Sequence record: PP337211
Reading direction: 5' to 3' (one strand)
DNA from: Escherichia phage ERS-1
DNA: 64,000 nucleotides
Each line of letters begins with the position of its first letter. Position 1 is the first letter of the stretch. The translations under genes were made by a program, and so were the position numbers. This document shows positions 1-64,000 of this stretch, piece after piece. Below the pieces are notes generated by a model that was not told where the DNA came from, searched no databases, and worked only from the letters and a program-made list of their open reading frames with translations.

Positions 1-1850
1 GGCACCGGGATGGCCCTTTGAGGGCGTCCCGGTTGGAGTACCCGGTGGTGATCTGGGTGATCACCGCCTTTGGCTTGTCTTTGCACCTCCGTCCGGTGGC
101 CGGTCGATGCGGTCGGCTTGCCGGCTCCTCCGCCGGGCGTCCGCTTCGGCTCGCCGCCGTCATCCTTCACCCGAGGATGCCCACCGCTTCCCGCCAGCGG
201 AAGGTCGTGCAGCCCTTCGCCCCGCCTTCCCGGCGCCGCTGTCTCGAAGTCCTCCCGCTGATGTCGGAGCGCCGCTCGCTCGCCGCGGAATCGACCCGCT
301 GGGCGGCGACGGTCGGGCGGCGACGTGTTCCTGGACGGTGACGCGGGAGCGCCTTGCCGCGGACCCGACGCGGTCCGCAGTCCTCCCTCCCCCGCGCCGC
401 GGGCCGCTGAACTCGATTGCGGTGCGGTCGAAGCTGTAGGCGAGTCGCTTCGGTCCCGGAGCTGACGTTGTCGGCCCAGGCTGACGGTCCCGGTCGGGGC
501 GATGGAAGTGAGGTGGGAGTTGCGGATGCCGTATTTGGCGATGGCGTCCTGCGTCCTCGCGGAGGGTCTTGATGAACTGGCCCTGAAGGTACTTGTCCTT
601 GTCGAACTTCGGGAAGGAGCCCTTGACCTTGGCGATGTGGGCGCTGGCCGTAGGGCTGCGCCTGCGTGTTGGTACCCTTGCCTCGAAGGCGAGGAAGGCG
701 GGCGAACCGTACGATGGCCTGGGCTTCGGCAGCGTTGGCCAGGCCGGTGATCCCGAGGCCCTTGCGGCGCTTGTCCTTGGCTTCCTGCTTCTGCGCGGCG
801 GTAGATCGCGCGATCGTACCGTTGTGCCATTGCGTGGACCTTCCTGCGGGATGTCCTCGCGGAACTGGTCCCGTCGAAGGCGTAGTGGCCCGCCCCGTCC
901 TCTAAGATGTACTTTACCTGTTGAAGGAGCCGGTGGTGCCGTAGGGCGGTAGGGTTGTCGTCCGTGGGGTTCGTGGCGGCGATGGTCTTGGGTTGGGCGT
1001 CGTTTGCGGTTGATCGCGTCGATGAACTTACGTCCCCGGCTCTGCCGGGTTGCCGGCTCGTGGCGATTGCGTCCTGGCGCCCGGGCGTCCGCTTCGCGGT
1101 AGGTCCGGCCCTCGAAGGTGAGGGGAACGGCTCGCCGGAGGCGACGCCGGCGCTGTCGGTGATGGCGACGGAGACGTTGAAGCCTGTTGCTTCTGGTCCG
1201 CTGAAGGGGATGATGGCCGCCGCTTCTCGGGGCTCCCTCCGGGAGTCGGTCCTCGAGGTCCGAGCGGCTGAACGTCCTTCCCGGGTCGCTTGGCGTGACG
1301 AACTCCTCGATGTCGGGATGGTCCGCGCATCACCCCCCCCGGGCTCCGCGGCGATGGCCGGCAGGAGGCGACGCACTGGGATCGCGTCGAAGATGTGCAT
1401 GAAGCTGATGGGGCCGGAGGAGTGGGACTGGAGCTTGCGGATCAGGTCGCCGCGAGGACGGAGGGTGCTGAAGTCAGGCCGATCCCGCCGCCCTTCCCGG
1501 TTGTGGCCTGCGGCTTCCGCGGCCCGGATTGACGGAGCCTTCGCCGTCCGCTTGAAGCTGTCGTTGATCGTCCCGGAGACGTAGCCTGTCCGTATGGCGT
1601 GACCTGGCGAGTGGAGCCCGTCGCGGACCGGATGCGGCCCGCCGGGAGGAAGTGGTACGCCTGCGAGGGCGTCCCGGAAGTCCGCGAAGTGCTGGTCATT
1701 GTCCTTCAGGGCCGCGGCGATCCGGTTCGTGGCCTCGCGGAAGGACTCGCCGCTGCCGCGGTACTTCTGGGCGTGTAGTTCTGTGAGTAGGGTACTTGAG
1801 GACCTGTCGGTGAGTCTCCTCGAAGGGTTGAGGGCTTTCTATCGTGTTGT
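1..1850 (-). CDS. Ribonucleotide reductase catalytic (alpha) subunit, copy 1; C-terminal end runs off the window start; frame broken by indels
   Basis: Reverse-complement translation gives RNR hallmarks spread over different frames: KYGIRNSHLTSIAPTGTV (~490-550), GFNVSVAITD (~1150-1180), HPDIEEFVHAK (~1300-1320), GKGGGIG and SSGPISFMHIFDAI (~1380-1500); GC3 is high in each motif frame. Confidence 0.8.
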
Positions 1851-1859
1851 TGCTCCTGT

Positions 1860-3026
1860 TCTTGGGCTAGGCGGTGAACGAGGTCGATGCGTTCCGCGGC
1901 CCGGGTAATGGCGGTGTACAACCCTTTCCTTCCGGCTCCTTCCCGTACCCCGTCCGGGGTGGCAGGACGTTGTTCCTTTGGGAGCCCTGCGACTTGTGGA
2001 CGGTGAGCGCACCTGCCCTGTCGAACTCCTCCGCGCCTTCCGCTCCCAGACTTCGGCTTGTTGCCGTGGAAGTAGTGGGGGTGGGCGCTGACTTCGACCT
2101 TCGCGCCGTCCTCGCCTTCGATGTCCTTGATGGAGTCGCTGTTGAAGATCGTGTCACGGCGGACCTTCCGGCTGGCCGTCGAGCAGGCCCGCCCTTCGTG
2201 GTCGTGAGGGGCCTTTGCCGTCGCCTTCCTGGGTGGGCGCGTCCGCCCGAGGAGTTCCCGGGACGTCGTCGCTCGTGATTCTCGTGGCGTTCCTGCCGGG
2301 TCAGGAGCTGGTCGGTGGACAGTACCATGTCCCGGAGTTCTTCGCGTGGTGGCGGCCATAGGAATCACGCGGCTGGCACCGTAGTCGCCGGGGGCGGAGC
2401 ACGCGGCCCTCGCGGACCTCCTTGGAGGTCCGGTCATCGGGTTGTCCTGGGCCTGGCGGTGAATCTCCGCGAGGACGTCGGGCTTGTCTTGAAGCAAGGG
2501 CGCTGCCGGGCGGGAGCTGTCCGGGATCGCCCGGGTGAGGACCGGTGCCGAAGTGAGGCCCTCCCCCCCGCCTGCCCGGACGGCGGAAGAATTCGCTTGC
2601 CGAGCGCGGCCCTCCAACCTGGGCGACTCCGCGTTGAGCTGGAAGGTCGGGCGGGCGAGGTTGATCTGCTCCGCCTTGATCGCCGGATCGACTTCTCCGG
2701 TCAGGGTTTCCGGGACGGGCTTGCGAGTGAGTAGCCGCGCCCGCTCCGCTTGGAGTTCCCTGGCGCTGCTGCGACTTGTCCTTGGGCGTGTAGATGAAGC
2801 TGCGAATGGTAATTCTCCGTTGGTCGCCCCGGACTTCGTGAGGACGTGAGCGGCCTTGCCGGTGTAGGCGGCGAAGGTGCCGGGACCTTTGACGGTCGCG
2901 GCGAGGTGTTTGGCCGGGTGGCCTGCCGGTTCCGGCGTACCCGGCGAGCTGGAAGGCAGGGCTTGTCCCGGGTCTTGACGTTGCCTGTCCTGGTTGGCGC
3001 GGTCTGCTGTTGGCGTACTCCGCGAT
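1860..3026 (-). CDS. RecD/Dda-like SF1B DNA helicase, copy 1; frame broken; start codon reads ATC where copy 2 has ATG
   Basis: Walker A AFQLAGYAGTG (~2930-2960), motif Ia FAAYTGKAAHVLTKSG, motif V TVHKSQGS (~1985-2010), motif VI LYTAITRAAERIDLV (~1885-1920), each in a different frame; RBS GGAGAA at 3032-3037 (rc). Confidence 0.8.
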
Positions 3027-3051
3027 GACCGTTCTCCGTTTCTGATAAGAA

Positions 3052-3072
3052 GGGGGGCCCTTGAAGGCCCCT
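3052..3072 (-). terminator. GC-rich hairpin between upstream gene and helicase RBS (terminator-like, no clear U-tract)
   Basis: Inverted repeat ggggggccc-ttgaa-ggcccc immediately upstream (on the minus strand) of the helicase RBS; conserved in copy 2. Confidence 0.35.
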
Positions 3073-3074
3073 GA

Positions 3075-3800
3075 AGGCACGCCGAGGGGGCGGGCCGTCC
3101 GGGCTGGTCCTCCCGGGTATCGGGTTGGCTGCCGCCGCCTGCGCCTGGGCTTCTCGTCGCGGCAGCCGGAGCTGGCGACGGGCGGCGCGGGCCTTGCCCT
3201 GCTGATCGTCGATTCGATGTCGGCGGACTGGAACAGCGGGTCATCGGGCAGGAGGCGAGCCGTGGGCGTTCTCTCGCCGTCGAAGGCGATGGTGTCCTGT
3301 TGAAGAAGGGCCCTTGTCGTCTGTCGGCTCGAGGCGGTAGCGGTGGGCGGCTGCGGAGCCGGGATGCGGCGACCGTCCCGGAATCCTGGATGGTCTTGGC
3401 CTTGTACCCTCTGCCCTTGTACTTCTTGATCTTCGTGGAGCCGAAGGCCCGACCGCTTCCCAGGCGTTGCCGCTGTTGCGCGTGCCGGCCCCGGTGGTGT
3501 AAGGTTCCGATTGGCTCGTTGCCGTCCGGGGGTGCTGCAGCTGCCGTGCTCGAGGACGCGGCCTTGGCGGTTCGCCGGGTCGCCGTCGACTCTGGGATGC
3601 CCGTTGCACCGCCGCCGCATCGCGGGGCTTCCACCACCGCACGTGCTGGGTGGTCGCCGGGACGAAGGCAATGCCCTTCTTGCCGTCCCAGACTTCGCCG
3701 GTCACCGGTGTTCGTGTACCCCGCCTGGCGGTGCTTGTCGTTCTCCTGGAGCTGCGGGCTGAGGGCCTGAAGAATCTGGAGGAACGGGATGCTGTAAGTT
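3075..3800 (-). CDS. Hypothetical protein upstream of helicase, copy 1; frame broken
   Basis: Protein-like peptides with high GC3 in rc frames: YSIPFLQILQALSPQLQENDKHRQAGYTNTGD, GEVWDGKKGIAFVPATTQHVRWWKPRD, STKIKKYKGRGYKAKTIQDSG, LLQQDTIAFDGE...DDPLFQSADIESTISRA. No family assigned. Confidence 0.35.
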
Positions 3801-4384
3801 GTCGCTGGTCCGGCTTCTCGAAACCCGCGCCCAGCCGTGCTGTGCCCTGGCCTCGCCGCGGCGGTGTTGTCTTTGTCGCCAGCGGTGGTCTTGCTATCGG
3901 TCTTGGCCCGGCGGCGCTGGCTCCTTCGGTTCGATGTGAGCGGGGCCGATTGGGCCCCCGGCTCGAATAGCCCTGCCGTCTGCCGGTGTACCCGCCATCG
4001 CCGCGGGGCGGTTGTAGGAAGGCCCGGGCCCGCCTCCTTCTGGGTCGTCACTTGGACGCTGACCACGGACCCCGAAAGGTTCTGGGACTTCCTGCCTTCG
4101 CTGTGGCCTCGCCGGCACGAAAGTGGTAGGGTTGAAGGATGGACGCTGGCGTTTGTCGTCGCCCGAACTCGTCCGCGAGACGCTGGCGGTTCGCTGCCTT
4201 CCCGCCTCGCCCTTGCCAAGGCGACTGGCGACCCGGCGCTCGATCAATCGCGGGCGTGGCCGTGCTCGCTCAGCTCAGGCGAAGGCGAGCGGGGCCTTGG
4301 CCTTCGGATGCTGGCGCCATCGTCTGCGGAATCCTTGATCTTCGGCTGGCGGTGGTCTTGGAGCTGCGGTATGCCGATCTGGTC

Positions 4385-4570
4385 CTCAAGTTTGGTACCC
4401 GGCGCTCCGCGATGTCGCGGAGTTCTTCGCGGGCCTTGTTGAGCTGGGCTTCGAGGCTGCGACCTTCGACGGGCGGCCTGTTGTTTGGCCCGCTGAGCCA
4501 GTTGGCGTGGCTTGACTCCGGCGGCTCGAGGTCTGTCTGGACGCGTTTTCCTTAGGCGTGGTTCTCCGTT
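4385..4570 (-). CDS. Small coiled-coil protein, copy 1 (start codon and stop both altered relative to copy 2)
   Basis: Homologous to 62703-62887; peptide ...KVADLEAQLDKAREELRDIAER; RBS GGAGAA present, but cacgcc replaces cacATGcc. Confidence 0.3.
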
Positions 4571-4596
4571 TCTTCGGCGAGGGTATTTGTATCGCT

Positions 4597-4630
4597 GAAG
4601 AAGTATAGCCGGTTGTTGCAAGAAGTAGAG
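4597..4630 (-). promoter_or_regulatory. Sigma70-like promoter, copy of the recurring family (-10 TATACT, -35 TCTACT, 16-bp spacer)
   Basis: rc sequence CTCTACTTCTTGCAACAACCGGCTATACTTCTTCAG; gene with RBS begins ~30 nt downstream. Confidence 0.45.
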
Positions 4631-6224
4631 GCCCAGGCGTTCACCGTGACCAGCGTTGGTCCTTGCCGCTCCGCTTGGAGGGATACGTCCCTTCGGTTGG
4701 TGTCCGCGGCGATGGCGACGGCGAACCCGATTGGGACTGGATCGCCCTTTGAAGGTGGTCCCCCGGCCCCGAAGCTTCGGCCGCTTCTCTTCGGTTTGGA
4801 ATGATTCGGCTCCGGCGGAAGGGGCCGCGGTCGGGCGGCGGGGCACCGGCCTTCCAACTCCTCCGCCGGCGAGGTTGAATTGGGCTCGAACCGCTGCTGT
4901 CGCGGTCCCTGCGGTGTTGGTCGGTGGCGGCTGACGGCTGGTAGTCTTGTGGTCCTGTCTTCCAGGCGGTCGCCGGTGATCTGGCTCGTCCCCGTTGAAT
5001 TTGTTCCTCAACGTTTTCCACCTTTCCTTCCCCTCGCAGTTCTCTGCCCTTGAGGTCGATGTACCCGCCGTTGTCGGTCTGTCCGATCCGGCGGGCGCGG
5101 CTCCTCCGACCAAGGCGGTCATTGAGCTTGAAGCTGTTGGAATAATAAATGACCGTCTTGGCCGCGGTCAAGGTGTCCGTGCCCGTCGCCCCCGCCGCGG
5201 GATCGCCCTGGCCGTCGCGGGCCCGCTCCTCCGGCGGACGGCCTCCGCCCGATCACCTGCCCGTTATGGTACAGGGGCGCTCGCCCTGGAACCTGGGCCT
5301 CGGCGTCCGCCCGCTCGTTGCGTTTCCCCTGCCGTTGGCCGGACCGCGCCGACGCCGCGCTCGCGGAGGGCGTCCGGATTGCGGCGATGCCGCTTTGCAA
5401 CTGGGCCCGGTCGATGCCCTTGCGCGGACTCCTCCATCAATTAGGTGCCGGGCGACGGTTCGGCCCCGCAATTCGGGTACCTTGGGTTCCGCTTCGTCGG
5501 TCGGGAGGTAGCTGTGATCTGCTGGAGGCGGAGGAGCCGGGTGATGGCGAGGGCGGCGATGACCGGGGCGGGGCCCTCCGCGCCCGTTGGGGGCGTCCCC
5601 GTCGGGTCGGTAGATGGAAGCGGTTGGGTTTGCCGCCGTTTGCCCGGCCCGTCGGTGCGTCTCGGCGACGGCTCGCGGCGACCGCTTCCGCGTCCCGGCT
5701 CACCCTGTTTCCCGCCCCTGTCATGTACTCGTCCGTGCTGGTGATATGCTTGCCCTGCTCCGGGGGTCCGTTTGGGAGAACTGCTCGCCGGTACTGTCGG
5801 CCGGGAGGTCTGGTGCGCCTCCCTTCGTGACCCGGGAGGAGACGGGCTGGAGTAGGGCGGTCGCGTGTCGGGCGGCGAGAGCCCTTCTGCCGTCCGTCTC
5901 CGCCTTCGTTCTTCTTGGTCTTTGGCTTGAAGGCGGTCGGGTCCTGCTCTTCCGGTCGTGAAGTGCTGTCTTGAACTCCGTGAAGGTGCCCTAGCGGTTG
6001 GGCTTCTGTAGTTGTTGTTTGTCCACCATCTCGGCTGTACAGGTGTTGAAGGGTCCCGGCTGTCGGAGTCCCGGCTGGGACCTGCCCTGAACGGCGCGTA
6101 CTTCGCGGAGCGGAGGATGGCAGCTGGTGCGCTCCGCGGTCGGGTCTTGATGCAGCGCGCCTTCCCTGACGTAATGTAGGCGGCGCTTGTCCAAGAAGTC
6201 GGTTGGCCCGCTTCCCGGAGGTGG

Positions 6225-6651
6225 TCAAGGCTTCAGGCGATGGCGGAGCCTGGTGAAGCCCTCGTGCTCGATGACGGCCTTGACCGCCTGCTCGTGCCCT
6301 TGGTGTCGGCCTTCGGGCTCTGGTAGTGGAAGGCCCGGACGTGCTTGATCGCGTTCGGGTACGTGGTCCGGAGATTCCCTCTCAACCCAGTTGCGGTGCA
6401 CGCTGTTCGGGCGACCACCTCGCTGTCGATGAGCCGCGGAGCCAGAGCCAGAGGCGGTGTCGATGGTCAGCTTGGACTTGCCGGCGCCCTGTTCCCGGAA
6501 GATCGCGCGGGCTTCTTCTTCGCGGGAGCGTGTCACTCCTCGCGCTGGCGGTTGAAGGGTTCGGCTTGAAGGGGTATTGGAGGGCGGCCTCATTTCTCGG
6601 CGATGCCCGGAAGATAGCCCAGCTGGGCGGCGAAGGCGAGCGGAGAATCAT
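6225..6651 (-). CDS. P-loop NTPase-like protein (first gene downstream of AT-rich island A); frame broken
   Basis: rc frames give EEEARAIFREQGAGKSKLTIDTASGSGS (Walker-A-like GAGKS), TTYPNAIKHVRAFHYQSPKADTKG, HEQAVKAVIEHEGFTRLRHRLKP then stop at 6225. Confidence 0.4.
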
Positions 6652-6739
6652 GTGCGCTTGGGAGGGGGGCCCAACGCTCGACTTCGTGTGCTGAAGAAGT
6701 ATGAAGTGGAGAGGCAGTGGAAGCCCTGTGGGGCTGGGG

Positions 6740-6910
6740 GTTTATATATTCTTCTTCTTCTTCTTTAACTCACTCAACTTACTTACCTTAACCCCCGCAC
6801 GGCCTCTTGGAACCTAGGCAACGGTCGCCGGTCGCCTCCCTGGGGGTCCCGGCGATTTATCGGGCGAAGTAGAACTGAACTGGAGAAGTGAAGTAACCTA
6901 AGCGAGGAGG
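6740..6910 (-). promoter_or_regulatory. AT-rich intergenic island A: TATATA box, (AAG)5 microsatellite, conserved 31-nt element, iteron-like GAGTTA repeats
   Basis: tttatata at 6741-6748; cttcttcttcttc at 6751-6763; ttaactcactcaacttacttaccttaaccccc at 6765-6796; homologous to 31420-31640. Confidence 0.5.
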
Positions 6911-6991
6911 GTCGGAGCTGTTACGGCGCTGGGCCTTCCATGGCGCTTGGGGCTCAGACCTTCGGGCGTGAAGGTAAGTATCCCAGCGTTC

Positions 6992-7342
6992 TCATTTGCG
7001 GAACCTCTCCTTGAGGCCCAGGAGGATCGGGGAGACCAGGCTGCAGAAGAAGATGCCCAGCAGTGGCACGGTTCCCCTTCCGCTCCTGTCCTCCCCGGAC
7101 TCGCGCCACTGGCGGAGGTGTTGGAAGTCCCTCTGGCGGCCAGCGGCTGCACGTGTTGGCCCGAGCTGGACTGTGTTTGCTTCACGGCTTCTGCCGCTTA
7201 CGCTGTTGGCTCCGCGCGGACGGCCCGGCTTCCGCGGCTCGCTTCGCCGCGTCCTCGCGGTAGCTTCGCCGCCCGGGTCTGTGGCCGGGCGGCGATGTCT
7301 TCGACTTGCTCCGGGCGGGGGTGTCGGTCCTGCGCGGGTCAC
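6992..7342 (-). CDS. Small membrane protein (C-terminal transmembrane helix); holin-like candidate; N-terminal extent uncertain
   Basis: rc frame ends ...GTVPLLGIFFCSLVSPILLGLKERFRK then stop at 6992 (hydrophobic helix followed by basic tail, high GC3); lies at the end of the structural block next to island A. Confidence 0.35.
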   Translation of the reverse strand: MTRAGPTPPPGASRRHRRPATDPGGEATARTRRSEPRKPGRPRGANSVSGRSREANTVQLGPTRAAAGRQRDFQHLRQWRESGEDRSGRGTVPLLGIFFCSLVSPILLGLKERFRK

Positions 7343-7949
7343 CTCGGCTGTACTCCACGGAGTCCGGGCCCCTGGGGGTTCAGATGGCCTGTCCTGTCCG
7401 CGTCCTTCCCCTGCGAGCCCGTGGACCGTGTCGGCTTGCCGGGTGGTGTCGAGTATCGGCCCCCGATCCGGAGGCGGCGCCGCCGCCGGCGGCTTCGCGG
7501 TCGTGCCGTAGCCGCGGAGGAACTTCCCGCGCCGCCGTGCCGGTAGGCGCTGTTGGCATCCTCCGGCGGAAATGGTCCTCCCCTTCTTCGGCGAAGACTT
7601 CTGCCGTCGCCGCGCTCGAATAGCGCGCGATCCGTTGGCCCGTACCCGGTTGTTCGTGCCGGTCGGGCTCGCCGGGCTAGGCCATGCTCCCCGTCCGCGG
7701 GCGAAGCCGGTTGGGCGGTCGTGGTCGCGGACTTCGCGTGGCCCTTAGAAGGCCGTCGGTCCTGGCGGAGGAAAGACTGAAATTGGTTGTAGGGCGCTGG
7801 TCCCCCAGCGCGCCGTTCCCTTGATGCCCGTTCGGGCCGTCACTGATAGCCGTTGGGACCTTCGGTACAGTTTGGGTATGTTCCCGAGTCGCTGTTCCCG
7901 GTGCGACGTGGGATCGGTAGCTGTCCTGGCCGTCGCGGACCGCCGTGAC

Positions 7950-8880
7950 CTCATCCGTTCCGGCCGCGGCGTTCTCCGTCGCCTCGTCGGTCGGTTTCTG
8001 CCGGCGCCGGTTGTGCCCGGCTCCGATTTTCGGGAGCGCGCCGCCGTTGGCCGCGTAGATGTCCGCGGTAGGTGTACCCGGCTCCGGCGATGTTCGCCGC
8101 GGAGTGGTCGATGACGGATGGATCCGCTGCGGTCCGGTCGCGGTGTGCCGGGTACAGGCTTGTCTCTCCGAGGATAGCCGAAGGATACTGGAGAACTGCT
8201 TTGCCGGAAGTTCCCGGGAGCGTAGGGGCGCGCGAAACGGCTACCAGCGCCTTCGAGTCCTCCGGCGGGCGGAGGTGTCCTACGCCACCCGGACTGGCCG
8301 GCCCTTCGCGGCGATGGTCTCGCCGCCTGTTATACGGAGCCGGTCGGCGCGCGGGCGTCCTCCGCGGAACGGAAACTGCGCCCCGGCTGCGCGTTCCGCG
8401 CAGACGAAGAATCGAAAGCAATCCCCACCCTGTCACTGACCCGTTCACCAGGTCGATAGCGTCCCTTGCCTGCGATTTCGTTGTCGGTTGCCGTCCACCG
8501 CTCCGTGGGGTTCGGTGCGGGAGGGCCTGGTTGGACCTGCTGGATGGAGGTCTGTATGGGCGTGATCGCGTTCGTCCTGGCCAGCGTGCGCCGCGGGGTC
8601 GCCGGTGGCCGCGTATGCGTAGGACCCGCCCGTGGCTTGTCCCTGGTCGGGGCTCTGGAGGTACTGGCGGGCTTGCCCTTTGCCGATCCAAGGCGGAGGC
8701 GTTGTCCAGCGCCTGGAGCTCGCCGAGGCTCGTTCGCCAAGTTGGAACAGTTCGCCTCCTCCGTAACGGCGGAGGGCGAACGGGTTGGGCGCTTGAACCG
8801 GGTCCTCTGCCGAGCCCTGGTTGCCCGTAGGTGGAGGACGGAAGGCCAAGGCTCGGTTGTGCTCCGCCGCATTCACCCGC
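7950..8880 (-). CDS. Hypothetical protein(s), structural-like; frame broken
   Basis: Protein-like rc peptides: AVLQYPSAILGETSLYPAHRDRTAADPSVIDHSAANIAGAGYTYRG, YLQSPDQGQATGGSYAYAATGDPAAHAGQDE. Confidence 0.25.
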
Positions 8881-10097
8881 TGGGCCGGTCTGCAAGTTCA
8901 CCCGAGGCCGCGGAACCATGTCGGCGAGGTGGTGCTGGTCCTGTAGAAGCGGTGCCACTTGGGCGTGTTGGCGCGTTCCGGCTTCCCCGCATGTGACGCG
9001 TGCGAAGGGGGTGGACTTCTGGGGAGGCTGCACCCGTGTTCGCTGCGTTCGCCGCGGTGCTTCATCCCTGGACAGTTCGCCGTCTGGCTCGCCACGCTCG
9101 TTGGGCTTGAATCGCTGCGAGGTCCTGGACGGGCCGGAGTTGCTCTGTGGAGCCTTGCGGACGGTAGGTTGTCGTGATTGTCGGTTTCTGCAGAGCCCGG
9201 GCGCTCGAGGACTCTGCTGGATCCGCGTCGGACTCGTCGCAACCTGCGGAGGTCGCTGCCAGCCTCGCCAAACCGCTTTGCCCCTTAATCGACCAGTTGT
9301 CGGTTGCGTGTAGGCAGGTTGCGGCTGGGTGGTGGTGTTGTGTACACGAAGGACTGATGGAGCTCCTGCTCGTCCGTCAATTCGGTCCAGGCGGCCGGCT
9401 CTTCCCGCGCTAAGGCAGGTCTGCCGCGCGAAAGGGGCGTCGTCGCGCGTTGATCCGGTACTCCGTCCCAGTCCGGGTTCGTCTGCTGTTCTCCGTGCAT
9501 GACGTGGGGGCGGGGTTCGCTGAGCCGTTGACGTCCCGCCTTCGCCGGATACTTGGCCTTGCCCGGAGGCGCTTCGCCTTTTGGCGCCTGGCCTTCCGAT
9601 AGGTGGCGGCCTGGCGCCCCTTCCGAAGGTCTGCCAGCACGCCCCGGAAGGCCCGGTATGACCGTGCCGAGTTTGGACTGGAGGTAGACTGTTCGCGGCC
9701 CGGGTTCGATTCCCCCCTTACGTCCGTAGCCCTGGACACCCTTCTCCTCCTCGCTGCCGAGGGCTCCGGGGTTGTTGAGGTAGATTTGCTGGCGAGGCGG
9801 TCCGTCTCCGCTCCTGCCGGTTCGTTGCCGATGGTTTCCTGGACGGAATCTCGACTGGCCGGTACCCAGGTGGGCGAGATAAACTGTAACCGGTGACGTC
9901 AGATTCGCTGCCGGGCTTCTCCGTCACTTGTAGCGCCGTTGTGATCGCGGTCGCTCCGCTCCTCCGCCCGGCATGCCCTCGTGGACGCGGCCCCGGTCCT
10001 GCCCGCGTCGGGCGGCGAAGGCGGCGCCGCGGTGTAGCTGGAGGCGCGGGCGGTGTCCAACCTGGAACGCTGCCGCTTTGTCCTCGCCGCCGTCCGT

Positions 10098-10950
10098 TCA
10101 CGGGACTGCTGGCCAAGTCCCGGACCGGTGTCGTTCGGCTCTTCGGCGAAACGGTCCCGAGGCGGTCCGGGATCGGTCGCCCTGGCTCCGCGGTTGGAAA
10201 TTGGAAGTCCTCGGGTCAAGCGGGTTTGGGGGTGGCCTGCTTCGGCGCAGGGCCACCGCTGCGTACGCCTGGGTCGATGAAGATGATCCGGATGCCCTGT
10301 CTCCTTTACGGGTCCTCCTCGGAAGATTGGCGCCGTTCGTTGGGTTCTCTTCGGGCAGAACGGCTGACCCCCGAAGTCGTCCGTTGTCGAACTCTGTTGT
10401 GGCGCATTTGGTGTGGTCGTCGCTGGGATAGGCCCGGACCGTCGCGTTGGCGGGTATCCCGCTGGTCGGGAGGTTGAGCGTGATCGCCTGCCCCGCGTGC
10501 GCGATGATGAACCGCCGTTCCGGGACCCTGCGCTTCCCGGTTCGCAGCCCCCGGCGAAGTAGCCGTCGGTGAAGGAGGAGAAGGCCGGTGAGCTGAGGCC
10601 CCGCCCCGAGACGCCCGTGAGGGTCGTGCTCCGCCCGGAAGTTCGCGGGCGGCCGCCCGCGGCCCGCAGGACGTGGGCGGTCGTCCGGTCCTCCGGCGGT
10701 GGGTCGGGCGGCGCGACGTGAGCCTGGCCTGCCTGGCTTCGGCCCCGCGCTCGGGTTCTGCCGATCCCCGCCGGTCTGCGGACGGCGAGCTGGCCGTCGC
10801 CTCGTGGTAACGCTGGACGGTGAGCTGGACGATGTCGGTGGGCGGCGAACCGCGGAATTGATCAGGAAGCCGATGCCCTTACCGCTTTGCCGGTGCCGGT
10901 TGCTCCGGGTATTCCTGGTTCTGCTCGAAGGCCCCGCGCTCTGACCTGGA
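10098..10950 (-). CDS. Hypothetical protein; frame broken
   Basis: rc peptides FIIAHAGQAITLNLPTSGIPANATVRAYPSDDHTKCATTEFDNG, LTGVSGRGLSSPAFSSFTDGYFAGGCEPGS, GKGIGFLINSA. Confidence 0.25.
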
Positions 10951-12420
10951 CGGAGTCTGGGAACCCCTGCCGACCCTTGCTCGTCCGCTGAGGTGTAGTG
11001 CCGGGATCGCGCGCCCCGGGCGGCGGGCGTGCTCGACCGGGTAGGCTTTGGCTGCTCCGCTCGCGTGCGTTGTGCGTTGCGGTTGAATCTCCGGCGGACT
11101 GGAGCTTCGGAGGGACCCGGTTGGAGTTCCGTCGAGTCTACCTGATCCGCGTCCTGGTGCTTTTGCTGGAAGCCGATTGGCGGATGCGACTGGCGTTGAT
11201 GTTGATCGGGGCGTCCGGTCTGATCGACCGCCGTGCCGTCCTGCAGGCCGTCGCCGCGTTGATCGTCCTGGCGGCCGTTCCGTCTGTCCGGAGGATGCCG
11301 ATGTGAGCGCGCTCCGGTGGGGTCGCGGTAGTCGTTGCTGGCGTGCCCTTGACGCTCTGGGCTGGCTCGCCGGTCTGGGCGATCCGCGGTTGTTCTCGAA
11401 GGTCGGAACCCGGAACGGGCGCGCGTCCTGGCGCCGGCGAAGGAACTTGCGGAGTTCGTGACGTCCTGGAGTCCTGGAGGTAACTGTAGGGGTGTCCGGT
11501 TGTGCGTAGGTCGGGGCGATAGAAGCTGGCCCCGCCGCGGTCCCGTAGTCGCGTGTCGGCCCGGGCTCGAAGGCTGTCCGTCGGCGCCTCGCCCGTTCTC
11601 GGCGCCTCGTCGAGATGTCAGGTGCCGAGGAACTGCGTGGGGGCCGCGGCGGGTCCGTCGACGTTGTCGCTGAACTCGGTGCGATTTCGGTGAACCGTCG
11701 TAGCCCGAGGTCGCCCGCGAGACGTTGCCAGGACCGCCGAGGCGCCGGGTACGATCCTCGGGTTGGCGAAGGTTTCGGCCGGTGGTCGGTTCGGTGCGGA
11801 GTCCCGGCGGAAACGATACCCGTGCTGCGGTCGCGCTCTCGCGGTTGGATCTCCCGGTTGACGATCGGCGCGCTGTCCCGGTAGTCGGAGGCGGTCGTGC
11901 TCGATGTTGATCCGGTCGTGCCCGCCTGTGGTTCCCACCTGTTGGGCCTCGGGTCGGAGGCGACGGCCCGGGTTGCGAGTCGGCCGGCTGGTGCCTGGTC
12001 TCCGCCCGGCCATTTCCTGGTACGGGATCGGATAGGTGACGTTGAAGGACTGGCGGGGCTCTCGTGCGTGCCTCGCCGCTCCGACCTGTCGTCGGTCGTG
12101 AGGCACGTCTGTTTTCCCGTCGTGACCTCCTTGGCGGGGCCTCGAAGATGTACGGGGCGACGATGCGCGAGCCCGACAGCACGTCGGCAGGTCGCCGTAC
12201 GACTGTCCCGTCCCGTCGAAGCGGAAGATGGCGTTGATGTCGGGCGGGCCGTCCGTGGTTAATGCTGCTGATAGGTCTGGTCTCCGGCCGCCCCGTGTCG
12301 CGGGCGGGATGGCCTCCTGGGTGGAAAACGCCGCCGCCGTTCTGAACCTGGATGTTCTGAAGGTATCGGTTGTCGAAAAGCTGTTCGGGTCCCTTGATCG
12401 CGAACTGCTGCTTCCTCTCC

Positions 12421-12930
12421 TCAGGTTTGCCGTTTGACGTTCGAGGGGCGGATGTGGACGCGGTTGTAGTAGTTGTTGTAAGCTAATGCCCTGCCGTCGA
12501 AACCTCCCCGGCTTCGCTGATGGGAAGGCTGTTCTGGACGGAGCCGAAGCCGTCCGTGGTTCGCTCCCGGGTAACGTTCTGGGCGGGCTTTGATCGTCTG
12601 CTGGACCAGGAGTCCCGCCCCACTGCCGGTTCCGGGCGGCCCCTGGAGACGGTGCCCTGCCAAGGCTCGCCTGGACGACTGTGTCAGACCTTTGTACCAT
12701 TTCCCCCGTTGGGATGGACCGCCCGCCTTTTCTGGTACGGGTGGAGCCTTCCGTCCCATCTGGTTGGGTGTGACCTTCCTCCCCCGGCCGGCAGGCCGGC
12801 TCGCCCTGCCCATTGGATTCCCCACCGGACTCGGGTACTCCTCGTTGCGGTTCGCTGAAGAGTTGATTGCAAGGACAAGCCCGACCCTGTTGGGGGTCGG
12901 CGAATAGTCCACGGGTTCATCCGTGAGCAC
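12421..12930 (-). CDS. Hypothetical protein (structural-like), stop at 12421
   Basis: rc peptides VDYSPTPNRVGLVLAINSSANRNEEYP ... GFDGRALAYNNYYNRVHIRPSNVKRQT then stop. Confidence 0.3.
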   Translation of the reverse strand: MLTDEPVDYSPTPNRVGLVLAINSSANRNEEYPSPVGNPMGRASRPAGRGRKVTPNQMGRKAPPVPEKAGGPSQRGKWYKGLTQSSRRALAGHRLQGPPGTGSGAGLLVQQTIKARPERYPGANHGRLRLRPEQPSHQRSRGGFDGRALAYNNYYNRVHIRPSNVKRQT

Positions 12931-13474
12931 CGCCTCCGCCGGCCCTGACCCGCTCTAGCGTAGGTCGGGCCGGCGCCAGGAGTGACCCTCCGAATTGTTC
13001 AAGGAATCGAACGAGCTGGAAGGAGACCCTGCCGTCGTCGTTGGCCGTGGTATAGTGAACCTGCCGACCGAAGGGACCTCCGGCAGTCCGTAGTTACCGC
13101 CGTCGGATCCTGCGGGTGGCGTTTCCGGTATAGTTGCGGGATGTTCCCCGCCCGTAGCGTAGAAGAACCGCCCCGCTCCGGGCCGCGGGTCAGGTTGGTG
13201 AGCCGAAGCCCTGGGCGCTGGAAGATAGTGGATGCCACCCTTGGCCTGTAGATGGTCTTGCTGTCCGGCAGCGGTAGGATGGCAATGGCCCCAAAGTAGA
13301 TGGGCAGCGGAAGATTGGCATGCCCTTGTCCCCGTTCGAGGTCGAGTGCGCAGCGGATAGCCGGGCTGGCGATCCGGCGAGCCCCCGCGCAGCCGTCCGA
13401 ACCGTTGACCGCGATTGGTATCGCCCGGAGCGAGGAACCGTTGACGGTGATGGTTTCGTTTGGGCAGCTGTGGT

Positions 13475-14240
13475 TTAAATAGGCCGTACCCTCGTGAGGG
13501 GCTCGCGCCGGGAGCCCGCCGCCACGCGGCCGTTTACCCTGGCCGCGGCGAAGTCGTGGCTGAAACGGGTTGTTGTCCGGTCCGGTCGTGCACCGGGTTC
13601 GGCTTCACCGGTTTGTCGTGTAGAGGTGGTGCTGGTGGAACTGATTCCGGTAGGCGGTGCTGGAGTTGTGGGCCCCGCCGTTATAGGTTGTCGTGTTCTC
13701 CGCGGCGTTCTGATACCCGCTGATGCTGAGGTCCCTCGGCTCTCGACCTCGCCAGCCAAGGGAGCCCGCTGGAGTAGGACGGTGGGCCAAGGACCCACCA
13801 CGCCTTCGGTAATTGCGGTATGGAGCTTGCCTGAGCTCCGGTCGGTCGTCCCGTGTGGCCCCCGCCGCCGCCGCTGGACGGCGAGAAGGGGATGCTGGCA
13901 GGATTTGTGTCGGCCCGGCTCTCCGGTTGCGGGCTCGAGCTCGCCGCCTCCCGAAGTATGCCTTTAGCCGTCTGGGTTGCGAGGCGTCGCCCGGGCGGCC
14001 TTCGCCTGCTCGGGAGCCTGTCGTTGCCGGTGCCCGGCACGTCCGCGGTGCCGTTCGCGTAGGAATAGCGCCGCTCGGAACGGGAGCGGCGTCCTGCGGG
14101 ACCAAGGACCCCCCGACCGCCTGCGGGTAGGGGAACTGGTTGGGCGTAGGTGCGGTGACGCAAGCCCGGCAGCCTCCCTCAGGCTGGTCGCGACCTCGGC
14201 GAACTGCAAGGAGCGGCCGAGGCGCGAATGAACAGGGCAA
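13475..14240 (-). CDS. Hypothetical N/T/Y/G-rich protein, tail-fibre-like composition; frame broken
   Basis: rc peptides ISGYQNAAENTTTYNGGAHNSSTAYRNQFHQHHLYTTNR, FSHDFAAARVNGRVAAGS. Confidence 0.25.
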
Positions 14241-15499
14241 TGTGGCGTTCCCGGGGACGCGTCGGGACGGCGAGCGGGTATTGAGCCCCGAACCGGTAGG
14301 GCGCGCCCGGCTGGTCGAACGGGGCGTCGGTTGGCGTCAGTGCCCGCGTACCCGTTCGTTGACGCGTTGTACCTGCCTGCGGCGCTGTCGTACTCTGACC
14401 TGATCTCGGCGTAGATTTCGGGTTGCAGTTGCCCGTGCCTTCGGGATGACCTCCGAGCCGAAGTGGTTGGCCGTCGGTCCCGTCCGCCTCGGCGAGGAGT
14501 TCGGACCTGAAACGTTCGTTGTTCCGCTTTGGATGGTTCCTGGCAGGTCGCCCGGCCAAGATGAGCCCCGGCAGTTCCGGCAACCGCGAAGGTCGCTGTT
14601 CCCGAGGGAGGCGGGCGTCCGTCATGGTCAGGCTGTAGTCCGTGAAGTCCCGTCGTCTGAGCATCGGAGGCCAGGACCGCGGGGGGAGGCCGTTGGATGT
14701 GCCGTATGTCGGATGTGACTTGTCCGCCGCTTGACTTCGCGGGCCGTCCCAGCTTCTGTGAATTGAAGCTGACCCCCGGATAGGTTCGAGGCGTACAAAA
14801 GCGGCCAGTTATTGTGGGGTCGTTCTGTGTTGGGTTCGTGGGGTTGTGCTGAACGCGTGGGGATGGTTCTTTGCGAGGCTGGTGGCAGGGTCCGCTGGCG
14901 GCCGGTATGGGTGGCGATGTTGTCCCGGCGGTACGGCGCGCCTGCCGGGCTGGCCATGCGCCGCTCCTTCTGGGTCGCGTTCGTGGTAAGGTGATCTGAC
15001 TCGCCAGAAAGTCTCGGGTTCGTCGCGGTTCCGATTTCGTTGCCTTGTCCTTCCCGGTTGTTGTGACCTGGCGGACCGCGCCAGCGTTGCGTCGGATCCC
15101 GTTTGGAGGACCCGCTCGCCCGAGGAGCTGGTGGTAGTCCTGTTCGGGCTCGATCCGTTCAGGCCCGGATCGCGGACCGACCGCCTGCTGCCCCTCGCCA
15201 CCGCCTGACGCGCTTCGCCCCGCTCCTGGGTCGGAGTACGGATGGACCTCGCTTTGCCGGCGTAGGCGGAAGGCGACCTGCTGCGAGTCCTGCCGCCTGC
15301 CCCCCGCCAGCGGGTCCCCTTCTGCCAGGCTGGGCCTGGCGTCCTGGGCGATGATCTGGGCGACGTTCGCGCGTCGCCGCGCCGGTCGCCGCCGCGAGGG
15401 CGTAGTTGGCCGGGGCGGAGCGGAGGCGAGGGCCTTCTGAACTGCCCTTGCCGTCAATGGTTGCCGCGGCGATAGCCGCCGCCTTGCCGATTGCCGCCT

Positions 15500-18250
15500 G
15501 CTTCGCTCCCGACCGGACCTGCCCTGGAGGGTGGAGAAGAAGTTGCGCTGGGTGGCGGTCCGCCTGTGATCTGGGCCTGGACCCGAGCCTTCAATCGTGG
15601 GCGGTCTGCTCGCCGACGAGGTCGGCTTGCCGCGTTGCCGTTGCGGCTTTGCCTGTGCCGCCAGGTATTGTGCCGGGCTTCCACCGTACCCGCGAGAGGT
15701 CCGCGTCGGACTTCCCTAACCGGTTCGCCTGGGCCTGCGCGATCGCCCCCGCGGCCTGGCCGTTCGATCGCCGTGAGCTGGGCGGTGAACTCCTGCTGGG
15801 TCCGAGGATAGCCTGAAGGACCTGGTTGCGGGTTTCCGCCGCCCCGGGTCTCCCTGAACGGTGCTGCTTCTCGCCAGCTGCTTCGGGTCTGGCTCCCCAG
15901 GACGACGCCTTGATAGCGGCGTCTGTTCCCATGTAGCGGTGCTGCTGTTCGACCTCGCCGCCCCCAGGTGAGGCGGCTCGCGCCTCCTCCTCCGGCTGGC
16001 GGTTGATCGCGCCCGGGGCCGGGCGTGGTCCTTCCGCTGCTCCTCGACGGTGCCTGACCTGGGCCTTGCGCTCCGCGGTGACGGCTCGCCCCCGGTTTGT
16101 CAGAGGGGGCGAGGGCGTTGGCGTACCCCGCCGAGCTGCCCGGTGCGCGGGGATCCTACCTGTTGGTTGAGTTCATCCTGGAGTCTCGAGGGCCTTGGCC
16201 GCCTCCTCATCGCCTTTCCCGGAGGTCCGGCGACCACCGCCGTCCCTGTTCGGCGTTCCGACTCCAGCCGCGGCGACCCGCTCCTTGGAAATGTCGCGCG
16301 CGTTGATCCGCTTGTCCGGATCGCCTAAACCGCTTTCCGGATCGGCGAGGACTTCCTGGCGGAAGCCTTCCTCGGGTTCGTGCCGATGTTGGCGCCGGCG
16401 GCCTTCGGCCCTCGACGTCGCTGGTCACCGCCGCCTTCTGGCCGTCCGTCGTCGTAAGGTTTTGCCGCCGGCCTTCGCGCGTTCCCCGAGCTGGCGGGAA
16501 GTCGTTCAGGGCGTCGATGACGGAGCTGCGGTTGAGGACCCGCGGTTCCCACGCCCCGGATCGTCCCGCCGATCCGGTTGATGTCCGAAGGACGGTGCGG
16601 CTTTGTTCTGCCTGGGCTTCCCTGGTTCTGCACGCTGGCCCCGGCCGGTCGGTTGTGCGTGCCGTCGCCGCGAGCCTGTTGCCCGTCGAGAACTCCCCAC
16701 CGTATTGGCGAGGCCGGTGATGATCGGGCCGATGTCCTCCCGGCGGCGCGCGTCAGATTGCCCAGAGTGGTCGTGTCGTCAATCCCCAGCTCGATTCTCG
16801 TCCCGGAACAGGGTCAGGGCGGTGATCACGGGAGGTGAGGACGATCAGGAATGCGCCCAAGGGGTTCGCGGCGATGGCGGCGTTGAGGGCGACCACCGCG
16901 GTGCGGACCGCGTTGAACGCAGCCGCGCCCCCGGCGACGATAGCGAAGCCCGCGCCCAGGAGGACCTTGGCGAGGGTGTCCGGTTATTGCTGATGAAGCT
17001 GTTGATCGCCTTGGACTGGCTCGCTCGCCCCGGTCGCCCGTCCAGTTGCCGGCTCCCTGGCCCTCCCGTTGTTCTGAAAGGACTTGGAAGGACTGGCCGA
17101 TGGTGGACGGACTGGGGTCGTTCCTCCGGCCTCCGTCCCGGGCGTTCTTGAAGGCGTCGAAGATGATGTCGGCGCTGATCTTCGCTCCTTTCCTTATCCT
17201 TGCCGGAGTTCGCCGCGGTTGTCCCGTCGCTTGGCCATCCTTCGCCATGGTCTGGCTGTTCGGACGGAGTTCGGTCGATCGCTGCGGAGGACGCCCAGGC
17301 GCAGGCCCTGGGCCTGCTGGACGTGCCCGCTCCAGCCTCGCCCGCGCTCGCGCCTGGACGGGCGACGGCTTGGTCCCTGTGACTTCGTGAAGTCGATCTG
17401 GCTCCTGCTGCGAGGTGCCGCCCCTTCGCGCTGTCGGCCGTCGGCCGCACGTCTCCCGGACCCTTGGGGACTGGCGGGTGGAGTTCGAGACGCAGGCCGA
17501 CCATAGACCGCCCCGAGGTATGGGTCTTCAGGCCGTCGCCCGGAGTCGGTTCTGAGGTTGGCGAGGCTGTCCTGCCCCTCCAGTTCGCGCGGGGCGTGTA
17601 CGCGCCCTGGAGGTGGTGGTTCTCAGGAAGTCCCCTCCCGTCCGCGGCTCCTCGCCCGGACTCGCCGATGTCCTCCCGTCGCTGAACGGCGCGCCAGCCT
17701 CGTTCGGTGATGATGATGTCGGTTGTGCCGGCCGTTGGCTCCCCGGTCCCCGTCAGATGCCCCTTCCCAACTGTAGGCCGGACGGCTTCGAGCACCGCCT
17801 GTTCCAAGTTGCTGGGGCTCGGCGGAAGCACCCGTCATTCCCGTTGTTGGATGTACGGAGGTTGTTGGTGATGCGCATCTCTCCCCGGCACCCAACCCGC
17901 GAATGACCGATTGGCTTGGTCGATAGCGGCCTGAGTGTCGGCGGCTTCGGTGCTGCCTGCCTCGCCGGCGAGAGGCGTTGTTGCGGGAGGAGGGGGCGGA
18001 GCCGGTCGCGGTGATCCGGTTGGATCGGGCGCGGCCCGTGTCCGGGCGTCCGGTGTCGGCTTGATCCGCGGCGAGGGCGACCTTGCGAGCGAGCGTGTTA
18101 GATGCTCGCCACCTTCGGTCCCGGGAGGAAATGCGTCGGCCCTGAGTCGCTGAGACTTGGCTGCGCTCGCCTTGTACAGACTTCTGGCGGCTTGCTGGAT
18201 GGTCGGGGGCTCTCCCCTGCTGCTCGCCCTCCATCCCTGTCTACTGTAGG
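15500..18250 (-). CDS. Candidate tail tape-measure protein; boundaries uncertain; frame broken
   Basis: Hydrophobic segment typical of tape-measure proteins, LAKVLLGAGFAIVAGGAAAFNAVRTAVVALNAAIAANPLGAFLIVL (~16850-17000); neighbouring peptides AKISADIIFDAFKNARDGG, KAINSFISNN, EAADTQAAIDQANRSFAGW. Confidence 0.4.
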
Positions 18251-19282
18251 TTTCTGGAATGGAGGGTGGCGGCACAGGTCCCTGGCCTGTGCCGATTCTG
18301 CCGTCACGTTGTTTAAAAATCCGATGTAGTACAGGCTCGAATGAAGGTTTACTCCGGGGCGTTCTGTATGCGGTCGGGGCGGTCCGACCCGTGCGTCGCT
18401 CGATGATCTTCGCCTCACTGGGCCTCGCTCGAAGCCGTAGGCGACTTCCCGGTTTCCCGTGCCGTCTCCCCGCACCTCGTCGCGGAGCGTTGCGTCGGCG
18501 GACTGCTCGCGGAGGTCCCGGCTGTCCGGTGCTCGAACCTGTTCGGACGTCTCCTCGTCGAAGTCCGCTTCGGCTGGCCGTCCGGGCCTTCCCGTCGATC
18601 GGTTGGGACCGCCGTCTCCGCGAACATTCCTCGGCACCTGTCCGCGGGGTCGTTGTCCGTGTCCGGTTGGACGGCCTTTCTGTACGGGCGGGTGGCCTTC
18701 TCCGCGCCTTCGAGAAGGCGAGCGTCCGCGGCCCCGGCGCGCGATCTCGATGCGGATCGGTCTGCCGTCCGCCGTTGGCCGTACCGGCGGAAACGTTGTC
18801 CGTTTCCGGGCCCTCCGTCTGGTCGGGCCCGTTTGGGCCCTCGCTCTCCGTTTCTCGCCAGGGTGAGGGAAGGGAGGGCCCGCAGCCTCCCGGGTCTGTT
18901 GATTATACGTCCGCCGTGTTCGGAAGGTAAGGAATTCGTTTCCAGTGGGCCAGCCCCGCCGCCCTCCCGCTCCGCTCCGCCAGGCAGGGTGATCCGCGGC
19001 CTGTCTGCGCTTTGTCGTCGCCCGGGTGAGCGGCATGTCCGTGGTTATGCAGTTGCTTGCCAGGCGAAGTCCTTGCCGTCACGTTGAGTTGTCGCGGTTG
19101 CTGGACCGCCTGGGTTCCGCGAAGTAGGCGGTGACGTTACCCGAGCCCGGAAGGTGCCCGCGGAACGCTCGAAGGCCCCGAGGACCTGCGACCGCCTTGT
19201 CGGGCGAGACGTTGTTGTTGATCGTCGGGTCAGCTCCGCTCAGGAAGGCGAACAGCGCAGTGGGGTTCGAACTCGCCCGCGG

Positions 19283-21000
19283 TCAAGCCTTCCCATGATC
19301 CGGCTGAAGTCCGAGGAGGTGTTGAAGGCCGGTGCGTCCCAGGTCGGGACGGGCGCCCGACTTCGTCGCCGGAGCTGTCGCGCTGTTCGTTGTCGGTCGC
19401 CGCGAAGCCGGGTCAACCGTGACCTTGTCGGCCTGGCGAATCTGGAGGCTCGGTTGTTTCTGGACCGCCTCCTGGTACTCACGTGCCGTTCGCGTCCTGG
19501 CCCGGGTACGTTCGAGCTGGCAGGTGCGGCGCTTTATCGTGTTGGCGTCCCGCTCGTCGATCCGATCCTGCCGGAGCAACTGTGGATGGTCTTGCCCGTG
19601 CCCGTCTCGTCCTCGGCGGTGCCGGCGGTCTTGTCGGTCTGATGTAGGTGGCCGCGACCGCGCGGACGCGGGCGAAGCCGTCGTCGGCGGTGTCGGCGGA
19701 ACTGGTCGCCGCCGCGTCCCCGCTCCGTCACCTTGCCAGGCTGGGTTTAGGCCTCGCGCCCAGCTCGCGGACCTGGTGCGGATAGCTGCCCAGTTGTCGA
19801 CCGTCGTTTGCGGAGCCCAACTGGAAACCAACCTCTCATCAAAGCTTCGCCGGTCGCCGGGGGCGTCATCCACTGCGGTTTGAGTCACCACCACGGTCGT
19901 GGCCGTGGAGCTGGCGACGTTCTTCAGGCCGTTGTTCGAGGCCTGACCGAAGCCGGAGGCGCAGGGCCAGATCACCGGCGAGGAACGCGACCCCTCGCCT
20001 GCCCTGAGCCCTGGGCGTAGGCCCCGCCGTGCCCGTTGCTGGGAGAAGGGCGGCGGTTCCGTTGGTCGGGACGTCGCTGGCCTTCTCGCGGATGTCCGCG
20101 AGACAAGCTGAAGCTGTGGTTTGTTGTTCTGGTCTGTTCTTACCCCAAACTGCCCAGGCGTCCGTGTTGTGGTCGTCGGCCCTCTGCGCTGGCCGGACGG
20201 GTCGACGGGGTTCCGGCTACCGTGGTCCTGGCCCTGATCAGCTGTTCGTAGCCGTTGGGGCTCCTGCAGACTGTCGGCGGCCCTGTTCTCGATCGTGTCC
20301 TCCTCCGCAGGCGCAGGCCGGTGACGTTCAGTCAATCTCGTTAGCCGTTGCAACCTCCGGATCGAGTGGTGGGTCGATCCGTTTGTCCCGTCTGACTCCA
20401 CCGCCGATATCCGCGCCGTCCGGGCCAATCTCCTGGACGCGCGCGTTGCGGAACGGATCGCCGCTCGCGCGCCTCGCCCCTCGAGGCGTCCCGGGCGATC
20501 ATCGCCTGTTTCCGGCGGGTAGGCCTTGGCCTCCGGGCCGCGGGTGAAAACTTGTACCGTGAACCCGGTCCGGTACGGTAAAGCGGCGACCGCCCGGCTG
20601 CTCTCGAAGGTCGCGCCGCGAAGTCGGTGCGGCGCAACGTGATTCGGCATAGGGCTGTCCGCGGGCGGCAGGGTCGCCCGCGTCCTCCTGGGCGGCCGCG
20701 GATCGGAGCCCCGCCGTTGAGGGCCGGGGCGTCCGTGGTCGGCTGGTGTTGAAACCTGCCGGGTGATTCCGTCGCGGGCGCTGTCGAAGGTCGGGAGGGT
20801 CATTGGCGCACCTGCAATTTCCGTTATCGCTCGCCCGTTCGGGTTCTGGTTTCGGCGATGACCTTCCGGTCTCCGGAGCCGGCGGCCTTCGACCTCCGGC
20901 GGAGCCGTGCGCGTCTCTCCGCGGGCGAAGTCGCGCTGGTCGCCCTTGCGGATCGTCGGCCGTCGATGTAGCGTTGCTGGTGTTGGACACCGCTTCAACC
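19283..21000 (-). CDS. Hypothetical structural-like protein(s); frame broken
   Basis: rc peptides ASNNGLKNVASSTATTVVVTQTAVDDAPGDRRSFDERLVSSWAPQTTVDNWAAIRT, LPYRTGFTVQVFTRGPEAKAYPPETGDD. Confidence 0.25.
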
Positions 21001-21957
21001 GGTGGTCCGCCGCGACGTTGCCGCCCGGCTTCCGGCTTGCCGCCGGGATCGGGGCGGCCCCGGCGGTGAAGCCCCGCAGGTTGCGGCCTGGCCGTTCTTC
21101 TTGACCGTTCTTGGCCCTGCGCGATAGCGGGTAGTACTGTGCCCGACCACCCGTGCCAGGCCGCCGGAGTGATAAGCTGGTGGTACCTGCTTCTGGCTTG
21201 TCGCCGCCGGAGTATTGGGTCGGAATACGGCCCCGCCGTCAAGGCGACGGACTCGCTGACGGGTCGGACCGCCTTCCGACTTCAGGACCGCTGTCGCCGA
21301 GGCGTCTTCCGCTCCGGGTTGGGGTTCTGCTTCGCCAGGGCGCGCGAGTCGCGTGTTCTTCACCCTTTGCGGCATGTCGTCGATGTAGTAGCGGTGCGGT
21401 CTGGCGTCCGTCCGGTGCCCTTCCCGGTGGTCGCGGCCTGCTGCTTTCTCGCCTTCAAGTCGAACCGCTGTTCCGGTAGTCGGTCGCGCGGATGACCGCG
21501 GCCTCGGTCCCTGGGGGTCCGTGAGCCCGCGAAGGAGTCGCCCCGGTCGGCGCGGTAGGTCTTCGAACCCTCCCCGCCACGTAGGGTTCGCCCCGGCCAC
21601 GGCTCCCGCGTCGTCTGGACGACGGGTGCCGGCGCTCCTCCAAGGCTTGATATTTGGCCCGGCGGATCGTCGATGTTCCGTGGCCTCCGGTTGATCGGCT
21701 GGTTCCTGTTCCCGTACCCGGGCTGAGGGACGCGGGGACTTGAGGCTGGTGCGTTCCGACGTGCCGGGTCGGGGCGGGGCCGGGTCGTCCGCGGGCGTTC
21801 AGGCGGCGGTGATCCTGTAGGACGCCCGCCGCCCCGCCGTTGTAGCTGGACGCCACGAAGCCCCGCCGTTGTGACCGTCGCGCCCGGGCTTCGCGGCGCA
21901 TCTTCGCCCGTGTTTTCTGTCCAGTTGCGTCATGGCCGTGAGCCTGGAAAGCCCGGG

Positions 21958-22605
21958 TCAGGCGGTTTCCCGTGTCGGTCGCGGCAGGGAGGCGTGCGCC
22001 GCGCGCTCCTCCAACCCGTCCAACCGCTCGAGCCGTCCGCGCGATAGGCTACCGGGATTGGCGGCTGAACCCGTATCGCCAGGTCCGCTCTGCCCGAGGG
22101 TTCCTGGCGGGGAGCGTGCGTGAGGCCACATGCTTTTCCTGCTCGATCCGTCCGGCGAGGGTCCGGGTCGGCCGTGGTGACCTCCCGCTGCTCGACCTGC
22201 CGCGGTGCCTCCTTCGCCCCCGAAAGGGACGAAGGCGCGGGCGTCCTGGGCGAGGGCGACCAGCCGAAGGCCCTGTACACGCGAAGGCGAAGTGAATCTG
22301 GCCCTCGCCGGAATGGTTGGAAGGTGAAGCGCTGCGGGGGCGATGGCGAGGACCCCAGGCTCCCTGCCCCTCCCAGCTCTCCCGGCTGTGTGAGCCTTTC
22401 CCAGTGTCGGCCCGGGCAGTACGGCGGGTGATCTGGGCGGTGATCCCTGCGGCGCGAGGGACGCTGTCCGTTGCGCGAGGGTCACGACGCGGCCGGGGTC
22501 GAATCCGTACGGGACCACGCCTGGCGATGAAGGTACCGGCCGGTTGTTGAAGAAGGGCGCGAGGGCGCTTGTCGGTCGGAAGAAGCGGGTGACGGCGATG
22601 TTCAT
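21958..22605 (-). CDS. Hypothetical protein with clear RBS-supported start
   Basis: rc CCGGAGAACCAACG-ATG (ATG is complement of 22603-22605); N-terminus MNIAVTRFFRPTSALAPFFNNRPVPSSPGVVPYGFDPGRVVTLAQRTASLAPQG; later part low-complexity (frameshifts). Confidence 0.4.
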   Translation of the reverse strand: MNIAVTRFFRPTSALAPFFNNRPVPSSPGVVPYGFDPGRVVTLAQRTASLAPQGSPPRSPAVLPGPTLGKAHTAGRAGRGREPGVLAIAPAALHLPTIPARARFTSPSRVQGLRLVALAQDARAFVPFGGEGGTAAGRAAGGHHGRPGPSPDGSSRKSMWPHARSPPGTLGQSGPGDTGSAANPGSLSRGRLERLDGLEERAAHASLPRPTRETA

Positions 22606-24499
22606 CGTTGGTTCTCCGGTTGGTGGGGGCAGGGTAGTGGGTGGACGGCGGACGCGCCCAGGCTGAAAGGGGCCTTTCGGCTTTCCCGACGGCCCGGTCG
22701 CCGTCTGCGGCGACTTCCCCGGTAGCCGCCGAAGTCTCTGGCGGTGGTTGGCGCTCCGTTCGGCCCTCGCCGGGGTGGACCTGCTGTCCGGATCGGCTGG
22801 GCCTGCAGGAGAATTGGAGGCGCCCCGCTGATTGCCTGGTCCTGGGGGTCCTGTGCAGAGCGCGGCTCTTCCCCGCGCCCGGGCGTCCGCTCGCCGTCGG
22901 GCGAAACCCGCGCCCGGAAGGTCGGCGCCTCGCTGTCGGCGGGTTTTCCCCCGTCGGCGGTCTCGTTGTTGGCCTGGCGCGTAGGCGTTCCCCTCCCGTT
23001 CCCGGCGCGGACCTCCTCCTCGCAATTCGTCAGCGGCCTCCGCCGCCTCCGCGGTCGCGCTCCGCCTTCCCGGAGCCGTAGCCGTAGCCGTAGCCCGCGA
23101 AGGTGATCCAGTGCGACGGTGAGGTGCACGCCTGCCGTGGCCGGCTTGGAGGAGGGGAAGCCGAACACGGGGGCTTAACCTCGCCCGTCCGTTGCCCTTG
23201 ATCGGGGCGGCGGGGCCGGAGGGGCCGGAGCGGACTTGCCTCCGGCGTTGCCTCCTCCAGTTCTGGCCGTGACGTGCGCCGGTTTCTCAGGCGTCAATGG
23301 TCGAGGCGGTTGCCTTGGTGGTGCCGGATCTTCGCCGGCTGTTCTCCTTTGCAGAGTCGGTCGGGTTACTGAGCGGCCTTCGCCTCTCGCGGGCGTGGCC
23401 CGGGCGACGGCTTCCACGTCAGCGCGGGCACGCCGGCGGAGCCCTGCCCCGCTTCTCCCGGCGGCCATCGTGGGCTCTCCGTCCTTGGTCCGAGTGAGAG
23501 TGTCGTCCGCCGGGTCCAGGCCGAGGACCGCCTTCTGAGCTTGGCAATCGGTTTCCGCGGTTTGGCCCCCTTGCCGGACCGGCGGGACCGCCGGTTGCTC
23601 GTCTCCCTTTGGGTTACCCCCGGCTCGCCCGGCTTCGGCTTCGCTCCGCCGCTGAGGCGTACGCGTTGCGGTTTTGCCGCTCCCGTCCGGGCGAACGTCG
23701 CCGTGTACCGGCTGTCGGCCGTCGCTGGCAGCCTTCTCTGAGATTGCTGGCCCTTCCGGTACCTTTGCGGGGTGCCTTCCGGTAGGCCTGCCGTTGCGTC
23801 TCGAGGAAGCGGGCGTGGCGCTGACCTCCCGCCGGAGCGGCGATGGTCAAGCGGCCCTTGTCGAACGGTAGGGCTGACTGCCCGGAGCGGACCGCGGCCC
23901 GCCTGGGGGTCTGGTCAGGACGAAGGTTGTTTGGATGATGGTGGGTCCCGTACGGTTCTCCTGGGTCAGCGGCTGTTGCGTTGCGGCCAGGACCCGCGGG
24001 TCCACAGCAGCGTCGGCAGGGTATCGCTGAGGGCGTCGCCCAGGCTCCGCCGTCCGTGATCGTGCCCGGGCGCTCGATGGGGGATTCGCCCCCGGCGGCG
24101 TGGACTGGATCCTGGTCTGCCGGTTGCCGGTAGTGCGTCCGCGGCTCCCGCGATGGCTAGGGTGTTCGTGGCGCGGGACGCGGCGTTGATCCCGGTTGTG
24201 TTCGGAAGCGGTCAACGGTGCTGCGGCGACCTGTCGGCGGTGTTGTCGGTCGCGTCTCCGCACCGGTGACGCTGACATGGGCGCTCCGTCCGCGGCCTCC
24301 GCCCGGGTACCTCGTCGAAGGTCCTGCTGTTCCGTCGGCTCCGGCGGCGATTCGGTCGGTTGAATCGTTGAGCCCTGCCCTGCCGTCGCCGTCGAACTTC
24401 GCCTGGTGGTCCGCTTGGCGATGGTGTCGGAAGCGGCGACAGGTGCCGGCGCTCCGCGCCGTGCGTCAGGTCGCGGCCGGAACTTGTTCCGGTCCAGGG

Positions 24500-25300
24500 T
24501 TAGGGTAAGTGGGCGGATGGCTTCTCCTGAGCGTGTTTCGGAAGGGTGACCCGCCCTGGCGGCCCGCCCTTCGGGTATGACGGGGGCCCTCCCCCGGAGG
24601 GCGGGACCGCCTTAGCTGGCGACGCCGGCGTGGTGCCCGCCCTCCGCCGAAGGGCGCCAAGCCGGTACCACTTGACGCGCCAGATGTGCTCGTCGGAGTC
24701 CTCCACTCGCCCGTCGTCGTGGTCCTGGATGCCCGCGGCCTGGGTCGTGGTCGGGTCGGCGACGCCGTGGGTGCGCGAACCGTTGTCTGCAGTACCTGCC
24801 AAGATCGTGGTGGTGTGGCGCCGGTGCCCTTGGTCTGGTTGGTCGGGACGTAGTCGTTGCGGAAGATCGGGGTGCCGGAGTAGGCCGGACCTCCGCGCCG
24901 CTGGCTCCATGCCCGTCATGGATGGTGGCCGCGGTGCGGAGTAAGCGCTGTAGCTGTGGACGCGGTGCGGTTGGTGCGCAGCCCGCTGGCTGTCCCGTTG
25001 GCGAGGTCCTTTGCCGTGATGGCGAAGCCGACGCCGGAGCCGTTCGCGCCGGTGGTCGCTTTCTGACCCGGAGGCGGGCGGCCGGATCGTGCCCGCCAGT
25101 CTGCGTCGCCCGCGCCGGCGCCGTTGATCGGTGGTTCCTGCAACTTGCGGCCTGGCGGACTTCGCCTTGGAGGCGATCTGGACCTGCGGTTGGTCGTCGC
25201 CGTCGCCGCAGCGGTAGCCTGGATCAGGCTGCTTGGCTTCGCGGCGTCACCCATGATGGTGGTGAGGTCGGAGTTGACCTTGGTGAGGTCGCAGCGGCCT
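24500..25300 (-). CDS. Hypothetical structural-like protein(s) (capsid or tail composition); frame broken
   Basis: rc peptides TTGANGSGVGFAITAKDLANGTASGLRTN, TTILAGTADNGSRTHGVADPTTTQAAGIQDHDDGRVEDSDEHIWRVKWYR. Confidence 0.25.
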
Positions 25301-25489
25301 TACCGTGTGGCGCCGGAGAAGGTCGTGCGATGGGCCTTTACGACGTTGCCGGTGACGTTCTCGCGGTTGTACGCGAGGCCGTCGCCTTCGATCAGTCGAG
25401 GGCGCCGAACCCGGCGGTTGACGGTGATGATGTTCTCATCCCTTGCCCGTGCCGTTCGTCCCTGGCCGCTGGCGCTTTCGGGTAGAAGC

Positions 25490-25942
25490 TTAGCCCTTTA
25501 CCGGCCTTCTCTTCCGGAGTCGATGAATCTTGCTGGCGGTTTTGCCGTGCCGGATTGCCGGTGTTCCGTCGCGGCCCGCGCAATTCACGCGTGGGCCTTC
25601 GCCTCTGGCGTATGTCGGTAGCGGACACCACAGTACGGTTGGCGAAAAGGGAAGCCCCCTGGCCGGGGGCCCCTGGGCCTCCCCGGATCCGTCCCTCGCC
25701 CACCGCGGCCCGCCTTGAACTGACCCTTGGCGAGGCCCTGGGCGATCCTTTTCGTTGGCCGGTTGGTGACCTTGCCCTGCTGGCGCGGAGGCGCTGACCG
25801 CCGCAGGTGCCGCCGCCCGCCGGGCTTCCGACTCCAAAGGGTGGTCCTGGCTTCTCGTTGGCCTTCGGTTTTTTTGCTGACCTGCTCGCGGATGGTCCGT
25901 GGGCTGGCCGGTTGCTGCGATAATGTGGTCGCCCTGGATCAC
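25490..25942 (-). CDS. Hypothetical protein, start overlapping upstream stop (GTGA)
   Basis: rc ...GVQ-TGA overlaps GTG-ATC-CAG (MIQGDHIIAATGQPTDHP...); an A7 run follows shortly after. Confidence 0.25.
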   Translation of the reverse strand: MIQGDHIIAATGQPTDHPRAGQQKNRRPTRSQDHPLESEARRAAAPAAVSASAPAGQGHQPANEKDRPGPRQGSVQGGPRWARDGSGEAQGPPARGLPFSPTVLWCPLPTYARGEGPRVNCAGRDGTPAIRHGKTASKIHRLRKRRPVKG

Positions 25943-27353
25943 TGAACACCTGACTTTAGTGCCTGCTGCTCCACCCCTTCCTCTACCTGGGCTTGATGAA
26001 CGGTGAGTTCCGGGGACGCCCTTCGGCCTCCGCGACGGTGGCGGGTGGTGCTCGACCTGGTAGCCCGTGGCCGGTTCCTGGAGGGCTTCGGCGCGGGCCT
26101 CCGGCCTTCTTCAGGCCCTTCGCGCGCGCATTGGCCAGCTCTGGTGAACCTTGTCCGGTTCAGGCTGGCTTCGCCGCCCTTGGCGGTTTCGTTCTGGAGT
26201 TCGGTCCGGCTTCGCGCCGACGCTCGGCCTTGATTTCCTCCGGCGTCGCCGAAGCTTGCCCGGCTGTTGGCGAGGTCTTGGCCTTCGCTTCGGCGCGAGC
26301 GGCCTTGAGGGTACGGTTCCCTGCCGGTTTTCCTCACCTCCCTTGTGGGCTTCGTCCGGGACGGTCTGCCCTTTATCGCCCTGCTGTAAGATTCCCCGGA
26401 ACTGTTCCGGGACCTTGTCGATGGAATCGACCGGAGCTGAATTCAGGGTGGTGGAATTGTATCCTCGTTTGCCGTGGATCACCCGCCTGTCCCGGCGCCT
26501 TGCGGTTTGTGTCTGTAGCCTCTGGGGCTTTTCGCGTCGGTGCCCGCCTTGCGGAAGGCGTCCGGCTTGCGCTCCGCGAGTCAAGAGCCTTGCTGTTGCC
26601 TGATCCGAACTGGTCTGTTCCTGCCCGCCCTCCCGGCTGCTGGCCTTGGCCCTCGCCCCTAACCTCCTTCCTGGAAGGAGGCGGGCTGCGCTTCAAGTCC
26701 TGACACGCGGTCGCCGCCGGAACCCTGCCCCACGTTCTCCGCGGCCCGGCTTTCCCCTGACGTCCTGGATCGGCTTGCCCGCCTCCTTCGCCTTCCGGCG
26801 GAAGTCGATTTCACGCTTGGCGCGGGTCCGGGGTCGTTGCGGTCGGGCGATTGCCCGGAGGCCCTCGCCGTCGATGTAGGCGACCATCCGACCGGCAGTT
26901 GAAGTGGGCCGGGGGCTTCGCGTCCTTGGGCTGGAGCCGGGGATGTCCGTGGCAGCTGTTCGTCGCCCGGGCTCCCGCGGCCGTCCCGGGTGGCGTGCCC
27001 TGCCGTGGCCGACCGTCCGGCGTGCTCCTCCCCGGCCTTCGCCGTGATGATGTCGCTGTCGGCGTCCCGGGTCAGCCCGCGCGGTATTGGACCCGCGGTC
27101 GACCGCGGTTCGGACGATCCCCTGGGCGTCCCGCCGGGCGTCGAGCGATGCCGTCCTGGGCGCGTCTGCGCGTCCGACCCCGCTGCGATGTCGTCAATGG
27201 GCTCCCCGTTCGTCTGTCCGAGCTGAAGGGCCGTGGTCCTCGCTGCTGGTCAGCCGCCTCCGGTGCTGAACCTGTCCTGCAGGAACCGCCCTGGAACGGG
27301 CGGGAGGTGGCGATGGCCCGGAGCTGGTCCGCGCTTCATGCCTTGAAGCCACC

Positions 27354-27672
27354 TCAATCGTGATGGAGGATGTAGGCAGGTCGATTTTCGGCCTGGCCTT
27401 CGAGGACGGCGAGCTGCCCCAGTCCGCCCGGCGGGTCTTGTACTCCGCGAGGGCCGCGGCCCGGGCTCCGCGGACGTCCGGCGGCCTTCCTGCGTTCGCC
27501 GGTGAAGTCCGTGCGCGGCCCTCGAAGCGGGCGAGCCGGGTGCGCGGTGTTCGGTCGGCGCGGTCCGCCTCCTCCTAGCCGGGCGACCCGCTCGGCGACG
27601 CCCGCGCTGTAGCGGCGCAGGTCATTTGGTGACGCAACGCGGCGTCCCCGGTACTTCGTTGAAGGTGGGCAT
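27354..27672 (-). CDS. Hypothetical small protein with RBS-supported start
   Basis: rc GGAGAAGGCA-ATG (ATG is complement of 27670-27672) in a locally AT-richer patch; C-terminal peptide ...GLGQLAVLEGQAENRPAYILHHD then stop at 27354. Confidence 0.3.
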
Positions 27673-30600
27673 TGCCTTCTCCATTTCTTCGGTCCGTTTG
27701 CTGAAGTGGTATAAGCCCGGTAATTGAGCGGCCGAGGACGATGCTCAAGGAGCCAAAGCCAAGAAGTGCCGGGTTCGACTCGCCTCCGGATTCCGGTTGC
27801 TTCGCCGCCTTCGCCGCCTTCGCCGCCCTCGCCGCCCCTCGCCCCTCCCCTTCGGCGGGTCTTCTGGCCGGGTCGGTGCCGGAGCTGCGCGGCCCATCGC
27901 CTCGCCGATCTTCCTTCTGCCCTCCCCTCGTCCGTTGAAGTCCTCCGGCAGGACCCCGCGGCGGAGGCCGTTCGGGTGCCCCGCGGCGACGTCGCGCTTC
28001 TCGCGTGCGACTTGGAGGGCCTGAAGGCCCGGGGCGTCCGTTTTTCCGTCAGGCTCCGGCCTGCGCGCCGCCGTTCGGCCCAGGCGGAGCCGTTCGCGGT
28101 GATGTCCAGGGCCTGGGCCGGGCGTCCTCGAACTGCCCGTTGTCGCGTTCCGTCGCCGGTCGCCTCCGCGCTGTCCGGCGCCGGGCGGTCGCCGTCGCCC
28201 GCCGGTCTGCGCTTCGGGAACTCCGCGCCAGGCCCGCCCCTTCCCGCCTCGGGTGTCCTTGAGGTCCGTGCGGCCCGCGGCGATGGCTTGGCCGGTGTGC
28301 TCACCAGAGAACCGGCCCGCCGGGTCCGGGTTGGGCCCTTGTCCGGCCTGACCACGGCCGGGTCCCAGTCCTCCCCGCACGCCCCCGAGGCGAGGATCGG
28401 GAAGCGGGAGACGGTGAGGATGTGGCGTTGGTCGGAGGAGGACTGCCTGTGAGCCACGTCCGTTGAGGTGAGCCGTGTCCGGGAGCGGGGGCTTGCCCGG
28501 CGAAGCCTTGGCGGTCCGCGTAGAAGGTGACCTGTGGGACGGGTAGTTCTGGCCCGTCGCCCCTTCCTCGCCCTTGCCCCCTTCTGGGCGTTGGACTTTT
28601 GCCGGCTCCCGGCTGAGGCCCGGCTCCGGACGCGGATGCGGCGCTTGGCGTCTCCGCGAAGCCGTCCTGCTCGGCGTAGTGTTCGATGATGCGGACGTGC
28701 TGGAGGACTTCACCCCGTCGATCACCTCTGACCGGGCGGCTGGGGTCGGCTCTGATCAGATCCTGTACGGGCGGTGCTCTCCCGGCGGTCCTTTGCGGGT
28801 CCGGGGTTGGCCGTCCTCCCGCGGGGCCGGGCGGGGGTCGATGAGGACGTGGCAGGGCCTTGCCTTGCCTTCGCGAACCCTTGATGGGCCAACGTTTGTC
28901 GTTCCCCGCAGGTTCCTTGTTGGTGATCGTCTCCAAATTGCCTTGGGCACGTCTCGCCTCCAGCTTGATCGGCTCGCTGAGGGCTTGCCGCTCTGGGCGT
29001 CCGCGTCTGTTCGACCTTGTTGAGGAGGACGGCGGAGGCCTGGTGCTCCTGATAGCCCTTGTCCGTCTCCCTCCTGGTGGCGGGTACGCTCCGCCCGCCT
29101 CGCGGATCGTTTGCCCCGCCTGGTCTCCATGACGTGCCGTGCGGAGGTTGGGCGTCGCCCCCGCTGGTCGTGGCGGGGGGCTCTTCGGGCTTTGTCGGCC
29201 GGTTGGTTCTCCTGGTTCGCGGATCTCGCCCGAAGGCGAGGACCCTGGCAGTTGCACCGAGGTTGCCCTGCTTGACGCGCGTGGCTCGTGCGCGGTAGCG
29301 GATCGCGTCGGCGTGGTCCTCCGCCTCCGTGTTTGTTGTCCGTCCTCGTCGTCGTGGGGGGGGGACCGTCCGATGGTCTGTGATGCCTGTCGAAAGACGG
29401 GACCTGCCGGGACCTCGCGCGGTCCCCCGCCCGCCGGAGGTAGTCGCCCCCCAGGCTCGCGGATTCGCTCCTGCCTGCTTGCGCGAGCCTGGGCCTCGTC
29501 CGCGGGCGTCGGCGACGCCCTTCCTCTCCGTCTGGCGGCGATGCCGTCGCCGTTCTCCCGTCGAAGATGGAGGAGCTGCGGGGCCGGGCTGACCCACCTT
29601 CCGGCGCCCAGCCCCTCCTCCCGGCCCTTGCCCTTGGGCGACCTCGGAGGTGAGGCGCGGATGCCCTCGTTGCGCGTTCCGTTCCTGCCGTACCGCCCTG
29701 GAACGGGTGATCGCCCCGCCTTCCCGGCCTCGCGGCCGTTCCCCTGGAACGGCTCCCCTTCCGACTCTGCCTCGGCGACGGCGAAGGGCTTGCAGCTGCC
29801 CCGTCGAAGCCGCGGCGACTTTCACCGCTTCGGGATCGCCGATGGCGGGACGGAGGGCGGGTGCACGTCCCCGCGGTAGATGTCGTCGGTGTCCCTTCCC
29901 GCGCAGACGCCCCAGGAGCCGTGGAGCCGGCGGCGAGTTCGGAGGGGTTCCGGCCGCGGCTCGAATCTTGCCGATGTACTCCGGGCGGCGTGGGGGTATC
30001 CGGTTTTCGGCACGGACCGGTGGATGGCGACCCGGGGCGGTTCGCGCTCGCCGTCTCGTCGCGTCCAGGATTGCCCACCGCGGCTGTGGGGAGGCGGAAG
30101 CGGGCCTCTGACCCTGTTGTGGCCGGGGCCGTAGGGGTTGGTGGTCGCCCGGTAGCGGGTCCCGGCTTCGCGGGAGTGGTGGTGTCCGTTAATGGCGAGC
30201 CCCGCCGTCGCCCGTTGGTGCTCTTCCCGCCGGTTGCGGATAGGCGTGGCCGTGGCAGTTCAATCCTCCGCGACTTCTGGCGCCCTGCTCCTCGCCGTCC
30301 GGGAGGTCTTCTGTGCTCCCCTTGTTGTACTTGGCCCCCGGGAAGATGCGCTTGAACCGTTGGTCTGTCGATCGCGTCTGAGGGCTGGGGTAGGTCTGAC
30401 GGGGAACTGTATGCCCCGCCTCTCCACCCGTAGCCCTTCCCCCGCGCTGGAGGAAGCCTTCCCTGGTCGGTCTTGCCCGGGCCGCGCGTCCCCTGCCTCC
30501 CTCGAAGATCGGGTGCGCCTTTAGGAAGGCGAGCTGCGACCCGCACCGGCCCTTCCCTGTCGCCTCCGACTCCTTCCCCCGTCTCCGGTCCGCGGCAGCC

Positions 30601-30849
30601 CTGGCTCGCCGGGCTCCGCCTCGCGCCGCTCGGGTTCGGGTAGTCCGGGCGGGCGGCGATGGCGACCGCCTTGTCGGCTTCGGTTCGAGCGGTCTTCCTG
30701 CCGCCCTCCCCGGTCGGACGGCCCGACGGTCCGCGGGCGAGGTCCCCGGGTCTGGTTCTGCCGTCGTTGATCGTGGCCGGAGCCCCCGGGACGATTACCC
30801 CGCCGGTGCCCGAGGTGGTTGCTGGCCGCGTCCTTCCCGTCCTTGAACT

Positions 30850-31250
30850 CCTGCGGTGGGCGCGGAGGCTGATGGCGCGAGTGAATCGCTGGCACCCTCC
30901 GCCGGTGATGATTTCGTCCTTGAACTTCCCGCCGATGATCGGCGCTCCGCCGCCCCGCGCCCGCTTCAGGCCGCGCCGGAACCTGGTGCCGGCTTTGTCG
31001 CTCGGCGGGCGTCCTCCAGGGCCTGGGAACTCTCGGTCCCTTCCCCGGTGATAGTCGATGGTGGAGCCGGAGACGCGGCCTCCGCGGTGTATTCCGCCCT
31101 CCCGTCGGGACGCGTGCGGAGGGCTCCTGGCACCTGCTCCTTGCGGTCCGAGGTGAAGGGCCCTTCGGCTCCGGCTTTTGGTCTTCCTGGTTGCGGTTCG
31201 CTCCCCCTTCGGCGTGTACTGTTCGTCGGTTGTGCTGCGTGGCCACCCGT
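30850..31250 (-). CDS. Hypothetical protein downstream of the 31.3-kb promoter; frame broken
   Basis: rc peptide GSTIDYHRGRDREFPG...RRGLKRARGGGAPIIGGKFKDEIITGGGCQRFTRAISL. Confidence 0.25.
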
Positions 31251-31281
31251 CCCGGCCTCGGTCGGGCTTTCCCTCGCCGCG

Positions 31282-31310
31282 AGTATAGCGTGAGCTTGGG
31301 CAATAGCCAA
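31282..31310 (-). promoter_or_regulatory. Sigma70-like promoter (-35 TTGGCT, 17-bp spacer, -10 TATACT)
   Basis: rc ccTTGGCTattgcccaagctcacgcTATACTcgcgg; sits ~100 bp downstream (minus sense) of AT-rich island B. Confidence 0.5.
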
Positions 31311-31419
31311 GGGCGGGTCGCGCCCGCCCGCGGGGAGAGGTCGAGGAGCGTGTGGGCGGATTGCCGGCAGGCGCGCAGCGTCCTCCGCTTAGGTTCGAGG
31401 GCTGCGTTCCACTTTCGTC

Positions 31420-31640
31420 CGAAAAAAAAAAAGTCAAGCGGTAAAGGTTAAAAACCTGCCCTTTATATACAGACAGACAGATAGATACTTAACTCACTAA
31501 CTCACTTACCTTAACCCCCTGACAGCCCTTCGGACAGCCGAAACCCTCAGTGGTGATTCTCTGGGCGGTCCGCCGGGTCGATTTGTCGGCAGAATTTATT
31601 TCAGGGTAAAGATCGAAGGTAACCTAGCTAAGGACGTGAA
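31420..31640 (-). promoter_or_regulatory. AT-rich intergenic island B, homologous to island A
   Basis: A11 run at 31422-31432; tttatata at 31463-31470; (CAGA)n and TAGATA repeats; ttaactcactaactcacttaccttaaccccc at 31489-31519; shared flank motifs GCTAGGTTAC and CGAYAAATCG. Confidence 0.5.
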
Positions 31641-32999
31641 CCCCAGACGGTTTGACCTCCCGCCTCGCCTCGCTTTCTCTTTTCGGAGCTGAACCCAGTG
31701 CATTTCGTAACCCGGGAGGTTCCCGGTCACGGAAGTGGAGAAGGAGGAGGGAGCCCCGCCGGTTTTCCGCTGGCCTTCGGCCTCCTGTAGCGAAGTCGGT
31801 CGATTGCCGCCCGGCGGGGCATTCAGGGGCGGGCTGCCCAGGTGTCGACCTGGATGGAAGGGGGTGAGGAGCCGCCCCGGCGGGCCTCCAGGTGGAGGGG
31901 AGGGGGTGGTTGTTGACGTAGGTGGAGCGGGGCGGTGGAATTGAGGGCGGCGTCCTCCGGGTCCCACGCCGCCCTCGACGGCCTGTCATCCCAGGTCGGT
32001 GCGATCGACCGGGAGACGCTGACGCGCTCCCAGCCCGCTCCGTCCGAGGCGATTGCGAAGCAGGGGCGCGGGCGTCCCGGGCGTTCAGCTTCAGCTCGAA
32101 GGCTCCGTTGTTCCCGAAGGATGGGTGGAGGCCAGACGGCCCGCGGTGACGCGGTACTGTTGGGGTGGAAGCCTTCAGTCACCTCCGTCTCGCGGGGCCG
32201 CGGCCCCTGGATTCCCCGATCAGCGCGACCGGACCGGCGGCGTTGAGCTGGGCGTTGAATTGCCGCTCCGTCTCCGCCTTGTTCTCCGGCTCATCGCCGA
32301 AGCAGACCCCGGCCCCGTCGGGCCGTAGGGGTGGGCTCCTCTGTCGTCGGGGTAAGTGGCATTTCGCGACGTCTCCCGGTTCGATCCGCAGGACCTTCCG
32401 CCGGCCGGCTAGCCGAACCGGGTCGTGTCCGCCCGGGAGCGGCTGAACTCGCTGTGGATGCGGTCGAAGTCGGACGGGTGGACGGGGCGGATCGGTAGAT
32501 TCATGAAGGGTCGCGGTCGCCGGTTGGGTTGCTCCAGGCATTCCCCGGCGTCGAAGTCGTGGACCTGTAATGGAGGATCTGGGGTCGCTGTCCGGTGATC
32601 GTCTCCCCATGCCCGGGCTTCGCCGGCGGTGTGCGGCGTACTGGCTTTATGGGGGTTAACGGAATTCGAACAGGGCCTGCGTCGGGTTGGCTTCGCCTCC
32701 GTGCCGGGTCCGAAGCCGCCGGACGGCCCGCTTCGCCTGGTCGATCGAGTTCGTCACTGTTCCGTGGTTCTCGGGTGTTGGAATAAGGTCGTTCTGGCGC
32801 TCCCGCTCCGCCTCCGTCTGTTGGTGCGGCCGGGCGCGGGGCGTCCGCGGCGGTCGCGGACCTCCCATTCACCGGCCGCCTTCCTCCGGGTAGCTGGAGC
32901 CGGCGGGCCGCTCGCCTTCGCGGGCGAGGGTTCCCGGTAGGTGACCTGATGAGGCAGGGGATGCCCGCCGCGGTCCTCGAACCTGGAGTGTCAGCCTCC

Positions 33000-33730
33000 C
33001 CCGGATCGCCGGAGCCGGTACCCGGTGACGGTTCGGCTCCGTCGTCGGCAGTCGTGGCGGTGATCCTTCGCCCGGCGGACCTGTAGCCGTCGCGGGTCGT
33101 GCCCGGAGGAGGTGGATGGCGCGGCGGTCGGCGGGGCGTTCGGCGTGTCGTTGCCTCGCCCTCCTTCGCCGGGGTTCGGGGCCGCGTGGCCTTCCCCCTC
33201 TGGGCGGCCTTCAGGGCCGCGCGGACTTCGCCCGGGACCTCGTCGAGCAGCTGGATCGCGTCGGCGTCCAGGGGCTCGCGCCCCGTTGAACTTCGGCAGG
33301 GCCTCCTCGAACCGCCAGCGGCCCGGGCGAGGGTCGCCTGAGCGTCGCCGGTCCGGGAACCTCCTGAAGTGACGGAAGATGTCCGCGGCGAGGCGGGCCG
33401 CTCCTTCCCTCACTTGGACAGGCCTTGGTCACCGTGATCTGGAGGGCAGCCCGGGCGTCTCCGCCGCAGAACCCGCTGGCTGGTAGCCTTCCCGGGGGCG
33501 GTTGATCGGTTTGGTGCCGCTTCTTTACCTCCCGGGGCGTTGCTGGGCTTCGTCCGCTCGCGGCGGTCGATGGTCTGCCCATCTCCTCCTGTTGTCCGCG
33601 GCGAGTTCGAGGAGGGACGCCCGGGCGCGGGCTTCCGATCCGCCCTGGGTCGTTCGCGTTCCGCGGTCGCGGAGGTCGTTGAGGGTGTTCTCCCGGGTTG
33701 GTAGTTGTTGGCCGGCGGTTGGGTTCTCCT
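33000..33730 (-). CDS. Hypothetical protein; frame broken
   Basis: rc peptides ENTLNDLRDRGT...EARARASLLELAADN, REGAARLAADIFRHFRRFPD, PLDADAIQLLDEVPGEVRAALKAAQRGKA. Confidence 0.25.
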
Positions 33731-33749
33731 TCAGAAGGATGATCTGCTT

Positions 33750-34500
33750 GACTTACCTTTGCCTGGTGCGGTCGAAGTCGCGGTGAAGTGGGTGATCTTC
33801 GGCTGGACTTGTTTGGTGGCACAGGCCCTCCGGGGTCGCGATTTGGCGTAGTGGATGGAGTGGACCTGGTTCCGGCCGGGTTGCCGGGTTCCTGACTTCC
33901 GCGCGGGCGAAGGACTGGAATTGGTAGCTGTCGGACTTGATCGTGAGGCGGCCTTGAAGTTGCCCAGGGACAGGACGCGGCGGGCGGTCAGGTCCTGGCG
34001 ACCTTGGTCGATGGTCTCCTCCAGGAGGACGGCCTTGGTGGCGTTGGCGGATTTGGTTTTGCTCTTCTTTTCTGGGAAGTTCGGCGGATCGGCTCCGCCC
34101 CGGGTTGGTGTATTGGTTGATGGCGGCGATGATTTCCTGCCTCCGGGTGGTCGAAGGCGAGTTGCGTGGCTTGTAGAAGGTTCCGCTCCAAGTCCTCGCG
34201 CTGGGGTACTTCTGGTAGGGCGTTGAAGCGGCCTGTGATTGGCTGCGGCGTCTCCGCTGACCTCGCCCGAGTAGCCGTTGGTGTCCTGCTGTTGGCTTCC
34301 GGTTCTCAAATTGCCGGGGGCGGGTATTGCGCGCTGTTGGACCTGCCGGCATGTACCCTGTACGCGCCGTCGTACTCCTCCGGGGCCCTTCTGGAGGTGG
34401 CTGGCAGGCCCTTCCCACCGGAGGAAGCCGCGCCAAGAAGGTCGGGAGGATTTGGAGGCGCTGTCGTCGTTGTCGATGCGGGTGGCGGTGATCTTGCTCG
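33750..34500 (-). CDS. Hypothetical protein downstream of promoter at 34.55 kb; start codon reads ACG after a canonical RBS
   Basis: rc GGAGAACTCAC-ACG-AGCAAGATC (would give MSKITATRIDNDD... if ATG); peptides EIIAAINQYTNPG, KAVLLEETIDQGRQDLTARRVLSLGNFKAA. Confidence 0.3.
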
Positions 34501-34544
34501 TGTGAGTTCTCCAGTTCCGTTGTGGCCGGCACCGTCCCGACCTG

Positions 34545-34580
34545 AAAGAAGTATAGTGGGGGCCTCCGAAGAAGTAAAGC
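34545..34580 (-). promoter_or_regulatory. Sigma70-like promoter of the recurring family (-35 TTTACT 34573-34578, -10 TATACT 34550-34555, 17-bp spacer)
   Basis: rc GGGGCTTTACTTCTTCGGAGGCCCCCACTATACTTCTTTCAG; near-identical to the site at 36953-36990. Confidence 0.6.
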
Positions 34581-34908
34581 CCCGGAGGTCGATCGGTTGA
34601 CGGGCGGTAGGGGTCGGAGTCCTCGCGCGGCGAAGGCCGGACCGCTCCCGCCTCGCCTTGTCGTGGATTGTTCGCCGTCCGCCTCCGCCGTCGGTCCCGG
34701 TCCCGAAGCTGAAGCCCGGGATCGTCGCGCGGAGGACCGCGAGCCGTTGGGCGAGACGTTCGGGCGATCCCCGTTGCGAACTCATCGCCCGGCGGAGTTC
34801 CCCGGCTGGCCTGAAGGATTGGCGAGGGCGTCCGCGGGACCTGGAGGGCTTGATCGCCGGCGCGGTGGCCCTGTTGTCGTTGATTCGTTTCCTGCGAGTC
34901 GGGACGGG

Positions 34909-35616
34909 TCAGGGCGACGGCCCGGGCCTCCCCGAGGGCTCCGGTGAAGGCCCTGCGGTTGAGGACCCCGGTGAGGGGTCCTGGTAGGTGGCGGCGCAGG
35001 CCCCGCCCTCAGCTTGCCGCGGAGGGCTTCGAGGAGGTTTGGGCGCTTCCGGCTGGTTTTTCGGGTTGCCGATCCGCTGGAGGTCGGTCTGGGCCTGGCC
35101 GCGCACTTCCGCGTGCTCCTCGGCGGTGGCCTTGATCTTCGGCTCCTCGCCTTCCTCCGCGTAGAAGGCCCCGGACTTCGAGCAGGCAGGCCCCGGTCGC
35201 GCGGTCGATTGTTGTGACGACGTGGACCGTCTCGATGCCGTAGCCGTTCCTGGCGTCCCGGTGAAGGTGTAGCGGTGGCGGCGGTTGCGTCTGAAGGCGG
35301 CGTGCGCTTCTTCGGCTCGCCCGCTGTTGGGCTTCGGCTTCGGCGGGCGAGTGCGGGACCCGGCGGGCGACCTCCTGGGCGGCTGCGTTTCCCCTTCCTC
35401 GAAGTCCGGGAGGGGCGTCGATGCCCGCTGCCGATGCAGCCCGCGGGGCCTCGTGGAACTCCTTGCCCGCGTAGGGTCCGAAGGCGAACTTGCCGCCCGA
35501 TGGCTGGCGCTTCTCCTCCTCCTCCGCGGCCCGTTCCGCGGCCCTGCGGTCCTCGCGTCTTCCGCTCGCGCTCCCGGCGCTCGGCTCGCGGCGTCGGCGC
35601 GGTGAATCGCGTTCAT
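34909..35616 (-). CDS. Hypothetical protein with RBS-supported ATG; frame broken
   Basis: rc GGAGGAA-ATG (ATG is complement of 35614-35616), N-terminus MNAIHRADAAS; peptides GKFAFGPYAGKEFHEAP, NGYGIETVHVVTTIDRATGACLLEVRG, AFYAEEGEEPKIKATAEEHAEVRGQAQTDLQRIGNPKNQPEA. Confidence 0.35.
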   Translation of the reverse strand: MNAIHRADAASRAPGARAEDARTAGPRNGPRRRRRSASHRAASSPSDPTRARSSTRPRGLHRQRASTPLPDFEEGETQPPRRSPAGSRTRPPKPKPNSGRAEEAHAAFRRNRRHRYTFTGTPGTATASRRSTSSQQSTARPGPACSKSGAFYAEEGEEPKIKATAEEHAEVRGQAQTDLQRIGNPKNQPEAPKPPRSPPRQAEGGACAATYQDPSPGSSTAGPSPEPSGRPGPSP

Positions 35617-35762
35617 TTCCTCCCCGGAGGGAGTCGCGGGAGGTCGTGAGCTTCAGGCCCTTGCGCCTGGTGCTTCCCTGGGCCTTCTCGAAGGCTTCGT
35701 CGGGTCCTGGCCTGGCTCTTGACGTGGTAGCTGCGGACCTCGAAGGAGCCCTGAGGCTGCCT

Positions 35763-36915
35763 TCACCGTTGCGTTGCCCGGGCCGGGACCCGGGACGGCG
35801 TGGGTACGTCTCGCGGAGGGTGAAGAAGCTGTGCTCCCCCGACTCCGATGAAGGGTGGGGACGAAGGTGGAGGGGTTCTGGGTGCGGTTGTCGATGTGGT
35901 AGGCGGTCGAGCTCCTTTCTTGGGTGGGGAGGGCCTGAGCCCTCCCGTTCGATTGGCTGGCCGAACTTCCGGGGGCCCCGCGGCCTCCGCGAGGTCCGAA
36001 GCCGATGGCTCCTGTTGCCGTCGGCGCGGAGGACCTTTGTCGACCTGGCGGATCGCGCGATCGCCGGTGAAGGTCCGGGCGGCGCTGGCCTTGGCTTCGC
36101 GGGTGCCGGGAACTTTTGCGCGGCCCCGACTTCGCCCTGGGAGGTGGTGCCCTGTCGACGGTTCGCGGGCGGCGTGGGTCTGGCGGGAGGATGGTTCGAT
36201 CGGTTCTCCGCTTCTCAGGTTGTTAACGTGAAGAAGCAGACCTGCCGCCGTTTGCCCGAAGAAGTAAAGCCCCTGGTGGCCTCTTTTTCGACCCGCGAGG
36301 AGGGAGGGCCGAGCCTCCCGCTTCGTCTCGCCTTGCCTTCGGCTTCCCGGCCTTCGCCTCCGCGGCGGCGATGATGATAGACGGGGCAGGGTGCCGTTTG
36401 GTAGTAGAAGGCCCGGAGGAAGGTGGTGCCGTGCTGGCTTGTTCGTAGTGGACGTTGGCGTGGACCGGGAGCCCGCCGAAGATGTCGTGGAGGCGGAGGG
36501 CGTTGTTGTACTGCTCCTGCGCTCCTTCCGTCGCGGATGGACTTGGTTGCGGCTTCGACCTTGGCGTTGTCGCTGGCGCGTTCGATCTTCACCCTTGCCA
36601 GCGGCCTTGATAGCGGCGCGGACGGCTCCGAGGGCTTCGATCTGGGCGACGGTCGCGGCGGTCTGCGGGTCGCGGAGGGCGAGGGCGGAGTGCTTGGCCT
36701 TCCGTTGTGGGGTAGTCGGCCAGGTTTGGGCGCGGTCCGACCGCGGTGCGGGCGTCGTGCTGATGTCCGGTACCCTGCCGGCGACGTCGCGCTTCTGGCT
36801 CGAAGGCGCTGTTGAGGTCGCGGAGGGCTTCTCGTCGAGCGGCCTTGGAGGTGAAAGCCGGCCTCGAAGCGGGCGGTGGCGCGGTCGATGTAGAAGGAAG
36901 CGGTGCGGGCCGATG
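35763..36915 (-). CDS. Hypothetical protein; start codon reads ATC after RBS GGGAGAA; frame broken
   Basis: rc peptides FYIDRATARFEAGFHLQG, ALRDPQTAATVAQIEALGAVRAAIKAAGKGE, ARVKIERASDNAKVEAATKSIRDG, TTFLRAFYYQTAPC. Confidence 0.3.
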
Positions 36916-36952
36916 TTCTCCCGTTTCTGTGGTTGCCGTTCTCGTTGAACGT

Positions 36953-36990
36953 GAAGAAAGTATAGTGGGGGCCTCCGAAGAAGTAAAGCC
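36953..36990 (-). promoter_or_regulatory. Sigma70-like promoter of the recurring family (-35 TTTACT 36982-36987, -10 TATACT 36959-36964, 17-bp spacer)
   Basis: rc GGGGGGGCTTTACTTCTTCGGAGGCCCCCACTATACTTTCTTCACG. Confidence 0.6.
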
Positions 36991-39900
36991 CCCCCCGCGC
37001 GGTTCTTTTGATTCGGTGGGCCCGTGGTGGTCCCGAGCTGGCCGGCCCCCTCCCTCCGCTCCTCCGCTCCTTTCGCCCTGTTGGCCCCCGGCTCCCCGGC
37101 GGCATCTTCGCCGCGGCCTCCGCCATCCGGGCGCCTCGCGGTCCGTGTCGTGGAGGATGCGGCCAGTTGCCGAGTCGATTTGCTGCGGGTCCCTTGGGTT
37201 CTCCTTCTGGGTCGCCCCGGAGGACGTTGGGTGCTCGGAGGAGGGATCTGGCGGGGTGGTCTTTCCTGGCCGGCGTGGACGGCTTGCGCGCCTTCCGGCT
37301 TCGACCTGCCCCGCTCCTTCGCCCGTGCGCGGTGCGGGTGTCCCGCGGCGGAGATCCCCGGGATCGGCACGCCCGCCCGGCGATAGTAACCTCGGCAACG
37401 GCGATGTTGGGCTACGGCCCCTGGCCGGGTCGCTTCGCGTCGGGTACCGCCCAACCCTGCGGGCCAGGTCGGTCTGCGCGGAGCGCATTGCCTTCGGCGG
37501 GCGCTTGGGCTGGAGCCGCCCTGGTCCCGCCCGGCAACTGGACCGTGGAGGGTTCCACCCCGCCGCCGGGTAGGCGCCTGGAGGTTGCGTCGCCCTCGAG
37601 GTGTCTGGCTTCGCCGGATCCGGTTCGGCCGTCGAACGGGATCGCCCCGACCTGAATGACCCCGGCGTCGGCCGGTCGCCGCTTCGTTTTCCTGCCGATC
37701 GGCGCTGCCGGTTCGCGTTGTCGTCGTGATCACCTTCCTCCTCTTTGTTTGATCTCGCTTTGAAATCCCGGGGCCTTTGTTGCGGCATCCCGGACCACTC
37801 GCCGCCCTCCGCCTTTTTAGGGGCGGGCCTCCGTCCGGTTGAAGGGGTGAGCGGCGGTGGTCCGCTGGTCCCGGTGTGCGACTCCCAGTCGCGGGAACCG
37901 ATAGGCCCCCGGCGGGGGTTGATGAAGTAGCGTGGGGCGACCGCCTCCGAAGCGGTGCGGAACCGATAGGCCCCTGTGCCCTGCCACTCCCCGCGGCGGG
38001 GTTTCCTCCGGCTCGTCCGCCTCCCGGCGGCGGGCGCTTCGCCTTCCCCTTCTTGACCTTGCGGACGCGGGCCTTGCCGACCGGGCTGTTCGAGAAGGCG
38101 AGGTGGAGGGCGTAGCGCGGTGACCGTCCGCTGGCCGTCGATTGGCTGAGTTCTCCGGCTTTGGGTTCGGAAGAAGTCCGGCTCCTTTGGCTCGCCCGGG
38201 GGGCGGTCGCGTCCGCTCCGGCAACCTGACCATCCTGCAGGGCTGACGCGGCGGCGGGTGAACCTGTGAGCCCAGGGGGGTGAATCTGGATCTTGTGCCC
38301 TGCTGCGCTGGGATCCCTGTGACGTTCTGGAAGGACTGGGCCGTGGTCTGGAAGGACCTTCACCCCCGGGCCGTCTGCCCGTGGAAGGGTGTAGGCCCGG
38401 TGGGCGACTCCGGCCCCAGGTGGTCGCCCGGGAGGTCCGGATGAAGTCCTTTGCCCCGCTTCCCCGTCGTTTGTGGCGGGTTCGGTGGTTTCTCCGGTAG
38501 GGGTTGTTGGTCGAAGCCCGGGGCGGTCCTGTCCCGGGCCCGTGATCGGTCCCGACTCCGGCGGCGGGGCGGCGGGCGTCCGCCTGAACCTGCTCCGCCT
38601 GCCGGCCGCCGCGAACCGGGTTGCCCTTTGGCCTGGCGGGTTGAAACGGAGGTCTTGGCCTCCTGGCGTGGGCGTAGCCGTTCCCTTCTTGGTTTGAAGG
38701 GAACCTCCCGGGATGTACCCGGCCCTCGGTCCCGGTTCTCCTTCAGTTCTGGCCCTCCTCTCGTCGTCCGTTCCTTGCCCGTGCCGCTCCGCTCCTCCCT
38801 GAGGTCGCCGCGAGCCGTCGCCGGTCGGACGCCCGGGCCTTCTGCGCTGTTCCTCACAGCCTCCACCTGCCGACGGAAGGGCGAAGGCGAGAAGGCGGAG
38901 GCCCCCGTGGATCGCCGCGTCGGAAGGTTTGCCGGCGGCCGCTCCGCCTTGGGCTTGTACGTCCCGTGGGGCGCTTGTTCGGGGTCTTGGTTTGGTGCTG
39001 GCCCTCCTTCGGGTGCCGATGAATCTGGTGCCAAGCGGTCCGGGTCGCGCTCCTCGCGGATCGCCTCCCGGTGCCCGCCCTCGATCCGTGCTCCCGTGCC
39101 AAGCCCCTGGCTCGCCCTGGAAGGCGAGCTGGTGCGCTTCCCCGGTCGGCGCCCGCTCCGGGTAGGTGAGCTGGGCGGCAGTCCTTGCCACGTTCTTCCT
39201 GCCCGTGCCCGTCCGTGGAGTTCGCTGAAGTCGCCCGAGGCTTCGACTTGGCAACGGTACGCGGCCCGTCCTCGAAGGCCCCGCGGGCGGTTTGGCGTTG
39301 AATCTCCGCGAAGTGGCGACGGAAGCGGGCCGCGCGGAACTGGAGTTGGTGGGCGACGGACGGGCCGCCGAGGACCTCGTCCGCGGTGTGATGCCCTGCC
39401 CGCTGTCCGTAGTCGCGGACCTCCTCCGGCTTCGCGGAGGGTACGGCGGCGGCGATTGCCTCGAAGGCGACGGCCGGGTAGCCTTGCGCGCTGCCTCCTC
39501 GCCCTTCTTCGGGCGTAGGTTCCGAAGAAGCGATGGCCGGGTTGTTCGTCTTGATCCGTGTTCGTCTCCGTGTCGATCCGGGGTTTGTCGTCGTCCGGCT
39601 TCGGGAGGAGGGCGATGGCGCCCGCTTCGCGGAGTTCCTTCGGTGGAGCGGTCGCGGTCCCGGGATCGCCAGGCCGGTGAGCCAACCGATGAGCCGGCGT
39701 GTCGGTGGCGGCGGGTCGGCTTCCCTGGAGTCTTGGGCAAACACTCCCGGCGCTGGACCCGGTGCACCTGCTCCGAGGCGAGGACGCCCCGGGCGATGAC
39801 CTGAACCCTCCCGTCCGTGAGGGAGGCGTTGCCGGCACTCCTCGGCTGGGTACGGCCGGGCTGCTTCGTCCGTTCGTCCCTGCCGGCCCTCCGTGGAGTT

Positions 39901-42871
39901 CCCCGAGGCGCTGATCTGCCTGCGCCACTTCCCCGTGGCTTCTCTGGCGGTTTGAGGTAGCGAAGGCGGCGCGCTGCTCCTGGTTTTCGTTCTGCTGCCT
40001 TCGCCCGTTGGCTTCGAGGCGCTTCTGCTTCTCCGGTACGTCGCGGCGAGTTCCGCCGAGCGGCCCCTCCCCGAAGGCCCGGACCGCATCCTGGGAGGCC
40101 ACCCGGGTCGATGTTGTCGCCGTACTTCTCCCCCTGGTACTCCGCGGCGGCTCCCGCCGTCCCGATCGGTCTGGAGGAGGCGCTGCTGGCTCGTGGCTGG
40201 CTGGTCGATGTCCGTGGAGGACTTCGCTGGCGGACTGGCGATGCGATCGGACCGTGACCTGGTACTTGCGGGGGTCCTCCGGGTTGCGCCCGAGGCGGGC
40301 CTGGCACGCCTGGATGGTAGTGGTTGTGCTGGTTCTCCTTCGGCGGTGGGGGTTGGCTTTCCGAGGTGGCCGCGGCCCGTAGACGTTCGCTGTCCTGGCC
40401 CTCGAAGAAGCCCCCGGCCTGGAAGGTCGGCCACCGTCCTTCGGCTCCGGCGGCGACCCCCTCCGCGGACTGGTCCGTTGGGGCGGCGTCCGCGGACTCG
40501 AAGCCCCGGCGGTGAAGAAGTGGCCGGAGTCGCTGAGGATGTAGAACTTGTCCGGTTGTCCCAGCGCGCTCCCCGGCTCCGGAGGTTATCGCGTGCTGGA
40601 CTTTCTTCCGCACGGGCTCCGGTCCGTTGCGGCGGCGGTTCACCCCCATCTGGAAGCTTCGCCGGCCCCCGAAGGTCGTTGCTTCTCCGCGACCTGGGCG
40701 AGGGTGATGAAGATGTTTGCGGGTCCTTTGCAGTTCCTGGACCTGGCTCTGGTCCAGTGTCTCGACCGGGACGGCGGCGACCGTGGCGAGGCCAGTGACC
40801 TGCTCCGCCACCTCGCCCGGTCGGCGGCGACTTCCGCCGGGCGCTTCGCCGAAGGCGTCGTCTGCCCTGCGGGTGATCGATTCTTGGGTTTCGTCGCTCG
40901 TTTGGTTCTCCGAGGTTCGGGGTACGGTTGCCCTGGGGTCGGGCGGGATCGTGCCTGTCCTGCCGCTCGAAGCGGGCCGGGTCCGGCTTCGCCCCACCTC
41001 CGCCGGGAGGACCCGGACGGAGGGGCGAGGCGTGGGGAATTGCTGCCGATCTGCGGCTCGCCGGACCGTCTCCTGGCGTTATAGGGGCCGGTCCTCCGGT
41101 GCCGCCTGCGTGGCGAGGTGGGCCAGGGCGAAGATCCTGCGGTTTCGGTCGGGCTCTGCGCTTCGAGGTGGTCGGTGGACTGGAGGAGGTCGCCGGGGAG
41201 GGGCGGGCGTCCTCCGCCTCGCGCTTGCTCCTGGAAGGCGTGCCGTGGGTTGTCGGAACAGCTCGTGTCCTGTCTTCCCCGCCCTGCTCCTCCTTCGGCA
41301 GGTCCGCGGTGTCGGCGGGAGGCTGCCCTGCCCCGGCTCGTTCCGCTCCTGGGCGTCCCGCCCGAGTTCGTTCCTGTCGCTCCTGGAACTCGCGTTCGGC
41401 CCTCGCCTTCTGGGCGTGGGCTTGTTGGTGGATGCCGTGGACGGCCCGGCGGCGGTCGGGCGTCTCCGGTGAGACGGATGGTGGTCTTGCGGCTCAGGCG
41501 GTTCTCCGGTGATCTGTTCGCCCGGAAGGGAGGCGATGGTGTCGGCTTGGTTCTGCGGTGCGGGTTTCAGTCGCACCTGGCCGGTGGCGGAGGTGGATGA
41601 CCCTCAACGGCGTCCGGCCTGTCCGGTCCCCGGAGGTGCGCTTGCTGATGTAGATTTTGCCCGCTGCCCGGCCTGGACCTCCTCGCCCTGAGCCGCCAGG
41701 ATGATCGGGTACTCCTGGACGGCGAAGCCCTGCTGCTTGCAGAAGCCGCGGCCTTCTCCGCCGGTCCGTTCCGCTTGCCGGCGGTTGGGTCGCCTCCTCG
41801 CGGAGCTGGTCCCTTTACCCGGCTGCGAAGCCTTCGGCGCGGAGCGGGGGCGAGGAGTCGAAGCTGCGGGCGAGTTCGGAGACGGTCGCCAGGAAGGGCT
41901 TGGACGGCTCCACGCCCTCGAACTCCGCCTTCGCCGAAGGTCGCCTTGGGCGCGGTGACGGCCTTCTTGACGGGGGAGCCGTTGCGACTTGCAGAAGCCC
42001 GCGACGGGACGGCGGCGCTGATGTCCCCTTACCCTTGATGGCCCGATCTTCCCGTGTTCGGCCTTCTTCTGGATGTTGTAGGTGAACTGCGAGGGGTTGT
42101 CCTGCCGGTAGGCTTGTACGCCCTGGCAGACGAAGTGGGACGGGCCGGGATGGATGTGGACGGCCTCGTGGCGCTCCTGGGTCGCTGGCAGGATGATGTC
42201 GGAGCGGAGGCCGGTGTCCCGGCCCCCGCCCGGGACCCGGTTGCGGTTTCGTCCGCGGCGACTTCCGGGACCTCGCTGGCCTCGAGCCTCGCCCCGTTCG
42301 TCCTTCGTGTTGCAGTGGCTCGCGGAAGGCTTGCCCACTTTTCCCTGCTCCGCCGACCTCCGTGGTGAAGCCCGGACGGCGGTTGTTCGCTTCGCTACCG
42401 TTGAAGTCGGTTGACCGGACGTGATCCCGCTTGATGCCGAACTCCGGCTTGCGCTTCCCGGCGTGAATGGTGATGTCGTGGCCCTCGCGGAGGAGGATGG
42501 CGATGGCGCAACTGAGGCCGGTCCCGAAGAAGCCGATGGCCCCGGGGGTTCTCCTTCCAGCTGACCCCGAAGGTGGTGATGGACTTGGGGTCAAATGATG
42601 CCCTTGTTGCGGAAGATTATCCGTTGTGACTCCTCTTGGGTTGTTGAAGGGACCTTACTCCTCCCCTTGCCGGCGGTCCGGCAGGGCTCTGTCGATCTGG
42701 GGAGCCGTCCGCGTTGCCCCGCCCCTCCGGTTGTAGCTGATATGAACCTCCGGGCGGTCCGGTAGTCTGGAGACCCTGCTGGTGCCCCGGTGGTGACGGC
42801 GAAGGCGCAGCGGAGCCTGCCGGCGTGGTCGTGCCCCGCCGGCGTCCCTTGCAGGCCGAAGGCGATTGACT

Positions 42872-42979
42872 TCAACGAATCGCAACGGCTTTGCCTGGTC
42901 CTCGCGCCGACTTCTTGCGGTTTTGCGCCGCGCGGGATCGGGTGCCCGTGTATGCGGCGGAAGGCTTCTTGTAGTTCAT
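42872..42979 (-). CDS. Small basic protein (35 aa as read; may be truncated by a frameshift)
   Basis: rc AAAGGAGCAGCCCATC-ATG (ATG is complement of 42977-42979): MNYKKPSAAYTGTRSRAAQNRKKSARGPGKAVAIR then stop; ~65 nt downstream of the promoter at 43.05 kb. Confidence 0.3.
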   Translation of the reverse strand: MNYKKPSAAYTGTRSRAAQNRKKSARGPGKAVAIR

Positions 42980-43044
42980 GATGGGCTGCTCCTTTCCAAT
43001 CTTGAATCGCGGGTGCTGGTCTGGGGTTGGTTGTTTGGACTCGT

Positions 43045-43081
43045 GTGAAGAAGTATAGTGGTTGTCCGAAGAAGTAAAGCG
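43045..43081 (-). promoter_or_regulatory. Sigma70-like promoter of the recurring family (-35 TTTACT, -10 TATACT, 15-bp spacer as read)
   Basis: rc CCGCTTTACTTCTTCGGACAACCACTATACTTCTTCACAC. Confidence 0.5.
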
Positions 43082-43599
43082 GTTTGGTGGTTTGGCGCGC
43101 GGCGGATTTCCCGCCGGACCTGAAGGCGGGCGTTGAGGGCCGCGCGGTGGTCGGAGGAAGTCCGCGGCACGTGCACCTGGGGCTCCCCCCTCGGTGAAGC
43201 GGACCTTGCAGCGTCCTGGCCTGCTCCTCCGTGTAGGCCATCCCGCCCCCTCGGCTCCCGCTTCGTCGCTTCCGCGTGTCGCTCGGCGGGGGTGCTCCTC
43301 GGGAACGGCGGCTTGTCCGACTTCGGGCTGTCCTTCTGTAGGCTCCTGGGTCGGTCGACCTTGGGCGAATCGAACGGGCTGCCGGGTCTTGTCCCTGTGC
43401 GCCCGGACCTGCTCCGCGGCGGGAGGTGGGCGCAGGCGCGCTCTCGATCGTGCGCCTCGAAGCCGTTCGTTGGTTGGAATTTCCGCCAGTTTCTGCTCCG
43501 ACTGCGGCCTGCTGTCCGGGAAGGCCCGGTGAGCGCTTGCCGAAGCCGGTGCGGCTGGCGTGGAGTTCGGCCTGGTCGCGGAGGTCGTTGGCGTAGTCG

Positions 43600-46400
43600 T
43601 CCGTGGGTCCTTCACCACCTTGCCGCTCCGCCTGTCCTGGTCGGTCTTGAGGCGGCCCTCCCCTGGCTCCTGGCCTTCCCTTTGGGTTTCCGGTGAGCGC
43701 CGTCACTTCTGGTCCTGCAGGGCGCGGGTCTCGGGGGGACTGGCGAACCTCGAAGGTGCTTGTGCCGGGTGAGGAGGAAGTGGAGGCCTGTGTTGGGCCC
43801 CTGTTGTCCGGTTGTCCTTGATGCGCTTGAAATAGGCGTGGTCCTGCTTGTGGCCCTCGCCCCTTTCGTGACCGAGAACCGGCGCCTTCCGGGCCCCGTA
43901 CCTTCCCGGACCCTTCGTTCGAGGCGAGGACCTGGTGGAGGTGCTTCGGCCGCTTCCCGTCCGCCCTTGCCCTCGATCCCTGGTGTTCGGTCATCAGGGT
44001 CGAACCTGCTTTCGTGCTTCTTGTCTCCGGCGAAGAAAGCCATCACCGAACAGCAGGACTAACCAGATCGCGGAGGTGGGCGTTGAAGGAGCCCACCAGG
44101 CGCTTCGAGTCGCTGACTTGGAGGTAGTGACGCCCAACATCGTGCCCGTGACCTTGGCGAAGAAGGACTTGCCGGTGCCGCGGCGACCGCGGAGGACCAC
44201 GGCCCTCGCCCGGGCCGTCCGGGGTGCTGGACCTCCGCGCCCCTCCCGACAGGTAGCGGCAGTGCTCCGGGTTCCCTGAGCCTGGACGTCGTCGCGGATG
44301 TGGTCGGGAAGGGCGCGCTCTCGCCCGGGAGGGAGTCGCCAACCCGCGCCTGGGTCGTAGGCTTCTTCCACCTCCTGGCCGGGGGTGGTGATGGGCTCGT
44401 GTTGGCGGCGCTGGGCGATCCGTTTGTAGGCTCCCGCGGCCTTCTCGATGGGCTTGCCCTCCTCCAGCGCCCAACCACTTCACCTTGATGTGGCGGTAGC
44501 GGTTGCGGAAGTCCTCGAAGGACTGCTCGCTGATTTGGTCCGCTTCATCGCTGGGTCCCGAACCTCGCTGACGATGCGGCACTTCTTCTGCCGATGTCCG
44601 CGACTGACGGCGTGCTTCTCGTTGAAGCTTGCGCGGCCAGGGTCCACCGCCTCCCCGCGGGCGTTCGATCTGCCGTGGGCGTAGCCTTCCCGTTCGGCTT
44701 GTCTCTGACGCTCGCGGCGATTTCGTCGGAGCCGGTGATCACCGCGAAGACGTTTGGGGACCTCCGCCGCCAGGTTGGTGCCTCCAACCTGGCTTCCCGA
44801 CCGGCAGAGGGGTACTGGTCGGGTCCGTGGGTCCTGCCCGGTGCCCTGCCCTGCGTGGTCGCTGATAGCCTTCCCGCGCCGGCCGGGCTCCGGCTCCTCC
44901 GTCCCGATGTCCGGGACGTTGCCCGTGATCTTGCCTTTGCACGGCCCCCCGGCCTGGCCCTGCTCCGCCTTTGGACTCGAACCGCGGGGGCGAATTGTTC
45001 GATGGGGCAGCTGGCCTCGTCGCTACGAGACGGCGAGGGTCGGCTGGCGACCCTTCTTGACCTTCTTCGCGGTGGGCGTCGATCGTGCCCGGGAGGCGGG
45101 CGATGCGAGCTCCGTTGTGGCGGTCCGCCTGAAGCACCTTCTCCGGCTGGATGTTGTACGCTTCCGCTCTGAGCCTTCGCCGCCGATCCGGCGATGTCCG
45201 CTTGTCGGACGGGTTTGGCTGCCAAGCCCTGCATAGCCCCCGCCCGAGTCGATGATGACCGTGGGCTTGGCGTGTAGGACTGGAGGCTTCGGCGCCGCGC
45301 CCGCTCCTCCTCGAAAGCCTCCCCGGCTCGCGGTCGATGTCCCGTGAAGCCTGGCGAGGCGGGCCAGTTGTCCTCCTTCGAGGCTTTCACGTTTGATTCG
45401 CCGGCGGACCGGGTTGGCGTGGAAGGCGTTGCGCTTGCCCTGATGCCCTTCGATCGCTCTGCGGCCTTCTGCCTGTGGTTGGGCGGAATGCCACCGTCTC
45501 CGTTTTCCCGTCCGGGATGATGGCCGTTGGGTACCACGGCCTCCCGGTCCCTTTCCTCCTTCAAGAAGTCGATCGCGTCCTTGGTCTTGTGTTTTGGTGT
45601 TTTCTGCCCATTTGATCCCCCGGCTGAAGGATATTCCCGAAGGCGCTGGCCGCGCTTTCCCCCGTCCTCCTTTGGATGACCGGAGGCGTGTGCCGGAGGC
45701 GGCGGCGATTTCGCGCTGGCGTTTTGCCCGCCCGGCGGCGGATGGGAACCGGCGTGGGCTTCGGCTCGTCCGAGGTGCTGGCGCGGTCTGATCGTCCGGC
45801 GGCGGTCCGCTTCCCGTCGCAGCGGTCCGGGCGCCTGTCCTTCGCGGCTTCGATCGGTTGAGGCCCTTGCGGCGGCGGTGTAGGCTTTCGCCTTGGTTGG
45901 TGCGGCAGGCCGGGCAGGACTCCTTGGTTCTTGGAAGGCGTGTCCGCTTGTGCGGCCCCTGCCCGTTGTCGTTCCCGCGAACCTGGCCCTGGTGCCGGCT
46001 ACCGTCCTTCCAAATAGACGCCGTCTCGTTCCCCCGACCTTCGGCGAGGAAGGCCCGGCCCCCGGCCTTGCGGCGACGGGCAGCGTGTCCTCGCTGGCGG
46101 TGAAGTGGTCCGCTCAAGCGGTCCGCCCCTGGGCGGCCTGTGTTGGTGAATTTCAATTTGGTTGCTGGTTGTAGTTCACGTCCGGGTCCCGGCAATGGGC
46201 TTCTCCTCGCCGGTCCGGTTGGCGACCGGATGACGGGGCGGAGGGAGTCCGCGTTGCGGCTTTGCTGGTTGCCCTCCTTCCACGTCGTAACGGCGGGCGA
46301 CTTCCGGCCTTTGACGCGCCGATTCCCTTCCTGCCCCCTCCCCCGGATCGCGGCCCGAGTAGTCGATGCCCGGGAAGGCGACCCGCTTCGCCTGCCTTCC
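43600..46400 (-). CDS. Primase-polymerase (PrimPol) / SF3 (D5-like) NTPase replication protein; frame broken; boundaries approximate
   Basis: PrimPol-type motifs KPTVIIDSGGGYAG and AYNIQPEKVLQADRHNGARIARLPGTIDAH (~45150-45270); C-terminal P-loop AVVLRGRRGTGKSFFAKV followed by GRHYLQVSDSKRLVGSFNAHLRDL (~44050-44200). Confidence 0.55.
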
Positions 46401-46429
46401 CCGCGGCCTCCAGGCTGTTGGACCTGGGG

Positions 46430-46445
46430 AAGAAGTATAGAGCGT
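46430..46445 (-). promoter_or_regulatory. Probable promoter -10 element of the same family (TATACTTCTTC); -35 degenerate
   Basis: agtata at 46434-46439 (rc TATACT) upstream of the primase-helicase gene. Confidence 0.3.
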
Positions 46446-47094
46446 GAAGCCGTTGTGAGCCGCAAAAAGTTGAGCGCGATTTGACCTCTGCGCAGGCTAC
46501 GTGCCGGCAATTCGTACCGCGGTCCGGGTGCAGGGCTCGGCGAGTTGTTCGTGCCCGGGCGGAAGCCGTTGAACCCGGTCGAAGCCCGCTGTCGTTGGGC
46601 CTGGAACCGTGACGGCTCCGACCTTCGTGGAGGGTCCTTGTCCTGCCCGCGACGTGTTGGGCCTGCCGAGGCGGCGGTCCCTGGTGGTTGCGGTCCTGCG
46701 ACGTTCCCGAGGAAATAACCGCTGGAGCCGTCAAGGACTCTGCCCCTTCTCGCGGCCTAGGGCCTGGCGATACCGTTGCTGCCCGCAAACTTTGGCAGGA
46801 CGGTGCCGTGATGTCGCTGCGCGGCCCTCGATCCTTCCGGTGACGGTCGGGGGTTGCCCGCGCGGCCCTTCTTCTCGACCGCGCGGACCTGGTCCGGTTC
46901 CCCCCTCACCCGCTGTGGTCGATGAGGTATGCCTTGTCTGTCTCGCGCTCGATGACCCTTCCGAGGTCCGGTGTTGTCGTTGCTGCGGCGGTGTTGTTCT
47001 CTGGGGGTTCGCCCCGGACTTCCTCCGGGCGGCGGCCCTTTGCGCGTGTGTTGGTGGGTGAGCAAGTGACCTGCGCGTCTGTTGATAGGGACTT

Positions 47095-49611
47095 TCACGG
47101 CGGAATTCCCTGTCCTGCCCGGAAATACCCTGCTCTGCCAAATTTTGCCGCTGCCTTTGACGGGAGTTCCAGCGGCGTGCGCCTCACGTGGGCGGCTTCC
47201 GCGGCCTCCTTCGTCGTGTACGCTGAAGGCGATCTCGTCGTGGACCTGGATGATGATGTCCGTCTGGCTTCCTGTGCCTCTACGCCGTCCTTGGTCTGGT
47301 CTCGCGGAGGAGCCCTGAATCTGCGGTTGGTCCCTTGTGGTTCTTGCCCGTTCTCCCGTCCTCGTCCTTCGGGAAGTGGTGCGGCGACCGCTCGGTGTCG
47401 TGACGTAGCCGGCGGCCTTCGCCCGGGCTTCGGCCTTTGCCGCTTCTCGATGCAAACGGCCTTGTGGTCGAAGGTGTCCGGGAGGGCCTGACCCTCCGGC
47501 CCCGCGGCCTCGAACCTCCGCGCCCCTTCCGCGACCTGGCGCTGACCCTCCGGGCTGTTCGTGAACGGCCGGAAGCGGGGGCGTGCGGGCGGCCATCGGT
47601 CGGGAGCCCGAGCTTGCGCTCCTCCCCTCGCCCGCCTGTCCCGGTAGGACCTGCCGGTAGATTTCCTTGGCGTCCTTGCGCTTGATCCCCGCCTGTCCGC
47701 CATCATCCGGTGGTTGTCGGTGTTCGGGTCGTTGCGGACTGTCCCGGGCTTCGATTGTGGACCTGCCCTGCTGGTGCCCGTTTGGTCTTTGCCGGGTGGC
47801 GTAGTGGACCGCCTTGCGCGGCTCCTGCTGGCTGTAGTCGTTGGACGCCCTGTGTTGGCCTTCCTCCGGGAGGTAGATGGCCCGCCGCGGCGGCGAACTC
47901 TTCCCCAGCCGGTCGCTGCTGGAGGTTCGGGTGTTCGCTGGACTGTCGCCCGTAGGCAGGCGCCGCGGTCCCGTCGCTTTCGTCTCTTCCCTTCCGGCGG
48001 CGGAGCTGGTCGAACGTCCCGTGGAGGCGCCGTTCGCCATGTGGTCCGGGACGGACTGGCGAAGGTCGTGCGCCTTGTTTGCCTTCCGGCGCGTTCGAGG
48101 AGGCTCTGCCTCGGGTGGCTGATTGAGCCCTGGCTCCTTGTCGATGTTGGGCTTGCCCTGGGAGGTTGTTCGGCTTGATGCCGATGTGTTCGAGGGCGGG
48201 GGCGATCACCTCTGGCTTCCCGGTACGCTGCGGTGATCCGGTGGCCGGTGATCGACCGGACTTGGGCGTGGGCCTCCGTCTCCTTCTCCGCGCCGGGCTG
48301 GTCGGTTGTCCTGGCGGTCGCGTCGATTGCACGCCCCGGCGGCGAAGGCCCGTGAGGATCGGGGCAGGCCGGACTCCCTGGTGCAGGTTGCCCCGGGTCC
48401 TGCCGGACCTCCCGCTCCTGACGGCGGAGGATGTTGGGTGCGCGTGTCCTCCTCCGCGCACTTCCCGAGGCCTTGGCCGGAGGTCCCGGTTGCCCTTCTT
48501 CGGGCAATCCTGTACCACCGCGGCGGCGCGTGCTTCGTCCTTGCCGTGGAAGCCCCACCGCTCCGCGATAGCTTGCATGCTGTAGCCGTCGTGGAGTTTG
48601 GCAGTTGCGGGTCTGCGATCTGGATGTCACGGAAGTAGCGGACCCGCTCCAACTCGAGTGCCGTCCCCGGCGAGGAAGTCCGTTGGTGCCAGGTTGGCCT
48701 CCCAGGTCGCCGGTGAGCACCTTTGCCGGGCGCGGAGGTAGGCCGGTACGCCCTCCGGCCGGTAGGTTGCCCCCGCCTTCGCGTCCGATGGGGAGTACCC
48801 GCCCGGGCCGTCCTCGATTGCGAAGCTGATGCCGGTGATGTAGCTGTTCGGCGACGGCCCGCCCCGGCCCCGAGCTCTCGAGGTCCGGTCCCCGCGTTCC
48901 TGCCGATGGCGACCCGCTCGGCCCTCCCACCAGGGAGGGTGCTGAGGTCCGGGGCCTCCCTGTCGCTGGAGACGGTCGTGAACAGGGTGGTTGGAGGTAT
49001 GAGGCTTGGCTCCCACCTCCGCAATCATCTTGCGCGAGGTTCAGGTGCCGCGGTCTGGCTCCGGGTCGGACTCCCGGAAGGTGAGGATGTGGACCGCTTC
49101 GGCTCCGTCCTCCGTCCTGCCCGTTCGCGGCGGCGAAGGCGTCCGGCATGACGACGGGGCGGAGCGGGGCGAGGACCCCGTTGCGGGCGCCGGACCCTCT
49201 CCCGTAGTGGATCGCCTTCTCGGAGGTCCTGGCGCGGGTCCTCGTGCTCTTGCGGTTGCGGGTCGCGCACTGGTCGCGCGGCCTTCGGTGTAGCGGAGGC
49301 CGTTGGTTCCTCCCAGCTCCTGTGTTGGACGGGCGAGCGGCAGCGCTCATCCGTCCTTGCTTTTCGTTTTGTCCTAACTCTCTTCCTTTGGTTTTGCAGC
49401 CGGAGCGTCTGCTGGCGGTAGTAATACCGGGAACCCCGCCTCCCCGTCGGTGTTGTATGGACCTTGCGGAGGTGCGCGAGTTCTTCCGTGTCGAAGGCGT
49501 AGAACTTCTGCTGCGGGCTCCTGCCGGTTGCTGGCCTCTCCAGTTGTTCGCGCACCACCTCCTCGAGAAGTCCGAGAGACGGCGATGCGGCTGGCGCTTC
49601 GCTGCCCGCAA
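47095..49611 (-). CDS. Family-A DNA polymerase (Pol I-like) with 3'-5' exonuclease domain; frame broken
   Basis: Exo I motif QQKFYAFDTEELAHL (~49490), pol motif A SNDYSQ (~47830), pol motif C TDIIIQVHDEIAFSV (~47245); order and spacing appropriate for a Pol A. Confidence 0.65.
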   Translation of the reverse strand: MRAAKRQPHRRLSDFSRRWCANNWRGQQPAGARSRSSTPSTRKNSRTSARSIQHRRGGGVPGITTASRRSGCKTKGRELGQNEKQGRMSAAARPSNTGAGRNQRPPLHRRPRDQCATRNRKSTRTRARTSEKAIHYGRGSGARNGVLAPLRPVVMPDAFAAANGQDGGRSRSGPHPHLPGVRPGARPRHLNLAQDDCGGGSQASYLQPPCSRPSPATGRPRTSAPSLVGGPSGSPSAGTRGPDLESSGPGRAVAEQLHHRHQLRNRGRPGRVLPIGREGGGNLPAGGRTGLPPRPAKVLTGDLGGQPGTNGLPRRGRHSSWSGSATSVTSRSQTRNCQTPRRLQHASYRGAVGLPRQGRSTRRRGGTGLPEEGQPGPPAKASGSARRRTRAPNILRRQEREVRQDPGQPAPGSPACPDPHGPSPPGRAIDATARTTDQPGAEKETEAHAQVRSITGHRITAAYREARGDRPRPRTHRHQAEQPPRASPTSTRSQGSISHPRQSLLERAGRQTRRTTFASPSRTTWRTAPPRDVRPAPPPEGKRRKRRDRGACLRATVQRTPEPPAATGWGRVRRRGGPSTSRRKANTGRPTTTASRSRARRSTTPPGKDQTGTSRAGPQSKPGTVRNDPNTDNHRMMADRRGSSARTPRKSTGRSYRDRRARGGAQARAPDRWPPARPRFRPFTNSPEGQRQVAEGARRFEAAGPEGQALPDTFDHKAVCIEKRQRPKPGRRPPATSRHRAVAAPLPEGRGRENGQEPQGTNRRFRAPPRDQTKDGVEAQEARRTSSSRSTTRSPSAYTTKEAAEAAHVRRTPLELPSKAAAKFGRAGYFRAGQGIPP

Positions 49612-52574
49612 GGGCGCACGGGTTCGGACTTCGGCCCCGCTCTCCCGTCACCGTCTTGCCTCTCCGGACGGCGCGACCGCTTCGTTGCCCGTGCTCCTCC
49701 CGGCGCTGCCCTGGTCGAGGGCGTCCGCGGCCTTTGCTGTCCTCCTCGTCGGGAGAAGGCCCGGGAGGTGCCTGGTCGCCTGTCGCGGCGTTCCGCGGCC
49801 TCCGTGCCCTTCCCCAGTTCGGGTGGTTCGCTCTCGCCGGGGCCGGCAATGTCGCCTGGCGGAACGCTCCGCGCAGTCGTGCCGCTTGGACCGCCTTGAC
49901 AGGTTCGGCGACGGGTGCGGGTGGAAGGAGGCTCGACGCCGTAGCTGCGCTGGGCGATGTTGTACTGACCGTGGTGCGGGACGATGTGGTCCGGTGGACC
50001 GTCCCGGCCTCCCGGGTCGCGGCGATCCGGGCGGAGCGGCGGACGGCGCGGCGGTTGGCTCCTCCGCCTCGCGCTCCTCGTCATGAATCTTGCTTCCCTG
50101 GCTTCCCTTCGTCCGCGTCTCCTCCCTGCCGCGCCGTCGTCATTGCCTGGGCCTCGCGGGCCTCGAAGGCGGCGCGGCGGCGTTGATCCGTTTCCTTCCC
50201 CGGCCGTCTTCCCGTCGGTGGCGGCGACGTTCTCCGCTCGCCCCGGGCGGCGTCGAAGCGGAGGGGTTGGACGCTTGAAAGCCTTGTGGGCCTTGAGGTT
50301 GGGATTGCTCGCGGCGGAAGAAGGGTTGCGGAAGCCGTCGGCGTCCGGCTCGCCGGTGCCCGGCTCCTGGTCGCCTTCCTGCCGGTCCGTGGAGGCTTGA
50401 AGCGGAAGGGCTCCGCGATCCCGGCGGCGTAGGGGTCGGGCGTTCCTTCCCGGGGTGTTGGGTTGGCGGCGAGGTCCGCGAGCGGGCGACCTTGCCCAGT
50501 ACCCTCATCGGCGTGGAAGTTGGCGCTGACTTGGCGGTAGATGCCTTGTTGGCCCGAGGTCCGGCGACGTCGGCGGAGGTAGCTGAAGTGGACCGCGTTG
50601 GCCCCTGTAGGCTCCCCGGGTCCCGTCGTCGGAGCGGTTGGTGCGGTCATGTCCGGCCGACCGTCGTGATCTGGAAGATGGCCTGAAGGTTGGCAGGGGA
50701 GGTCCTTGCCTTGGCGGCCTGGTCCGCGTCCGCGCTCCTGTCCAGGACCTGGCGGTGGTCATCGCGGTTCGCCTTCGGGCGGCGATGATCTTGGGCAGTG
50801 GTCCTCGAAGAAGTGCTGGCGCCCTGCGGAAGCCGTAGGCCCCGTGGAAGGTCCTGCCGTCGTCCAGTAGCTGCGCTTGCGACCGGCGAAGCGGGGCGCG
50901 CATTCCGCGTCATTGCGTCTGCCCAGCATCCAGAGGCTTTCCATCAGGTGGAAGAAGGGGTTGGCGTCCCGTTCTGCCCGGCGCGCTCCGCCGGCGGAGG
51001 CGCCGGTGGCGACGGGTTCCGGGCGTCAAGCGGGGCCGTTGCGCGAGTCGCGGCGGACGCCCTCGAAGGACCTGTCGAGAGGGCCTCCCGGGAGGGCCTG
51101 TTGTACGTTGCGGGCTTTGATGACTTTGTCTGTTAATTTGAAGATGACGTTGCCGGTCCGGCGAAGGACGCGGAAGCGGTTTGCGGGTGGTGCCCCGTTA
51201 AGCCGGCGTTCGGTTCGCGGATCGGGGGCGATAGCCCGGGACGGCGATTTTAACCGCGAAGGGGCGGGCGAACTGCTCCGCCTCGGCCCGGTTTCATTGT
51301 TTCTGACCGTGGTGACGGAGTTCGTGACGGCCTCCGCGGAGGACTTCGCCTTGGACTTCTCCGCGTCCGCTCGTCCCGGGCCTCTTCTAGGTGTCGGTGG
51401 TGGCTGTGGGCGCTTGGCGTGGTGTACCGGCGTTGTACTCGTGGGACTTGGCGATGCGGCGGCGCTCCCCGAGGTCGCGCGTGCGAAGCGTTGGCCCTCG
51501 AACTGGACCTTGACGTCGCCGTGGTCGGCAAGAAGCCGTCCGGCGCCTGCCCTTCCCGCTTGCGGAGCGGTTCCGGGTAGATGTCGTTGTACACGGCGTC
51601 CCCAGGGTGAACTTCTCCGCCTCCCTGGGCTTTTTTCGCGGGCCTCGAAGGCGTGCTGAGGACCCCTTGCCGCTCGCGGATGTAATTGGACCCGGCACCT
51701 GCCCGAACCTGGCCTCCAGTTCGTCGATGCCGCCGGAATGGTCCGGCGGCGAGGTTTCGATCCGGCGAGGGTGGTTGCCTTGCGCCGTGGTGCTCCAGCG
51801 GGTTTCTTGCCTTCGTCGGTGGTGCGCTTGCTCGTCGAACTTGGCGTGTGTTCGATGTCCCGGGCCTCGAACCGCGGCCCCCGCGCGGGCTCCCGAGCTG
51901 CGGCGGTCCGAAGGTTTCGTCGAAGCCCCGGGCGTCCGTGTTGGCTTGGCTTCGGCTCGATCAGTTTCCGCGTTCGTCTGCTCCGGGCGGGGCTTCGCGG
52001 CGAGGTCGTGCCCTGCTGGCGGTCGAGCCCGCGGATCGCCCCGGCAGGGCGTTGGCCGGTTCCGTGACGTCCTGGGCGTCGTGGTAGCGGGTGTGGCGGA
52101 GGTCGGTCACCGTTGCCCGGACGGCCCCCGCCGACCAGCGGTGCTGCTGGAATTTGGCCCTGCGCTTTCGAGGGTCGGAACCCGCGGAACCTTGGGGCTG
52201 CACTTGGCGGGCTCCGCGTCGCGCGCCCGTTCCTCGCGGTCCTCCCGGTACGGCCCGGCAATCTCCGCGATGTAGCGGTGCTTGGTCCGCTGTACCCTCC
52301 TTGGAGGGGTCGGACTCCGCGCGGATCGTGAGGCTCCGGGCGCCGCCTTGTTGCCCGCGGCGGCGTAGTCCTCCGGCGCTTCGCCGCTTCGCGGGCTCGA
52401 GTCCTCCCCTTTGCCGGGTTCCCGGCTCCGCCTTGTCCTGGAGAGCGGAGGGTGTCGGCTGTTGATGTAGCGGGCGATGGTGAGGGCGGGTCTTGTAAGG
52501 TGCGGGTGGTCCGCGTAGGGCTTGCGGATGTTCTCCTGGTCCTGGTCGTCCCGGGTTGGCTTCGCGGCAAGATG

Positions 52575-53245
52575 TTAGGGTACTGCCGCCCTCGCGAACC
52601 GGGTCCGCGGTCCGGGGCCGGGCTTCCCGGCCTTGCGGTCGGTAGACGTCGTGCCGGGCCCTTGAAGGCGGCGATGTCGTCGACGCGTGGGTGGTCGGTT
52701 CGGGGTCCTGGTCGGGCTCTCGATGACGGCCTTGATGTCCTTCGGGGCCGTCTCCCTGTGGATGTCGCGGACCGTCTCGCCGTCCGCCGTGGCCTCTCGC
52801 CGGACCCGGGCGATGGTGCGGTGCTTGTCGGCCTCTGGTTCTCCTCGACGGGCTTCCCGCCGTCGCGCTCCTGGATGTGCTTTGGGCTTCCAGCGGCGTG
52901 TCCTGAAGGCCGGGTTGTTCCGCCGTTCGCCTTCGACCCCTGCGCGTATGTAGATGGGCACTGACACCTCGCGCCCTCCAGCCCTACCGCCTTCACGTCC
53001 GGGCCCCGCCAACCAGCTCCGCGACGGCCTTGGCCGCGGCTTGGGTCTTGATCCGGTCCGGACCGGCGGTGGTCGCTCCGGCGGCGGCGGGGGTAGTCCC
53101 CGATGATGGCGATGCCGCCCGGCGCGTCGCCGGGATCGGCTTGTGGTCCGGGACGATGACGTCGATGACGTGGCCTGCGGATCGCGGTCCTGGCTGCGGG
53201 TGTGGTCTTGCCGGAGCCGTTACTGCCCTGCGTGATGTACTTCAT
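52575..53245 (-). CDS. P-loop NTPase with Walker A in the first 15 residues (ParA- or kinase-like); frame broken
   Basis: rc GGAGAACCCAAG-ATG (ATG is complement of 53243-53245): MKYITQGSNGSGKTT...; later peptides GHVIDVIVPDHKPIPA, ADGETVRDIHRETAPKDIKAVIES. Confidence 0.35.
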
Positions 53246-53556
53246 CTTGGGTTCTCCACCGGTTGAAAACGGCGGAGCCGGAGCCCCGCCTGGTTGCTGT
53301 TGGTTGCGTGATCGGGATGATCTTGCGCTCGCCGCCGTCCTCCTCCGGCGGGTCTGGTTCCACGATCTTCTTGAAGTCGGGCGAGCGGCCTTCGCCGCTC
53401 CGGCTGGTTCCGAACCGGCGGGCTTGCCCTTCGTCCGCTGTCCGCGCGGTGGAGACCTGCCGGTGGGGCGCGTCCCTTGACCTCCTGGAAGGGCTGGCCC
53501 GTCGGTCCGGTGAAGGTTCGGCACGCGCTGGCCGTGGCCGGTCTGCGGTGATCATT

Positions 53557-53955
53557 TCACGCCTTCCAAAGCCAGTGCCGGCTCCGCCGGCTCCGGGCTT
53601 CCCGCGGCGGGTCCAGGCGTCGCGTAGGTCGGTTGCCGTGCTCGTCGCCAGTTCCGGTACCTGGCCGGTGGGCTTCGACCCGGCACGGCTCCGCGATGGT
53701 CTTTTCGGGCTCCGGCCTGGTTCTCCGCGGGCTGTCGGCCAAGGCTTTGGTACGCTCCGGTCCGAACCGCTTTGGAGGCGTTCGATCATTGCCGGGGCCC
53801 GCTGTAGCCCGCCTCCCGAATTTTCGGCGATTGTGGTCGTTGCCGACCGCGGCCTGGTGCTCCAGCGTGTGGCGGATGTCGTCGTGGGTGACGATCCCCG
53901 GGATCTGCGGATTGACCTGAATGGAGGTGTAGATGCCCTGACGGCGCTCGGCCAT
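53557..53955 (-). CDS. Hypothetical protein
   Basis: ATG is complement of 53953-53955: MAERRQGIYTSIQVNPQIPGIVTHDDIRHTLEHQAAVGNDHNRRKFG... Confidence 0.25.
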   Translation of the reverse strand: MAERRQGIYTSIQVNPQIPGIVTHDDIRHTLEHQAAVGNDHNRRKFGRRATAGPGNDRTPPKRFGPERTKALADSPRRTRPEPEKTIAEPCRVEAHRPGTGTGDEHGNRPTRRLDPPREARSRRSRHWLWKA

Positions 53956-54143
53956 TTCGTCAGATGGTCCTGAAGGCTGATGGCCCCGGCAGGCCGTGCC
54001 GTTGTGGTCGTTGCCGGTGTTCTGTGACTTCTGGGCGTAGCTGTAGGGGTTCCGCTTCGGGTGCCCATGGCCCGTGACGGTAGCCGAGACGGCTGGAAAG
54101 AAGATGGTGCCGGGCTCCCGAAGGCTTCCGCCCCCGCCGGGCG

Positions 54144-54680
54144 TTATGGGCGCCGTCCCGGTTGGGAAGGGGTCCGTGAAGCTGGAGAAGTAGCCCGCGG
54201 CGGAGGTCCGGGACTTCGAGAGGGTTTGCGGACCTGCTCGCCGGAGTTCGCCGGGACGCCGATGAGGCCGGTGCCGCGGTAGCCCCGGAACCCGCTGTCG
54301 ACGTAGCAGGCGCGTGCCGCCTGTAGCCCTGGAGGTTCGTTGATCGCCTCGCTGAAGGGGCGGGCGCGGGAGCCTCGCTCGTCGTTGCGCTTGTCCTGGT
54401 ACCTGCCCTGAAGGGGCTTGGCGTTCGGGATGCGGATGTGCGGGAGGTAGGTGACGTCGTTTGAAGCGGCAGGCCCTCCACCTCCTTCTTGTCGTCGTCC
54501 TTCGCGTCGCGGACCTTCCCCTCTGCCCTTGCCGGAACTTCGCGCGGCTGGTCCTGTGGGTTTCCTTCTCCCCCATCGGGTCCTGGAACTCCCGTTGGTT
54601 CGGTCCGGCGGGCGAAGACTTGTAAGCCTCCTGCAGCGGCTTCGCCGGTTCTTCTGTCCTTGCCGCGTGGTCGGTGCCAT
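54144..54680 (-). CDS. dUTPase / dCTP-deaminase-fold protein (tentative); frame broken near the N-terminus
   Basis: rc GAAGGAGA-ATG (ATG is complement of 54678-54680); peptide [71 protein letters not shown], resembling the RSS...(I/V)D(S/P)G(F/Y)RG core of the dUTPase superfamily. Confidence 0.35.
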
Positions 54681-54704
54681 TCTCCTTCAACTGTGAAAGT
54701 CAGC

Positions 54705-54738
54705 GCCTTACCCGGAAGAAGTAAAGCGGCGTTAATTC
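54705..54738 (-). promoter_or_regulatory. Weak member of the promoter family (-35 TTTACT intact, -10 degenerate)
   Basis: rc CGCCGCTTTACTTCTTCCGGGTAAGGCGCTGACTTTCACAG directly upstream of the RBS at 54681-54688. Confidence 0.3.
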
Positions 54739-57049
54739 GGCCCGGCTCGCCCGTCGCTTCCGGGCGGCTCCCCTGGCCTTCGTCTCCTCCGAACGCCGGC
54801 GACCGGCGAACTGCCCGGAACCGTGCGGCGACCCTTCCGCGTCGGGTCGTCTGGTTGTCCTTTTGGGACCCGAGGGTGAACGCTTGGGGTTGACGGTGGC
54901 GGTCGGTCGCTGTGAACCTGGCGTCACCGCTGTCGGGGATCGGCAATTGTTCGAAGGGCTCGAGGATAGCCGATTCCTGCCGCTTGTAGTCGATGTTGGC
55001 GTGTACCGTGCTGAAGTACCTGGAGCAGGTCGGGTCCTGTGCTCCCGTCTCCGGGTCCTCCTTACAGCGGGCGTTTAGGTGAGCCGGTCCGTCACGGTTA
55101 CCGATGTTCGGGCGATGGGGCGTGGATGGACGGAAGCCTGTCGAGCGGGTCGCTGCGTTTCGGCTTTTGGGACGGTAACGGGTTGGGGAACGGGGCGGAG
55201 GCGTCCCGGGCCGCGTCCGCGTACCCGTAGCCCTCGTCCGGATGGGTCGATCCGGTTGCCCGGTCCGGCCCGCGGCCTTCTCGATGTACTCCCGGCTGGC
55301 GTCCTGGCTCCGCAGATCCGCTTGTGGAGGATGACGTCGTAGTTGCGGAGGCTCGCCTCCTCCAAGCCCTCGAGTGCCCGGCGGCGACCGTCCCCCGAGC
55401 CGACACCGATGACCGGGTCCCGGCAGTCCGGGAGGTGCGGGGCGGTGCGGACGGCCTCCGCGGCGTTCTCCGTGATCGACTCCGGGAGCTTGGGGCGTTG
55501 GCTGTAGCTGTCGTGGTAGTTCTCCTGGTGCTCTGGCCGGACGGGCGATCGCGGAGCGGCCCGCCGGGATGTCCAGGTCCGCCCCGAGCTGGCGAGCGTG
55601 CTGCTGTTGGACGCGCGGGCGTCCGCGGCCCCGTCGCGCTTGAAGCGGGGCCCGTAGTTCGCTTGCACCCGTTCCCCAGCTGCTGGCGTAGGCGACCGCC
55701 CTGCCCGCCTTCGAGCGGCACGTGTCCGGCTGCCGATGGTGGTTCTTCTGCTGGTCTCGATATGGGCGAGGCCCCGTGAATCTCGCTGAAGGACGGACCC
55801 GGAGCGCCCTGCTCTCCCGCTTCAGGATCGGCACCCCGTCAGCTGGTGTTCGACCGGGGCGTCGTTGACGATTGTTGCTGCTCTTGGGCGTGGTCGAGGA
55901 AGGCCCGTGCGGCGGAGGCGGCCTGCCTCGGTCGAGCCCGCCGTCGATTTCCCGGATGTCGTTCCGGGTGGGAGCTGGCCCTTCGCGGGATTTTCCGGTT
56001 TGCCGCCGCACCGTCTCCACCTTCTGGATGTTCGGCGGGCGGTTGCCGGGTGGGGCGAGGTCCGCGAACTGCCGGTTTGTAAGTCCGCGACCCTGGGCGA
56101 TCGCCTCGCGCTTGGGCTTCGCGTTCTCCGGGTACTCGTGAGCCTCGCGCCGCTCCGCCGTCGCGGCCTTCTCCGGTCCTTGAAGCGAAGACGGCGGCGT
56201 TGTCCGAGTCCGCCGGCATCTCGACCGGTTCCGGCTTGTCGCGATCTTGAAGCTGATCGGGACTGAAGCCGTTGTGCTCCTGGGCGCGGGCGGAGACGGT
56301 GCGGAAGGGGCGCTCCTCCTCCGTCGCCCGGGCTCCCCGGTGGGTGCCCCGCCTCCCGGGCGGTCGCCGAGCGGGCCTGGAGGGAGGTCCCGCAGTCGGC
56401 GGTGCGACCCTGGCCTGTAGCGGCGGCGCTCGCGTCCCCGGAGGCCTGTGACCCCCGGCGGGCGTCTCCTCCTCGTGGTGGGCCGCGACGTCCCTTTGCG
56501 GAACCTCGCCCTCCTTCTCCAGGAAGGAGGCGACCCCGGCGTGGAGTAGCTCCAGGTTGAGGCTAGCCTGTGGGCGGGTGGAGAAGTCCCCCGCCTGCCC
56601 GCGCCGAACCAGGGCCGTGCACACGGGGTCGGATCGCGGTGGTGATCCGGTGTCGGCCGGGAACGTCTCGATGTCCGGTTGGGGCAAGTTTCTGCCGTGT
56701 CTTTTCTCTGGTATGCGTGACCGATTTTCCCGCTCGTGTCCTTGCACATGTCCGGTTGGGTAATTGGCGACTGAAGGAAGGCTCCGTGCGGACTTCTTCG
56801 TTGACGTGAATACGGGATGGACCGTCTGCCCTTGCCGTCGCCGTCCTCCGTGATCCGGGTGAATCCCGCAGGTAGCTTGAGGGCTCCCTTCTGTATCCCC
56901 GCTCCGCCGGGCACCTCCGGCGGAGGGTAGCCGCGTGCGCTCCGAGGCTCCCAGTGGCCTTGCCCTGCTTGGGCTGGCGGGCTACCGGCGGGCGTCCTGC
57001 CTTCGGCGGACTTCTGCGGCTCGTGGGCCGGGATCGCGTGGCCTTCCGG

Positions 57050-57690
57050 GACCTCACGTGGAACCGCTTGTGCCGTCCGCGGCGAAGGCGGAGCGGCACC
57101 CGCAGCCCTTCCGCTTCATGTCCTGCTGAAGCCGGAGGGCGTGGCTCGGTCCGGGCTTGTTGCTGCCCGGGCTTCGACCTGTTCCTGCCTTGGTCGTCCG
57201 TTTCGGGGCGGGATCCTGTATGTCGGGAGACGCCCGCTCCAGCCCTCGCGGCGGGGATCGGGGCGTGGCCCGGGCGGCCGTGTCGGCGCCGCGCGGGGCG
57301 CGGGCCTTCTTCTCCTCCGCGGACTTCGGAGCCTTCTGGGCCTTCGGAGGCGACGGGGCGGGGGTTGCGGTTTGTTTGCGGTTTCGACCTTCTGGGTTCG
57401 GCCTGCTCTGCCGCTCAAACTTCCGGGTGCGCTTCGGCATAACGCGCCAGGCATCTTCTGGTGTGGGGCAATGGCGGTGGTCTTGTTGGCGAAGCGGCGC
57501 ACGTTCGGACGGACTTGCCGTTGCGGAAGGTGCCGATGACTTCGTCGGACCTGCTCGACCAGGGCTGGGCCGGAGGGCTCGCTGGGAGGCTTCGGTGTAG
57601 GCGACGTTGTCGAAGTTGATGGTGTTGGCGGTAGGCTCCTTTTCTGGGGTTGAGGTGCGATCTTGTTCGACCGTGAGAGAATCTTAACCC
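57050..57690 (-). CDS. Hypothetical small protein(s) downstream of RNR copy 2; frame broken
   Basis: rc peptides [69 protein letters not shown]...EEKKARAP. Confidence 0.25.
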
Positions 57691-57712
57691 TGGCCCCCGA
57701 AGAAGTAAAGTG
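57678..57712 (-). promoter_or_regulatory. Sigma70-like promoter of the recurring family (-35 TTTACT 57704-57709, 17-bp spacer, -10 TAAGAT 57681-57686)
   Basis: rc CACTTTACTTCTTCGGGGGCCAGGGTTAAGATTCTC. Confidence 0.45.
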
Positions 57713-58201
57713 GTTTGACTAACTTTTTCAGGTTCTCGGTCCGAAGGCCGGGTGCCCGTTGGACGGCGGAGGGCGAACCGTTGAGGCCTTCTTCCCTGAA
57801 GGCCCGGGCGGCGTCCCTCGTGCCCTGGTTCTCCTGTACCGGCTGGTTGCGCCCCGAGGTGTGCGGTACCCTGGCGACCTCGAAGCCCTGCGACGTCCTG
57901 GCAAACCCTTGCCGGTGGAAGTCCTGGCGCTGGGCCGGATAGCCGAAAGCCTCTGCGACGTCTCCGCCGGGTCAGGAGGATGACGTGCCGACCGCCGGTG
58001 GTGGGCCTCCACCGCGGCCGCGGGCACCCCGCGTCCCGGGCGGGCCGCTTGTCGTCCCGCTTCCGGCGCCCCGGGAAGGTGTGGAGGGTGTCGGCGCGGT
58101 CGAAGGTCTTGAGGTAGTCCTTGGCGATAGGCCCGCCTGCTTCGCCCTACGCCCTCCCGCGGAGGACCGCGGAGGGGAGCCAGGGGCCGGTCGGGTCCGT
58201 G

Positions 58202-60130
58202 TTAGGTCCGGCGCTGGCCGATGAGTAGGGGCTTGTTCGGTTCTTCGGGCTCCTCGCTTTCTTCTGGTGACGTTTGGTTTGAGGGCTCGCTCTGTACCGG
58301 GATGGCCCTTTGGGGTGTCCTGGTTGCGCGAAGGAGGAACCCGGCCGGTGAATCTGGGTACCGCCTTCTGTCTGTCCTTTGCACCCTCTCCGTCCGGTGG
58401 CCGGGTCGACGCGGTCCGGCTCGCCGGCTCCTCCGCCGGGGCGTCCGCTTCGGGCTCGCCGCCGTCTCTTCCTTTGCCAGGATGCCCACCGCTTCCCGCC
58501 GGGCGGAAGGTCGTGTGCCCTTCGCCCCGCCTTCCCTGGTGCTGGCTGTGTCCCAGTCTTCCCGCTGATGTCGGAGCTGCCGCCGCTCCGCTCGCCGCGG
58601 AACGACCCGCTGGGCGGCGACGGGCGGGGCGGCGACGTGTTCCTGGACGGTGACGCGGGAGGGGCCTTGCCGCGGACCCGAACGCGGTCCGTAGTCCCCC
58701 GCCTTCGCCTCGCGGGCCGCCTGAACTCGACGGCGGTGCGGTCGAAGCTGTAGGCGAGTTCGGCCGGACCGGAGCTGACGTTGTCGGGCGTGCCGACGGT
58801 CCCGGTCGGGGCGATGGAAGTGAGGTGGGAGTTGCGGATGCCGTATTTGGCGATGGCGTCCTGCGTCCTCGCGGAGGGTCTTGATGAACTGGCCCTGAAG
58901 GTACTTGTCCTTGTCGAACTTCGGGAAGGAGCCCTTGACCTTGGCGATGTGGGCGCTGCCTGGTAGGCTGCGCGTGCGCGTGTCGGTACCCTGCCTCGAA
59001 GGCGAGGAAGGCGGGCGAACCGTACGCGGCCTGGCTTCGCGCGTTGCCCTGCCGGCGATCCCGAGGCCCTTGCGGCGCTTGTCCTTGGCTTCCTGCTTCT
59101 GCTGCGGCGGGTACATCGCGCCATCAACCCGTTGCCATCGCGCGGACCACCTGCGGATGTCCTCGCGGACTGGTCCCGTCGAAGGCGTAGCGGCCCGCCC
59201 CGTCCTCTAAGATGTACTTGACCTGTTGAAGGAGCCCAGGAGGCAGGCACCGTAGGGCGGCAGGGGTTGCTCGCCGGTGGGGTTCGTGGCGGCGATGGTC
59301 TGGCGTCCTGGCGCTCGTTTGCGGTTGATCGCGTCGATTAATGGCGTACCCGGCTCCGCCTGTCCCGTTCGTGCGATCGCGTCCTGGCGCCTGGGCGTCG
59401 CTTCGCGGGCAGGTCTGGCCCTCGAAGGTGAGGGGAACGGCTCGCCGGAGGCGATGCGGCGCTGCCTTGTCGGTGATGGCGACGGAGACGTTGAAGCTGG
59501 TTGCTTTGGGTCTGCCGAAGGAGACGGGCCGCCGCTTCTGGGCTCCCTCCGGGAGTTGGTCCAGGTCCGGCGGCTGAACGTCCTTCCCGGGTTGCTTGGC
59601 GTGAATGAACTCCTCGATGTCGGGATGGTCCGCGGATCGTTGTCCGGGCTCCGCGGCGATGGCCGGCAGGAGGCGACGGCTGGCAATCGCGTCGAAGATG
59701 TGGGTGAAGCTGATGGGGCCGGAGGAGTGGGACTGGAGCTTGCGGATCGGTCGCCGCGAGGACGGAGGGTGCTGAAGTCAGGCCGATCCCCGCCGCCCTT
59801 CCCCGGTATCGCGTGGCCGCGGCTTCCGCGGCCCGGATCGCTTGACGGAGCCTTCGCCGTCCCAAGCTGTCGTTGATCGTCCCGGAGACGTAGGTTGTAT
59901 GGCGTGACCTGGCGAGTGGAGCCCGTTTGCGGACTGGATGCGGCCCGCCGGGAGGAAGCTGCGCCTGGAGGGCGTCCCGGAAGTCCGCGAAGTGCTGGTC
60001 ATTGTTCCTTCAGGGCCGCGGCGATCCGGTTCGATGGCCTCGCGGAAGGACTCGCCGCTGCCGCGGTACTTCTGGGCGTGTAGTTCTTGTGAGTAGGGTA
60101 CTTGAGGACCTGTTGTGAGTCTCCTGAAGG
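58202..60130 (-). CDS. Ribonucleotide reductase catalytic (alpha) subunit, copy 2 (3' end present); frame broken
   Basis: Same motifs as copy 1 plus RQTIAATNPTGEQPLPPYGACLLGSFN (NPCGE-type active-site region); C-terminal ...EESEEPEEPNKPLLIGQRRT then stop at 58202. Confidence 0.8.
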
Positions 60131-60139
60131 GTTGAGGGC

Positions 60140-61306
60140 TTTCTATCGTGTTGTTGCTCCTGTTCTTGGGTAGGCTGGTGAACGAGGTCGATGTGTTCCG
60201 CGGCCCGGGTAATGGCGGTGTATGCCCCTTTCCTTCCGGTCCTTCCCGTACCCCTGTCCGGGCCTGGCGGACGTTGTTCCTTCGGGAGCCCTGCGACTTG
60301 TGGACGGTGAGCGGCTGCCCGTCGAACTCCTCCGCGTCCTCCGCTCCCAAGATTCGCTTGTTGCCGTGGAAGTAGTGGGGGTGGGCGCTGACTTCGACCT
60401 TCGCGCCGTCCTCGCCTTCGATGTCCTTTACGGTCGCCGCTGTCGAAGATCGTGTCGCGGCGGACCTTCCGGCTGGCCGTTGAGGCCTGCCCGTGGTTGT
60501 TGCGGAGGTGCCGCTCGTCGCCTTCCTGGGTGGGCGTCTGTCCGCCCGAGGAGTTCCCGGGTACGTCCGTTGCTCGTGATTCTCGTGGCGTCCTGCCGGG
60601 TCAGGAGCCCTTGGCGGTGGAGGTACCATGTCCCGCAGTTCTTCGCGCTGTGGTGGCGGTGGGAATTTGTGGCTGGTCCGTAGTCGCCGGGGCGGAGGCG
60701 CGGCCCTCGCGGACCTCCTTGGAGGTCCGGAACGATCGGGTTGTCCTGGGCCTGGCGGTGAATCTCCGTGAGGATGTCGGGCTTGTTCTTGAAGAAAGGG
60801 CGCTGCCCGGCGGGAGCTGTCCGGGATCGCCTGGTGAGGATCGGTGCCGAAGCCAGGCCCTCCTCCCGCCGTCGGTTGCGGAGATTTGCGAGCGTGGCCT
60901 CGAACCAGGGGCGACTCCGCGTTGAGCTGGAAGGTCGGGCGGGCGAGGTCGATCTGCTCCGCCTTGATCGCCGCAATCGACCTTCGCGAGGGTTTCCGGG
61001 ACGGGCTTGTGAAGTGAAGAGCCGCGCCCGCTCCGCTTGGAGTTCCTTCTGGTGCTGCTGCGACTTGTCCTTGGGCGTGTAGATGAGCTTGTGAATGGGT
61101 TCCGTTGGTCGCCCCGGACTTCGTGAGGACGTGAGCGGCCTTGCCGGTGTAGGCGGCGAAGTGCCGGACCGTCGACGGTCGCGGCGAGGTGTTTGGCCGG
61201 GTGGTCTTGCCGGTTCCGGCGTACCCGGCGAGCTGGAAGGCGGGCTTGTCCCGGGTCTTGAGCGATGCTGCCCGGTTGGCGCGGTCCGCCGTTGCGGACT
61301 CCGTCA
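60140..61306 (-). CDS. RecD/Dda-like SF1B DNA helicase, copy 2 (intact ATG start with RBS); frame broken internally
   Basis: rc GAAACGGAGAACGGTC-ATG (ATG is complement of 61304-61306): MTESATADRANRAASLKTRDKPAFQLAGYAGTGKTT...FAAYTGKAAHVL...; motif V TVHKSQGS in frame with HYFHGNK; motif VI YTAITRAAEH one frame off. Confidence 0.8.
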
Positions 61307-61334
61307 TGACCGTTCTCCGTTTCTGATGAAAAGA

Positions 61335-61355
61335 AGGGGGGCCCTTGAAGGCCCC
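61335..61355 (-). terminator. GC-rich hairpin upstream of helicase RBS (copy of 3052-3072)
   Basis: ggggggccc-ttgaa-ggccccc inverted repeat. Confidence 0.35.
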
Positions 61356-61364
61356 CTGAAGGTA

Positions 61365-62100
61365 CGGCCCGAGGGCGGGCCGTCCGGGCTGGTCCTCCCG
61401 GTGGAATCGGGTCCGGCTTGCCGCCGCCTGCGCCTGGGCTTCTTCGTCCGCGAGCCCGGAGCCTGCGAACGGGCGCGCGGGCCTCGCCCTGCTCGATCGT
61501 CGATTCGATGTTCGGCGGATGGAACCTGCGGTTGTGGGCAGGAGGTGAGCCTGCTGGGCGTTCTCGCCGTCGAAGGCGATGGCGTCCCGTTGAAGAACTG
61601 GCCCTTGTCGTTCTCGCTTGCGGTCTTGAGGCGGTAGCGGTGGGCGAACCTGCGGAGCCGGAATGCGGCGACCGTCCGGCGGAATCTGGATGGCTTGGCC
61701 TTGGTCCTTCCTGCCCTTGCACTTCTTGATCTTCGTGGAGCTGAAGGCCGGTGACCGCTTCCAGGCGTTGCCGTGGTCGTTGCGCGATGCCGGCTGGCGC
61801 AAGGTTTCGATCCTGGCTCGTCGCCGTCCGGGGTGCTGCAGCTGCCGTGCCCCGAGGACGCGGCCTTGGCGGGTTCACCAGGTCGCCGTCGACTTCGTGG
61901 ATGCCCGCAAACCGCCGCCCGCATCGCGTGGGCTTCCACGCCACGTACACGTGCCGGGTGGTCGCCGGGACGAGTGGACGCCCTTGGCCGTCCCGGCTTC
62001 GCCGGTCCCGGTGTTGGATCATGCCCTGGTGGTGCTGTCGTTCTCCTGGAGCTGCGGGCTGAGGGCCTGAGAATCTGGAGGAACGGGATGCTGTAGTCAT
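61365..62100 (-). CDS. Hypothetical protein upstream of helicase, copy 2; frame broken
   Basis: Homologous to 3075-3800; shares the SIPFLQIL and DTIAFDGE peptides but with different indels. Confidence 0.3.
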
Positions 62101-62702
62101 TGCTGGTCTGGCTCTCGAAAACCCGCGCGCCCGCGTAGTGGTGCGTGCCTGGCCTCTGCGGTTGCGGTGTTCTGTTCCTTCAGCCCGAGGTCGGTGGTCT
62201 TGCTATCGGTCTTCTGGCGGTTACAGGCTCCTTCGGTTCGATGTGAGCGGGTCGATTGGGCCCCCGGTCGAATAGCCCTGCCGTTCCTGCCGGTGTACCC
62301 GCGTCCCGCGGGGCGGTTCGGCTCGGGAGGAAGGCCCGGGGCCGTCCTCCTTCCTGGTTTGTTCTTCGATCTTGGACGTGCTGACGATGGACCCAGGTGT
62401 CGGGGGACTTCCTCGCCTTGCGTGGCCCTCGCGGACGAAAGCGGTAGGGTTGAAGGATGGACGCTGGCGTTGTCGCCGCCTCGAACTCGTCCGCGAGACG
62501 CTGGCGGTTCGCTGCCTTCTGCCCCTCGCCCTTGCCGAAGGCGACGGTGACCCGCGCTCGATCATCGCGGCGCGGCCGTTCTGCTCGAGCCGGCGAAGGC
62601 GAGCGGGGCCTTGGCCTTCGGGATGCTGGCGCGGATCGTCTCGTCGGGTTTGATCTTCTGGCGGTGGTGGTCTTGAGCTGCCAAGTTGCGCCGATCTGGT
62701 CC

Positions 62703-62887
62703 TTAGTTTGTACCCTGGCGCTCCGCGATGTCGCGGAGTTCTTCGCGGGCCTTGTCGAGTTGGGCTTCGAGGTCTGCGACCTTCGACTGGGCGCCTGTTG
62801 TTCGGCCTGCTGAGCGAGTTGGTCCTGGCTTGTCGCCGGCGGTCTGAGGTTGGACATAGTCCAGGTATGCGTTTTCACTTGAGGCAT
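62703..62887 (-). CDS. Small coiled-coil protein, copy 2 (ATG and stop present, one internal frameshift)
   Basis: rc GGAGAACCAC-ATG (ATG is complement of 62885-62887); C-terminal frame ...SKVADLEAQLDKAREELRDIAERQGTN then stop at 62703; length is not a multiple of 3. Confidence 0.35.
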
Positions 62888-62927
62888 GTGGTTCTCCGTT
62901 TCTTCGGTAGAGGGGTATCCCAATTGC

Positions 62928-62965
62928 TGAAGAAGTATAGCCGGTTGTTCGGAAGAAGTAAAGAG
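62928..62965 (-). promoter_or_regulatory. Sigma70-like promoter of the recurring family (-35 TTTACT 62957-62962, -10 TATACT 62934-62939, 17-bp spacer)
   Basis: rc CCTCTTTACTTCTTCCGAACAACCGGCTATACTTCTTCAG; paralogue of 4597-4630. Confidence 0.55.
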
Positions 62966-64000
62966 GCCCAGGCGTCCACCGCGATGTAGCGTTGGTCCTT
63001 GCCGCTCCCTTAGCAGGGACGTCCCGTCGTTGGCGTCCGCGGCGATGGCGACGGCGAACCGATTGGGTACCGGATCGCCCGAGGCGAGGTGGTCCCCCGG
63101 CCCGAAGTCGGCCCGCTTTCTCCTCGGGCCGGTCATTCGGCTCCGGGCGGAAGGGGCCGCGGTCGGGCGGCGGGCACCGGCCTTCCCCAACTCCTCCGCC
63201 GGCGAGGTTGAATTTGGGCTCGAACCGCTGCTCGTCGCGGTCCCTGCGGTGTTGGTCTGTACAAATACACGGCTCGGGGTAGTCGTCACAACCTGTCTTT
63301 GAGGCGGTCGCCGGTGATCTGGCTCGCCCGTCCAATTCGTTTCGGCTTTCCCCTTCCCTTCCCCGGAGTCCTGCGCCCAGGTCGATGCACCTGCCCGTTG
63401 TTGGTCTGTCCGATCCGGTGGGCGCGGTCCTCCGACTGGAGGCGGTCGTTTGGCTTGAAGCTGTTGGAATAATAAAATGACCTGCTCTGGCTGTGGTCGG
63501 GTGCCGGTGCTGCGTCGCCCCCGCCGCGGGGTTGCCCTTTAGCCTCGCGGGCCCGCTCCTCCGGCGGACGGCCTCGCGCCCTGGACCCTGCCCGTTGTGG
63601 GCAGCGGGCGCTCGCCCTGGAACCGGGCCTCGGCGTCCGCCCGCTCGTCGTTCGTTTCCTGCCCTGCGGCGGACCGCGCCGACGCCGCGCTCGCGGAGGG
63701 CGTCCATTTGGTGATGTCCGCTTCTGGAACCGGGCCCGGTCATCGCCTTGCGCCGGACTCCGACGGTTCCGGGGTGTCGGTGACGGCTCGGCCCCGGGAT
63801 TGTGTACCCGGGTTCCGCTTCGTCGTCGGTCGGGAGGTAGCTGGCGTGATCTGCTGGAGGCGGAGGAGCCGGGTGATGGCGAGGGCGGCGATGACCGGGG
63901 CGGTGCCCTCCGCGCCCTGTCGGGGCGTCTCCTGGTCGGTGGGTAGACGAAGCCGTTGAAATTTTTTACCGCCGTTTGCCCGGTGCCGGGCGTCCGGCGA

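Follow-up and report, generated by a model that had tools for sequence, protein, structure and literature searches.

A known promoter element of YuA/M6-like phages recurs on the minus strand of the Escherichia phage ERS-1 record PP337211

The closest described system is that of Pseudomonas phage YuA, the type phage of its genus, whose 28-bp repeats were reportedly annotated by Ceyssens et al. in 2008. The GenBank record of this phage (NC_010116) carries five such repeats as repeat_region features, described as "putative sigma70 promoter requiring phage-encoded cofactor". ONT-cappable-seq of YuA, on cells infected in early exponential phase (OD 0.3), subsequently gave nine transcription starts with a common motif (MEME E = 2.7e-26), which was found to "not resemble bacterial promoters" (Putzeys et al. 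2024). Four of the nine had been tested earlier and were without in vivo activity, which led the same authors to suggest a requirement for phage-encoded factors; they also report that YuA does not encode an RNA polymerase. The lack of promoter activity of cloned YuA copies in uninfected cells is stated both in the YuA record and by Putzeys et al. Two sigma-70 promoters of YuA, TTAGGT-N17-TTCAAT and TTAGGT-N17-TGAAAT (YuA 489-568, 33014-33160), were active in the 2008 promoter trap, and no corresponding start is present for either of them in the 2024 infection data. The motif promoters are the opposite of this pair, being silent when cloned and active in infection.

The sequence analysed here is one strand of 64,000 nt, referred to as the window, from the record of Escherichia phage ERS-1 (PP337211). 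It is a YuA/M6-like phage genome (Yuavirus, Mesyanzhinovviridae): its nearest matches by megablast are YuA/M6-like siphoviruses of Pseudomonas, Bordetella and Sphaerotilus, with about 80-82% identity, and it is collinear with YuA in reverse complement. The window is longer than one 58.3-kb genome unit, by terminal redundancy or as a concatemer, with positions 1-5700 and 58300-64000 forming direct repeats about 58.3 kb apart which are 86-100% identical and differ by small indels. The differences between the two end copies are partly independent and partly identical miscalls. YuA proteins match the window with only 30-45% identity, the matches being spread over two or three frames. As the reading frames are heavily damaged, gene positions were taken from orthology and not from open reading frames.

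The damage follows a strand-specific pattern. Base retention was quantified on the coding strand, which is the minus strand of the window, by comparison with Pa-C, YuA, SN1 and M6. On this strand T is retained at 58%, against 81-90% for the other bases, and nearly the whole of the loss falls at TG, retention depending on the base that follows (18% in TG, 87% in TC, 73% in TA and 68% in TT). With all positions closer than 6 nt to a TG set aside, retention is 93-94% for T, C and G and 84% for A. CA, the complement of TG, suffers only slightly, which makes the error strand-specific; at TG itself, both copies of the repeated ends mostly carry the same miscall. The T content of the window is 10.4% compared with 16% in the relatives, and its GC content 68.4% compared with 64.4%. 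Phages of this group carry thymidine-hypermodification genes (5-NedU-type pathway), and published restriction data on M6 suggested a modified T in TG or TC. In our interpretation, the errors come from long-read sequencing of one strand of DNA with thymidine hypermodified at TG. Damage at TG has destroyed most ATG/GTG/TTG start codons and frameshifted every gene, and it accounts for the loss of ATG start codons downstream of the promoters described below. The boxes of these promoters contain no TG, which explains why they survive in the window.

Full copies of the element are present at five loci, all on the minus strand, four of them with a spacer of 17 nt and one (43047) which reads 15. The focal site reads gcTTTACTtcttcggaggcccccacTATACTtctttcagg on the minus strand. 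This full copy (34538..34583) has its CTTTACTTCTTCGG box at 34579-34566, TTTACT at 34578-34573 and TATACT at 34555-34550, with a spacer of 17 nt, a C at -13 and A 34543 as its predicted start. The antirestriction-gene homologue (gp45 in YuA; ~34138-34498 in the window) follows downstream, the -35 box of this copy is flanked by a GC-rich inverted repeat, and its YuA orthologue is at 31098, where promoter P013 has its start at 31134. The copy at 36946..36990 (TTTACT 36987-36982, spacer 17, TATACT 36964-36959, predicted start A 36952) is located upstream of the gp42 homologue and corresponds to YuA 29058 (P012, start 29094); its -35 box sits within a hairpin formed by a G-run and CCCCC. At 43040..43081, upstream of the gp28 homologue and orthologous to YuA 22639 (P010, start 22676), TTTACT (43078-43073) and TATACT (43057-43052) are separated by 15 nt as read, and by 17 in the relatives. 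The copy at 57674..57712 (TTTACT 57709-57704, spacer 17) carries a variant -10 box, TAAGAT (57686-57681), which is the same in M6 and SN1. It stands at the start of the thymidine-hypermodification gene block, before the gp08 homologue, and its orthologue is YuA 7722 (P008, start 7758). The remaining full copy, at 62926..62965 (TTTACT 62962-62957, spacer 17, TATACT 62939-62934), overlaps the 3' end of the gp03 homologue, is upstream of the gp04 homologue and corresponds to YuA 2877 (P006, start 2914). For the last three copies, starts are predicted at ~43044, ~57674 and ~62926-62928. An A-rich tract, GAAAAAGTT, is found about 20 nt upstream of the copy at 57674..57712. Tracts of this kind, (A)AAAAGTT(G), occur about 15-25 nt upstream of the -35 box in several copies (gp08-, gp42- and gp43-type junctions), in the window at 57715-57725 and 36995-37010, and their position is like that of an UP element.

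Partial copies are present at three further loci. Upstream of the gp43 homologue (36225..36270, minus strand) the CTTTACTTCTTCGG box is intact, while the -10 is degenerate (TCTGCT) and the spacer lengthened; Pa-C and SN1 keep a full site at this junction, which YuA has lost by deletion. At 54695..54727 (minus strand), upstream of the radical-SAM gene homologue (gp12), the -35 box is intact (CTTTACTTCTTCCG) and the -10 reads TGACTT, where the relatives have TAGACT. The orthologous repeat of YuA, at 10500, is annotated and has no transcription start detected by ONT-cappable-seq. The third is a lone -10-type box, CTATACTTCTTC, without a -35 box, at 46429..46440 on the minus strand, inside the homologue of the dCMP-deaminase gene (gp23). 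The box is shared by YuA, Bhz59 and others, but the orthologous spot in YuA has no mapped start and no gene start follows it, and a promoter role for this box is doubtful. Each site of the window maps to an orthologous YuA position, with 46429 falling inside gp23 and 36230 at the junction that YuA has deleted.

Two weaker sites, both on the minus strand, were missing from the original prediction. A half box, CATACTTCTTC, lies at 6693..6703 upstream of the helicase (gp02) homologue and is conserved in YuA at 714, where no start was mapped. A CTATACT -10 box without the upstream 14-mer is found at 31282..31288, upstream of the small terminase gene; it is the orthologue of YuA P014, which was classed as sigma-70-like (start 33417). 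The heptamer is common to the element and to this sigma-70-like promoter, both in YuA and in the window. Window orthologues of two other YuA promoters are recognisable but degraded, namely those of the divergent phage promoter P016 (5'UTR of the major head gene, with a candidate ncRNA) and of the sigma-54 promoter P015, in the regions ~25536-25784 and 26403-26581.

The site coordinates of the original prediction are all correct, and some of its other details need correction. It counted nine loci, one of them being a second reading, at 4594..4630 on the minus strand, in which the -35 box is degraded to TCTACTTCTTG. The two ends of the window are the same genome region, so that the sites at 4597-4630 and 62928-62965 are one locus, which leaves eight distinct loci. 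It gave the spacer as 15-17 nt, of which 17 is borne out; at 43047-43078 the 15 nt probably reflect a sequence error, since the relatives all have 17 and the missing bases are at TG, which is systematically miscalled in the window. Finally, the GGAGAA ribosome-binding site that it placed downstream of every site is present at about five of the eight loci, with AAGGAG found instead at 43047 and 57678, and no gene start at all at 46430.

The recurrence of the T-rich element is far above expectation, and it is confined to one strand. The shared 9-mer TACTTCTTC has 12 matches in the window, compared with 0.07 expected from shuffles; all are on the minus strand and the plus strand has none, as had been claimed. 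When TWTACTTCTTC was searched with up to two mismatches, 25 matches were obtained in the window (6.1 expected), and the composite TTTACTTCTTC-N8-13-TATACT gave 4 (0 expected). For CTATACT, 7 matches were counted in the window, none of them on the plus strand, with 0.23 expected. A generic sigma-70 scan of 33500-47500 returned exactly two sites, at 34578 and 36987, both of them TTTACT-N17-TATACT. Each has 9 of 12 matches to the sigma-70 consensus and a spacer of 17, and this arrangement falls within the canonical definition of a sigma-70 promoter (at least 4/6 in each hexamer, spacer of 16-18 bp).

YuA, Pa-C, SN1, M6 and Bordetella phage CN1 together provided 26 unique full sites for describing the anatomy of the element, and the consensus of these sites is CTTTACTTCTTCGG-N8-AC-TATACT-TnTT. 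The upstream 14-mer CTTTACTTCTTCGG, which contains the -35-like TTTACT, is almost invariant. The two hexamers are separated by 17 bp in 23 of the sites and by 18 in the other three, a C at -13 is found in 25 of the 26, giving CTATACT, and the discriminator is pyrimidine-rich, T(T)CTTC. The original prediction had built the promoter from a tandemly duplicated 12-bp box. A direct repeat of T(T/A)TACTTCTTC with a 23-bp period is indeed present in many copies; the -10-side box is however exact (TATACTTCTTC) in only 11 of the 26 sites, and in 7 it is displaced by one base (TATACTTTCTTC). Variants of the upstream box are not mirrored in the -10-side box, the two varying independently. The repeat is therefore real but loose, which weakens the idea of two equivalent protein half-sites.

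The element of the window is the one described in YuA. The 28-bp repeats of YuA read CTTTACTTCTTCGG-N6-7-CACTATA, and these repeats, like the "phage promoter" of Putzeys et al., have the same sequence as the window element (CTTTACTTCTTCGG...CACTATACTT), the same strand relative to the genes, the same syntenic positions and the same downstream genes. Nothing of substance differs between the two phages; the copy at the gp43 junction has been kept in the window, Pa-C and SN1 and lost in YuA, and some of the window copies are degraded by sequence errors. The supplementary table of Putzeys et al. 2024 places YuA starts at 2914, 7758, 22676, 29094 and 31134. When combined with the positions of the boxes, these five starts follow the final base of TATACT by 7-8 nt, and the initiating base is A at four of them. 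This agrees with the reading of the sites as promoters, for which a distance of 6-9 nt had been set beforehand, and the search of related phage genomes that had been proposed together with it found the same element in YuA, Pa-C, SN1, M6 and CN1. The element is a conserved promoter heading early and DNA-metabolism operons of YuA/M6-like Pseudomonas phages.

With a 43-nt query, the element was found in at least 64 phage records, in 3-7 places each, belonging to Pseudomonas Yuavirus, Bordetella phages and Sphaerotilus phage SN1, and five copies with slight variation are present in Stenotrophomonas phage Bhz59. No TA[TG]ACT occurs on the coding strand of Abidjanvirus PA_LZ03, which belongs to a sister subfamily and also infects P. 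aeruginosa. Among 185,579 species genomes, for which roughly 3 chance occurrences of the composite were estimated, it was found only in Yuavirus-like contigs of two MAGs and in singletons near the chance rate, and in no host chromosome. A scan of IMG/VR for the 14-mer gave mostly chance singletons among the matches listed. The presence of the motif in related phages of four host genera (Pseudomonas, Bordetella, Sphaerotilus and Stenotrophomonas), together with its absence from PA_LZ03 and from host chromosomes, indicates on these sequence comparisons that it follows the phage lineage and not the host. The MAGs with Yuavirus-like contigs (DYKZ01000001/2; RDDZ01...) are labelled Anaerolinea thermophila and Microbacteriaceae. 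These contigs have a GC content of about 64-65% and are about 70-84% identical to the window; two of them, of 111.8 and 81.4 kb, are longer than one phage genome. Their presence in those MAGs is probably due to mis-binning.

Some of the copies may combine initiation with termination. Two copies, 34545 and 36953, have their upstream box enclosed by a GC-rich inverted repeat with stems of 5-9 bp; the z-scores of the folds are only -0.8 and -1.0, and a generic scan did not call these stems, whose loop is longer than 8 nt. Over all sites, stems of at least 5 bp are found in 23% of matched flanks and in 10.5% of swapped flanks, which is a weak effect. A hairpin around the -35 box was accordingly rejected as a general defining feature, being limited to a subset of copies, with a weak flank test and RNAfold z-scores that are not significant. 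In the data of Putzeys et al. 2024, the YuA termination site T013 (29082) falls within the P012 element and precedes the P012 start at 29094 by 12 nt (YuA 29040-29096), and such a 3' end is found only at the orthologue of 36953. The record of LKO4 has terminators annotated at the same sites. This suggests that the P012/T013 locus of YuA is a compact terminator-promoter module, termination probably being an added function of a subset of copies.

Our preferred reading, to which we assign a probability of about 0.7, is that these elements are lineage-specific promoters (Rabinowitzvirinae), used by the host sigma-70-family holoenzyme together with a phage factor that reads the upstream box. The operons that they head serve replication and thymidine hypermodification as well as host takeover and antirestriction. 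Judging from the geometry and the -10 box, the host holoenzyme would transcribe from the -10, while a factor supplied by the phage would recognise the upstream box and recruit or re-target the host RNA polymerase, with initiation expected 7-8 nt downstream of the TATACT hexamer. At a subset of copies (34545 and 36953), the GC-rich hairpin enclosing the upstream box would probably also terminate the preceding transcription unit. We infer a phage factor because the cloned copies are reported to be silent and because the 14 invariant positions are more than region 4 of sigma-70 reads. Such an architecture would be like that of T4 middle promoters, with which the element shares a -10 of the sigma-70 type, a conserved phage-specific upstream box where a consensus -35 would be expected, and a reported dependence on infection. 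It differs from them in the sequence and position of the box, and no MotA/AsiA-like protein was recognised among the 30 YuA early proteins scanned, so that the resemblance is one of possible mode of action and not of membership. The 20-bp motif of the LUZ19/phiKMV phage RNA polymerase is likewise short, highly conserved, lineage-wide and present at a handful of genome positions, but YuA-like phages lack an RNA polymerase gene, and the geometry of the element is that of sigma-70 promoters.

Several observations sit uneasily with a cofactor. TTTACT-N17-TATACT is on paper a respectable sigma-70 promoter, which makes the reported silence of the clones surprising, and the motif heads the antirestriction gene, whose expression is expected to be immediate, which is awkward if a newly made phage protein is needed. 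These same points would favour ordinary host sigma-70 promoters acting without any phage factor, the inactivity of the clones then being technical (fragment boundaries, an adjacent hairpin or terminator, reporter context). This explanation has on its side 9 of 12 consensus matches at the optimal spacer of 17 bp, a start distance typical of sigma-70, an antirestriction operon that should fire at once, and conservation of the motif across hosts whose sigma-70 is itself highly conserved. Two independent sources nevertheless state that there is no activity in uninfected cells, the 14 contiguous invariant positions, which include CTTCTTCGG inside the spacer, exceed what sigma-70 reads, and a phage of the sister subfamily infects the same host without the motif. 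An ordinary sigma-70 promoter without phage help is therefore probably not what is seen here, and we consider this explanation unlikely.

Much less probable still is a reading of the elements by host RNA polymerase with the stationary-phase sigma factor RpoS. It is suggested by the C at -13 (25 of 26 sites), which gives CTATACT, by the 7 occurrences of this heptamer on the minus strand against 0.23 expected, and by the citation of (T/G)CTATACT as the -10 consensus of RpoS-dependent promoters in Pseudomonas, to which the heptamer is identical, including the C at -13. Here, by contrast, the heptamer comes with an invariant 14-bp upstream box, which is not a feature of RpoS promoters, with early exponential activity and with silence when cloned. 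RpoS is expected to be low in early exponential phase, and since the YuA starts were mapped in an infection at that stage (OD 0.3), dependence on it is rated low; RpoS should moreover be available in the host of the promoter trap, where no activity was seen. We consider it equally improbable that the main role of the boxes is that of a tandem operator, bound by a phage repressor or regulator, or that of intrinsic terminators. The 23-bp direct repeat is real in many copies, hairpins surround the -35 box at some of them, and the 3' end at YuA 29082 and the LKO4 terminators coincide with the element. Transcription starts map at the elements in YuA, however, the -10-side box, which is exact in only 11 of 26 sites and off by 1 nt in 7, does not vary in step with the upstream box, and the hairpins, limited to a subset, are not significant against shuffles; operator and terminator roles may be added functions rather than the main one. 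Two ideas based on the modified base were set aside. That the promoters need hypermodified thymidine, and are silent when cloned for this reason, is not favoured, given that the miscalls indicate modification at TG only and that the conserved boxes are without TG on the top strand. That TTTACT reflects avoidance of a modified TTGACA is unsupported, as the trap-active YuA promoters use TTAGGT, and not TTG, at -35.

Returning to host holoenzyme with a phage factor, the search for this factor gave mainly exclusions. A Pfam scan of 30 YuA early proteins, which were also scanned against PHROG, found no sigma, MotA or AsiA-like domain. The sole recognisable DNA-binding protein, gp25 (XRE-type HTH), is also present in PA_LZ03, which lacks the motif, and a 63-aa TraR/DksA-like zinc-finger protein is missing from Bhz59, which has it; both were rejected as the cofactor. 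The ORF of the latter (63 aa, C4 zinc finger) is unannotated in YuA, at 28842-29030, and lies at ~36990-37190 in the window, with the gp42 promoter directly downstream. Identity among YuA, Pa-C, SN1, LKO4 and CN1 is 97-100%, and the ORF is far more conserved than its neighbours. Among the proteins present in all motif-bearing phages compared and absent from PA_LZ03 are the hypothetical proteins gp19, gp27, gp29, gp30, gp31 and gp36; for gp29, a PDB sequence search gave no match. As a tentative extension, with odds clearly against it as a whole, the 14-bp box, possibly with the partial copy downstream of the -10, could be the landing site of a small phage protein that re-targets the host RNA polymerase by analogy with sigma appropriation, some junctions doubling as terminators of the upstream unit; this putative protein would be unrelated to sigma-appropriation proteins and would be one of the gp19, gp27, gp29, gp30, gp31 or gp36 homologues.

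The element was already known, having been annotated in 2008 and its starts mapped in 2024, and its recovery here is a rediscovery. It raises the question of why copies resembling good sigma-70 promoters are silent outside infection, and the comparative data narrow the search for the recognising factor, both annotated candidates (the TraR/DksA-like protein and gp25) being a misfit to the phylogenetic profile. In this sequence, the main use of the element is to mark operon starts where the reading frames are too damaged for gene calling.

Follow-up and report, generated by a model that had tools for sequence, protein, structure and literature searches.

What do the short protein-like fragments between positions 37000 and 43000 of Escherichia phage ERS-1 (PP337211; the window is the whole analysed stretch of 64,000 nucleotides) represent? 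The first-pass annotation had seen no recognisable family in them and had considered this stretch the likeliest site of something uncharacterised. The reading favoured here, with a probability of about 0.9, is different: the window is a raw long read of a Yuavirus genome, its errors at TG dinucleotides come from hypermodified thymidine, and 37000-43000 is the early-gene block. The genes are known Yuavirus genes and read error explains the fragments.

Collinearity with Yuavirus genomes

In blastn comparisons with phage genomes, positions 36000-43999 gave an end-to-end collinear match (72 records, top identity 81%). The matching genomes are Pseudomonas and Bordetella phages at about 81% identity. 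At least 80% of the stretch was covered by 49 of the 72 records, and FBPa53, Pa-S and PaSz-9, among others, covered 100% at 81% identity. Homology in the remainder of the window is the same in kind. A 50-mer taken from the window had no exact match in collections of viral, genome and metagenome contigs. All 18 coding sequences of FBPa53 could be transferred in order onto 35953-43286, and no indel relative to FBPa53 in 37000-43000 is longer than 14 nt. Tblastn matched 17 of the 18 lifted reference proteins in window 35000-45000 (E <= 1.6e-5 or better); the 54-aa reference protein (phrog_17285) had no match there. With 17 of 18 proteins matched, the fragments derive from real coding sequence, as had been presumed. 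Frameshift-aware analysis, proposed at the outset, was indeed required, and the reference lift-over recovered the genes. In the following list, gene coordinates were lifted over from the FBPa53 coding sequences and protein families were assigned via PHROG.

36959..36987, minus strand: sigma-70-like promoter (TTTACT-17-TATACT), part of an intergenic element with a hairpin directly downstream of the block
37013..37191, minus strand: remnant of a 63-aa DksA-like zinc-finger gene (lift-over of FBPa53 L001 1704-1895; phrog_54, E 1.6e-7; 4 frame-shifting indels)
37184..37733, minus strand: remnant of a 190-aa 3'-5' exonuclease gene (PF16473 Rv2179c-like, E 2.5e-29; phrog_255 exonuclease, E 1e-55; 16 frame-shifting indels)
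37735..38016, minus strand: remnant of a gene for a 93-aa Cys-rich hypothetical protein (lift-over; phrog_5016; tblastn)
38013..38619, minus strand: remnant of a gene for a 205-aa protein (lift-over; phrog_4301)
38606..38745, minus strand: remnant of a gene for a 54-aa hypothetical protein (lift-over; phrog_17285)
38743..38993, minus strand: remnant of a gene for an 89-aa hypothetical protein (lift-over; phrog_9190; tblastn)
38998..39262, minus strand: remnant of a gene for a 95-aa hypothetical protein (lift-over; phrog_9341; tblastn)
39265..39558, minus strand: remnant of a gene for a 98-aa all-helical protein (lift-over; phrog_8020; tblastn)
39577..39880, minus strand: remnant of a gene for a 109-aa hypothetical protein (lift-over; phrog_13330)
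39877..40327, minus strand: remnant of a gene for a 158-aa protein with a C-terminal coiled coil (lift-over; phrog_7569)
40324..40901, minus strand: remnant of a gene for a putative 203-aa MazG-like nucleotide pyrophosphohydrolase (lift-over; phrog_9147; phrog_3301 pyrophosphatase)
40898..41146, minus strand: remnant of a gene for an 89-aa protein with a signal-peptide-like N-terminus (lift-over; phrog_8938)
41157..41496, minus strand: remnant of a gene for a 113-aa hypothetical protein (lift-over; phrog_9297; tblastn)
41494..42622, minus strand: remnant of a gene for a 392-aa protein (lift-over; phrog_8203; 25 frame-shifting indels)
42655..42979, minus strand: remnant of a gene for a 121-aa protein with a hydrophobic segment (lift-over; phrog_14626)
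35763..40997, minus strand: 1744-aa ORF rich in R/P/G/A/T/S, spurious and not a gene

The gene order is conserved: DksA-like protein, exonuclease, small hypothetical proteins, MazG-like protein and 392-aa protein, then the primase upstream (43303-45597). The closest known counterparts are the early blocks of Yuavirus (Mesyanzhinovviridae, Rabinowitzvirinae) in FBPa53 (PP813866.1, 54290-60570), M6/AN14 (AN14_29-44), LKO4 (gp32-gp49) and Lydia (PaL_00016-31). They agree with the window in the order and number of genes, in strand and in nucleotide sequence; unlike theirs, its ORFs are all interrupted and T-depleted, which is put down to read error. An extra 684-bp gene of AN14 and LKO4, annotated 'all-alpha NTP pyrophosphatase-like' (AN14_41 / LKO4 gp45), is absent from the window and from FBPa53. 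LKO4 carries an annotated promoter and terminator at the equivalent of the promoter element, which has a second copy at 34550-34578.

Judged by homology, the region is an ordinary Yuavirus (M6/YuA/FBPa53-like) early-gene block of 15 conserved minus-strand genes and not a new family. Every gene is assigned to an existing PHROG family (E 1e-7 to 1e-238) and dozens of deposited Yuavirus genomes align collinearly with the DNA; the families are thus recognisable after all. The limits 37000 and 43000 are arbitrary, the whole window being in an equal state. Capsid, portal and terminase homologues were looked for among the fragments of 37000-43000 and, as the first-pass annotation had expected, none was found in this early-gene region, where most underlying proteins have no assigned function. 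Structural genes sit elsewhere, with tail, tape-measure and capsid genes within 1-25000, and a match to the LKO4 terminase lies near 30000.

Protein families of the block

Functional names in 37000-43000 are limited to the DksA-like zinc finger, the Rv2179c-like exonuclease and the MazG-like pyrophosphatase; the remaining 12 of 15 proteins are members of established PHROG families whose function is unknown. Searches with the underlying proteins matched the exonuclease alone in Pfam and gave zero matches in NCBIfam. The counterpart of the 63-aa gene in LKO4, gp49, is annotated as DksA-like. For the 203-aa reference protein, the PDB provided MazZ (7ody, E 2.5e-6), YpjD and DCTPP1 as matches, and no Pfam match reached E 0.01. 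The gene is annotated as MazG-like in Lydia, AN14 and LKO4. The protein has similarity to the core of the all-alpha MazG/dCTPase fold and is a predicted MazG-like pyrophosphohydrolase. The 205-aa protein was labelled T7 gp0.7-like or Ser-Thr protein kinase by the depositors of Lydia and AN14, a depositor annotation only; the label was not reproduced by Pfam, NCBIfam or PDB sequences, which gave no match. The 158-aa protein yielded weak coiled-coil hints in Pfam and nothing more. Its C-terminal coiled-coil part is the Q/N/E-rich segment noticed earlier at 39.9-40.1 kb, which is present but had been taken for an N-terminus. The phrog_8938 reference begins with MKPLLIFALALLPLATQA, and its signal-peptide reading was judged by eye.

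The best-preserved gene of the region encodes the 98-aa protein (93% nucleotide identity). The FBPa53 protein aligned to 39555-39268 with 70% identity (tblastn, E 8e-36). Its family, phrog_8020, comprises only 20 clusters, with named members solely from Pseudomonas phage PAE1 and Bordetella phage LK3. An AlphaFold2 model predicts six helices (pLDDT 83), and the predicted structure had no fold match in the PDB. The 392-aa protein has 3065 homologues, none with a Pfam domain. Its AlphaFold2 model (pLDDT 89.5) was compared by Foldseek with the PDB, with matches to Hsp90 (E 3e-4) and selecase (probability 0.98). In the BFVD, it matched uncharacterised phage proteins (E 6e-21), while RIIA and IrrE-like matches were weak. 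The model suggests a GHKL/RIIA-like N-terminal part and a zincin-like (minigluzincin/IrrE/SprT-like) C-terminal part.

These families could be taken for a new, uncharacterised system with proteins too divergent for recognition. The 12 of 15 proteins without functional annotation speak for it, as does the 392-aa protein, whose family has over 3000 members and no Pfam model and whose predicted two-part fold is unusual. This is the least probable of the explanations considered: all proteins are found in existing PHROG families and in deposited, annotated phage genomes, the version in the window equals the known relatives apart from read error, and the oddness vanishes when the reference proteins are used.

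Read error and damaged reading frames

Both peptides quoted in the first-pass annotation are present on the minus strand, in two frames (39292-39480 and 39515-39619). The first is the 98-aa protein, phrog_8020. The second is chimeric: the C-terminal end of phrog_13330, the 109-aa protein encoded upstream, runs on into the N-terminus of the 98-aa gene, because the miscalled TGA stop of the 109-aa gene is read through.

Relative to FBPa53, 37000-43000 has 214 indel events (170 deletions, 44 insertions), 176 of them frame-shifting. Across 8 kb, 606 bases were deleted and 106 inserted. The 18 lifted genes (35953-43286) carry 4-25 frameshifts each; of their 18 start codons only one is intact, and of their 18 stop codons only two. 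The 121-aa gene (phrog_14626) is the sole gene with both ATG and stop (TAA) intact. No GC3 periodicity is visible. On the coding strand of the region, T decreased from 964 to 569, a loss of 41%. The AT skew is uniform over all 64 kb (-0.23 to -0.43), which indicates that a single strand was read throughout. Since ATG, GTG, TTG and TGA all contain TG, starts and stops disappear and spurious ORFs arise; the 1744-aa ORF results from the loss of TGA stops and the depletion of T. The R/P/A/G-rich background is real, but is not simply driven by GC as had been proposed; it is an out-of-frame reading of a strand 41% depleted in T.

The window contains an internal control. Positions 4-5668 and 58296-64000 are one 5.7-kb genome segment read twice, and the copies are only 84.6% identical (436 gap columns). 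The broken ORFs are attributed to read error because of this low self-identity. The 15% differences are mostly indels of 1-4 nt, and 11.6% of positions away from TG differ between the copies. Run shortening grows with homopolymer length, reaching 36% for C runs of length 5 as compared with 3.9% at length 1; the trend holds for A and C runs, with little trend for G runs. Outside TG neighbourhoods, the difference from FBPa53 is 7.8%, close to the random error of the read of about 6%. The sequence exceeds one unit of the ~61.5-kb genome (58.3 kb in read coordinates) and a host flank is absent. One feature runs against an artefact and is unexplained by it: miscalls to T are very rare (0.5-0.9%) alongside A<->G confusion of 7-10%.

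A decayed phage remnant, for example a dead prophage under strand-biased T-to-C mutation, would make frameshifts and composition biological. All genes are broken and the composition is strongly skewed, and ORFs alone cannot separate decay from sequencing error. Such decay is nevertheless very improbable. Two copies in one molecule differ by 15%, yet share the TG-specific changes; the errors track homopolymer length, and the difference from FBPa53 away from TG is about that of random read error. More than one genome unit without host flank does not fit a prophage remnant, and perfect collinearity, free of any indel above 14 nt, would not survive so much decay. The genes in 37000-43000 are fragmented by sequencing and base calling and not by a biological process. 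This stretch is therefore not where the window encodes anything new and uncharacterised.

Miscalls at TG and probable thymidine hypermodification

The errors concentrate on thymidine. Over 37 kb, 57.8% of sense-strand T was retained versus 80-90% of the other bases. T before G was lost at 82% of 2110 sites, versus 14% before C, 26% before A and 33% before T. In 37000-43000 only, T was wrong at 89% of TG and 13% of TC. The difference rate was 42-44% within 2 nt of TG and 8-12% elsewhere. In the duplicated segment, both copies were wrong at 73% of TG sites, with an identical wrong call at 58%. On the opposite strand, both copies retained the A of CA, the complement of TG, at 86% of sites. TG accounts for 35% of T, thus 29% of T is affected (0.82 x 35%).

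Nanopore base-callers show context-dependent systematic errors, and TG sites were read in several different ways: as CG in 18%, with loss of both bases in 12%, as AG in 11%, as -G in 10% and as GG in 8%. Both observations would suit a noisy long read whose TG errors stem from a general bias of base-caller or chemistry, or from errors modelled in silico, and have nothing to do with hypermodification. An error of 82-89% at one dinucleotide versus 13-14% at TC would far exceed the usual context bias on unmodified DNA. In addition, experiments on this genus have shown that about 30% of T is hypermodified and have implicated TG (PMC5889632, PMC6449724), the affected T in the window amounts to a matching share, and modification genes are present in the window. 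The generic bias is therefore unlikely, and hypermodified thymidine is the probable cause.

In phage M6, a fifth nucleoside substitutes about 30% of T (Lee et al. 2018, PMC5889632). The hypermodified base is 5-(2-aminoethyl)-2'-deoxyuridine, abbreviated 5-NedU (Lee et al. 2018, PMC5889632; Flodman et al. 2019, PMC6449724; Lee et al. 2021, PMC8989533). Restriction-resistant sites point to TG or TC ('TS') as its context (Flodman et al. 2019, PMC6449724), and an unpublished remark states that the M6 5hmdU kinase modifies TG (PMC6449724). The window belongs to the same genus and encodes homologues of the modification genes at 50128-54672: counterparts of the LKO4 ThyA-like, HMUDK_hel, HMUDK_HMUD1 and radical SAM proteins with 77-85% identity (domains by Pfam). 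The ~29% of T affected here compares with ~30% by LC-MS; base chemistry cannot be read from base-call errors. The TG context agrees with restriction resistance and the reported kinase preference. The difference lies in TC: the published inference was TG or TC, whereas here TG alone is affected and TC stays at a background of 13-14%.

The favoured explanation would then be as follows. The source would be a long read of raw quality that covers one strand and extends beyond a single unit of an M6/YuA/FBPa53-like genome; its error profile points to a nanopore platform. In such phages, about 30% of T is converted post-replicatively to 5-(2-aminoethyl)deoxyuridine. On the sequenced strand (window minus), the T of 5'-TG-3' is nearly always replaced by C, A or G in the base calls or lost along with its neighbours, and ~6% random errors and homopolymer compressions come on top. 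Starts and stops are thereby erased, there is one frameshift per ~34 nt and T drops to 10%. Each minus-strand frame turns into an extended pseudo-ORF rich in R/P/G/A, in which true protein sequence persists as short in-frame islands, the fragments noticed at first.

We give about even odds to a more specific reading: the window is a single-molecule footprint of Yuavirus thymidine hypermodification, essentially TG-only and of very high occupancy, and separately contains the GHKL/RIIA-like and zincin-like phrog_8203 family without a Pfam model. If true, the modified base is located essentially at 5'-TG-3' and not at TC, which narrows the published inference. At most 9-18% of TG sites would be read correctly on one strand over a whole genome unit of >58 kb, and the occupancy would take in nearly all sense-strand start codons and TGA stops. 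As a side result, the map of TG-specific errors is a modest one.

Base-caller k-mer effects could mask a modification at TC or inflate the TG signal.

Hypermodification motifs of phage DNA have been mapped from nanopore data before, for example preQ0 deazaguanine in phage CAjan (Kot et al. 2020, PMC7544227). The effect is similar in that a modified base bound to a fixed short motif causes a reproducible, strand-specific disturbance in native nanopore reads. That work reportedly compared signals with controls, whereas the present map derives from the base-called sequence of one molecule, in which the disturbance is severe enough to wreck gene calling.

Identity of the 37-43 kb region

The stretch from 36000 to 43999 was compared with 50,697 phage records by blastn and showed collinear matches over its full length at about 81% identity. 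The matched phages were Yuavirus of Pseudomonas, that is, FBPa53, Pa-S, PaSz-9, Clover, AN14/M6, LKO4 and Lydia. Further matches were Bordetella relatives, the Sphaerotilus phage SN1 and Stenotrophomonas phages. Yuavirus-type homology also holds for the rest of the window. Lift-over of 18 annotated coding sequences of FBPa53 (locus L001) placed them on 35953-43286; the 15 inside 37000-43000 are all encoded by the minus strand and keep the reference order. In a tblastn search, 17 of the 18 intact FBPa53 proteins matched the window, frequently spread across two to three frames (E 1.6e-5 to 1e-48); the 54-aa protein had no match. Another part of the window carries remnants of the thymidine hypermodification pathway, recognised by homology to the pathway genes:

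50128-51127, minus strand, ThyA-like dUMP hydroxymethylase remnant
51761-52696, minus strand, 5-hmdU DNA kinase remnant, helical domain
52718-53245, minus strand, 5-hmdU DNA kinase remnant, P-loop domain
53305-54672, minus strand, radical-SAM enzyme remnant

The gene between the ThyA-like enzyme and the kinase (LKO4 gp18, Nmad5) matched LKO4 over 122 nt only. A different modification cluster was considered for this partial match and rejected, as the same allele is present in MP1412, Clover, S218 and PaSz-9.

By homology, by gene order and by its linkage to the hypermodification genes, the stretch belongs to the Yuavirus early region. Intact ORFs are the sole defining feature of this region that the window fails to show, and the reason is demonstrably technical. 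The protein-like fragments flagged by the first-pass annotation are a sequencing artefact over already known genes, and the version in the window holds nothing new relative to deposited genomes. The fragments did not resolve into capsid, portal or terminase genes, the outcome which that annotation had held to speak against its reading.

Genuine large indels relative to FBPa53 were rejected for the flagged region; the longest was at most 14 nt. FBPa53 and the window (38013 region) both lack a 684-bp gene annotated as 'all-alpha NTP pyrophosphatase-like', whereas AN14 (L002 3572-4255), LKO4 (L005 7301-7984) and some other Yuaviruses have it between the genes for the 93-aa and 205-aa proteins. 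Its presence or absence is a known polymorphism within Yuavirus.

An uncorrected read of one strand

The window has a G+C content of 68%, and its plus strand contains 21.2% T and 10.4% A. The AT skew was between -0.23 and -0.43 in all 2-kb bins and never changed sign over the 64 kb, which indicates that the same strand was read throughout, either from one molecule or in several reads. The minus strand is poor in T (about 10%) and its frames are therefore poor in stops, with 118-150 stops per 21,333 codons in each frame versus 412-439 on the plus strand. The longest ORF over the flagged region (35763-40997, minus strand, 1744 aa) has a translation rich in R, P, G, A, T and S. It was rejected as a gene, given this junk composition and the scarcity of stops in every minus-strand frame. 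Periodicity was absent throughout a frame plot of the third-position G+C (GC3) for 33-46 kb. This is abnormal for coding DNA at such a G+C content and makes ORF-based gene finding useless for the window. Scans of the window for tRNAs and for Rfam families found none.

Positions 4-5668 and 58296-64000 represent the same genome segment, with 84.6% identity and 436 gap columns. A difference of this size between two readings of the same genome can only reflect read error. The repeat period is about 58.3 kb in read coordinates and about 61.5 kb after correction for the 5% net deletion measured against SN1, which is the genome size of Yuavirus. The molecule exceeds one genome unit, as a concatemer, as terminally redundant or circularly permuted DNA, or by circular read-through.

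In the alignment of the flagged region to FBPa53, deletions (170 events) outnumber insertions (44 events); 176 of the events are frame-shifting, one per about 34 nt. Shortening of homopolymers increased with their length: for C runs it was 3.9% at length 1 and reached 28-36% for lengths 4-5, and for A runs it rose from 6.5% to 37-75%. More deletions than insertions, homopolymer compression and systematic context errors characterise nanopore reads. The error profile of the window is of this kind, and nanopore is the likely platform, although base-called letters cannot reveal it. All 64 kb are best regarded as uncorrected read sequence, and the ORFs, composition and skews should be given no biological interpretation.

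Base-calling errors at TG and their probable link to thymidine hypermodification

The errors were quantified over 37 kb of alignment with SN1 and FBPa53 (window 1-25378 and 35393-44954, against the loci L004 and L001). On the sense strand, which is the minus strand of the window and the sequenced strand, 57.8% of T, 79.7% of A, 82.0% of G and 90.0% of C were kept. The loss of T depended on the next base: 82% before G (n=2110), 33% before T, 26% before A and 14% before C. Only 12% of the TG dinucleotides were read correctly. Other outcomes were CG (18%), deletion of both bases (12%), AG (11%), deletion of the T (10%) and GG (8%). In the flagged region alone, T loss was 89% at TG (n=377) versus 13% at TC. 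At distances of up to 2 nt from a TG, 42-44% of positions differed from the reference, versus 8-12% elsewhere.

At TG sites of the doubly read segment, both copies were wrong in 73% of cases, with the same wrong call in 58%, and both were right in only 9%. Away from TG, the copies disagreed at 11.6% of positions, which corresponds to a random error of about 6% per pass. The non-TG difference of 7.8% between the window and FBPa53 is thus mostly read error, and the sequence comparison places the underlying phage very close to known phages.

An excess of CA to CG changes as an effect of the opposite strand was rejected, since the changes are nearly symmetric (CA to CG about 362, CG to CA about 298); for the closer reference, the corresponding numbers were 189 for A to G and 209 for G to A. 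Confusions between A and G affected 7-10% of these bases in the sense strand of the 37 kb. Miscalls to T were very rare there (61 from A, 105 from C, 62 from G). Possibly, signals resembling T are seldom recognised in such DNA by the base-caller.

In phage M6, a 271-Da nucleoside, 5-(2-aminoethyl)-2'-deoxyuridine (5-NedU), takes the place of about 30% of T; the motif of the modification was stated to be unknown in 2018 (PMC5889632). An analysis of restriction resistance implicated TG or TC, and the same authors refer to an unpublished finding, modification of TG by the purified M6 5hmdU DNA kinase (PMC6449724). TG accounts for 35% of T in the references used here. With a loss of 82%, 29% of T is affected in the window (0.82 x 35%), close to the 30% replaced by 5-NedU in M6. 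A modified base at TG of the translocating strand would derail base-calling, and the strand asymmetry is explained if the effect is confined to T on the strand that was read. A modified base is the likely cause of the TG errors, its chemistry not being readable from a base-called sequence. The pattern suggests that the Yuavirus hypermodification is specific for TG, not TC, with near-full occupancy at about 80-90% of the sites on one molecule. This support, independent of earlier work, is a modest positive and the most useful side result of the window.

The dinucleotide TG is contained in the bacterial start codons ATG, GTG and TTG and in the stop codon TGA, which terminates 17 of the 18 lifted genes (35953-43286). 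In the window, one of the 18 starts and two of the 18 stops survive; 17 starts and 16 stops are erased. T in the flagged region decreased from 964 to 569. The loss of T at TG, and with it of starts and TGA stops, accounts for the giant spurious ORF, the lack of real ORFs and the T depletion. Losses at TG also inflated the G+C content, 68% compared to the 64.3% reported for SN1 (PMC9476957). The R/P/A/G background noted in the first-pass annotation was present, and it originates from this loss of starts and stops and of T at TG. Native long reads of TG-modified phage DNA can lose nearly all starts and TGA stops. Gene prediction and protein searches break down in such reads even for a well-known phage, a general annotation hazard.

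Proteins and promoters of the early block

The minus strand encodes the two peptides quoted in the first-pass annotation (39292-39480 and 39515-39619); they lie side by side in different frames, as expected of a frameshifted gene. The first is part of a 98-aa protein (39265-39558), whose closest public variant (P0122) shares the spelling 'GHHTADEV'. The second joins the C-terminal end of the 109-aa protein, encoded upstream, to the N-terminal part of the 98-aa protein by read-through of a TGA that was miscalled. The Q/N/E-rich segment at about 39.9-40.1 kb belongs to a real protein of 158 aa, in which it is the coiled-coil part at the C-terminus and not an N-terminus.

A recognisable family had been denied to these fragments, yet all 18 intact reference proteins belong to existing PHROGs. 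Most are of unknown function, in agreement with the suspicion of uncharacterised genes; PHROGs named only a 63-aa DksA-like zinc finger protein, an exonuclease and, by a weak match of a 203-aa protein, a pyrophosphatase. The only Pfam match among the reference proteins was the 190-aa Rv2179c-like 3'-5' exonuclease (E 2.5e-29), and NCBIfam gave none. The PDB sequence search matched only MazG-like proteins; the 203-aa protein hit the MazG-like MazZ (PDB 7ody, E 2.5e-6). The depositor label 'protein kinase (gp0.7-like)' of the 205-aa protein was unsupported by Pfam, NCBIfam and the PDB sequence search. A search of 5.8 billion proteins gave only 20 clusters related to the 98-aa protein, and the named ones come only from Pseudomonas phage PAE1 and Bordetella phage LK3. 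This protein is predicted to form a structure like a six-helix bundle (pLDDT 83), and a fold search found no PDB match.

One family of the block is large and uncharacterised:

41494-42622, minus strand, 392-aa protein (P0001, phrog_8203; L001 6402-7580)

It has 3065 homologues in public data, none with a Pfam domain, and the family has no Pfam model. AF2 predicted its structure with confidence (pLDDT 89.5). In Foldseek searches, the N-terminal part weakly resembled Hsp90/MutL/GyrB-type (GHKL) folds (E 3e-4) and the C-terminal part a minigluzincin (selecase; probability 0.98, E 0.03). Among viral models, uncharacterised phage proteins matched best (E 6e-21), with RIIA and IrrE/SprT/M48-like peptidase domains weaker. 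The model suggests a weakly GHKL/RIIA-like N-terminal and a zincin-like C-terminal part. Invariant residues include E101/N105/D108 (ExxxNxxD) and E356/E357/H360/D367 (EExxH...D). The predicted fold is compatible with the label 'hydrolase, metallopeptidase' of the AN14 depositors, without proving it.

By position and analogy with other phages, the block may comprise early genes for host takeover and the nucleotide pool, including the exonuclease, the MazG-like pyrophosphatase and small ORFan proteins. Two copies of a 44-bp repeat, 93% identical, combine a G+C-rich hairpin with the promoter-like motif TTTACT-17-TATACT:

36949-36992, minus strand, 44-bp repeat
34540-34583, minus strand, 44-bp repeat

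Two sigma-70-like promoters were found versus 0.2 expected from shuffled sequences. The early block is probably transcribed from such predicted promoters, for example, the two TTTACT-17-TATACT copies on the minus strand. In LKO4, an overlapping terminator and promoter are annotated at the position equivalent to the 36949-36992 copy.

Follow-up and report, generated by a model that had tools for sequence, protein, structure and literature searches.

The 64,000-nucleotide stretch of PP337211 analysed here (the window) is best explained, with a probability that we put at about 80%, as an uncorrected single-strand read of native DNA from a known Yuavirus, in which the errors were caused by modified thymines at TG. 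The most likely read platform is nanopore, and thymidine modification is likely to be the reason for the fragmentary look of the sequence. Judged by sequence comparison, the window is an M6/PAC9-like siphovirus of the genus Yuavirus with the high-GC bacterium Pseudomonas aeruginosa as host, and belongs to an already known phage group. A siphovirus-like genome of a high-GC host had been proposed in the original prediction, and this was borne out by blastn.

The region from 43600 to 49611 is matched by 88 phage records in blastn, 57 of which cover at least 80% of it, and it aligns to 57 Yuavirus genomes at ~82% identity and 97% coverage. An exact search with a 39-mer from the window gave no match in viral, metagenome and genome contig collections, and the phage collection contains no identical record. 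Comparison of the window with vB_Pa-PAC9 (PAC9, PV426651.1) gave 13 collinear blastn blocks which span the whole PAC9 genome at 76–83% raw identity. Window positions 1–55953 correspond to PAC9 2287–61675 and positions 56082–63956 to PAC9 9–8202, the window being 1.1 Yuavirus genome lengths long. The window agrees with Yuavirus (PAC9, M6 (NC_007809), YuA, LKO4, PaTs-2 and SN1) in gene order and orientation throughout the genome, in its replication module and in its hypermodification cluster, while raw identity to all known relatives is only 78–83%. Four differences from PAC9 are mosaic. An HNH endonuclease insert at 54778–55093 is shared with LKO4 but not with PAC9; ~950 bases at 31842–32797 differ from PAC9 and are common to Pa-L and SN1; PAC9 ORF59 is absent from the window; and the tail-fibre segment at 13.6–14.9 kb is divergent. 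All further differences between the window and PAC9 are sequencing error.

PAC9 was used as a stand-in for the true sequence in all error counts, which comprise 3932 deletions (whose positions in the blastn alignments may be off by one base through gap placement) and 937 insertions. The errors are concentrated on a single base of a single strand. Minus-strand T is kept at 58% of positions as compared to 81–90% for the other bases, and its loss depends on the base that follows. It is by far the highest with G (81%); with T, A and C in that place it is 31%, 27% and 13%, respectively. The T of minus-strand TG is called as C in 28%, deleted in 25%, called as A in 17% and as G in 11%, and read as T in only 19% of cases. 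Ordinary raw-read error on unmodified DNA is far below an 81% miscall rate at one dinucleotide. From 0.81 at the T of TG the error profile falls to ~0.09 at 7–8 nt on either side, so that the disturbance spreads over ~5 nt each way. A direct effect on TA and TT thymines was considered and rejected, since their raw loss of 27–31% vanishes at 6 nt or more from TG and is therefore a neighbour effect; at that distance T in TA, TC and TT is kept at 93–94%, equal to C and G. No longer motif was found around TG, the flanks from −3 to +4 being without influence (loss of 75–86% throughout). Loss of TG thymines is also even along the window (77–86% in all eight 8-kb bins), and the uniform strand asymmetry across these bins speaks against a stitched or mixed-strand contig.

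Away from TG, a background raw-read error of ~9% remains, with deletions at 2.2% and insertions at 1.0%. The excess of deletions over insertions disfavours a PacBio-type read without being decisive, and the spread of ±5 nt is better suited to a pore k-mer. The TG-modification model does not account for a sharp excess of A-to-G calls on the minus strand, seen at CA (16%) and at TA (13%). An effect of the opposite strand was rejected as its source at CA because TA has the same excess; we find a general bias of the base caller more likely.

These observations would be expected if the strand that was read is the minus strand of the window, if the T of virtually all its 5'-TG-3' sites bears a bulky modification (the expected base being 5-(2-aminoethyl)uracil), and if base calling is ruined at this base and for ~5 nt on either side. 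Because TG occurs in ATG, GTG and TTG starts, in TGA stops and in Cys, Trp and Met codons, such miscalls would erase gene boundaries. They would also bring T down to ~10%, make a GC content of 64.5% appear as 68.4%, and give rise to spurious long open reading frames (ORFs) in all frames.

The window carries the genes for such a modification. A complete M6-type thymidine-hypermodification gene set was located by tblastn at 50141–56693, adjoining the replication module. Here and below, gene coordinates in the window come from tblastn, with PAC9 proteins for all genes that PAC9 has, and domain calls from the intact PAC9 homologues unless another phage is named.

50141–51127, minus strand: thymidylate-synthase-like enzyme (tblastn coverage 0.98; Thymidylat_synt, 4.6e-18)
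51185–51690, minus strand: Nmad5 protein (tblastn; Nmad5, 3.8e-32)
51764–52662, minus strand: 5-hmdU DNA kinase helical-domain protein (tblastn; HMUDK_hel, 7.1e-56)
52716–53245, minus strand: 5-hmdU DNA kinase P-loop protein (tblastn; HMUDK_HMUD1, 7.4e-18)
53304–54675, minus strand: radical-SAM isomerase, homologue of M6 gp53, annotated as 'DNA repair photolyase' (tblastn coverage 0.95)
54778–55093, minus strand: HNH homing endonuclease between the radical-SAM and PLP genes (gap in the PAC9 alignment; tblastn)
55099–55875, minus strand: PLP-dependent decarboxylase-type enzyme (tblastn; PALP, 5.7e-10)
55931–56693, minus strand: amino acid:DNA transferase (tblastn; ADDT PF18724, 1.3e-46 for LKO4 gp12)

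The thymidylate-synthase-like enzyme is probably the dUMP hydroxymethylase which supplies 5-hmdU, a role taken from PMC5889632 and PMC8989533. The homologue of the radical-SAM isomerase has matches to Radical_SAM (1.7e-4) and phrog_9252 (E=0), and M6 gp53 is the radical-SAM isomerase described in PMC8989533. A dUTPase fold had earlier been proposed at 54.1–54.7 kb; the ORF in question (54147–54680) has no Pfam match and is 76% identical to residues 76–158 of the radical-SAM isomerase, so that this assignment has to be withdrawn. The HNH insert is present in LKO4, PSP2 and NEU2024 and matched by only 10 phage records, and LKO4 gp14, an HNH endonuclease, contains HNH_3 and NUMOD3. All pathway genes of the M6-type system (hydroxymethylase, 5-HMUDK, AADT, radical-SAM isomerase and PLP enzyme) are thus found in the window.

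In M6 DNA ~30% of T is replaced by 5-NedU, and LC-MS detected one extra nucleoside only, which is T-derived (PMC5889632). TG makes up 32.8% of T in PAC9. On the strand that would have been read, 0.81 × 36.6% (the TG share of minus-strand T) gives ~30% of T miscalled at TG, a figure which agrees with the published one but is an indirect proxy of the modification, the chemistry being predicted here.

The main competitor of a modification effect is an artefact of the platform, base caller or processing at TG unrelated to modification, such as a faulty model, an unpolished assembly or a deliberately degraded sequence. The generic error of ~9% away from TG could be read this way, and the A-to-G excess at CA and TA betrays context-dependent biases of the caller itself. 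However, an artefact of this kind would have to strike one dinucleotide at 81% while other T contexts stay at 6–7%, and to do so in a phage group known to modify ~30% of T, where TG is 33% of T, where activity of the kinase on TG has been reported (PMC6449724) and where the complete modification pathway is encoded in the same window. We therefore regard it as unlikely.

Less probable still is the proposal that the plus strand was read and that a modified adenine in 5'-CA-3' upset the base calling. Formally, errors at the A of plus-strand CA and errors at the T of minus-strand TG are one and the same pattern, and the sequence alone cannot tell the two strands apart. The gene content does speak against adenine: the pathway encoded in the window (HMUDK, ADDT, radical-SAM enzyme, PLP enzyme and TS-like hydroxymethylase) is one for thymidine, the PAC9 annotation lists neither an adenine methyltransferase nor a purZ-type pathway, and the single extra nucleoside seen in M6 by LC-MS is derived from T.

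Evidence that the differences from the relatives are read error comes from a stretch of 5.7 kb which is present twice in the window, as found by blastn of the window against itself.

4–5668: first pass of the stretch, mapping to PAC9 2287–8202
58295–64000: second pass of the stretch

The two passes are only 84.6% identical to each other, with 280 gap openings. Since two passes of one stretch disagree, the differences are sequencing noise. Errors at TG recur in both: 225 of the 319 TG thymines are lost in both passes, 161 of these 225 with the identical wrong call, while away from TG the passes share a non-PAC9 base at only 1.7% of positions. At the reliably read positions of the stretch, 6 nt or more from TG, identity to PAC9 is at least ~98%.

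The effect on coding is severe. There is no intact gene in the window, and a frameshifting indel occurs about every 27 nt, amounting to 37–90 per gene (90 in the primase/helicase and 71 in PolA, as compared to PAC9). TGA serves as stop in 75 of the 87 PAC9 genes' stops, and 58 of the 69 aligned TGA stops are lost in the window, as are 66 of 73 ATG starts. T is down to ~10% of the coding strand; there is an extreme AT skew, and the longest ORF has 1744 aa. Gene finding with GC3 and frame plots found the window essentially without codon periodicity. None of the window's own long ORFs gave a Pfam match above the curated cut-offs: DNA_pol_A scored 19.6 bits (cut-off 34.3), a low value which is due to the frameshifts, RNR scored 22.1 bits (cut-off 23.9), and the rest were empty. 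We attribute the loss of starts and stops and the frameshifts to read error and not to biology; the long ORFs, for example 47095–49611, are artefacts. An accurate sequence, either of a Yuavirus relic that has truly decayed or hypermutated or of a highly diverged relative of odd composition with giant ORFs, would fit the 78–83% identity to every known relative, the extreme AT skew and the ORFs of up to 1744 aa, but we consider this reading refuted by a stretch that differs from itself at 15% of positions on one molecule. Frameshifts in every gene, the missing codon periodicity and the clustering of the differences within ±5 nt of TG also speak against it.

If the errors do come from modified thymines, as we favour, the miscall map is a single-molecule, genome-wide footprint of hypermodification at single-site resolution. 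The sequence motif of the modification was described as 'not yet known' in 2018. In 2019 the M6 kinase was reported to be active on TG, and TG was found enriched among restriction-resistant sites (PMC6449724); TC was also among the resistant sites of Flodman et al. (PMC6449724). M6 gp54, the kinase whose homologue lies at 52716–53245 with its helical-domain partner at 51764–52662, phosphorylates ~23% of 5-hmdU in SP8 DNA (PMC8989533); in SPO1, a related hmU phage, TG makes up 21.4% of T. In contrast to the TG/TC enrichment, the error map of the window points to TG alone, with almost all TG sites affected, and TC thymines are read normally. We lean, by a small margin over even odds, towards a rule in which M6-type phages modify the T of virtually all 5'-TG-3' sites whatever the flanking sequence, and leave TC, TA and TT alone; the 5-hmdU DNA kinase would then need nothing beyond this dinucleotide for recognition. 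A footprint confined to TG would sharpen the ambiguous TG/TC statements of the literature, and it makes a testable prediction on the specificity of the kinase and on the restriction and CRISPR targets which the modification can shield. Our literature search found no paper mapping the 5-NedU motif by nanopore. More generally, uncorrected reads from hypermodified phages can mimic divergent genomes: identity is down to ~80%, GC content is inflated, skew is extreme, ORFs are gigantic, and annotation built on ORFs fails; this signature is worth screening for in scans and databases.

The region had originally attracted attention for a co-oriented set of replication and nucleotide-metabolism genes. 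By homology to intact relatives these genes are present, all on the minus strand, although none is intact in the window.

43303–45603, minus strand: primase/helicase, homologue of PAC9 ORF73 (803 aa; tblastn coverage 1.00, 4 frame changes)
45631–45855, minus strand: repressor-like protein (tblastn, PAC9 ORF74–76)
45914–46249, minus strand: endonuclease (tblastn, PAC9 ORF74–76)
46278–46698, minus strand: dCMP deaminase (tblastn, PAC9 ORF74–76; phrog_174, 1.8e-50)
47098–49003, minus strand: family A DNA polymerase, homologue of PAC9 ORF79 (664 aa; tblastn coverage 1.00)
49008–49304, minus strand: DUF3310 protein (tblastn and annotation; phrog_6047 and phrog_7076, a basis shared by the genes at 49008–50106)
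49361–49519, minus strand: small homologue of ORF81 (tblastn)
49526–50106, minus strand: HD-type phosphohydrolase, annotated as 5'-deoxynucleotidase (tblastn; annotation)
58378–60149, minus strand: ribonucleotide reductase (RNR) large chain, second pass (tblastn; first pass 86–1781; coverage 1.00 and 0.96)
60181–61286, minus strand: SF1 (RecD/Dda/Pif1-like) helicase, second pass (tblastn; first pass 1877–2960)

The first of these had been described as a PrimPol with an SF3-type NTPase at 43.6–46.4 kb. The NTPase part holds, at the corrected position: the ORF73 homologue matches DUF5906 at 4.7e-22, phrog_1829 (DNA primase) at 3.7e-171 and the helicase region of the NrS-1 primase (6k9c) at 3.4e-9, and its Walker A motif, GTGKSFF, is legible in the window at ~44190. 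Its C-terminal part is, from these matches, a DUF5906 D5/VapE-type P-loop NTPase like that of the NrS-1 primase-polymerase/helicase. The AEP/PrimPol N-terminal domain of NrS-1, in contrast, has a counterpart here that is weakly supported by sequence. The N-terminal part matches RepB_primase at E=0.002 (18.4 bits, under the cut-off of 24.3) and phrog_2478 ('DNA polymerase/primase') at 2e-8, a PDB sequence search with it gave no match, and it can be called only weakly AEP/PrimPol-like.

The family A polymerase with an exonuclease, placed earlier at 47.1–49.6 kb, is correct in kind, as judged from the intact homologue, but not in its limits. PAC9 ORF79 matches DNA_pol_A at 2e-46 (159 bits, gathering score 34.3), and the PolA gene of the window is 84% identical in DNA to that of PAC9. 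Residues 44–460 of the E. coli Pol I Klenow fragment align with residues 58–490 of the ORF79 homologue (3e-42), covering polymerase regions and a Klenow-like 3'-5' exonuclease region for proofreading; the C-terminal fingers and palm of Klenow also align, and the ORF79 homologue has no 5' nuclease domain. From the published pathway, this polymerase would have to accept 5-hmdUTP in vivo. The RNR and RecD/Dda-like helicase expected at 58.2–60.1 and 60.1–61.3 kb were both recovered, the PAC9 homologues matching Ribonuc_red_lgC (9.4e-107, 358 bits) and AAA_30 (5e-20) with UvrD_C_2 (4.4e-14), respectively. Profile searches with Pfam and PHROGs, suggested earlier as a check, thus support the assignments through the intact homologues, while the window's own ORFs stay below the curated cut-offs. 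The shifted gene limits of the original prediction result from its having followed artefactual ORFs. A co-oriented replication module is ordinary for Yuavirus; it is present in dozens of sequenced genomes of the genus and is itself of little new biological weight.

Structural genes could be located in the same manner.

15053–17723, minus strand: tape measure protein (tblastn coverage 0.98, 6 frame changes)
24623–25485, minus strand: major capsid protein (tblastn, PAC9 ORF36–41)
25702–26446, minus strand: scaffold (tblastn, PAC9 ORF36–41)
27886–29177, minus strand: portal (tblastn, PAC9 ORF36–41)
29342–30690, minus strand: large terminase (tblastn, PAC9 ORF36–41)

The tape measure gene suspected at ~15.5–18.3 kb is therefore real, with different limits. 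Capsid, portal and large terminase, which had gone unrecognised between 22 and 43 kb, are all found there by tblastn, and the rest of this interval includes early genes.

The phage is of a known kind, as is its gene set, and the striking features of its sequence are a sequencing artefact probably linked to DNA modification. A blastn search of GenBank with 43600-49611 returned 88 phage records, 57 of them with a query coverage of 80% or more. The best matches were all Yuavirus phages of Pseudomonas (PAC9, M6, PaTs-2 and others) at ~82% identity, with 6012 query bases aligned to ~6395 subject bases. The complete genome of Pseudomonas phage vB_Pa-PAC9 (PAC9, PV426651.1; 61,675 bp) was used for comparison and is collinear with the whole window, 1-55953 corresponding to PAC9 2287-61675 and 56082-63956 to PAC9 9-8202. 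The window thus covers 1.1 lengths of the genome. A 5.7-kb stretch with RNR, SF1 helicase, SSB and a partial helicase gene is present in it twice on the same strand, at 4-5668 and 58295-64000, so that the molecule must be concatemeric or terminally redundant, or a circular overlap was left untrimmed.

Comparison of the window with itself by blastn gave 84.6% identity and 280 gap openings between these two passes. Such discordance of two copies on one molecule is impossible in a living phage, and the differences are therefore read errors. At positions away from TG (5'-TG-3' on the minus strand, inferred to be the strand read), both passes agree with PAC9 at 89.9% and one pass deviates at 7.4%, which corresponds to a random error of ~4% per pass. 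Since substitutions shared by both passes occupy only 1.7% of these positions, the phage is at least ~98% identical to PAC9 in the duplicated stretch.

With PAC9 as a substitute for the real sequence, 3932 deletions and 937 insertions are counted in the window. Minus-strand T is retained at 58%, with 15.5% called as C and 13% deleted, whereas other bases are retained at 81-90%. Nearly all of this loss is at 5'-TG-3', where 81% of T is lost as compared to 13% in TC, 27% in TA and 31% in TT, and no effect of other flanking bases on the TG error was seen against PAC9. In TA, TC and TT, a T that lies 6 nt or more from any TG is retained at 93-94%, like C and G. Calls at the TG thymine carry almost no information: T itself is called at 19%, C at 28%, A at 17% and G at 11%, and the base is deleted at 25%. 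Error is maximal at this T (0.81) and declines to 0.33 and 0.39 at ±1 nt, 0.29 and 0.24 at ±2 nt and ~0.09 at ±7-8 nt, the residual error away from TG being 5.6% substitutions, 2.2% deletions and 1.0% insertions. The same TG thymines were lost in both passes in 225 of 319 cases, with an identical wrong call in 161 of the 225. Strand asymmetry of the errors is uniform along the window, indicating that a single strand was read throughout; the minus-strand T of TG and the plus-strand A are indistinguishable from sequence alone. On the minus strand, A-to-G miscalls are also seen at CA (16%) and TA (13%) as compared to 4-5% at AA and GA, sharply restricted to the single A with its neighbours unaffected. 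CA pairs with the T of plus-strand TG; the excess at TA argues for a generic base-caller bias.

The window encodes a complete thymidine-hypermodification pathway of the type known from phage M6.

Genes of the M6-type pathway (HMUDK, 5-hmdU DNA kinase)
50141-51127, TS-like hydroxymethylase
51185-51690, Nmad5
51764-52662, HMUDK helical domain
52716-53245, HMUDK P-loop kinase
53304-54675, radical-SAM isomerase
55099-55875, PLP enzyme
55931-56693, amino acid:DNA transferase

Public labels are inconsistent here, the P-loop 5-hmdU kinase being a 'terminase small subunit' in LKO4 and PHROGs and the radical-SAM isomerase a 'DNA repair photolyase'. In M6, ~30% of T is replaced by 5-(2-aminoethyl)uridine in a motif 'not yet known' (PMC5889632). 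Of the minus-strand T, 36.6% is in TG (32.8% over both PAC9 strands), which at a loss of 0.81 gives a comparable ~30% of T miscalled at TG in the window. The simplest reading would be that almost all TG sites of the strand read carry a T with a bulky modification; this would disturb a k-mer-sensitive sensor, which may point to nanopore sequencing. TG and TC are enriched among restriction-resistant sites, and TG is stated to be the target of the M6 kinase in SP8 DNA (PMC6449724), where ~23% of 5-hmdU was phosphorylated by M6 gp54 (PMC8989533). In Bacillus phage SPO1 (20000-69999), which here only stands in for SP8, 21.4% of T is in TG and 20.5% in TC, and the kinase figure fits better to TG alone than to both (42%). 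TG alone is a plausible modification motif in agreement with these hints, and is a testable by-product of the error map.

TG occurs within the ATG, GTG and TTG starts, the TGA stop and the Cys, Trp and Met codons. TGA makes up 75 of 87 PAC9 stops, and 58 of the 69 aligned TGA stops and 66 of the 73 ATG starts are lost in the window. In the radical-SAM gene, the Cys-rich CTVGCAFC of PAC9, corresponding to the reported iron-sulfur motif of M6 gp53, is scrambled, and Trp appears as Arg. The plus strand has 10.4% A and 21.2% T, with an AT skew of -0.23 to -0.43 everywhere. Since minus-strand T is only ~10% and every stop codon requires T, long ORFs arise (322 of at least 80 aa, up to 1744 aa, which overlap across the three frames of the minus strand); codon-position periodicity is almost absent, and these ORFs are no evidence of genes. 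TG miscalls that erase starts and stops explain the false ORFs, the raised GC and the unassigned 'protein-like fragments' of the original prediction. G+C is 68.4% vs 64.5% in PAC9, an excess stemming from lost or miscalled T, and host inference from the composition of such reads is skewed upward.

Frameshifting indels occur about once per 27 nt in genes (90 in the primase, 71 in PolA), and genes were positioned by tblastn of PAC9 proteins.

Replication and structural genes (all minus strand)
43303-45603, primase/helicase
45631-46698, repressor-like, endonuclease and dCMP deaminase
47098-49003, PolA
49008-50106, DUF3310 and HD phosphohydrolase
58378-60149 and 86-1781, RNR
60181-61286 and 1877-2960, SF1 helicase
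15053-17723, tape measure
24623-25485, capsid
27886-29177, portal
29342-30690, large terminase

Pfam was nearly empty on the window's own ORFs and identified DUF5906, DNA_pol_A, Ribonuc_red_lgC and AAA_30 with UvrD_C_2 on the intact PAC9 homologues. The family-A polymerase, RNR, RecD/Dda-like helicase, tape measure (~15.5-18.3 kb) and shared orientation of the original prediction are borne out by homology. The PolA homologue aligns with Klenow from residue 44 and so includes the predicted exonuclease region. The proposed PrimPol with NTPase (43.6-46.4 kb) holds for the gene and for the NTPase, which carries DUF5906 and matches the helicase region of NrS-1 primase, while the putative AEP/PrimPol N-terminus is weakly supported. 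This gene is variously an 'integrase', 'primase' or 'NrS-1 polymerase-like helicase' in public records. Terminase, portal and capsid, earlier not recognised, are all found. The one wrong call in the gene set is the dUTPase, whose ORF (54147-54680) has 76% identity to residues 76-158 of the radical-SAM isomerase.

Several segments differ from PAC9. An HNH/NUMOD3 homing endonuclease (54778-55093, minus strand) lies between the radical-SAM and PLP genes; it is missing from PAC9 and matched in only ~10 phage records (LKO4, PSP2 and NEU2024 among them). Downstream of the small terminase gene, ~950 bases (31842-32797) have no PAC9 counterpart, only 253 bases separating the flanks there, and match four hypothetical genes of Pa-L, Pa-S, SN1 and PaSz-4. 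PAC9 42198-42970 (ORF59, a 227-aa hypothetical protein, with ORF58 alongside) is absent at 38006-38071, owing either to true mosaicism or to divergence masked by noise. The tail-fibre region (13594-14911) is ~71% identical to PAC9 or unaligned, as compared to 78-79% in its flanks, and probably reflects true divergence of a receptor-binding segment.

Follow-up and report, generated by a model that had tools for sequence, protein, structure and literature searches.

What does the gene that starts at position 53245 on the minus strand of the window encode, and do its frameshifts belong to the gene or to the sequence? The window is the whole 64,000-nucleotide stretch analysed here (PP337211). A first-pass annotation, made from the letters only, had recognized an N-terminal P-loop and offered a ParA-like ATPase, a nucleotide kinase or a defence or anti-defence NTPase. 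Our joint reading, which we consider very probable, is that the gene is the 5-hmdU DNA kinase (5-HMUDK) of a Yuavirus, a Pseudomonas phage like M6, YuA and MP1412, acting in an M6-type pathway, and that the frameshifts are read errors. The coding sequence and its translation signal lie as follows.

52710..53245, minus strand: 5-hmdU DNA kinase (5-HMUDK) coding sequence, ortholog of M6 gp54, MP1412 gp13 and YuA gp13
53252..53257, minus strand: ribosome-binding site GGAGAA, read directly from the sequence and kept in MP1412

The start that had been claimed (GGAGAA, 6 nt, ATG) is borne out. A spacer of 6 nt, CCCAAG, separates GGAGAA from the ATG at 53245..53243 (minus strand), and the same ATG is annotated in M6 gp54, MP1412 gp13 and YuA gp13. 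Translation of 53245..53201 (minus strand) gives MKYITQGSNGSGKTT, in which the Walker A motif announced for the first 15 residues is indeed found, as GSNGSGKTT satisfies GxxxxGK[ST]. This stretch carries sequencing errors of its own: the orthologs read MKYINVRGCNGSGKTT, the window is 3 nt short there, and R7 is read as Q and C9 as S. The other end had been placed too far downstream, at 52575. The kinase gene ends at about 52710, while 52697..52575 is part of the gene that follows, a HMUDK_hel homolog, whose first ~120 nt had fallen inside the earlier coordinates.

As read, the kinase coding sequence is spread over three frames, and the TGA stop just past 52710 is unreadable; the orthologs (M6 gp54, MP1412 gp13 and YuA gp13) have 187 aa. 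A tblastn search with a related protein gives high-scoring segments in frames -1, -2 and -3, placing the kinase in three frames from 53245 to 52716, so frameshift repair is indeed needed. Both peptides cited earlier from further downstream turn out to be genuine pieces of this same kinase in other frames: GHVIDVIVPDHKPIPA covers residues ~27-42 and ADGETVRDIH.ETA.KDIKAVIE is the C-terminus, both out of the starting frame. Based on codon projection from MP1412, 130 of the 187 residues are identical; indels break 26 codons, and 31 residues are substituted.

The affiliation with Yuavirus follows from nucleotide and protein comparisons. A 3-kb query around the kinase matches more than 60 Yuavirus genomes with 82% nucleotide identity and 100% coverage, despite ~5% deletions; this 3-kb stretch is ~145 nt shorter in the window than in the matching genomes. 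These M6/YuA/MP1412-like phages are siphoviruses that infect Pseudomonas aeruginosa. The kinase gene aligns colinearly with MP1412 gp13 and YuA gp13 from the start codon to the C-terminus, and the repaired kinase matches positions 41685-42239 of M6 (gp54, PPM6_gp054, YP_001294562.1) by tblastn with an E-value of 3e-51. MP1412 gp13, annotated as a ‘putative kinase’ of 187 aa, is identical to M6 gp54 at 185 of 187 positions.

The family assignment was made via these orthologs. MP1412 gp13 matches Pfam PF18748 (HMUDK_HMUD1, ‘5-hmdU DNA kinase’) with an E-value of 6.9e-18 and 65.3 bits, the cut-off being 27, and every other Pfam P-loop family stays below its cut-off. Among the 169 homologs with E<=0.001, PF18748 is present in 120 of the 120 listed. 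The repaired translation of the window itself, with broken codons either written as X or deleted, matches no Pfam family at E<=1, as the codons of conserved W, F, Y, C and L residues are corrupted; hence the assignment rests on intact orthologs and on a custom subfamily HMM, built from an alignment (A1) of intact relatives. This HMM matches the repaired kinase over positions 1-185 (E=2.9e-53), and the kinase locus is its sole match when the entire window is scanned in all six frames. NCBIfam has no model for the 5-HMUDK family and returned only sub-threshold P-loop noise.

The conserved motifs of the family can be placed on the window as read.

53201..53227, minus strand: Walker A / P-loop, reading GSNGSGKTT (family consensus R-G-C-N-G-S-G-K-T-T)
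53093..53113, minus strand: beta-strand IAIIGD(Y) ending in the invariant G53-D54-Y55 (invariant columns; strand 49-53 in the AlphaFold2 model)
52973..52987, minus strand: Walker-B-like strand VLFEG, reading VGLEG with E95 kept (F94, E95 and G96 invariant; strand 91-94 in the model)
52856..52879, minus strand: lid helix motif R131-x3-R135-N-G-G, reading HIQERDGG with R135, G137 and G138 kept

Across 39 diverse homologs, the invariant residues are N5, R7, G8, N10, G11, G13, K14, T15 and R19 in the Walker A region, followed by G53, D54, Y55, G66, D68, Q73, K77, F94, E95, G96, T101, I102, P105, W106, W118, T123, P124, C128 and L129, the lid residues R131, R135, N136, G137 and G138, and K149 and K159. 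At 53230..53201 the window has QGSNGSGKTT where the family pattern is RGxNG[SA]GKT; of the invariant Walker A residues, G8, N10, G11, G13, K14 and T15 are preserved, whereas Q stands in place of R7. Over the entire gene, 22 of 35 family-invariant positions are intact as read and 13 are altered or broken, mostly at T-containing codons (TAC, TTC, TGG, TGC, CTG) or beside indels. Codons containing T are changed more often (32 of 66) than those without (25 of 121; Fisher p=1e-4), and the altered invariant residues, judged from the codons, would fit read error. The NTPase features that the first-pass annotation had looked to a repaired translation for are present: next to the Walker A, these are G53-D54, E95 of an hhhhE strand and R135/G137/G138 of RxxxRNGG.

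An AlphaFold2 model of a close homolog (P0002; mean pLDDT 92.9) has an alpha/beta P-loop topology. Its best PDB neighbours in Foldseek are the Clostridium thermocellum polynucleotide kinase (4gp7) and adenylate, UMP/CMP and gluconate kinases (TM ~0.5, 12-16% identity); a sequence search of the PDB with the kinase found no relative. The Pnkp kinase domain (4gp7) and the NMP kinases have the P-loop phosphotransferase fold in common with the window kinase (Foldseek probability 1.0), including the N-terminal Walker A, an acidic residue after the inner strand and an arginine-bearing lid helix. At 12-16% identity and a TM of ~0.5 they differ in the acceptor, which is a 5'-OH end or a free nucleotide, unlike the hydroxymethyl of a base in duplex DNA used by 5-HMUDK, and they are without its conserved extras TTAGxDR, W106, W118 and C128. 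By analogy with polynucleotide kinases and related kinases, we infer that K14 and T15 bind the ATP phosphates and Mg, that D54 or E95 serves as catalytic base or Mg ligand and that R131 and R135 act as lid arginines.

These results sort the three options offered initially. Both the kinase and the anti-defence option stand, the latter as the predicted role of the enzyme, which would act in anti-defence via DNA hypermodification against restriction; the 5-hmdU DNA kinase family had not been named. The ParA-like option finds no support, given that no ParA/CbiA Pfam family matches at E<=1, that no deviant KGGxxK Walker A is found and that the fold neighbours are kinases. The motif here, GxNGSGKTT, is without the N-terminal signature lysine of the ParA/MinD motif KGGxGK[ST].

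The surroundings of the gene form a complete cluster, syntenic with that of M6, in the order amino-acid:DNA transferase (ADDT), PLP enzyme, radical-SAM enzyme, kinase, HMUDK_hel, Nmad5 and TS-like protein.

55875..56698, minus strand: amino-acid:DNA transferase (M6 gp51, glycine:DNA transferase; Pfam ADDT PF18724, aGPT-Pplase2), by tblastn (E=1e-49), Pfam (E=1.5e-46) and projection
~55164..55873, minus strand: PLP-dependent decarboxylase (M6 gp52, MP1412 gp11), by tblastn (E=1e-29), Pfam PALP on the reference protein and Table 1 of PMC8989533
53298..54675, minus strand: radical-SAM glycinyl-thymine isomerase (M6 gp53, MP1412 gp12), the gene upstream of the kinase, by tblastn (E=8e-51), projection and Pfam Radical_SAM on the reference protein
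51761..52697, minus strand: HMUDK_hel homolog (MP1412 gp14 / M6 gp55; PF18723, formerly aGPT-Pplase1), the next gene, by tblastn, boundary projection and Pfam on the MP1412 protein (E=8.8e-59)
51166..51707, minus strand: Nmad5 (nucleotide-modification-associated domain 5) homolog, by tblastn and Pfam PF18757 on the MP1412 protein (E=5.8e-51)
50078..51131, minus strand: thymidylate-synthase-like dUMP hydroxymethylase, the 5-hmdU supplier, by tblastn (E=2e-72) and Pfam Thymidylat_synt
49527..50091, minus strand: HD-family (YfbR-like) protein
47095..49005, minus strand: DNA polymerase A

The kinase thus co-occurs with a dUMP hydroxymethylase, whose homologs in MP1412 and YuA are labelled deoxyuridylate hydroxymethyltransferase, and with an amino-acid:DNA transferase, with HMUDK_hel and Nmad5 adjoining. 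Between transferase and kinase lie a PLP decarboxylase and a radical-SAM isomerase, where a PaMx11-type cluster has an FAD lyase and an acetyltransferase. The function of the radical-SAM gene is taken as reported for M6 gp53 (PMC8989533).

For M6, the biochemistry has been described (PMC8989533). With ATP, gp54 converts 5-hmdU in SP8 DNA to 5-PmdU and ADP, and it moves labelled phosphate onto polymeric 5-hmdU DNA; formation of N-alpha-glycinylthymidine needs gp54 together with gp51. In this pathway gp51 swaps the phosphate for glycine, gp53 isomerises and gp52 decarboxylates, resulting in 5-NedU (PMC8989533). According to Lee et al. (2018), ~30% of T in M6 is replaced by 5-NedU, and YuA and MP1412 are predicted to contain it as well (PMC5889632). 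The YuA 5-HMUDK has been purified for in vitro assays (PMC13458397).

By analogy with M6, for which the literature has established these steps, the phage in the window would replicate with 5-hmdU instead of T, the precursor being supplied by the dUMP hydroxymethylase gene ~1.6 kb downstream of the kinase. The kinase, with its gene predicted to be intact in the real phage and the frameshifts due to read errors, would move the ATP gamma-phosphate onto the 5-hydroxymethyl of 5-hmdU in double-stranded DNA, giving 5-phosphomethyl-dU. This phosphate would be the leaving group that the adjoining amino-acid:DNA transferase replaces with glycine, after which the radical-SAM isomerase and the PLP decarboxylase would yield 5-(2-aminoethyl)-dU (5-NedU), shielding the DNA from host nucleases.

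Compared with the group of M6 gp54, YuA gp13 and MP1412 gp13, the window kinase has start codon, ribosome-binding site, length and gene order in common and is colinear over the entire gene. The amino-acid identity to this group is ~70%, read errors included, with the Walker A, GDY, FEG and RxxxRNGG motifs recognisable. The true identity is probably at least 97%, an estimate derived from the nucleotide divergence from MP1412 of at most 2.6% in a duplicated segment elsewhere in the genome. No real difference from the group is demonstrable, all differences being compatible with sequencing error (T-containing codons, indels). The gene is already known: it encodes an enzyme that has been characterised before, in a phage genus that is well sampled. 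More distant are PaMx11 gp49, phiW-14 gp37, ViI gp67/gp243 and SP10 gp186, characterised 5-HMUDKs that convert 5-hmdU to 5-PmdU in DNA (PMC8989533) and have the Pfam family in common with the window kinase. The downstream chemistry differs, with an FAD lyase and acetyltransferase in PaMx11, putrescine in phiW-14, serine in ViI and glutamate in SP10, whereas the PLP and radical-SAM pair of the window is of the M6 (5-NedU) type. SP10 gp186 also has an additional C-terminal domain past the kinase domain (PMC8989533); in the window, the helical domain is encoded on its own, by the HMUDK_hel gene downstream of the kinase.

Alternatively, the enzyme might be a free-nucleotide kinase, acting on dNMPs, thymidylate or 5-hmdUMP to feed the dNTP pool. 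Weak sub-threshold Pfam matches to Thymidylate_kin (E=5.8e-4), dNK, SKI and AAA_18/33, a sub-threshold dTMP kinase match in NCBIfam, the adenylate and UMP/CMP kinases among the structural neighbours and the annotation of the AN14 ortholog as thymidylate kinase all point in this direction. However, these matches are below the curated cut-offs while PF18748 is well above its own, the top fold match is a polynucleotide kinase, the gene co-occurs with a DNA transferase using its product, and M6 gp54 phosphorylates polymeric 5-hmdU DNA (PMC8989533), making this role very unlikely.

A different function is given by RefSeq, where M6 gp54, YuA gp13 and MP1412 gp13 carry the product name terminase small subunit, and PHROG 800 (‘terminase small subunit’) does match the MP1412 ortholog (E=9.5e-39). 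That match is confined to positions 33-211 of a profile with 511 positions, suggesting that the cluster is heterogeneous. Moreover, the ortholog is biochemically a DNA-base kinase (PMC8989533), its fold neighbours are kinases, and Pfam yields no terminase family but PF18748 and kinase/AAA P-loop families only. In MP1412 the gene sits in a nucleotide-modification/replication module ~24 kb from TerL, immediately upstream of which gp50 (phrog_4044, E=7.5e-63) provides a separate small-terminase candidate. A terminase is therefore extremely unlikely, and the RefSeq label derived from PHROG 800 is most likely a misannotation. The label ‘terminase small subunit’ (phrog_800) propagates; it should read 5-hmdU DNA kinase.

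With the 5-HMUDK assignment in place, the broken reading frame has to be accounted for, and here the window as a whole is informative. It is colinear with the MP1412 genome on the minus strand, wrapping around: MP1412 positions up to 7648 are matched twice, by segments 90-7315 and 58391-63956, so the window spans more than one Yuavirus genome length. Aligned over 5,903 columns, the two copies of one 5.7 kb segment show 471 mismatches, 436 gaps and an identity of only 84.6%. As copies of one segment disagree, the sequence must be error-rich, like an uncorrected single-molecule read. In addition, every gene tested in the window is split among frames by tblastn. With all window genes split and duplicate copies differing by 15%, the frameshifts are a property of the sequence and not of this one gene. 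In the doubly covered part of the window, at positions >8 nt from TG where error and divergence could be separated, the random error per copy is ~3.5% and the real difference from MP1412 at most 2.6%.

That the gene is a decayed pseudogene, or a remnant of a ParA-like or defence NTPase with real frameshifts, is hardly credible: several frameshifts, the lack of a stop codon and changes at 13 of the 35 invariant positions as read would suggest it, but all window genes are equally broken, the 5.7 kb copies within the window, only 84.6% identical, indicate stochastic errors, the changes are concentrated in T-containing codons and genome-wide at TG, and no ParA family matches.

The errors are unevenly distributed over the bases. 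On the coding strand, 42% of T is changed or deleted compared to MP1412, against 19% of A, 17% of G and 10% of C. The effect is limited to the dinucleotide TG, in which T is read as T in only 19% of cases (n=3,149); isolated TA, TC and TT, i.e. those >6 nt from any TG, are read as T in 92-94% (n=346, 1,737 and 545, respectively). The other calls at TG thymines are a deletion (27%), C (28%), A (17%) or G (10%). Bases other than TG thymines show a peak of 30-37% errors beside a TG thymine, falling over ~5 nt on each side to a baseline of 8%, and no further context dependence was seen in the wider motif around TG (positions -2, -1, +2 and +3). Where the window covers a segment twice, neither copy has a T at 68% of the TG thymines, compared to 7% for TC. 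The frequency of TG in the window is 28% of the MP1412 value, and the trinucleotides ATG, TGA, TGG and CTG are read intact in 10, 14, 12 and 10% of cases, respectively. TG miscalls destroy these codons and give rise to the frameshifts, which explains the lost kinase stop, the giant spurious ORFs and the W, L and C ‘substitutions’.

The base composition of the window (68% G+C; 6,649 A and 13,595 T on the plus strand) was considered as well. The strong A/T skew was rejected as a real phage property, as the skew of MP1412 is mild and the missing T's map to TG sites.

A preference for TG or TC was inferred from restriction resistance by Flodman et al. (2019), who also mention an unpublished result on the purified M6 kinase, namely that it modifies TG dinucleotides (PMC6449724). 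A 2026 study describes TG-specific modification in another 5-HMUDK phage (PMC13458397): alpha-dapT of SH-Ab 15599 is a 5-HMUDK-initiated thymine hypermodification found predominantly at TG, with the TG fraction in line with the abundance of the modified base. SH-Ab 15599 differs from the window phage in host, ligand (1,3-diaminopropane) and transferase, and its TG specificity was inferred from restriction resistance, whereas per-site miscalls in one long sequence are used here. The miscalls would place the modification at TG, in agreement with the restriction-based reports for 5-HMUDK phages.

We infer that the TG error pattern is the footprint of the pathway product on the sequenced DNA. Since 5'-TG-3' thymines on the read strand are almost always miscalled, the hypermodification pathway would have been active in this DNA, and the choice of TG sites by the kinase is predicted as the likely specificity-determining step. 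On balance, we lean towards the window being a native single-molecule read over a phage concatemer or terminal redundancy, in which the miscalls form a base-resolution map of thymine hypermodification, with essentially every read-strand TG modified and none detectable at TC, TA or TT. If so, this would be direct genome-wide evidence, for a Yuavirus, of strict TG specificity of the 5-HMUDK-initiated pathway, sharpening the published ‘TG or TC’ inference drawn from restriction resistance and an unpublished remark. We searched the literature for nanopore data that map 5-NedU directly in Yuavirus and found none, only inferences based on restriction.

Sequences of hypermodified phages can enter databases with systematic, motif-specific errors. 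In this case, ATG starts and TGA stops are lost to them, along with codons for Trp, Cys, Leu and Val, resulting in giant spurious ORFs and seemingly ‘frameshifted’ genes. We suggest that uncorrected long reads can be mined to map such modifications and to infer kinase specificity. The points worth reporting are this TG-specific miscall signature and the propagated misannotation, while the gene itself adds nothing new.

Two further observations concern the strands. An excess of A>G changes is seen at CA, opposite TG on the complementary strand (17% vs 6%), which does not fit a pure single-strand read. TG thymines make up 37% of T on the coding strand and ~33% over both strands (arithmetic from counts, CA being the TG of the other strand), and the latter share is near the ~30% replacement of T by 5-NedU in M6 (PMC5889632).

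Miscalls were counted over the whole window on the minus strand, the strand of all genes, against the related phage MP1412 (JX131330.1). Thymines in the context 5'-TG-3' were called as T in only 19% of cases (n = 3149); isolated TA, TC and TT thymines were called as T in 92–94%. Around the TG thymines, the error rate of the flanking bases falls off within about 5 nt on both sides, and the TG dinucleotide frequency of the window is 28% of the value in MP1412. This error pattern is consistent with a TG-specific thymine hypermodification, 5-(2-aminoethyl)-dU (5-NedU), perturbing a single-molecule read.

An excess of A>G calls is also seen on the minus strand throughout the window, with 17% at CA compared to 6% at other adenines. 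The excess at CA persists far from same-strand TG sites, and these positions lie opposite the TG thymines of the complementary strand. Such an excess would not be expected from a purely single-strand read.

The window is longer than one genome length, and its two ends are copies of one region that recurs after about 58.3 kb:

1–5700 and 58300–64000, duplicated region, helicase to ribonucleotide reductase, corresponding to MP1412 positions 1837–7648

The two copies share only 84.6% identity, so the window has the character of an uncorrected read that runs through a terminal redundancy or a concatemer.

Intact calls were obtained for only 14% of TGA and 10% of ATG trinucleotides, so that stops and starts vanish and very long ORFs arise. 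These ORFs of 832–984 aa, found window-wide and encoding Arg/Pro-rich nonsense, are artefacts. Examples are:

47095..49611, minus strand, spurious long ORF
51026..53524, minus strand, spurious long ORF
53960..56914, minus strand, spurious long ORF

Next after the 5-hmdU DNA kinase gene lies a homolog of gp55 of phage M6:

52697..51761, minus strand, M6 gp55 homolog, Pfam HMUDK_hel ('5-hmdU DNA kinase, helical domain')

In vitro, the glycinylation step does not need M6 gp55 (PMC8989533), and this helical-domain protein might contribute to site selection.

In RefSeq and in PHROG 800, the 5-hmdU DNA kinase is named 'terminase small subunit'; the public records concerned include M6 NC_007809 gp054, YuA NC_010116 gp13 and MP1412 NC_018282, among others. 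Elsewhere it is named baseplate hub protein, thymidylate kinase or NTP hydrolase. A different gene, MP1412 gp50 (phrog_4044), is a candidate for the small terminase subunit and adjoins that of the large terminase (TerL).

Follow-up and report, generated by a model that had tools for sequence, protein, structure and literature searches.

The 64,000-nucleotide sequence analysed here (the window) represents, in reverse complement, the genome of a Yuavirus, a Pseudomonas aeruginosa siphophage like M6, YuA and PAE1, and after one full unit it continues without a junction into the same sequence again. Very probably, it is an uncorrected single-molecule read of a native Yuavirus strand longer than one unit, with its errors at modified thymines. 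An earlier note, made from the window alone, had described the first 5.7 kb as recurring at the end in a diverged copy. In the evolutionary sense that description is wrong, since the differences between the two copies are sequencing errors.

Colinearity with Yuavirus genomes and the length of the unit

The window aligns in order with the genome of phage Pa-L (61,641 bp), from Pa-L position 21657 to 61641 and then from 1 to 27572; here 67,556 reference bases (1.096 units) are matched by 63,956 bases of the window. The alignment is unbroken at 58292, which lies inside a single HSP (window 55101-63956 versus Pa-L 18324-27572); thus, there is no junction where the second copy begins. PAE1 is likewise colinear with the window throughout, and the colinearity crosses the ends of the PAE1 and Pa-L records, at window positions 31325/31326 and ~37300-37344. 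(The ends of the Pa-L record overlap each other by ~44 nt.)

Colinearity, nucleotide identity and the hypermodification gene set all place the window within Yuavirus. With the phages of this group (M6, YuA, PAE1, AN14, Pa-L, Chuck and BL8; Mesyanzhinovviridae), it has in common full colinearity, a one-strand gene order and the following cluster for thymidine hypermodification.

1..58292, minus strand: one complete Yuavirus unit (M6/YuA/PAE1-like), colinear with PAE1 and Pa-L, ~5% compressed by net deletion errors
50141..56693, minus strand: thymidine-hypermodification cluster, frameshifted remnants, comprising the next seven entries
50141-51127, minus strand: thymidylate-synthase-like
51185-51690, minus strand: Nmad5
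51767-52662, minus strand: HMUDK helical domain
52716-53245, minus strand: 5-hmdU DNA kinase
53304-54675, minus strand: radical-SAM
55185-55875, minus strand: PLP enzyme
55931-56693, minus strand: amino acid:DNA transferase

The gene set for 5-hmdU-derived modification that was tested consists of the TS-like hydroxymethylase, 5-HMUDK, AADT, the PLP enzyme and the radical SAM enzyme. The PAE1 hypermodification proteins, which carry Pfam domains PF00303, PF18748, PF18723, PF18724, PF00291 and PF04055, all map to window 50141-56693.

As written, however, the window is ~20% off the Yuavirus phages and contains no intact genes. All 16 PAE1 proteins tested across it match as fragments only, at 25-59% amino-acid identity (60-75% for short stubs), and in 15 cases the match is divided among two or three frames. 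This ~20% is read error rather than the mark of a new lineage. Raw identity to Yuavirus members is 78-83%, but where the nearest CA or TG dinucleotide is 8 nt or more away, ~94% of positions are retained, and there the window shows only ~3.3% substitutions and 2.3% deletions relative to Pa-L. Within the 6-kb segment, the clean genomes of PAE1, Chuck, BL8 and AN14 share 98.9-99.4% identity with one another and have 0 indels, and each of the two copies in the window is 78-80% identical to these four genomes.

Because net deletions have left the window ~5% shorter than the real DNA, the true unit would be about 61.6-62.1 kb and not the ~58.3 kb proposed earlier. Counted in window coordinates, the period grows from 58,292 where the repeat starts to 58,332 where it ends.

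In the gene content of its early region, the window is nearest to Pa-L, Pa-C and Pa-S. Between 54727 and 55101 it has ~370 nt that are extra relative to Pa-L; tblastn with five PAE1 endonuclease proteins gave no match in the window. No tRNA genes were found in the window.

Two copies of the end segment

Pairwise alignment of the two ends, the check that the earlier note had called for, confirms that they correspond. In blastn, window 4-5668 and 58296-64000 form one colinear HSP (E = 0) of 5925 columns that are 85.5% identical, with 379 mismatches, 480 gapped positions and 378 gap openings. In a global alignment, 5078 positions match and 355 mismatch, and 275 insertions stand beside 235 deletions; the indels are thus symmetric between the copies, and identity is ~75-96% in each 100-column bin. 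The copies are non-identical in both substitutions and indels (510 positions), as had been noted, but the reported perfect blocks of 100-150 bp are not what is found: the longest perfect run is 163 nt, and it is the single one above 100 nt, followed by runs of 73, 60 and 58 nt. Comparison of the whole window with itself reveals no second long repeat, the sole other match being a 39-nt direct repeat at 34546/36954. The repeat length of 5.7 kb is a lower bound dictated by the length of the window, since copy 1 begins at base 1 and copy 2 stops at base 64000.

The repeated segment carries, on the minus strand, genes for ribonucleotide reductase, a Dda-like helicase, proteins like PAE1 Orf36, Orf35 and Orf34, and a DNA helicase. 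The order given earlier (ribonucleotide reductase, helicase, then further genes) holds roughly as described, with all genes on the minus strand in both copies.

1..5708, no strand assigned: copy 1, first pass over the repeated segment (Pa-L MN871463 ~21657-27572), truncated by the window start
58293..64000, no strand assigned: copy 2, second pass over the same segment, truncated by the window end, with no junction at its start
86..1781, minus strand: ribonucleotide reductase (PAE1 Orf38 homologue), copy 1, frameshifted, in 3 frames
58378..60149, minus strand: ribonucleotide reductase, copy 2, with frameshift places that differ from copy 1
1877..2960, minus strand: Dda-like helicase (PAE1 Orf37 homologue), copy 1, frameshifted
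60181..61286, minus strand: Dda-like helicase, copy 2, frameshifted
3131..3907 (copy 1) and 61451-62213 (copy 2), minus strand: PAE1 Orf36 homologue (Pam3 gp34-like, PF23977)
4980..6582 (copy 1) and 63289-63943 (copy 2, truncated by the window end), minus strand: DNA helicase (PAE1 Orf33 homologue)

Two non-identical copies do exist in the sequence, and it could be postulated that they represent a genuine direct terminal repeat or tandem duplication of at least 5.7 kb that has diverged by mutation. This is extremely improbable. The ends of the repeat are the edges of the window, so that the segment has neither boundaries of its own nor a novel junction, and all related genomes carry it once. 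Furthermore, the differences lack an evolutionary signature: 355 mismatches stand against 510 indel positions, each ORF is shredded in both copies, the differences cluster at CA sites, and the unrepeated remainder of the window deviates from the clean relatives in the same manner. Thus, neither long terminal repeats in the form of a bounded element nor a decayed tandem duplication, both of which had been suggested, is tenable, given the lack of a junction at the start of copy 2, the single copy in the relatives and the destruction of all reading frames in each copy.

Long-read libraries do contain ligation chimeras, and two phage DNA molecules might have been joined end to end during library preparation and read as one. 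Random joining of permuted ends would, however, break colinearity, and colinearity with Pa-L holds over the whole window; neither adapter sequence nor a discontinuity in the map, which a chimera might show, was seen within it. There is thus hardly any likelihood of such a joint.

Strand-specific errors at CA sites

For the analysis of errors, PAE1 and Pa-L served as clean references. The nominally best database match for the window, PV844354.1 (Pseudomonas phage EKU1; 57,133 bp, "complete genome"), was rejected for this purpose because of its fragmented genes, a block (EKU1 ~30982-57133) that is inverted relative to the window and a deviation of ~7.5% from clean relatives. A comparison of the window with EKU1 at positions far from TG/CA is dominated by the errors of EKU1 itself.

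The window consists of 10.4% A and 21.2% T, versus 15.9% A and 19.9% T in the likewise oriented PAE1 genome. Reference A is retained in 58% of cases versus 91% for G, almost nothing is miscalled as A, and the loss of A is even along all 64 kb. It is centred on one dinucleotide: A in window-strand 5'-CA-3' (complement 5'-TG-3') is retained in only 18% of cases (n=3772), versus 81% for other A. When the T of the complementary TG is wrong, it appears as C, A or G or is missing, and the outcome varies between the two passes. The footprint extends ~±5 nt around CA sites and ~-5 to +2 at isolated sites; retention reaches 94-96% at 8 nt or more from CA sites, and non-TG thymines far from TG sites are called normally (92-95%). 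No wider motif was found in the flanks from -4 to +5 around CA/TG. The AT-rich stretch at 31.4-31.7 kb, which retains A, was considered as a less modified region, but it merely has few CA sites together with some strain differences.

The same sites account for much of the disagreement between the passes: a CA site is found no more than 3 nt away from 67% of the discordances and no more than 5 nt away from 78%. In the perfect run of 163 nt there are 0 CA sites versus 8.5 expected. Both passes are wrong at 67% of CA sites, but the wrong call is the same in only 36%. The suggestion in the earlier note that a circular or concatemeric genome had been read past its origin was essentially right. The errors, however, are more than independent noise, being systematic and strand-specific with 5'-TG-3' of the complement at their centre, which explains the patchy pattern of matches that it had seen.

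The asymmetry between strands is pronounced: A at CA sites is kept in 18% of cases, versus ~75-83% for T at window-strand TG, where ~17% of T is read as C. Errors that are strand-asymmetric, motif-centred and limited to a footprint the size of a k-mer are those expected when a single strand of base-modified DNA is read by nanopore. The weaker window-strand effect, T to C at TG (17%) and TA (13%), is found even far from CA sites, is not spatially anticorrelated with the CA errors and likewise has no wider motif. A read of one strand only would not lead one to expect it, and it may point to a general bias of the basecaller, a partial two-strand consensus or another cause.

These patterns also bear on the idea of an assembly artefact, in which a noisy-long-read assembly of a circular or permuted genome kept its overlapping ends untrimmed and the two copies came from different reads. 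Untrimmed overlaps are common; the Lydia assembly has 127-bp terminal repeats, the Pa-L record has its ~44-nt self-overlap, and EKU1 shows that poorly corrected Yuavirus assemblies reach databases. Nevertheless, the error asymmetry is constant over 64 kb, with CA-site errors of 62-100% in every 1-kb bin, never falling, and in a two-strand consensus most CA sites would be recovered (75% are retained in EKU1 versus 18% in the window). Reads of mixed orientation would produce alternating blocks of CA-type and TG-type errors. None was seen, and a mosaic of reads from both strands was rejected, because the CA-site and TG-site error rates in 1-kb bins are not anticorrelated (r = +0.18). An artefact of this kind is therefore unlikely, although a variant of it, an unpolished contig built from reads of the same strand, is still conceivable.

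EKU1 is similar to the window in being a Yuavirus record with fragmented genes and TG/CA-focused deviations. It differs in that both strands are affected, and more mildly (CA retained 75%, TG 83%, versus 18% for CA in the window), as would be expected of a two-strand consensus. The window and at least the EKU1 record are unfit for gene calling or evolutionary inference; scans that take such sequence as real would yield false pseudogenes, false divergence and a false compositional skew (A 10% versus T 21%).

Proposed thymidine hypermodification and the molecule that was read

Taken together, these results have led to a model in which one native DNA strand was read, most likely by nanopore, the window being the reverse complement of the read strand. 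Having covered one unit, which is ~62 kb long in the DNA and 58.3 kb in the sequence obtained, the read would have re-entered the same sequence, so that 58293-64000 would be a second pass over 1-5708. Failure of basecalling, rather than mutation, would set the two passes apart, as essentially each T of 5'-TG-3' on the read strand would disturb the signal, leaving the base right in 18% of cases.

The modification behind these errors may be the known thymidine hypermodification 5-NedU (5-(2-aminoethyl)uridine), which replaces ~30% of T as measured in M6 (PMC5889632). TG contains 32.7-32.8% of all T in Pa-L and PAE1, in agreement with the ~30% in M6 and with 5-NedU at 5'-TG-3'; for TG and TC together the figure would be 72%. 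From restriction resistance, Flodman et al. deduced that TG/TC is preferred, and they cited an unpublished TG specificity of the M6 kinase (PMC6449724). The "divergence" of the copies would then be a genome-wide single-molecule footprint of Yuavirus hypermodification in which essentially every TG thymine is modified, whatever the sequence around it from -4 to +5, and T in TC, TA and TT is read as normal T; this proposal is somewhat more likely than not. If so, the published "TG or TC" would be sharpened to a strict TG rule (~33% of all T), and the sites of 5-NedU could be predicted in any Yuavirus genome. The error pattern itself would hold biological information, placing the hypermodification at TG in quantitative accord with the chemistry (~30% of T), and the weaker T-to-C signal at partner-strand TG and TA could indicate a further effect.

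Motif-centred nanopore errors are known for Dam/Dcm methylation and for dPreQ0 in CAjan and iggy; like those in the window, they are strand-specific, have a short motif and a footprint of a few nucleotides, and are reproducible between passes. Compared with these cases, the effect in the window is far stronger, with 82% failure at the base and many deletions. In addition, its 2-nt motif occurs about every 17 nt, so that, unlike in the Dam/Dcm and dPreQ0 cases, the whole read falls to ~80% identity.

The molecule itself may have been a virion chromosome whose terminal redundancy is at least 9.6%, or else a replicative concatemer. Such a redundancy is on the large side for a headful phage, and thus the two forms are about equally possible. 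In headful phages of the P22, SPP1 and T4 types, as in replicative concatemers, the end of one unit continues seamlessly into the next, and the same is seen in the window. Unlike in those phages, the window is cut and the physical ends of the molecule lie outside it, so that the redundancy of at least 9.6% of the unit is a minimum. The wrap-around repeat is what is ordinarily expected of a permuted, terminally redundant or concatemeric genome. Yuaviruses have been described as circularly permuted with headful packaging, and therefore an over-length molecule is to be expected in this phage group (PMC11946847).

The end repeat and the genome unit

The two ends of the window are, as the earlier note had proposed, colinear copies of each other. 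A blastn comparison returns a single HSP that pairs 4-5668 with 58296-64000 (85.5% identity over 5925 columns, E = 0, 379 mismatches and 378 gap openings), and in a global alignment of copy 1 (1-5708) with copy 2 (58293-64000), 5078 positions match, with 355 mismatches, 275 insertions and 235 deletions scattered along the entire length. Comparison of the whole window with itself reveals no other long repeats. Because the repeat reaches both edges, with copy 1 starting at base 1 and copy 2 stopping at base 64000, its length of 5.7 kb reflects the window borders, and the true repeat is at least that long.

Both copies match Yuavirus phages of P. aeruginosa (M6, YuA, PAE1, AN14, Chuck, BL8 and others) over their full length at 82-85% identity, and in these genomes the segment is present once. 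Judged by sequence comparison, the whole window is a Yuavirus genome in reverse complement. PAE1 (NC_028980; 62,181 bp, with every gene on the same strand) is colinear with it, the ends of the linear record being crossed without a break at window 31325/31326. Colinearity is cleaner still with Pa-L (MN871463; 61,641 bp): with window 1 placed at Pa-L 21657, the alignment runs to 61641, back to 1, and then on to 27572 at window 63956, such that 63,956 window bases cover 67,556 Pa-L bases, or 1.096 genome units. The HSP at window 55101-63956 crosses the start of copy 2 without a junction; consequently, the repeated unit is the entire genome, and copy 2 is a second pass over it. Thus, one of the readings offered earlier is borne out, namely an error-containing read of a phage genome that continues beyond the origin. 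The proposed unit of about 58.3 kb is not, since net deletions compress the window by ~5% and the real unit is ~61.6-62.1 kb. Long terminal repeats are rejected given the unbroken colinearity with Pa-L through the copy 2 start.

The family Mesyanzhinovviridae, which includes the Yuaviruses, is described as having no defined genome start, suggesting circular permutation and headful packaging (PMC11946847). Such a read would be expected either from a virion chromosome whose terminal redundancy is at least 9.6% or from a replicative concatemer; a ligation chimera is unlikely, as colinearity with Pa-L is unbroken throughout the window. As a feature, the wrap-around repeat is ordinary, and this phage group is already known to show it. 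Three stretches do not align to Pa-L: ~350 extra bases at 54727-55101, ~100 extra bases at 46681-46829, and a diverged stretch of ~1.3 kb at 13594-14911. Homologues of five PAE1 homing/HNH endonuclease proteins were not detected anywhere in the window.

Read error rather than divergence

Within the repeated segment, the clean genomes PAE1, Chuck, BL8 and AN14 share 98.9-99.4% identity with no indels, while the two copies are 78-80% identical to these four and ~80-85% identical to each other. When 16 PAE1 proteins from across the genome were searched by tblastn, each gene was found only in fragments of 25-59% amino-acid identity, a few short stubs excepted, and 15 of the 16 were split over two or three frames. 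In the repeated genes, the frameshifts lie at different positions in copy 1 and copy 2. The divergence between the copies is not biological, and the term "diverged copy" is wrong in its evolutionary sense, given relatives ~99% identical without indels and frames broken in both copies. A decayed tandem duplication is likewise rejected: there is no junction, each relative carries the segment once, and damage in the non-repeated 52 kb equals that in the repeated ends. The sequence should be handled as a read full of errors and not as a genome sequence.

Loss of A at CA sites

The errors are far from random. Against PAE1, a reference A is kept in 58% of cases versus 91% for G; 15.5% of reference A is called G and 13.9% is deleted, and there are almost no miscalls to A. 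Hence the odd composition of the window (A 10.4%, T 21.2%, G 36.4%, compared with 15.9%, 19.9% and 32.2% for PAE1 in the same orientation). The loss is even along all 64 kb and is confined to 5'-CA-3' on the window strand, that is, 5'-TG-3' of the complementary, phage-coding strand. Mapped through Pa-L, the A of a CA site is kept in 18% (n = 3772 sites), and all other A in 81%. There is no wider motif, the flanks from -4 to +5 being without effect. Retention is 61-68% at ±1 and ~83-87% at ±3-5 nt from a CA site; from 8 nt onwards, A, C and G are kept in 94-96%. Overall, the footprint spans about ±5 nt, and around isolated sites it extends from roughly -5 to +2 in read-strand coordinates. Read-strand T in TC, TA and TT far from any TG is called normally (92-95%), and at least 8 nt from any CA/TG the window differs from Pa-L by just 3.3% substitutions and 2.3% deletions.

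The same sites account for the patchiness between passes. Among reference positions covered by both passes, those within 3 nt of a CA site make up 32.5% but hold 67% of the discordances, and those within 5 nt hold 78%; the discordance rate is 55% at the site itself and declines to 5.8% from 10 nt onwards. Neither pass is correct at 67% of CA sites, and an identical wrong call occurs in only 36%. The earlier description of perfect blocks alternating with indel-rich stretches holds as to patchiness, but only one perfect run exceeds 100 nt. This block of 163 nt (reference 22198-22363) contains no CA sites against 8.5 expected; thus, perfect blocks are CA-free stretches and indel-rich stretches are clusters of CA sites.

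A secondary effect concerns window-strand T: 17% of T in TG and 13% in TA are called C, compared with ~4.5% in TC and TT. It persists with no window-strand A within 7 nt, hence also far from CA sites, and shows neither flank dependence nor spatial anticorrelation with CA errors. On the read strand it is A to G after a pyrimidine, and it may stem from a generic basecaller transition bias worsened by poor signal scaling, from a trace of two-strand consensus, or from another cause such as a further modification.

Thymidine hypermodification and related records

In Yuaviruses, ~30% of thymidine is replaced by 5-(2-aminoethyl)uridine (5-NedU), whose synthesis from 5-hmdU takes place after replication and involves a DNA kinase, an amino acid:DNA transferase, a PLP enzyme and a radical-SAM enzyme (PMC5889632; PMC8989533). 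The cluster is complete in the window as frameshifted remnants, and several PAE1 RefSeq product names in it look wrong.

Hypermodification genes in the window and in PAE1 (NC_028980.1)
Window 50141-56693: complete hypermodification cluster, frameshifted remnants
PAE1 35876-36751: Orf43, "hypothetical"; matches amino acid:DNA transferase PF18724
PAE1 36753-37586: Orf44, "threonine dehydratase"; PLP enzyme of the 5-NedU pathway
PAE1 38113-39555: Orf46, "DNA repair photolyase"; radical-SAM match is weak and does not reach the Pfam cutoff (E = 1.7e-4)
PAE1 39610-40182: Orf47, "terminase small subunit"; matches 5-hmdU DNA kinase PF18748
PAE1 40790-41758: Orf49, "hypothetical"; matches HMUDK helical domain PF18723

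We infer that the errors originate in nanopore reading of modified T. One native strand carrying a bulky modified T would leave a one-strand, motif-centred, k-mer-sized, deletion-rich footprint, and the window would be the complement of the strand physically read. From restriction resistance, Flodman et al. deduced a preference for TG/TC, and they cited an unpublished finding that the M6 kinase is specific for TG (PMC6449724). In Pa-L and PAE1, 32.7-32.8% of T residues stand in TG, in keeping with the published ~30% 5-NedU, whereas TG plus TC would account for 72%. The pattern suggests that Yuavirus hypermodification falls on TG only, not on TC as PMC6449724 also proposes. If so, the error pattern is a by-product of wider interest, a genome-wide single-molecule footprint of hypermodification.

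Another Yuavirus record, EKU1 (PV844354.1, "complete genome", 57,133 bp), also has fragmented genes, with two CDS each for ribonucleotide reductase, thymidylate synthase and portal and five for "DNA helicase". It deviates from clean relatives by ~7.5%, with 134 gap positions in 6 kb, and its block ~30982-57133 is inverted relative to the window. As in the window, deviations are focused at TG/CA; unlike there, they are milder and affect both strands (retention 75% for CA-site A, 83% for TG-site T and 96% for TC-site T), which is what a two-strand consensus of reads from such DNA would look like. EKU1 probably represents a nanopore assembly of hypermodified DNA that was left unpolished or was put together wrongly. 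The window pattern, in contrast, is uniformly one-sided without spatial alternation, and this favours either a single read or a contig built from one read without polishing.

Two further features were observed. Window 31400-31720 is an AT-rich non-coding stretch (GC 47-56% versus 68% elsewhere) containing a run of 12 A, repeats resembling (GATA/GACA)n and recurring TAACTCAC units; it lies directly upstream of what remains of the terminase small-subunit gene (30703-31160) and next to the point where the PAE1 record is linearised, and it may have a role in regulation or packaging. In the early-gene region, a 39-nt direct repeat (34546-34583 and 36954-36992, 97% identical; first copy GAAAGAAGTATAGTGGGGGCCTCCGAAGAAGTAAAGCCCC, second copy one base longer) may represent a promoter or terminator element that occurs twice.
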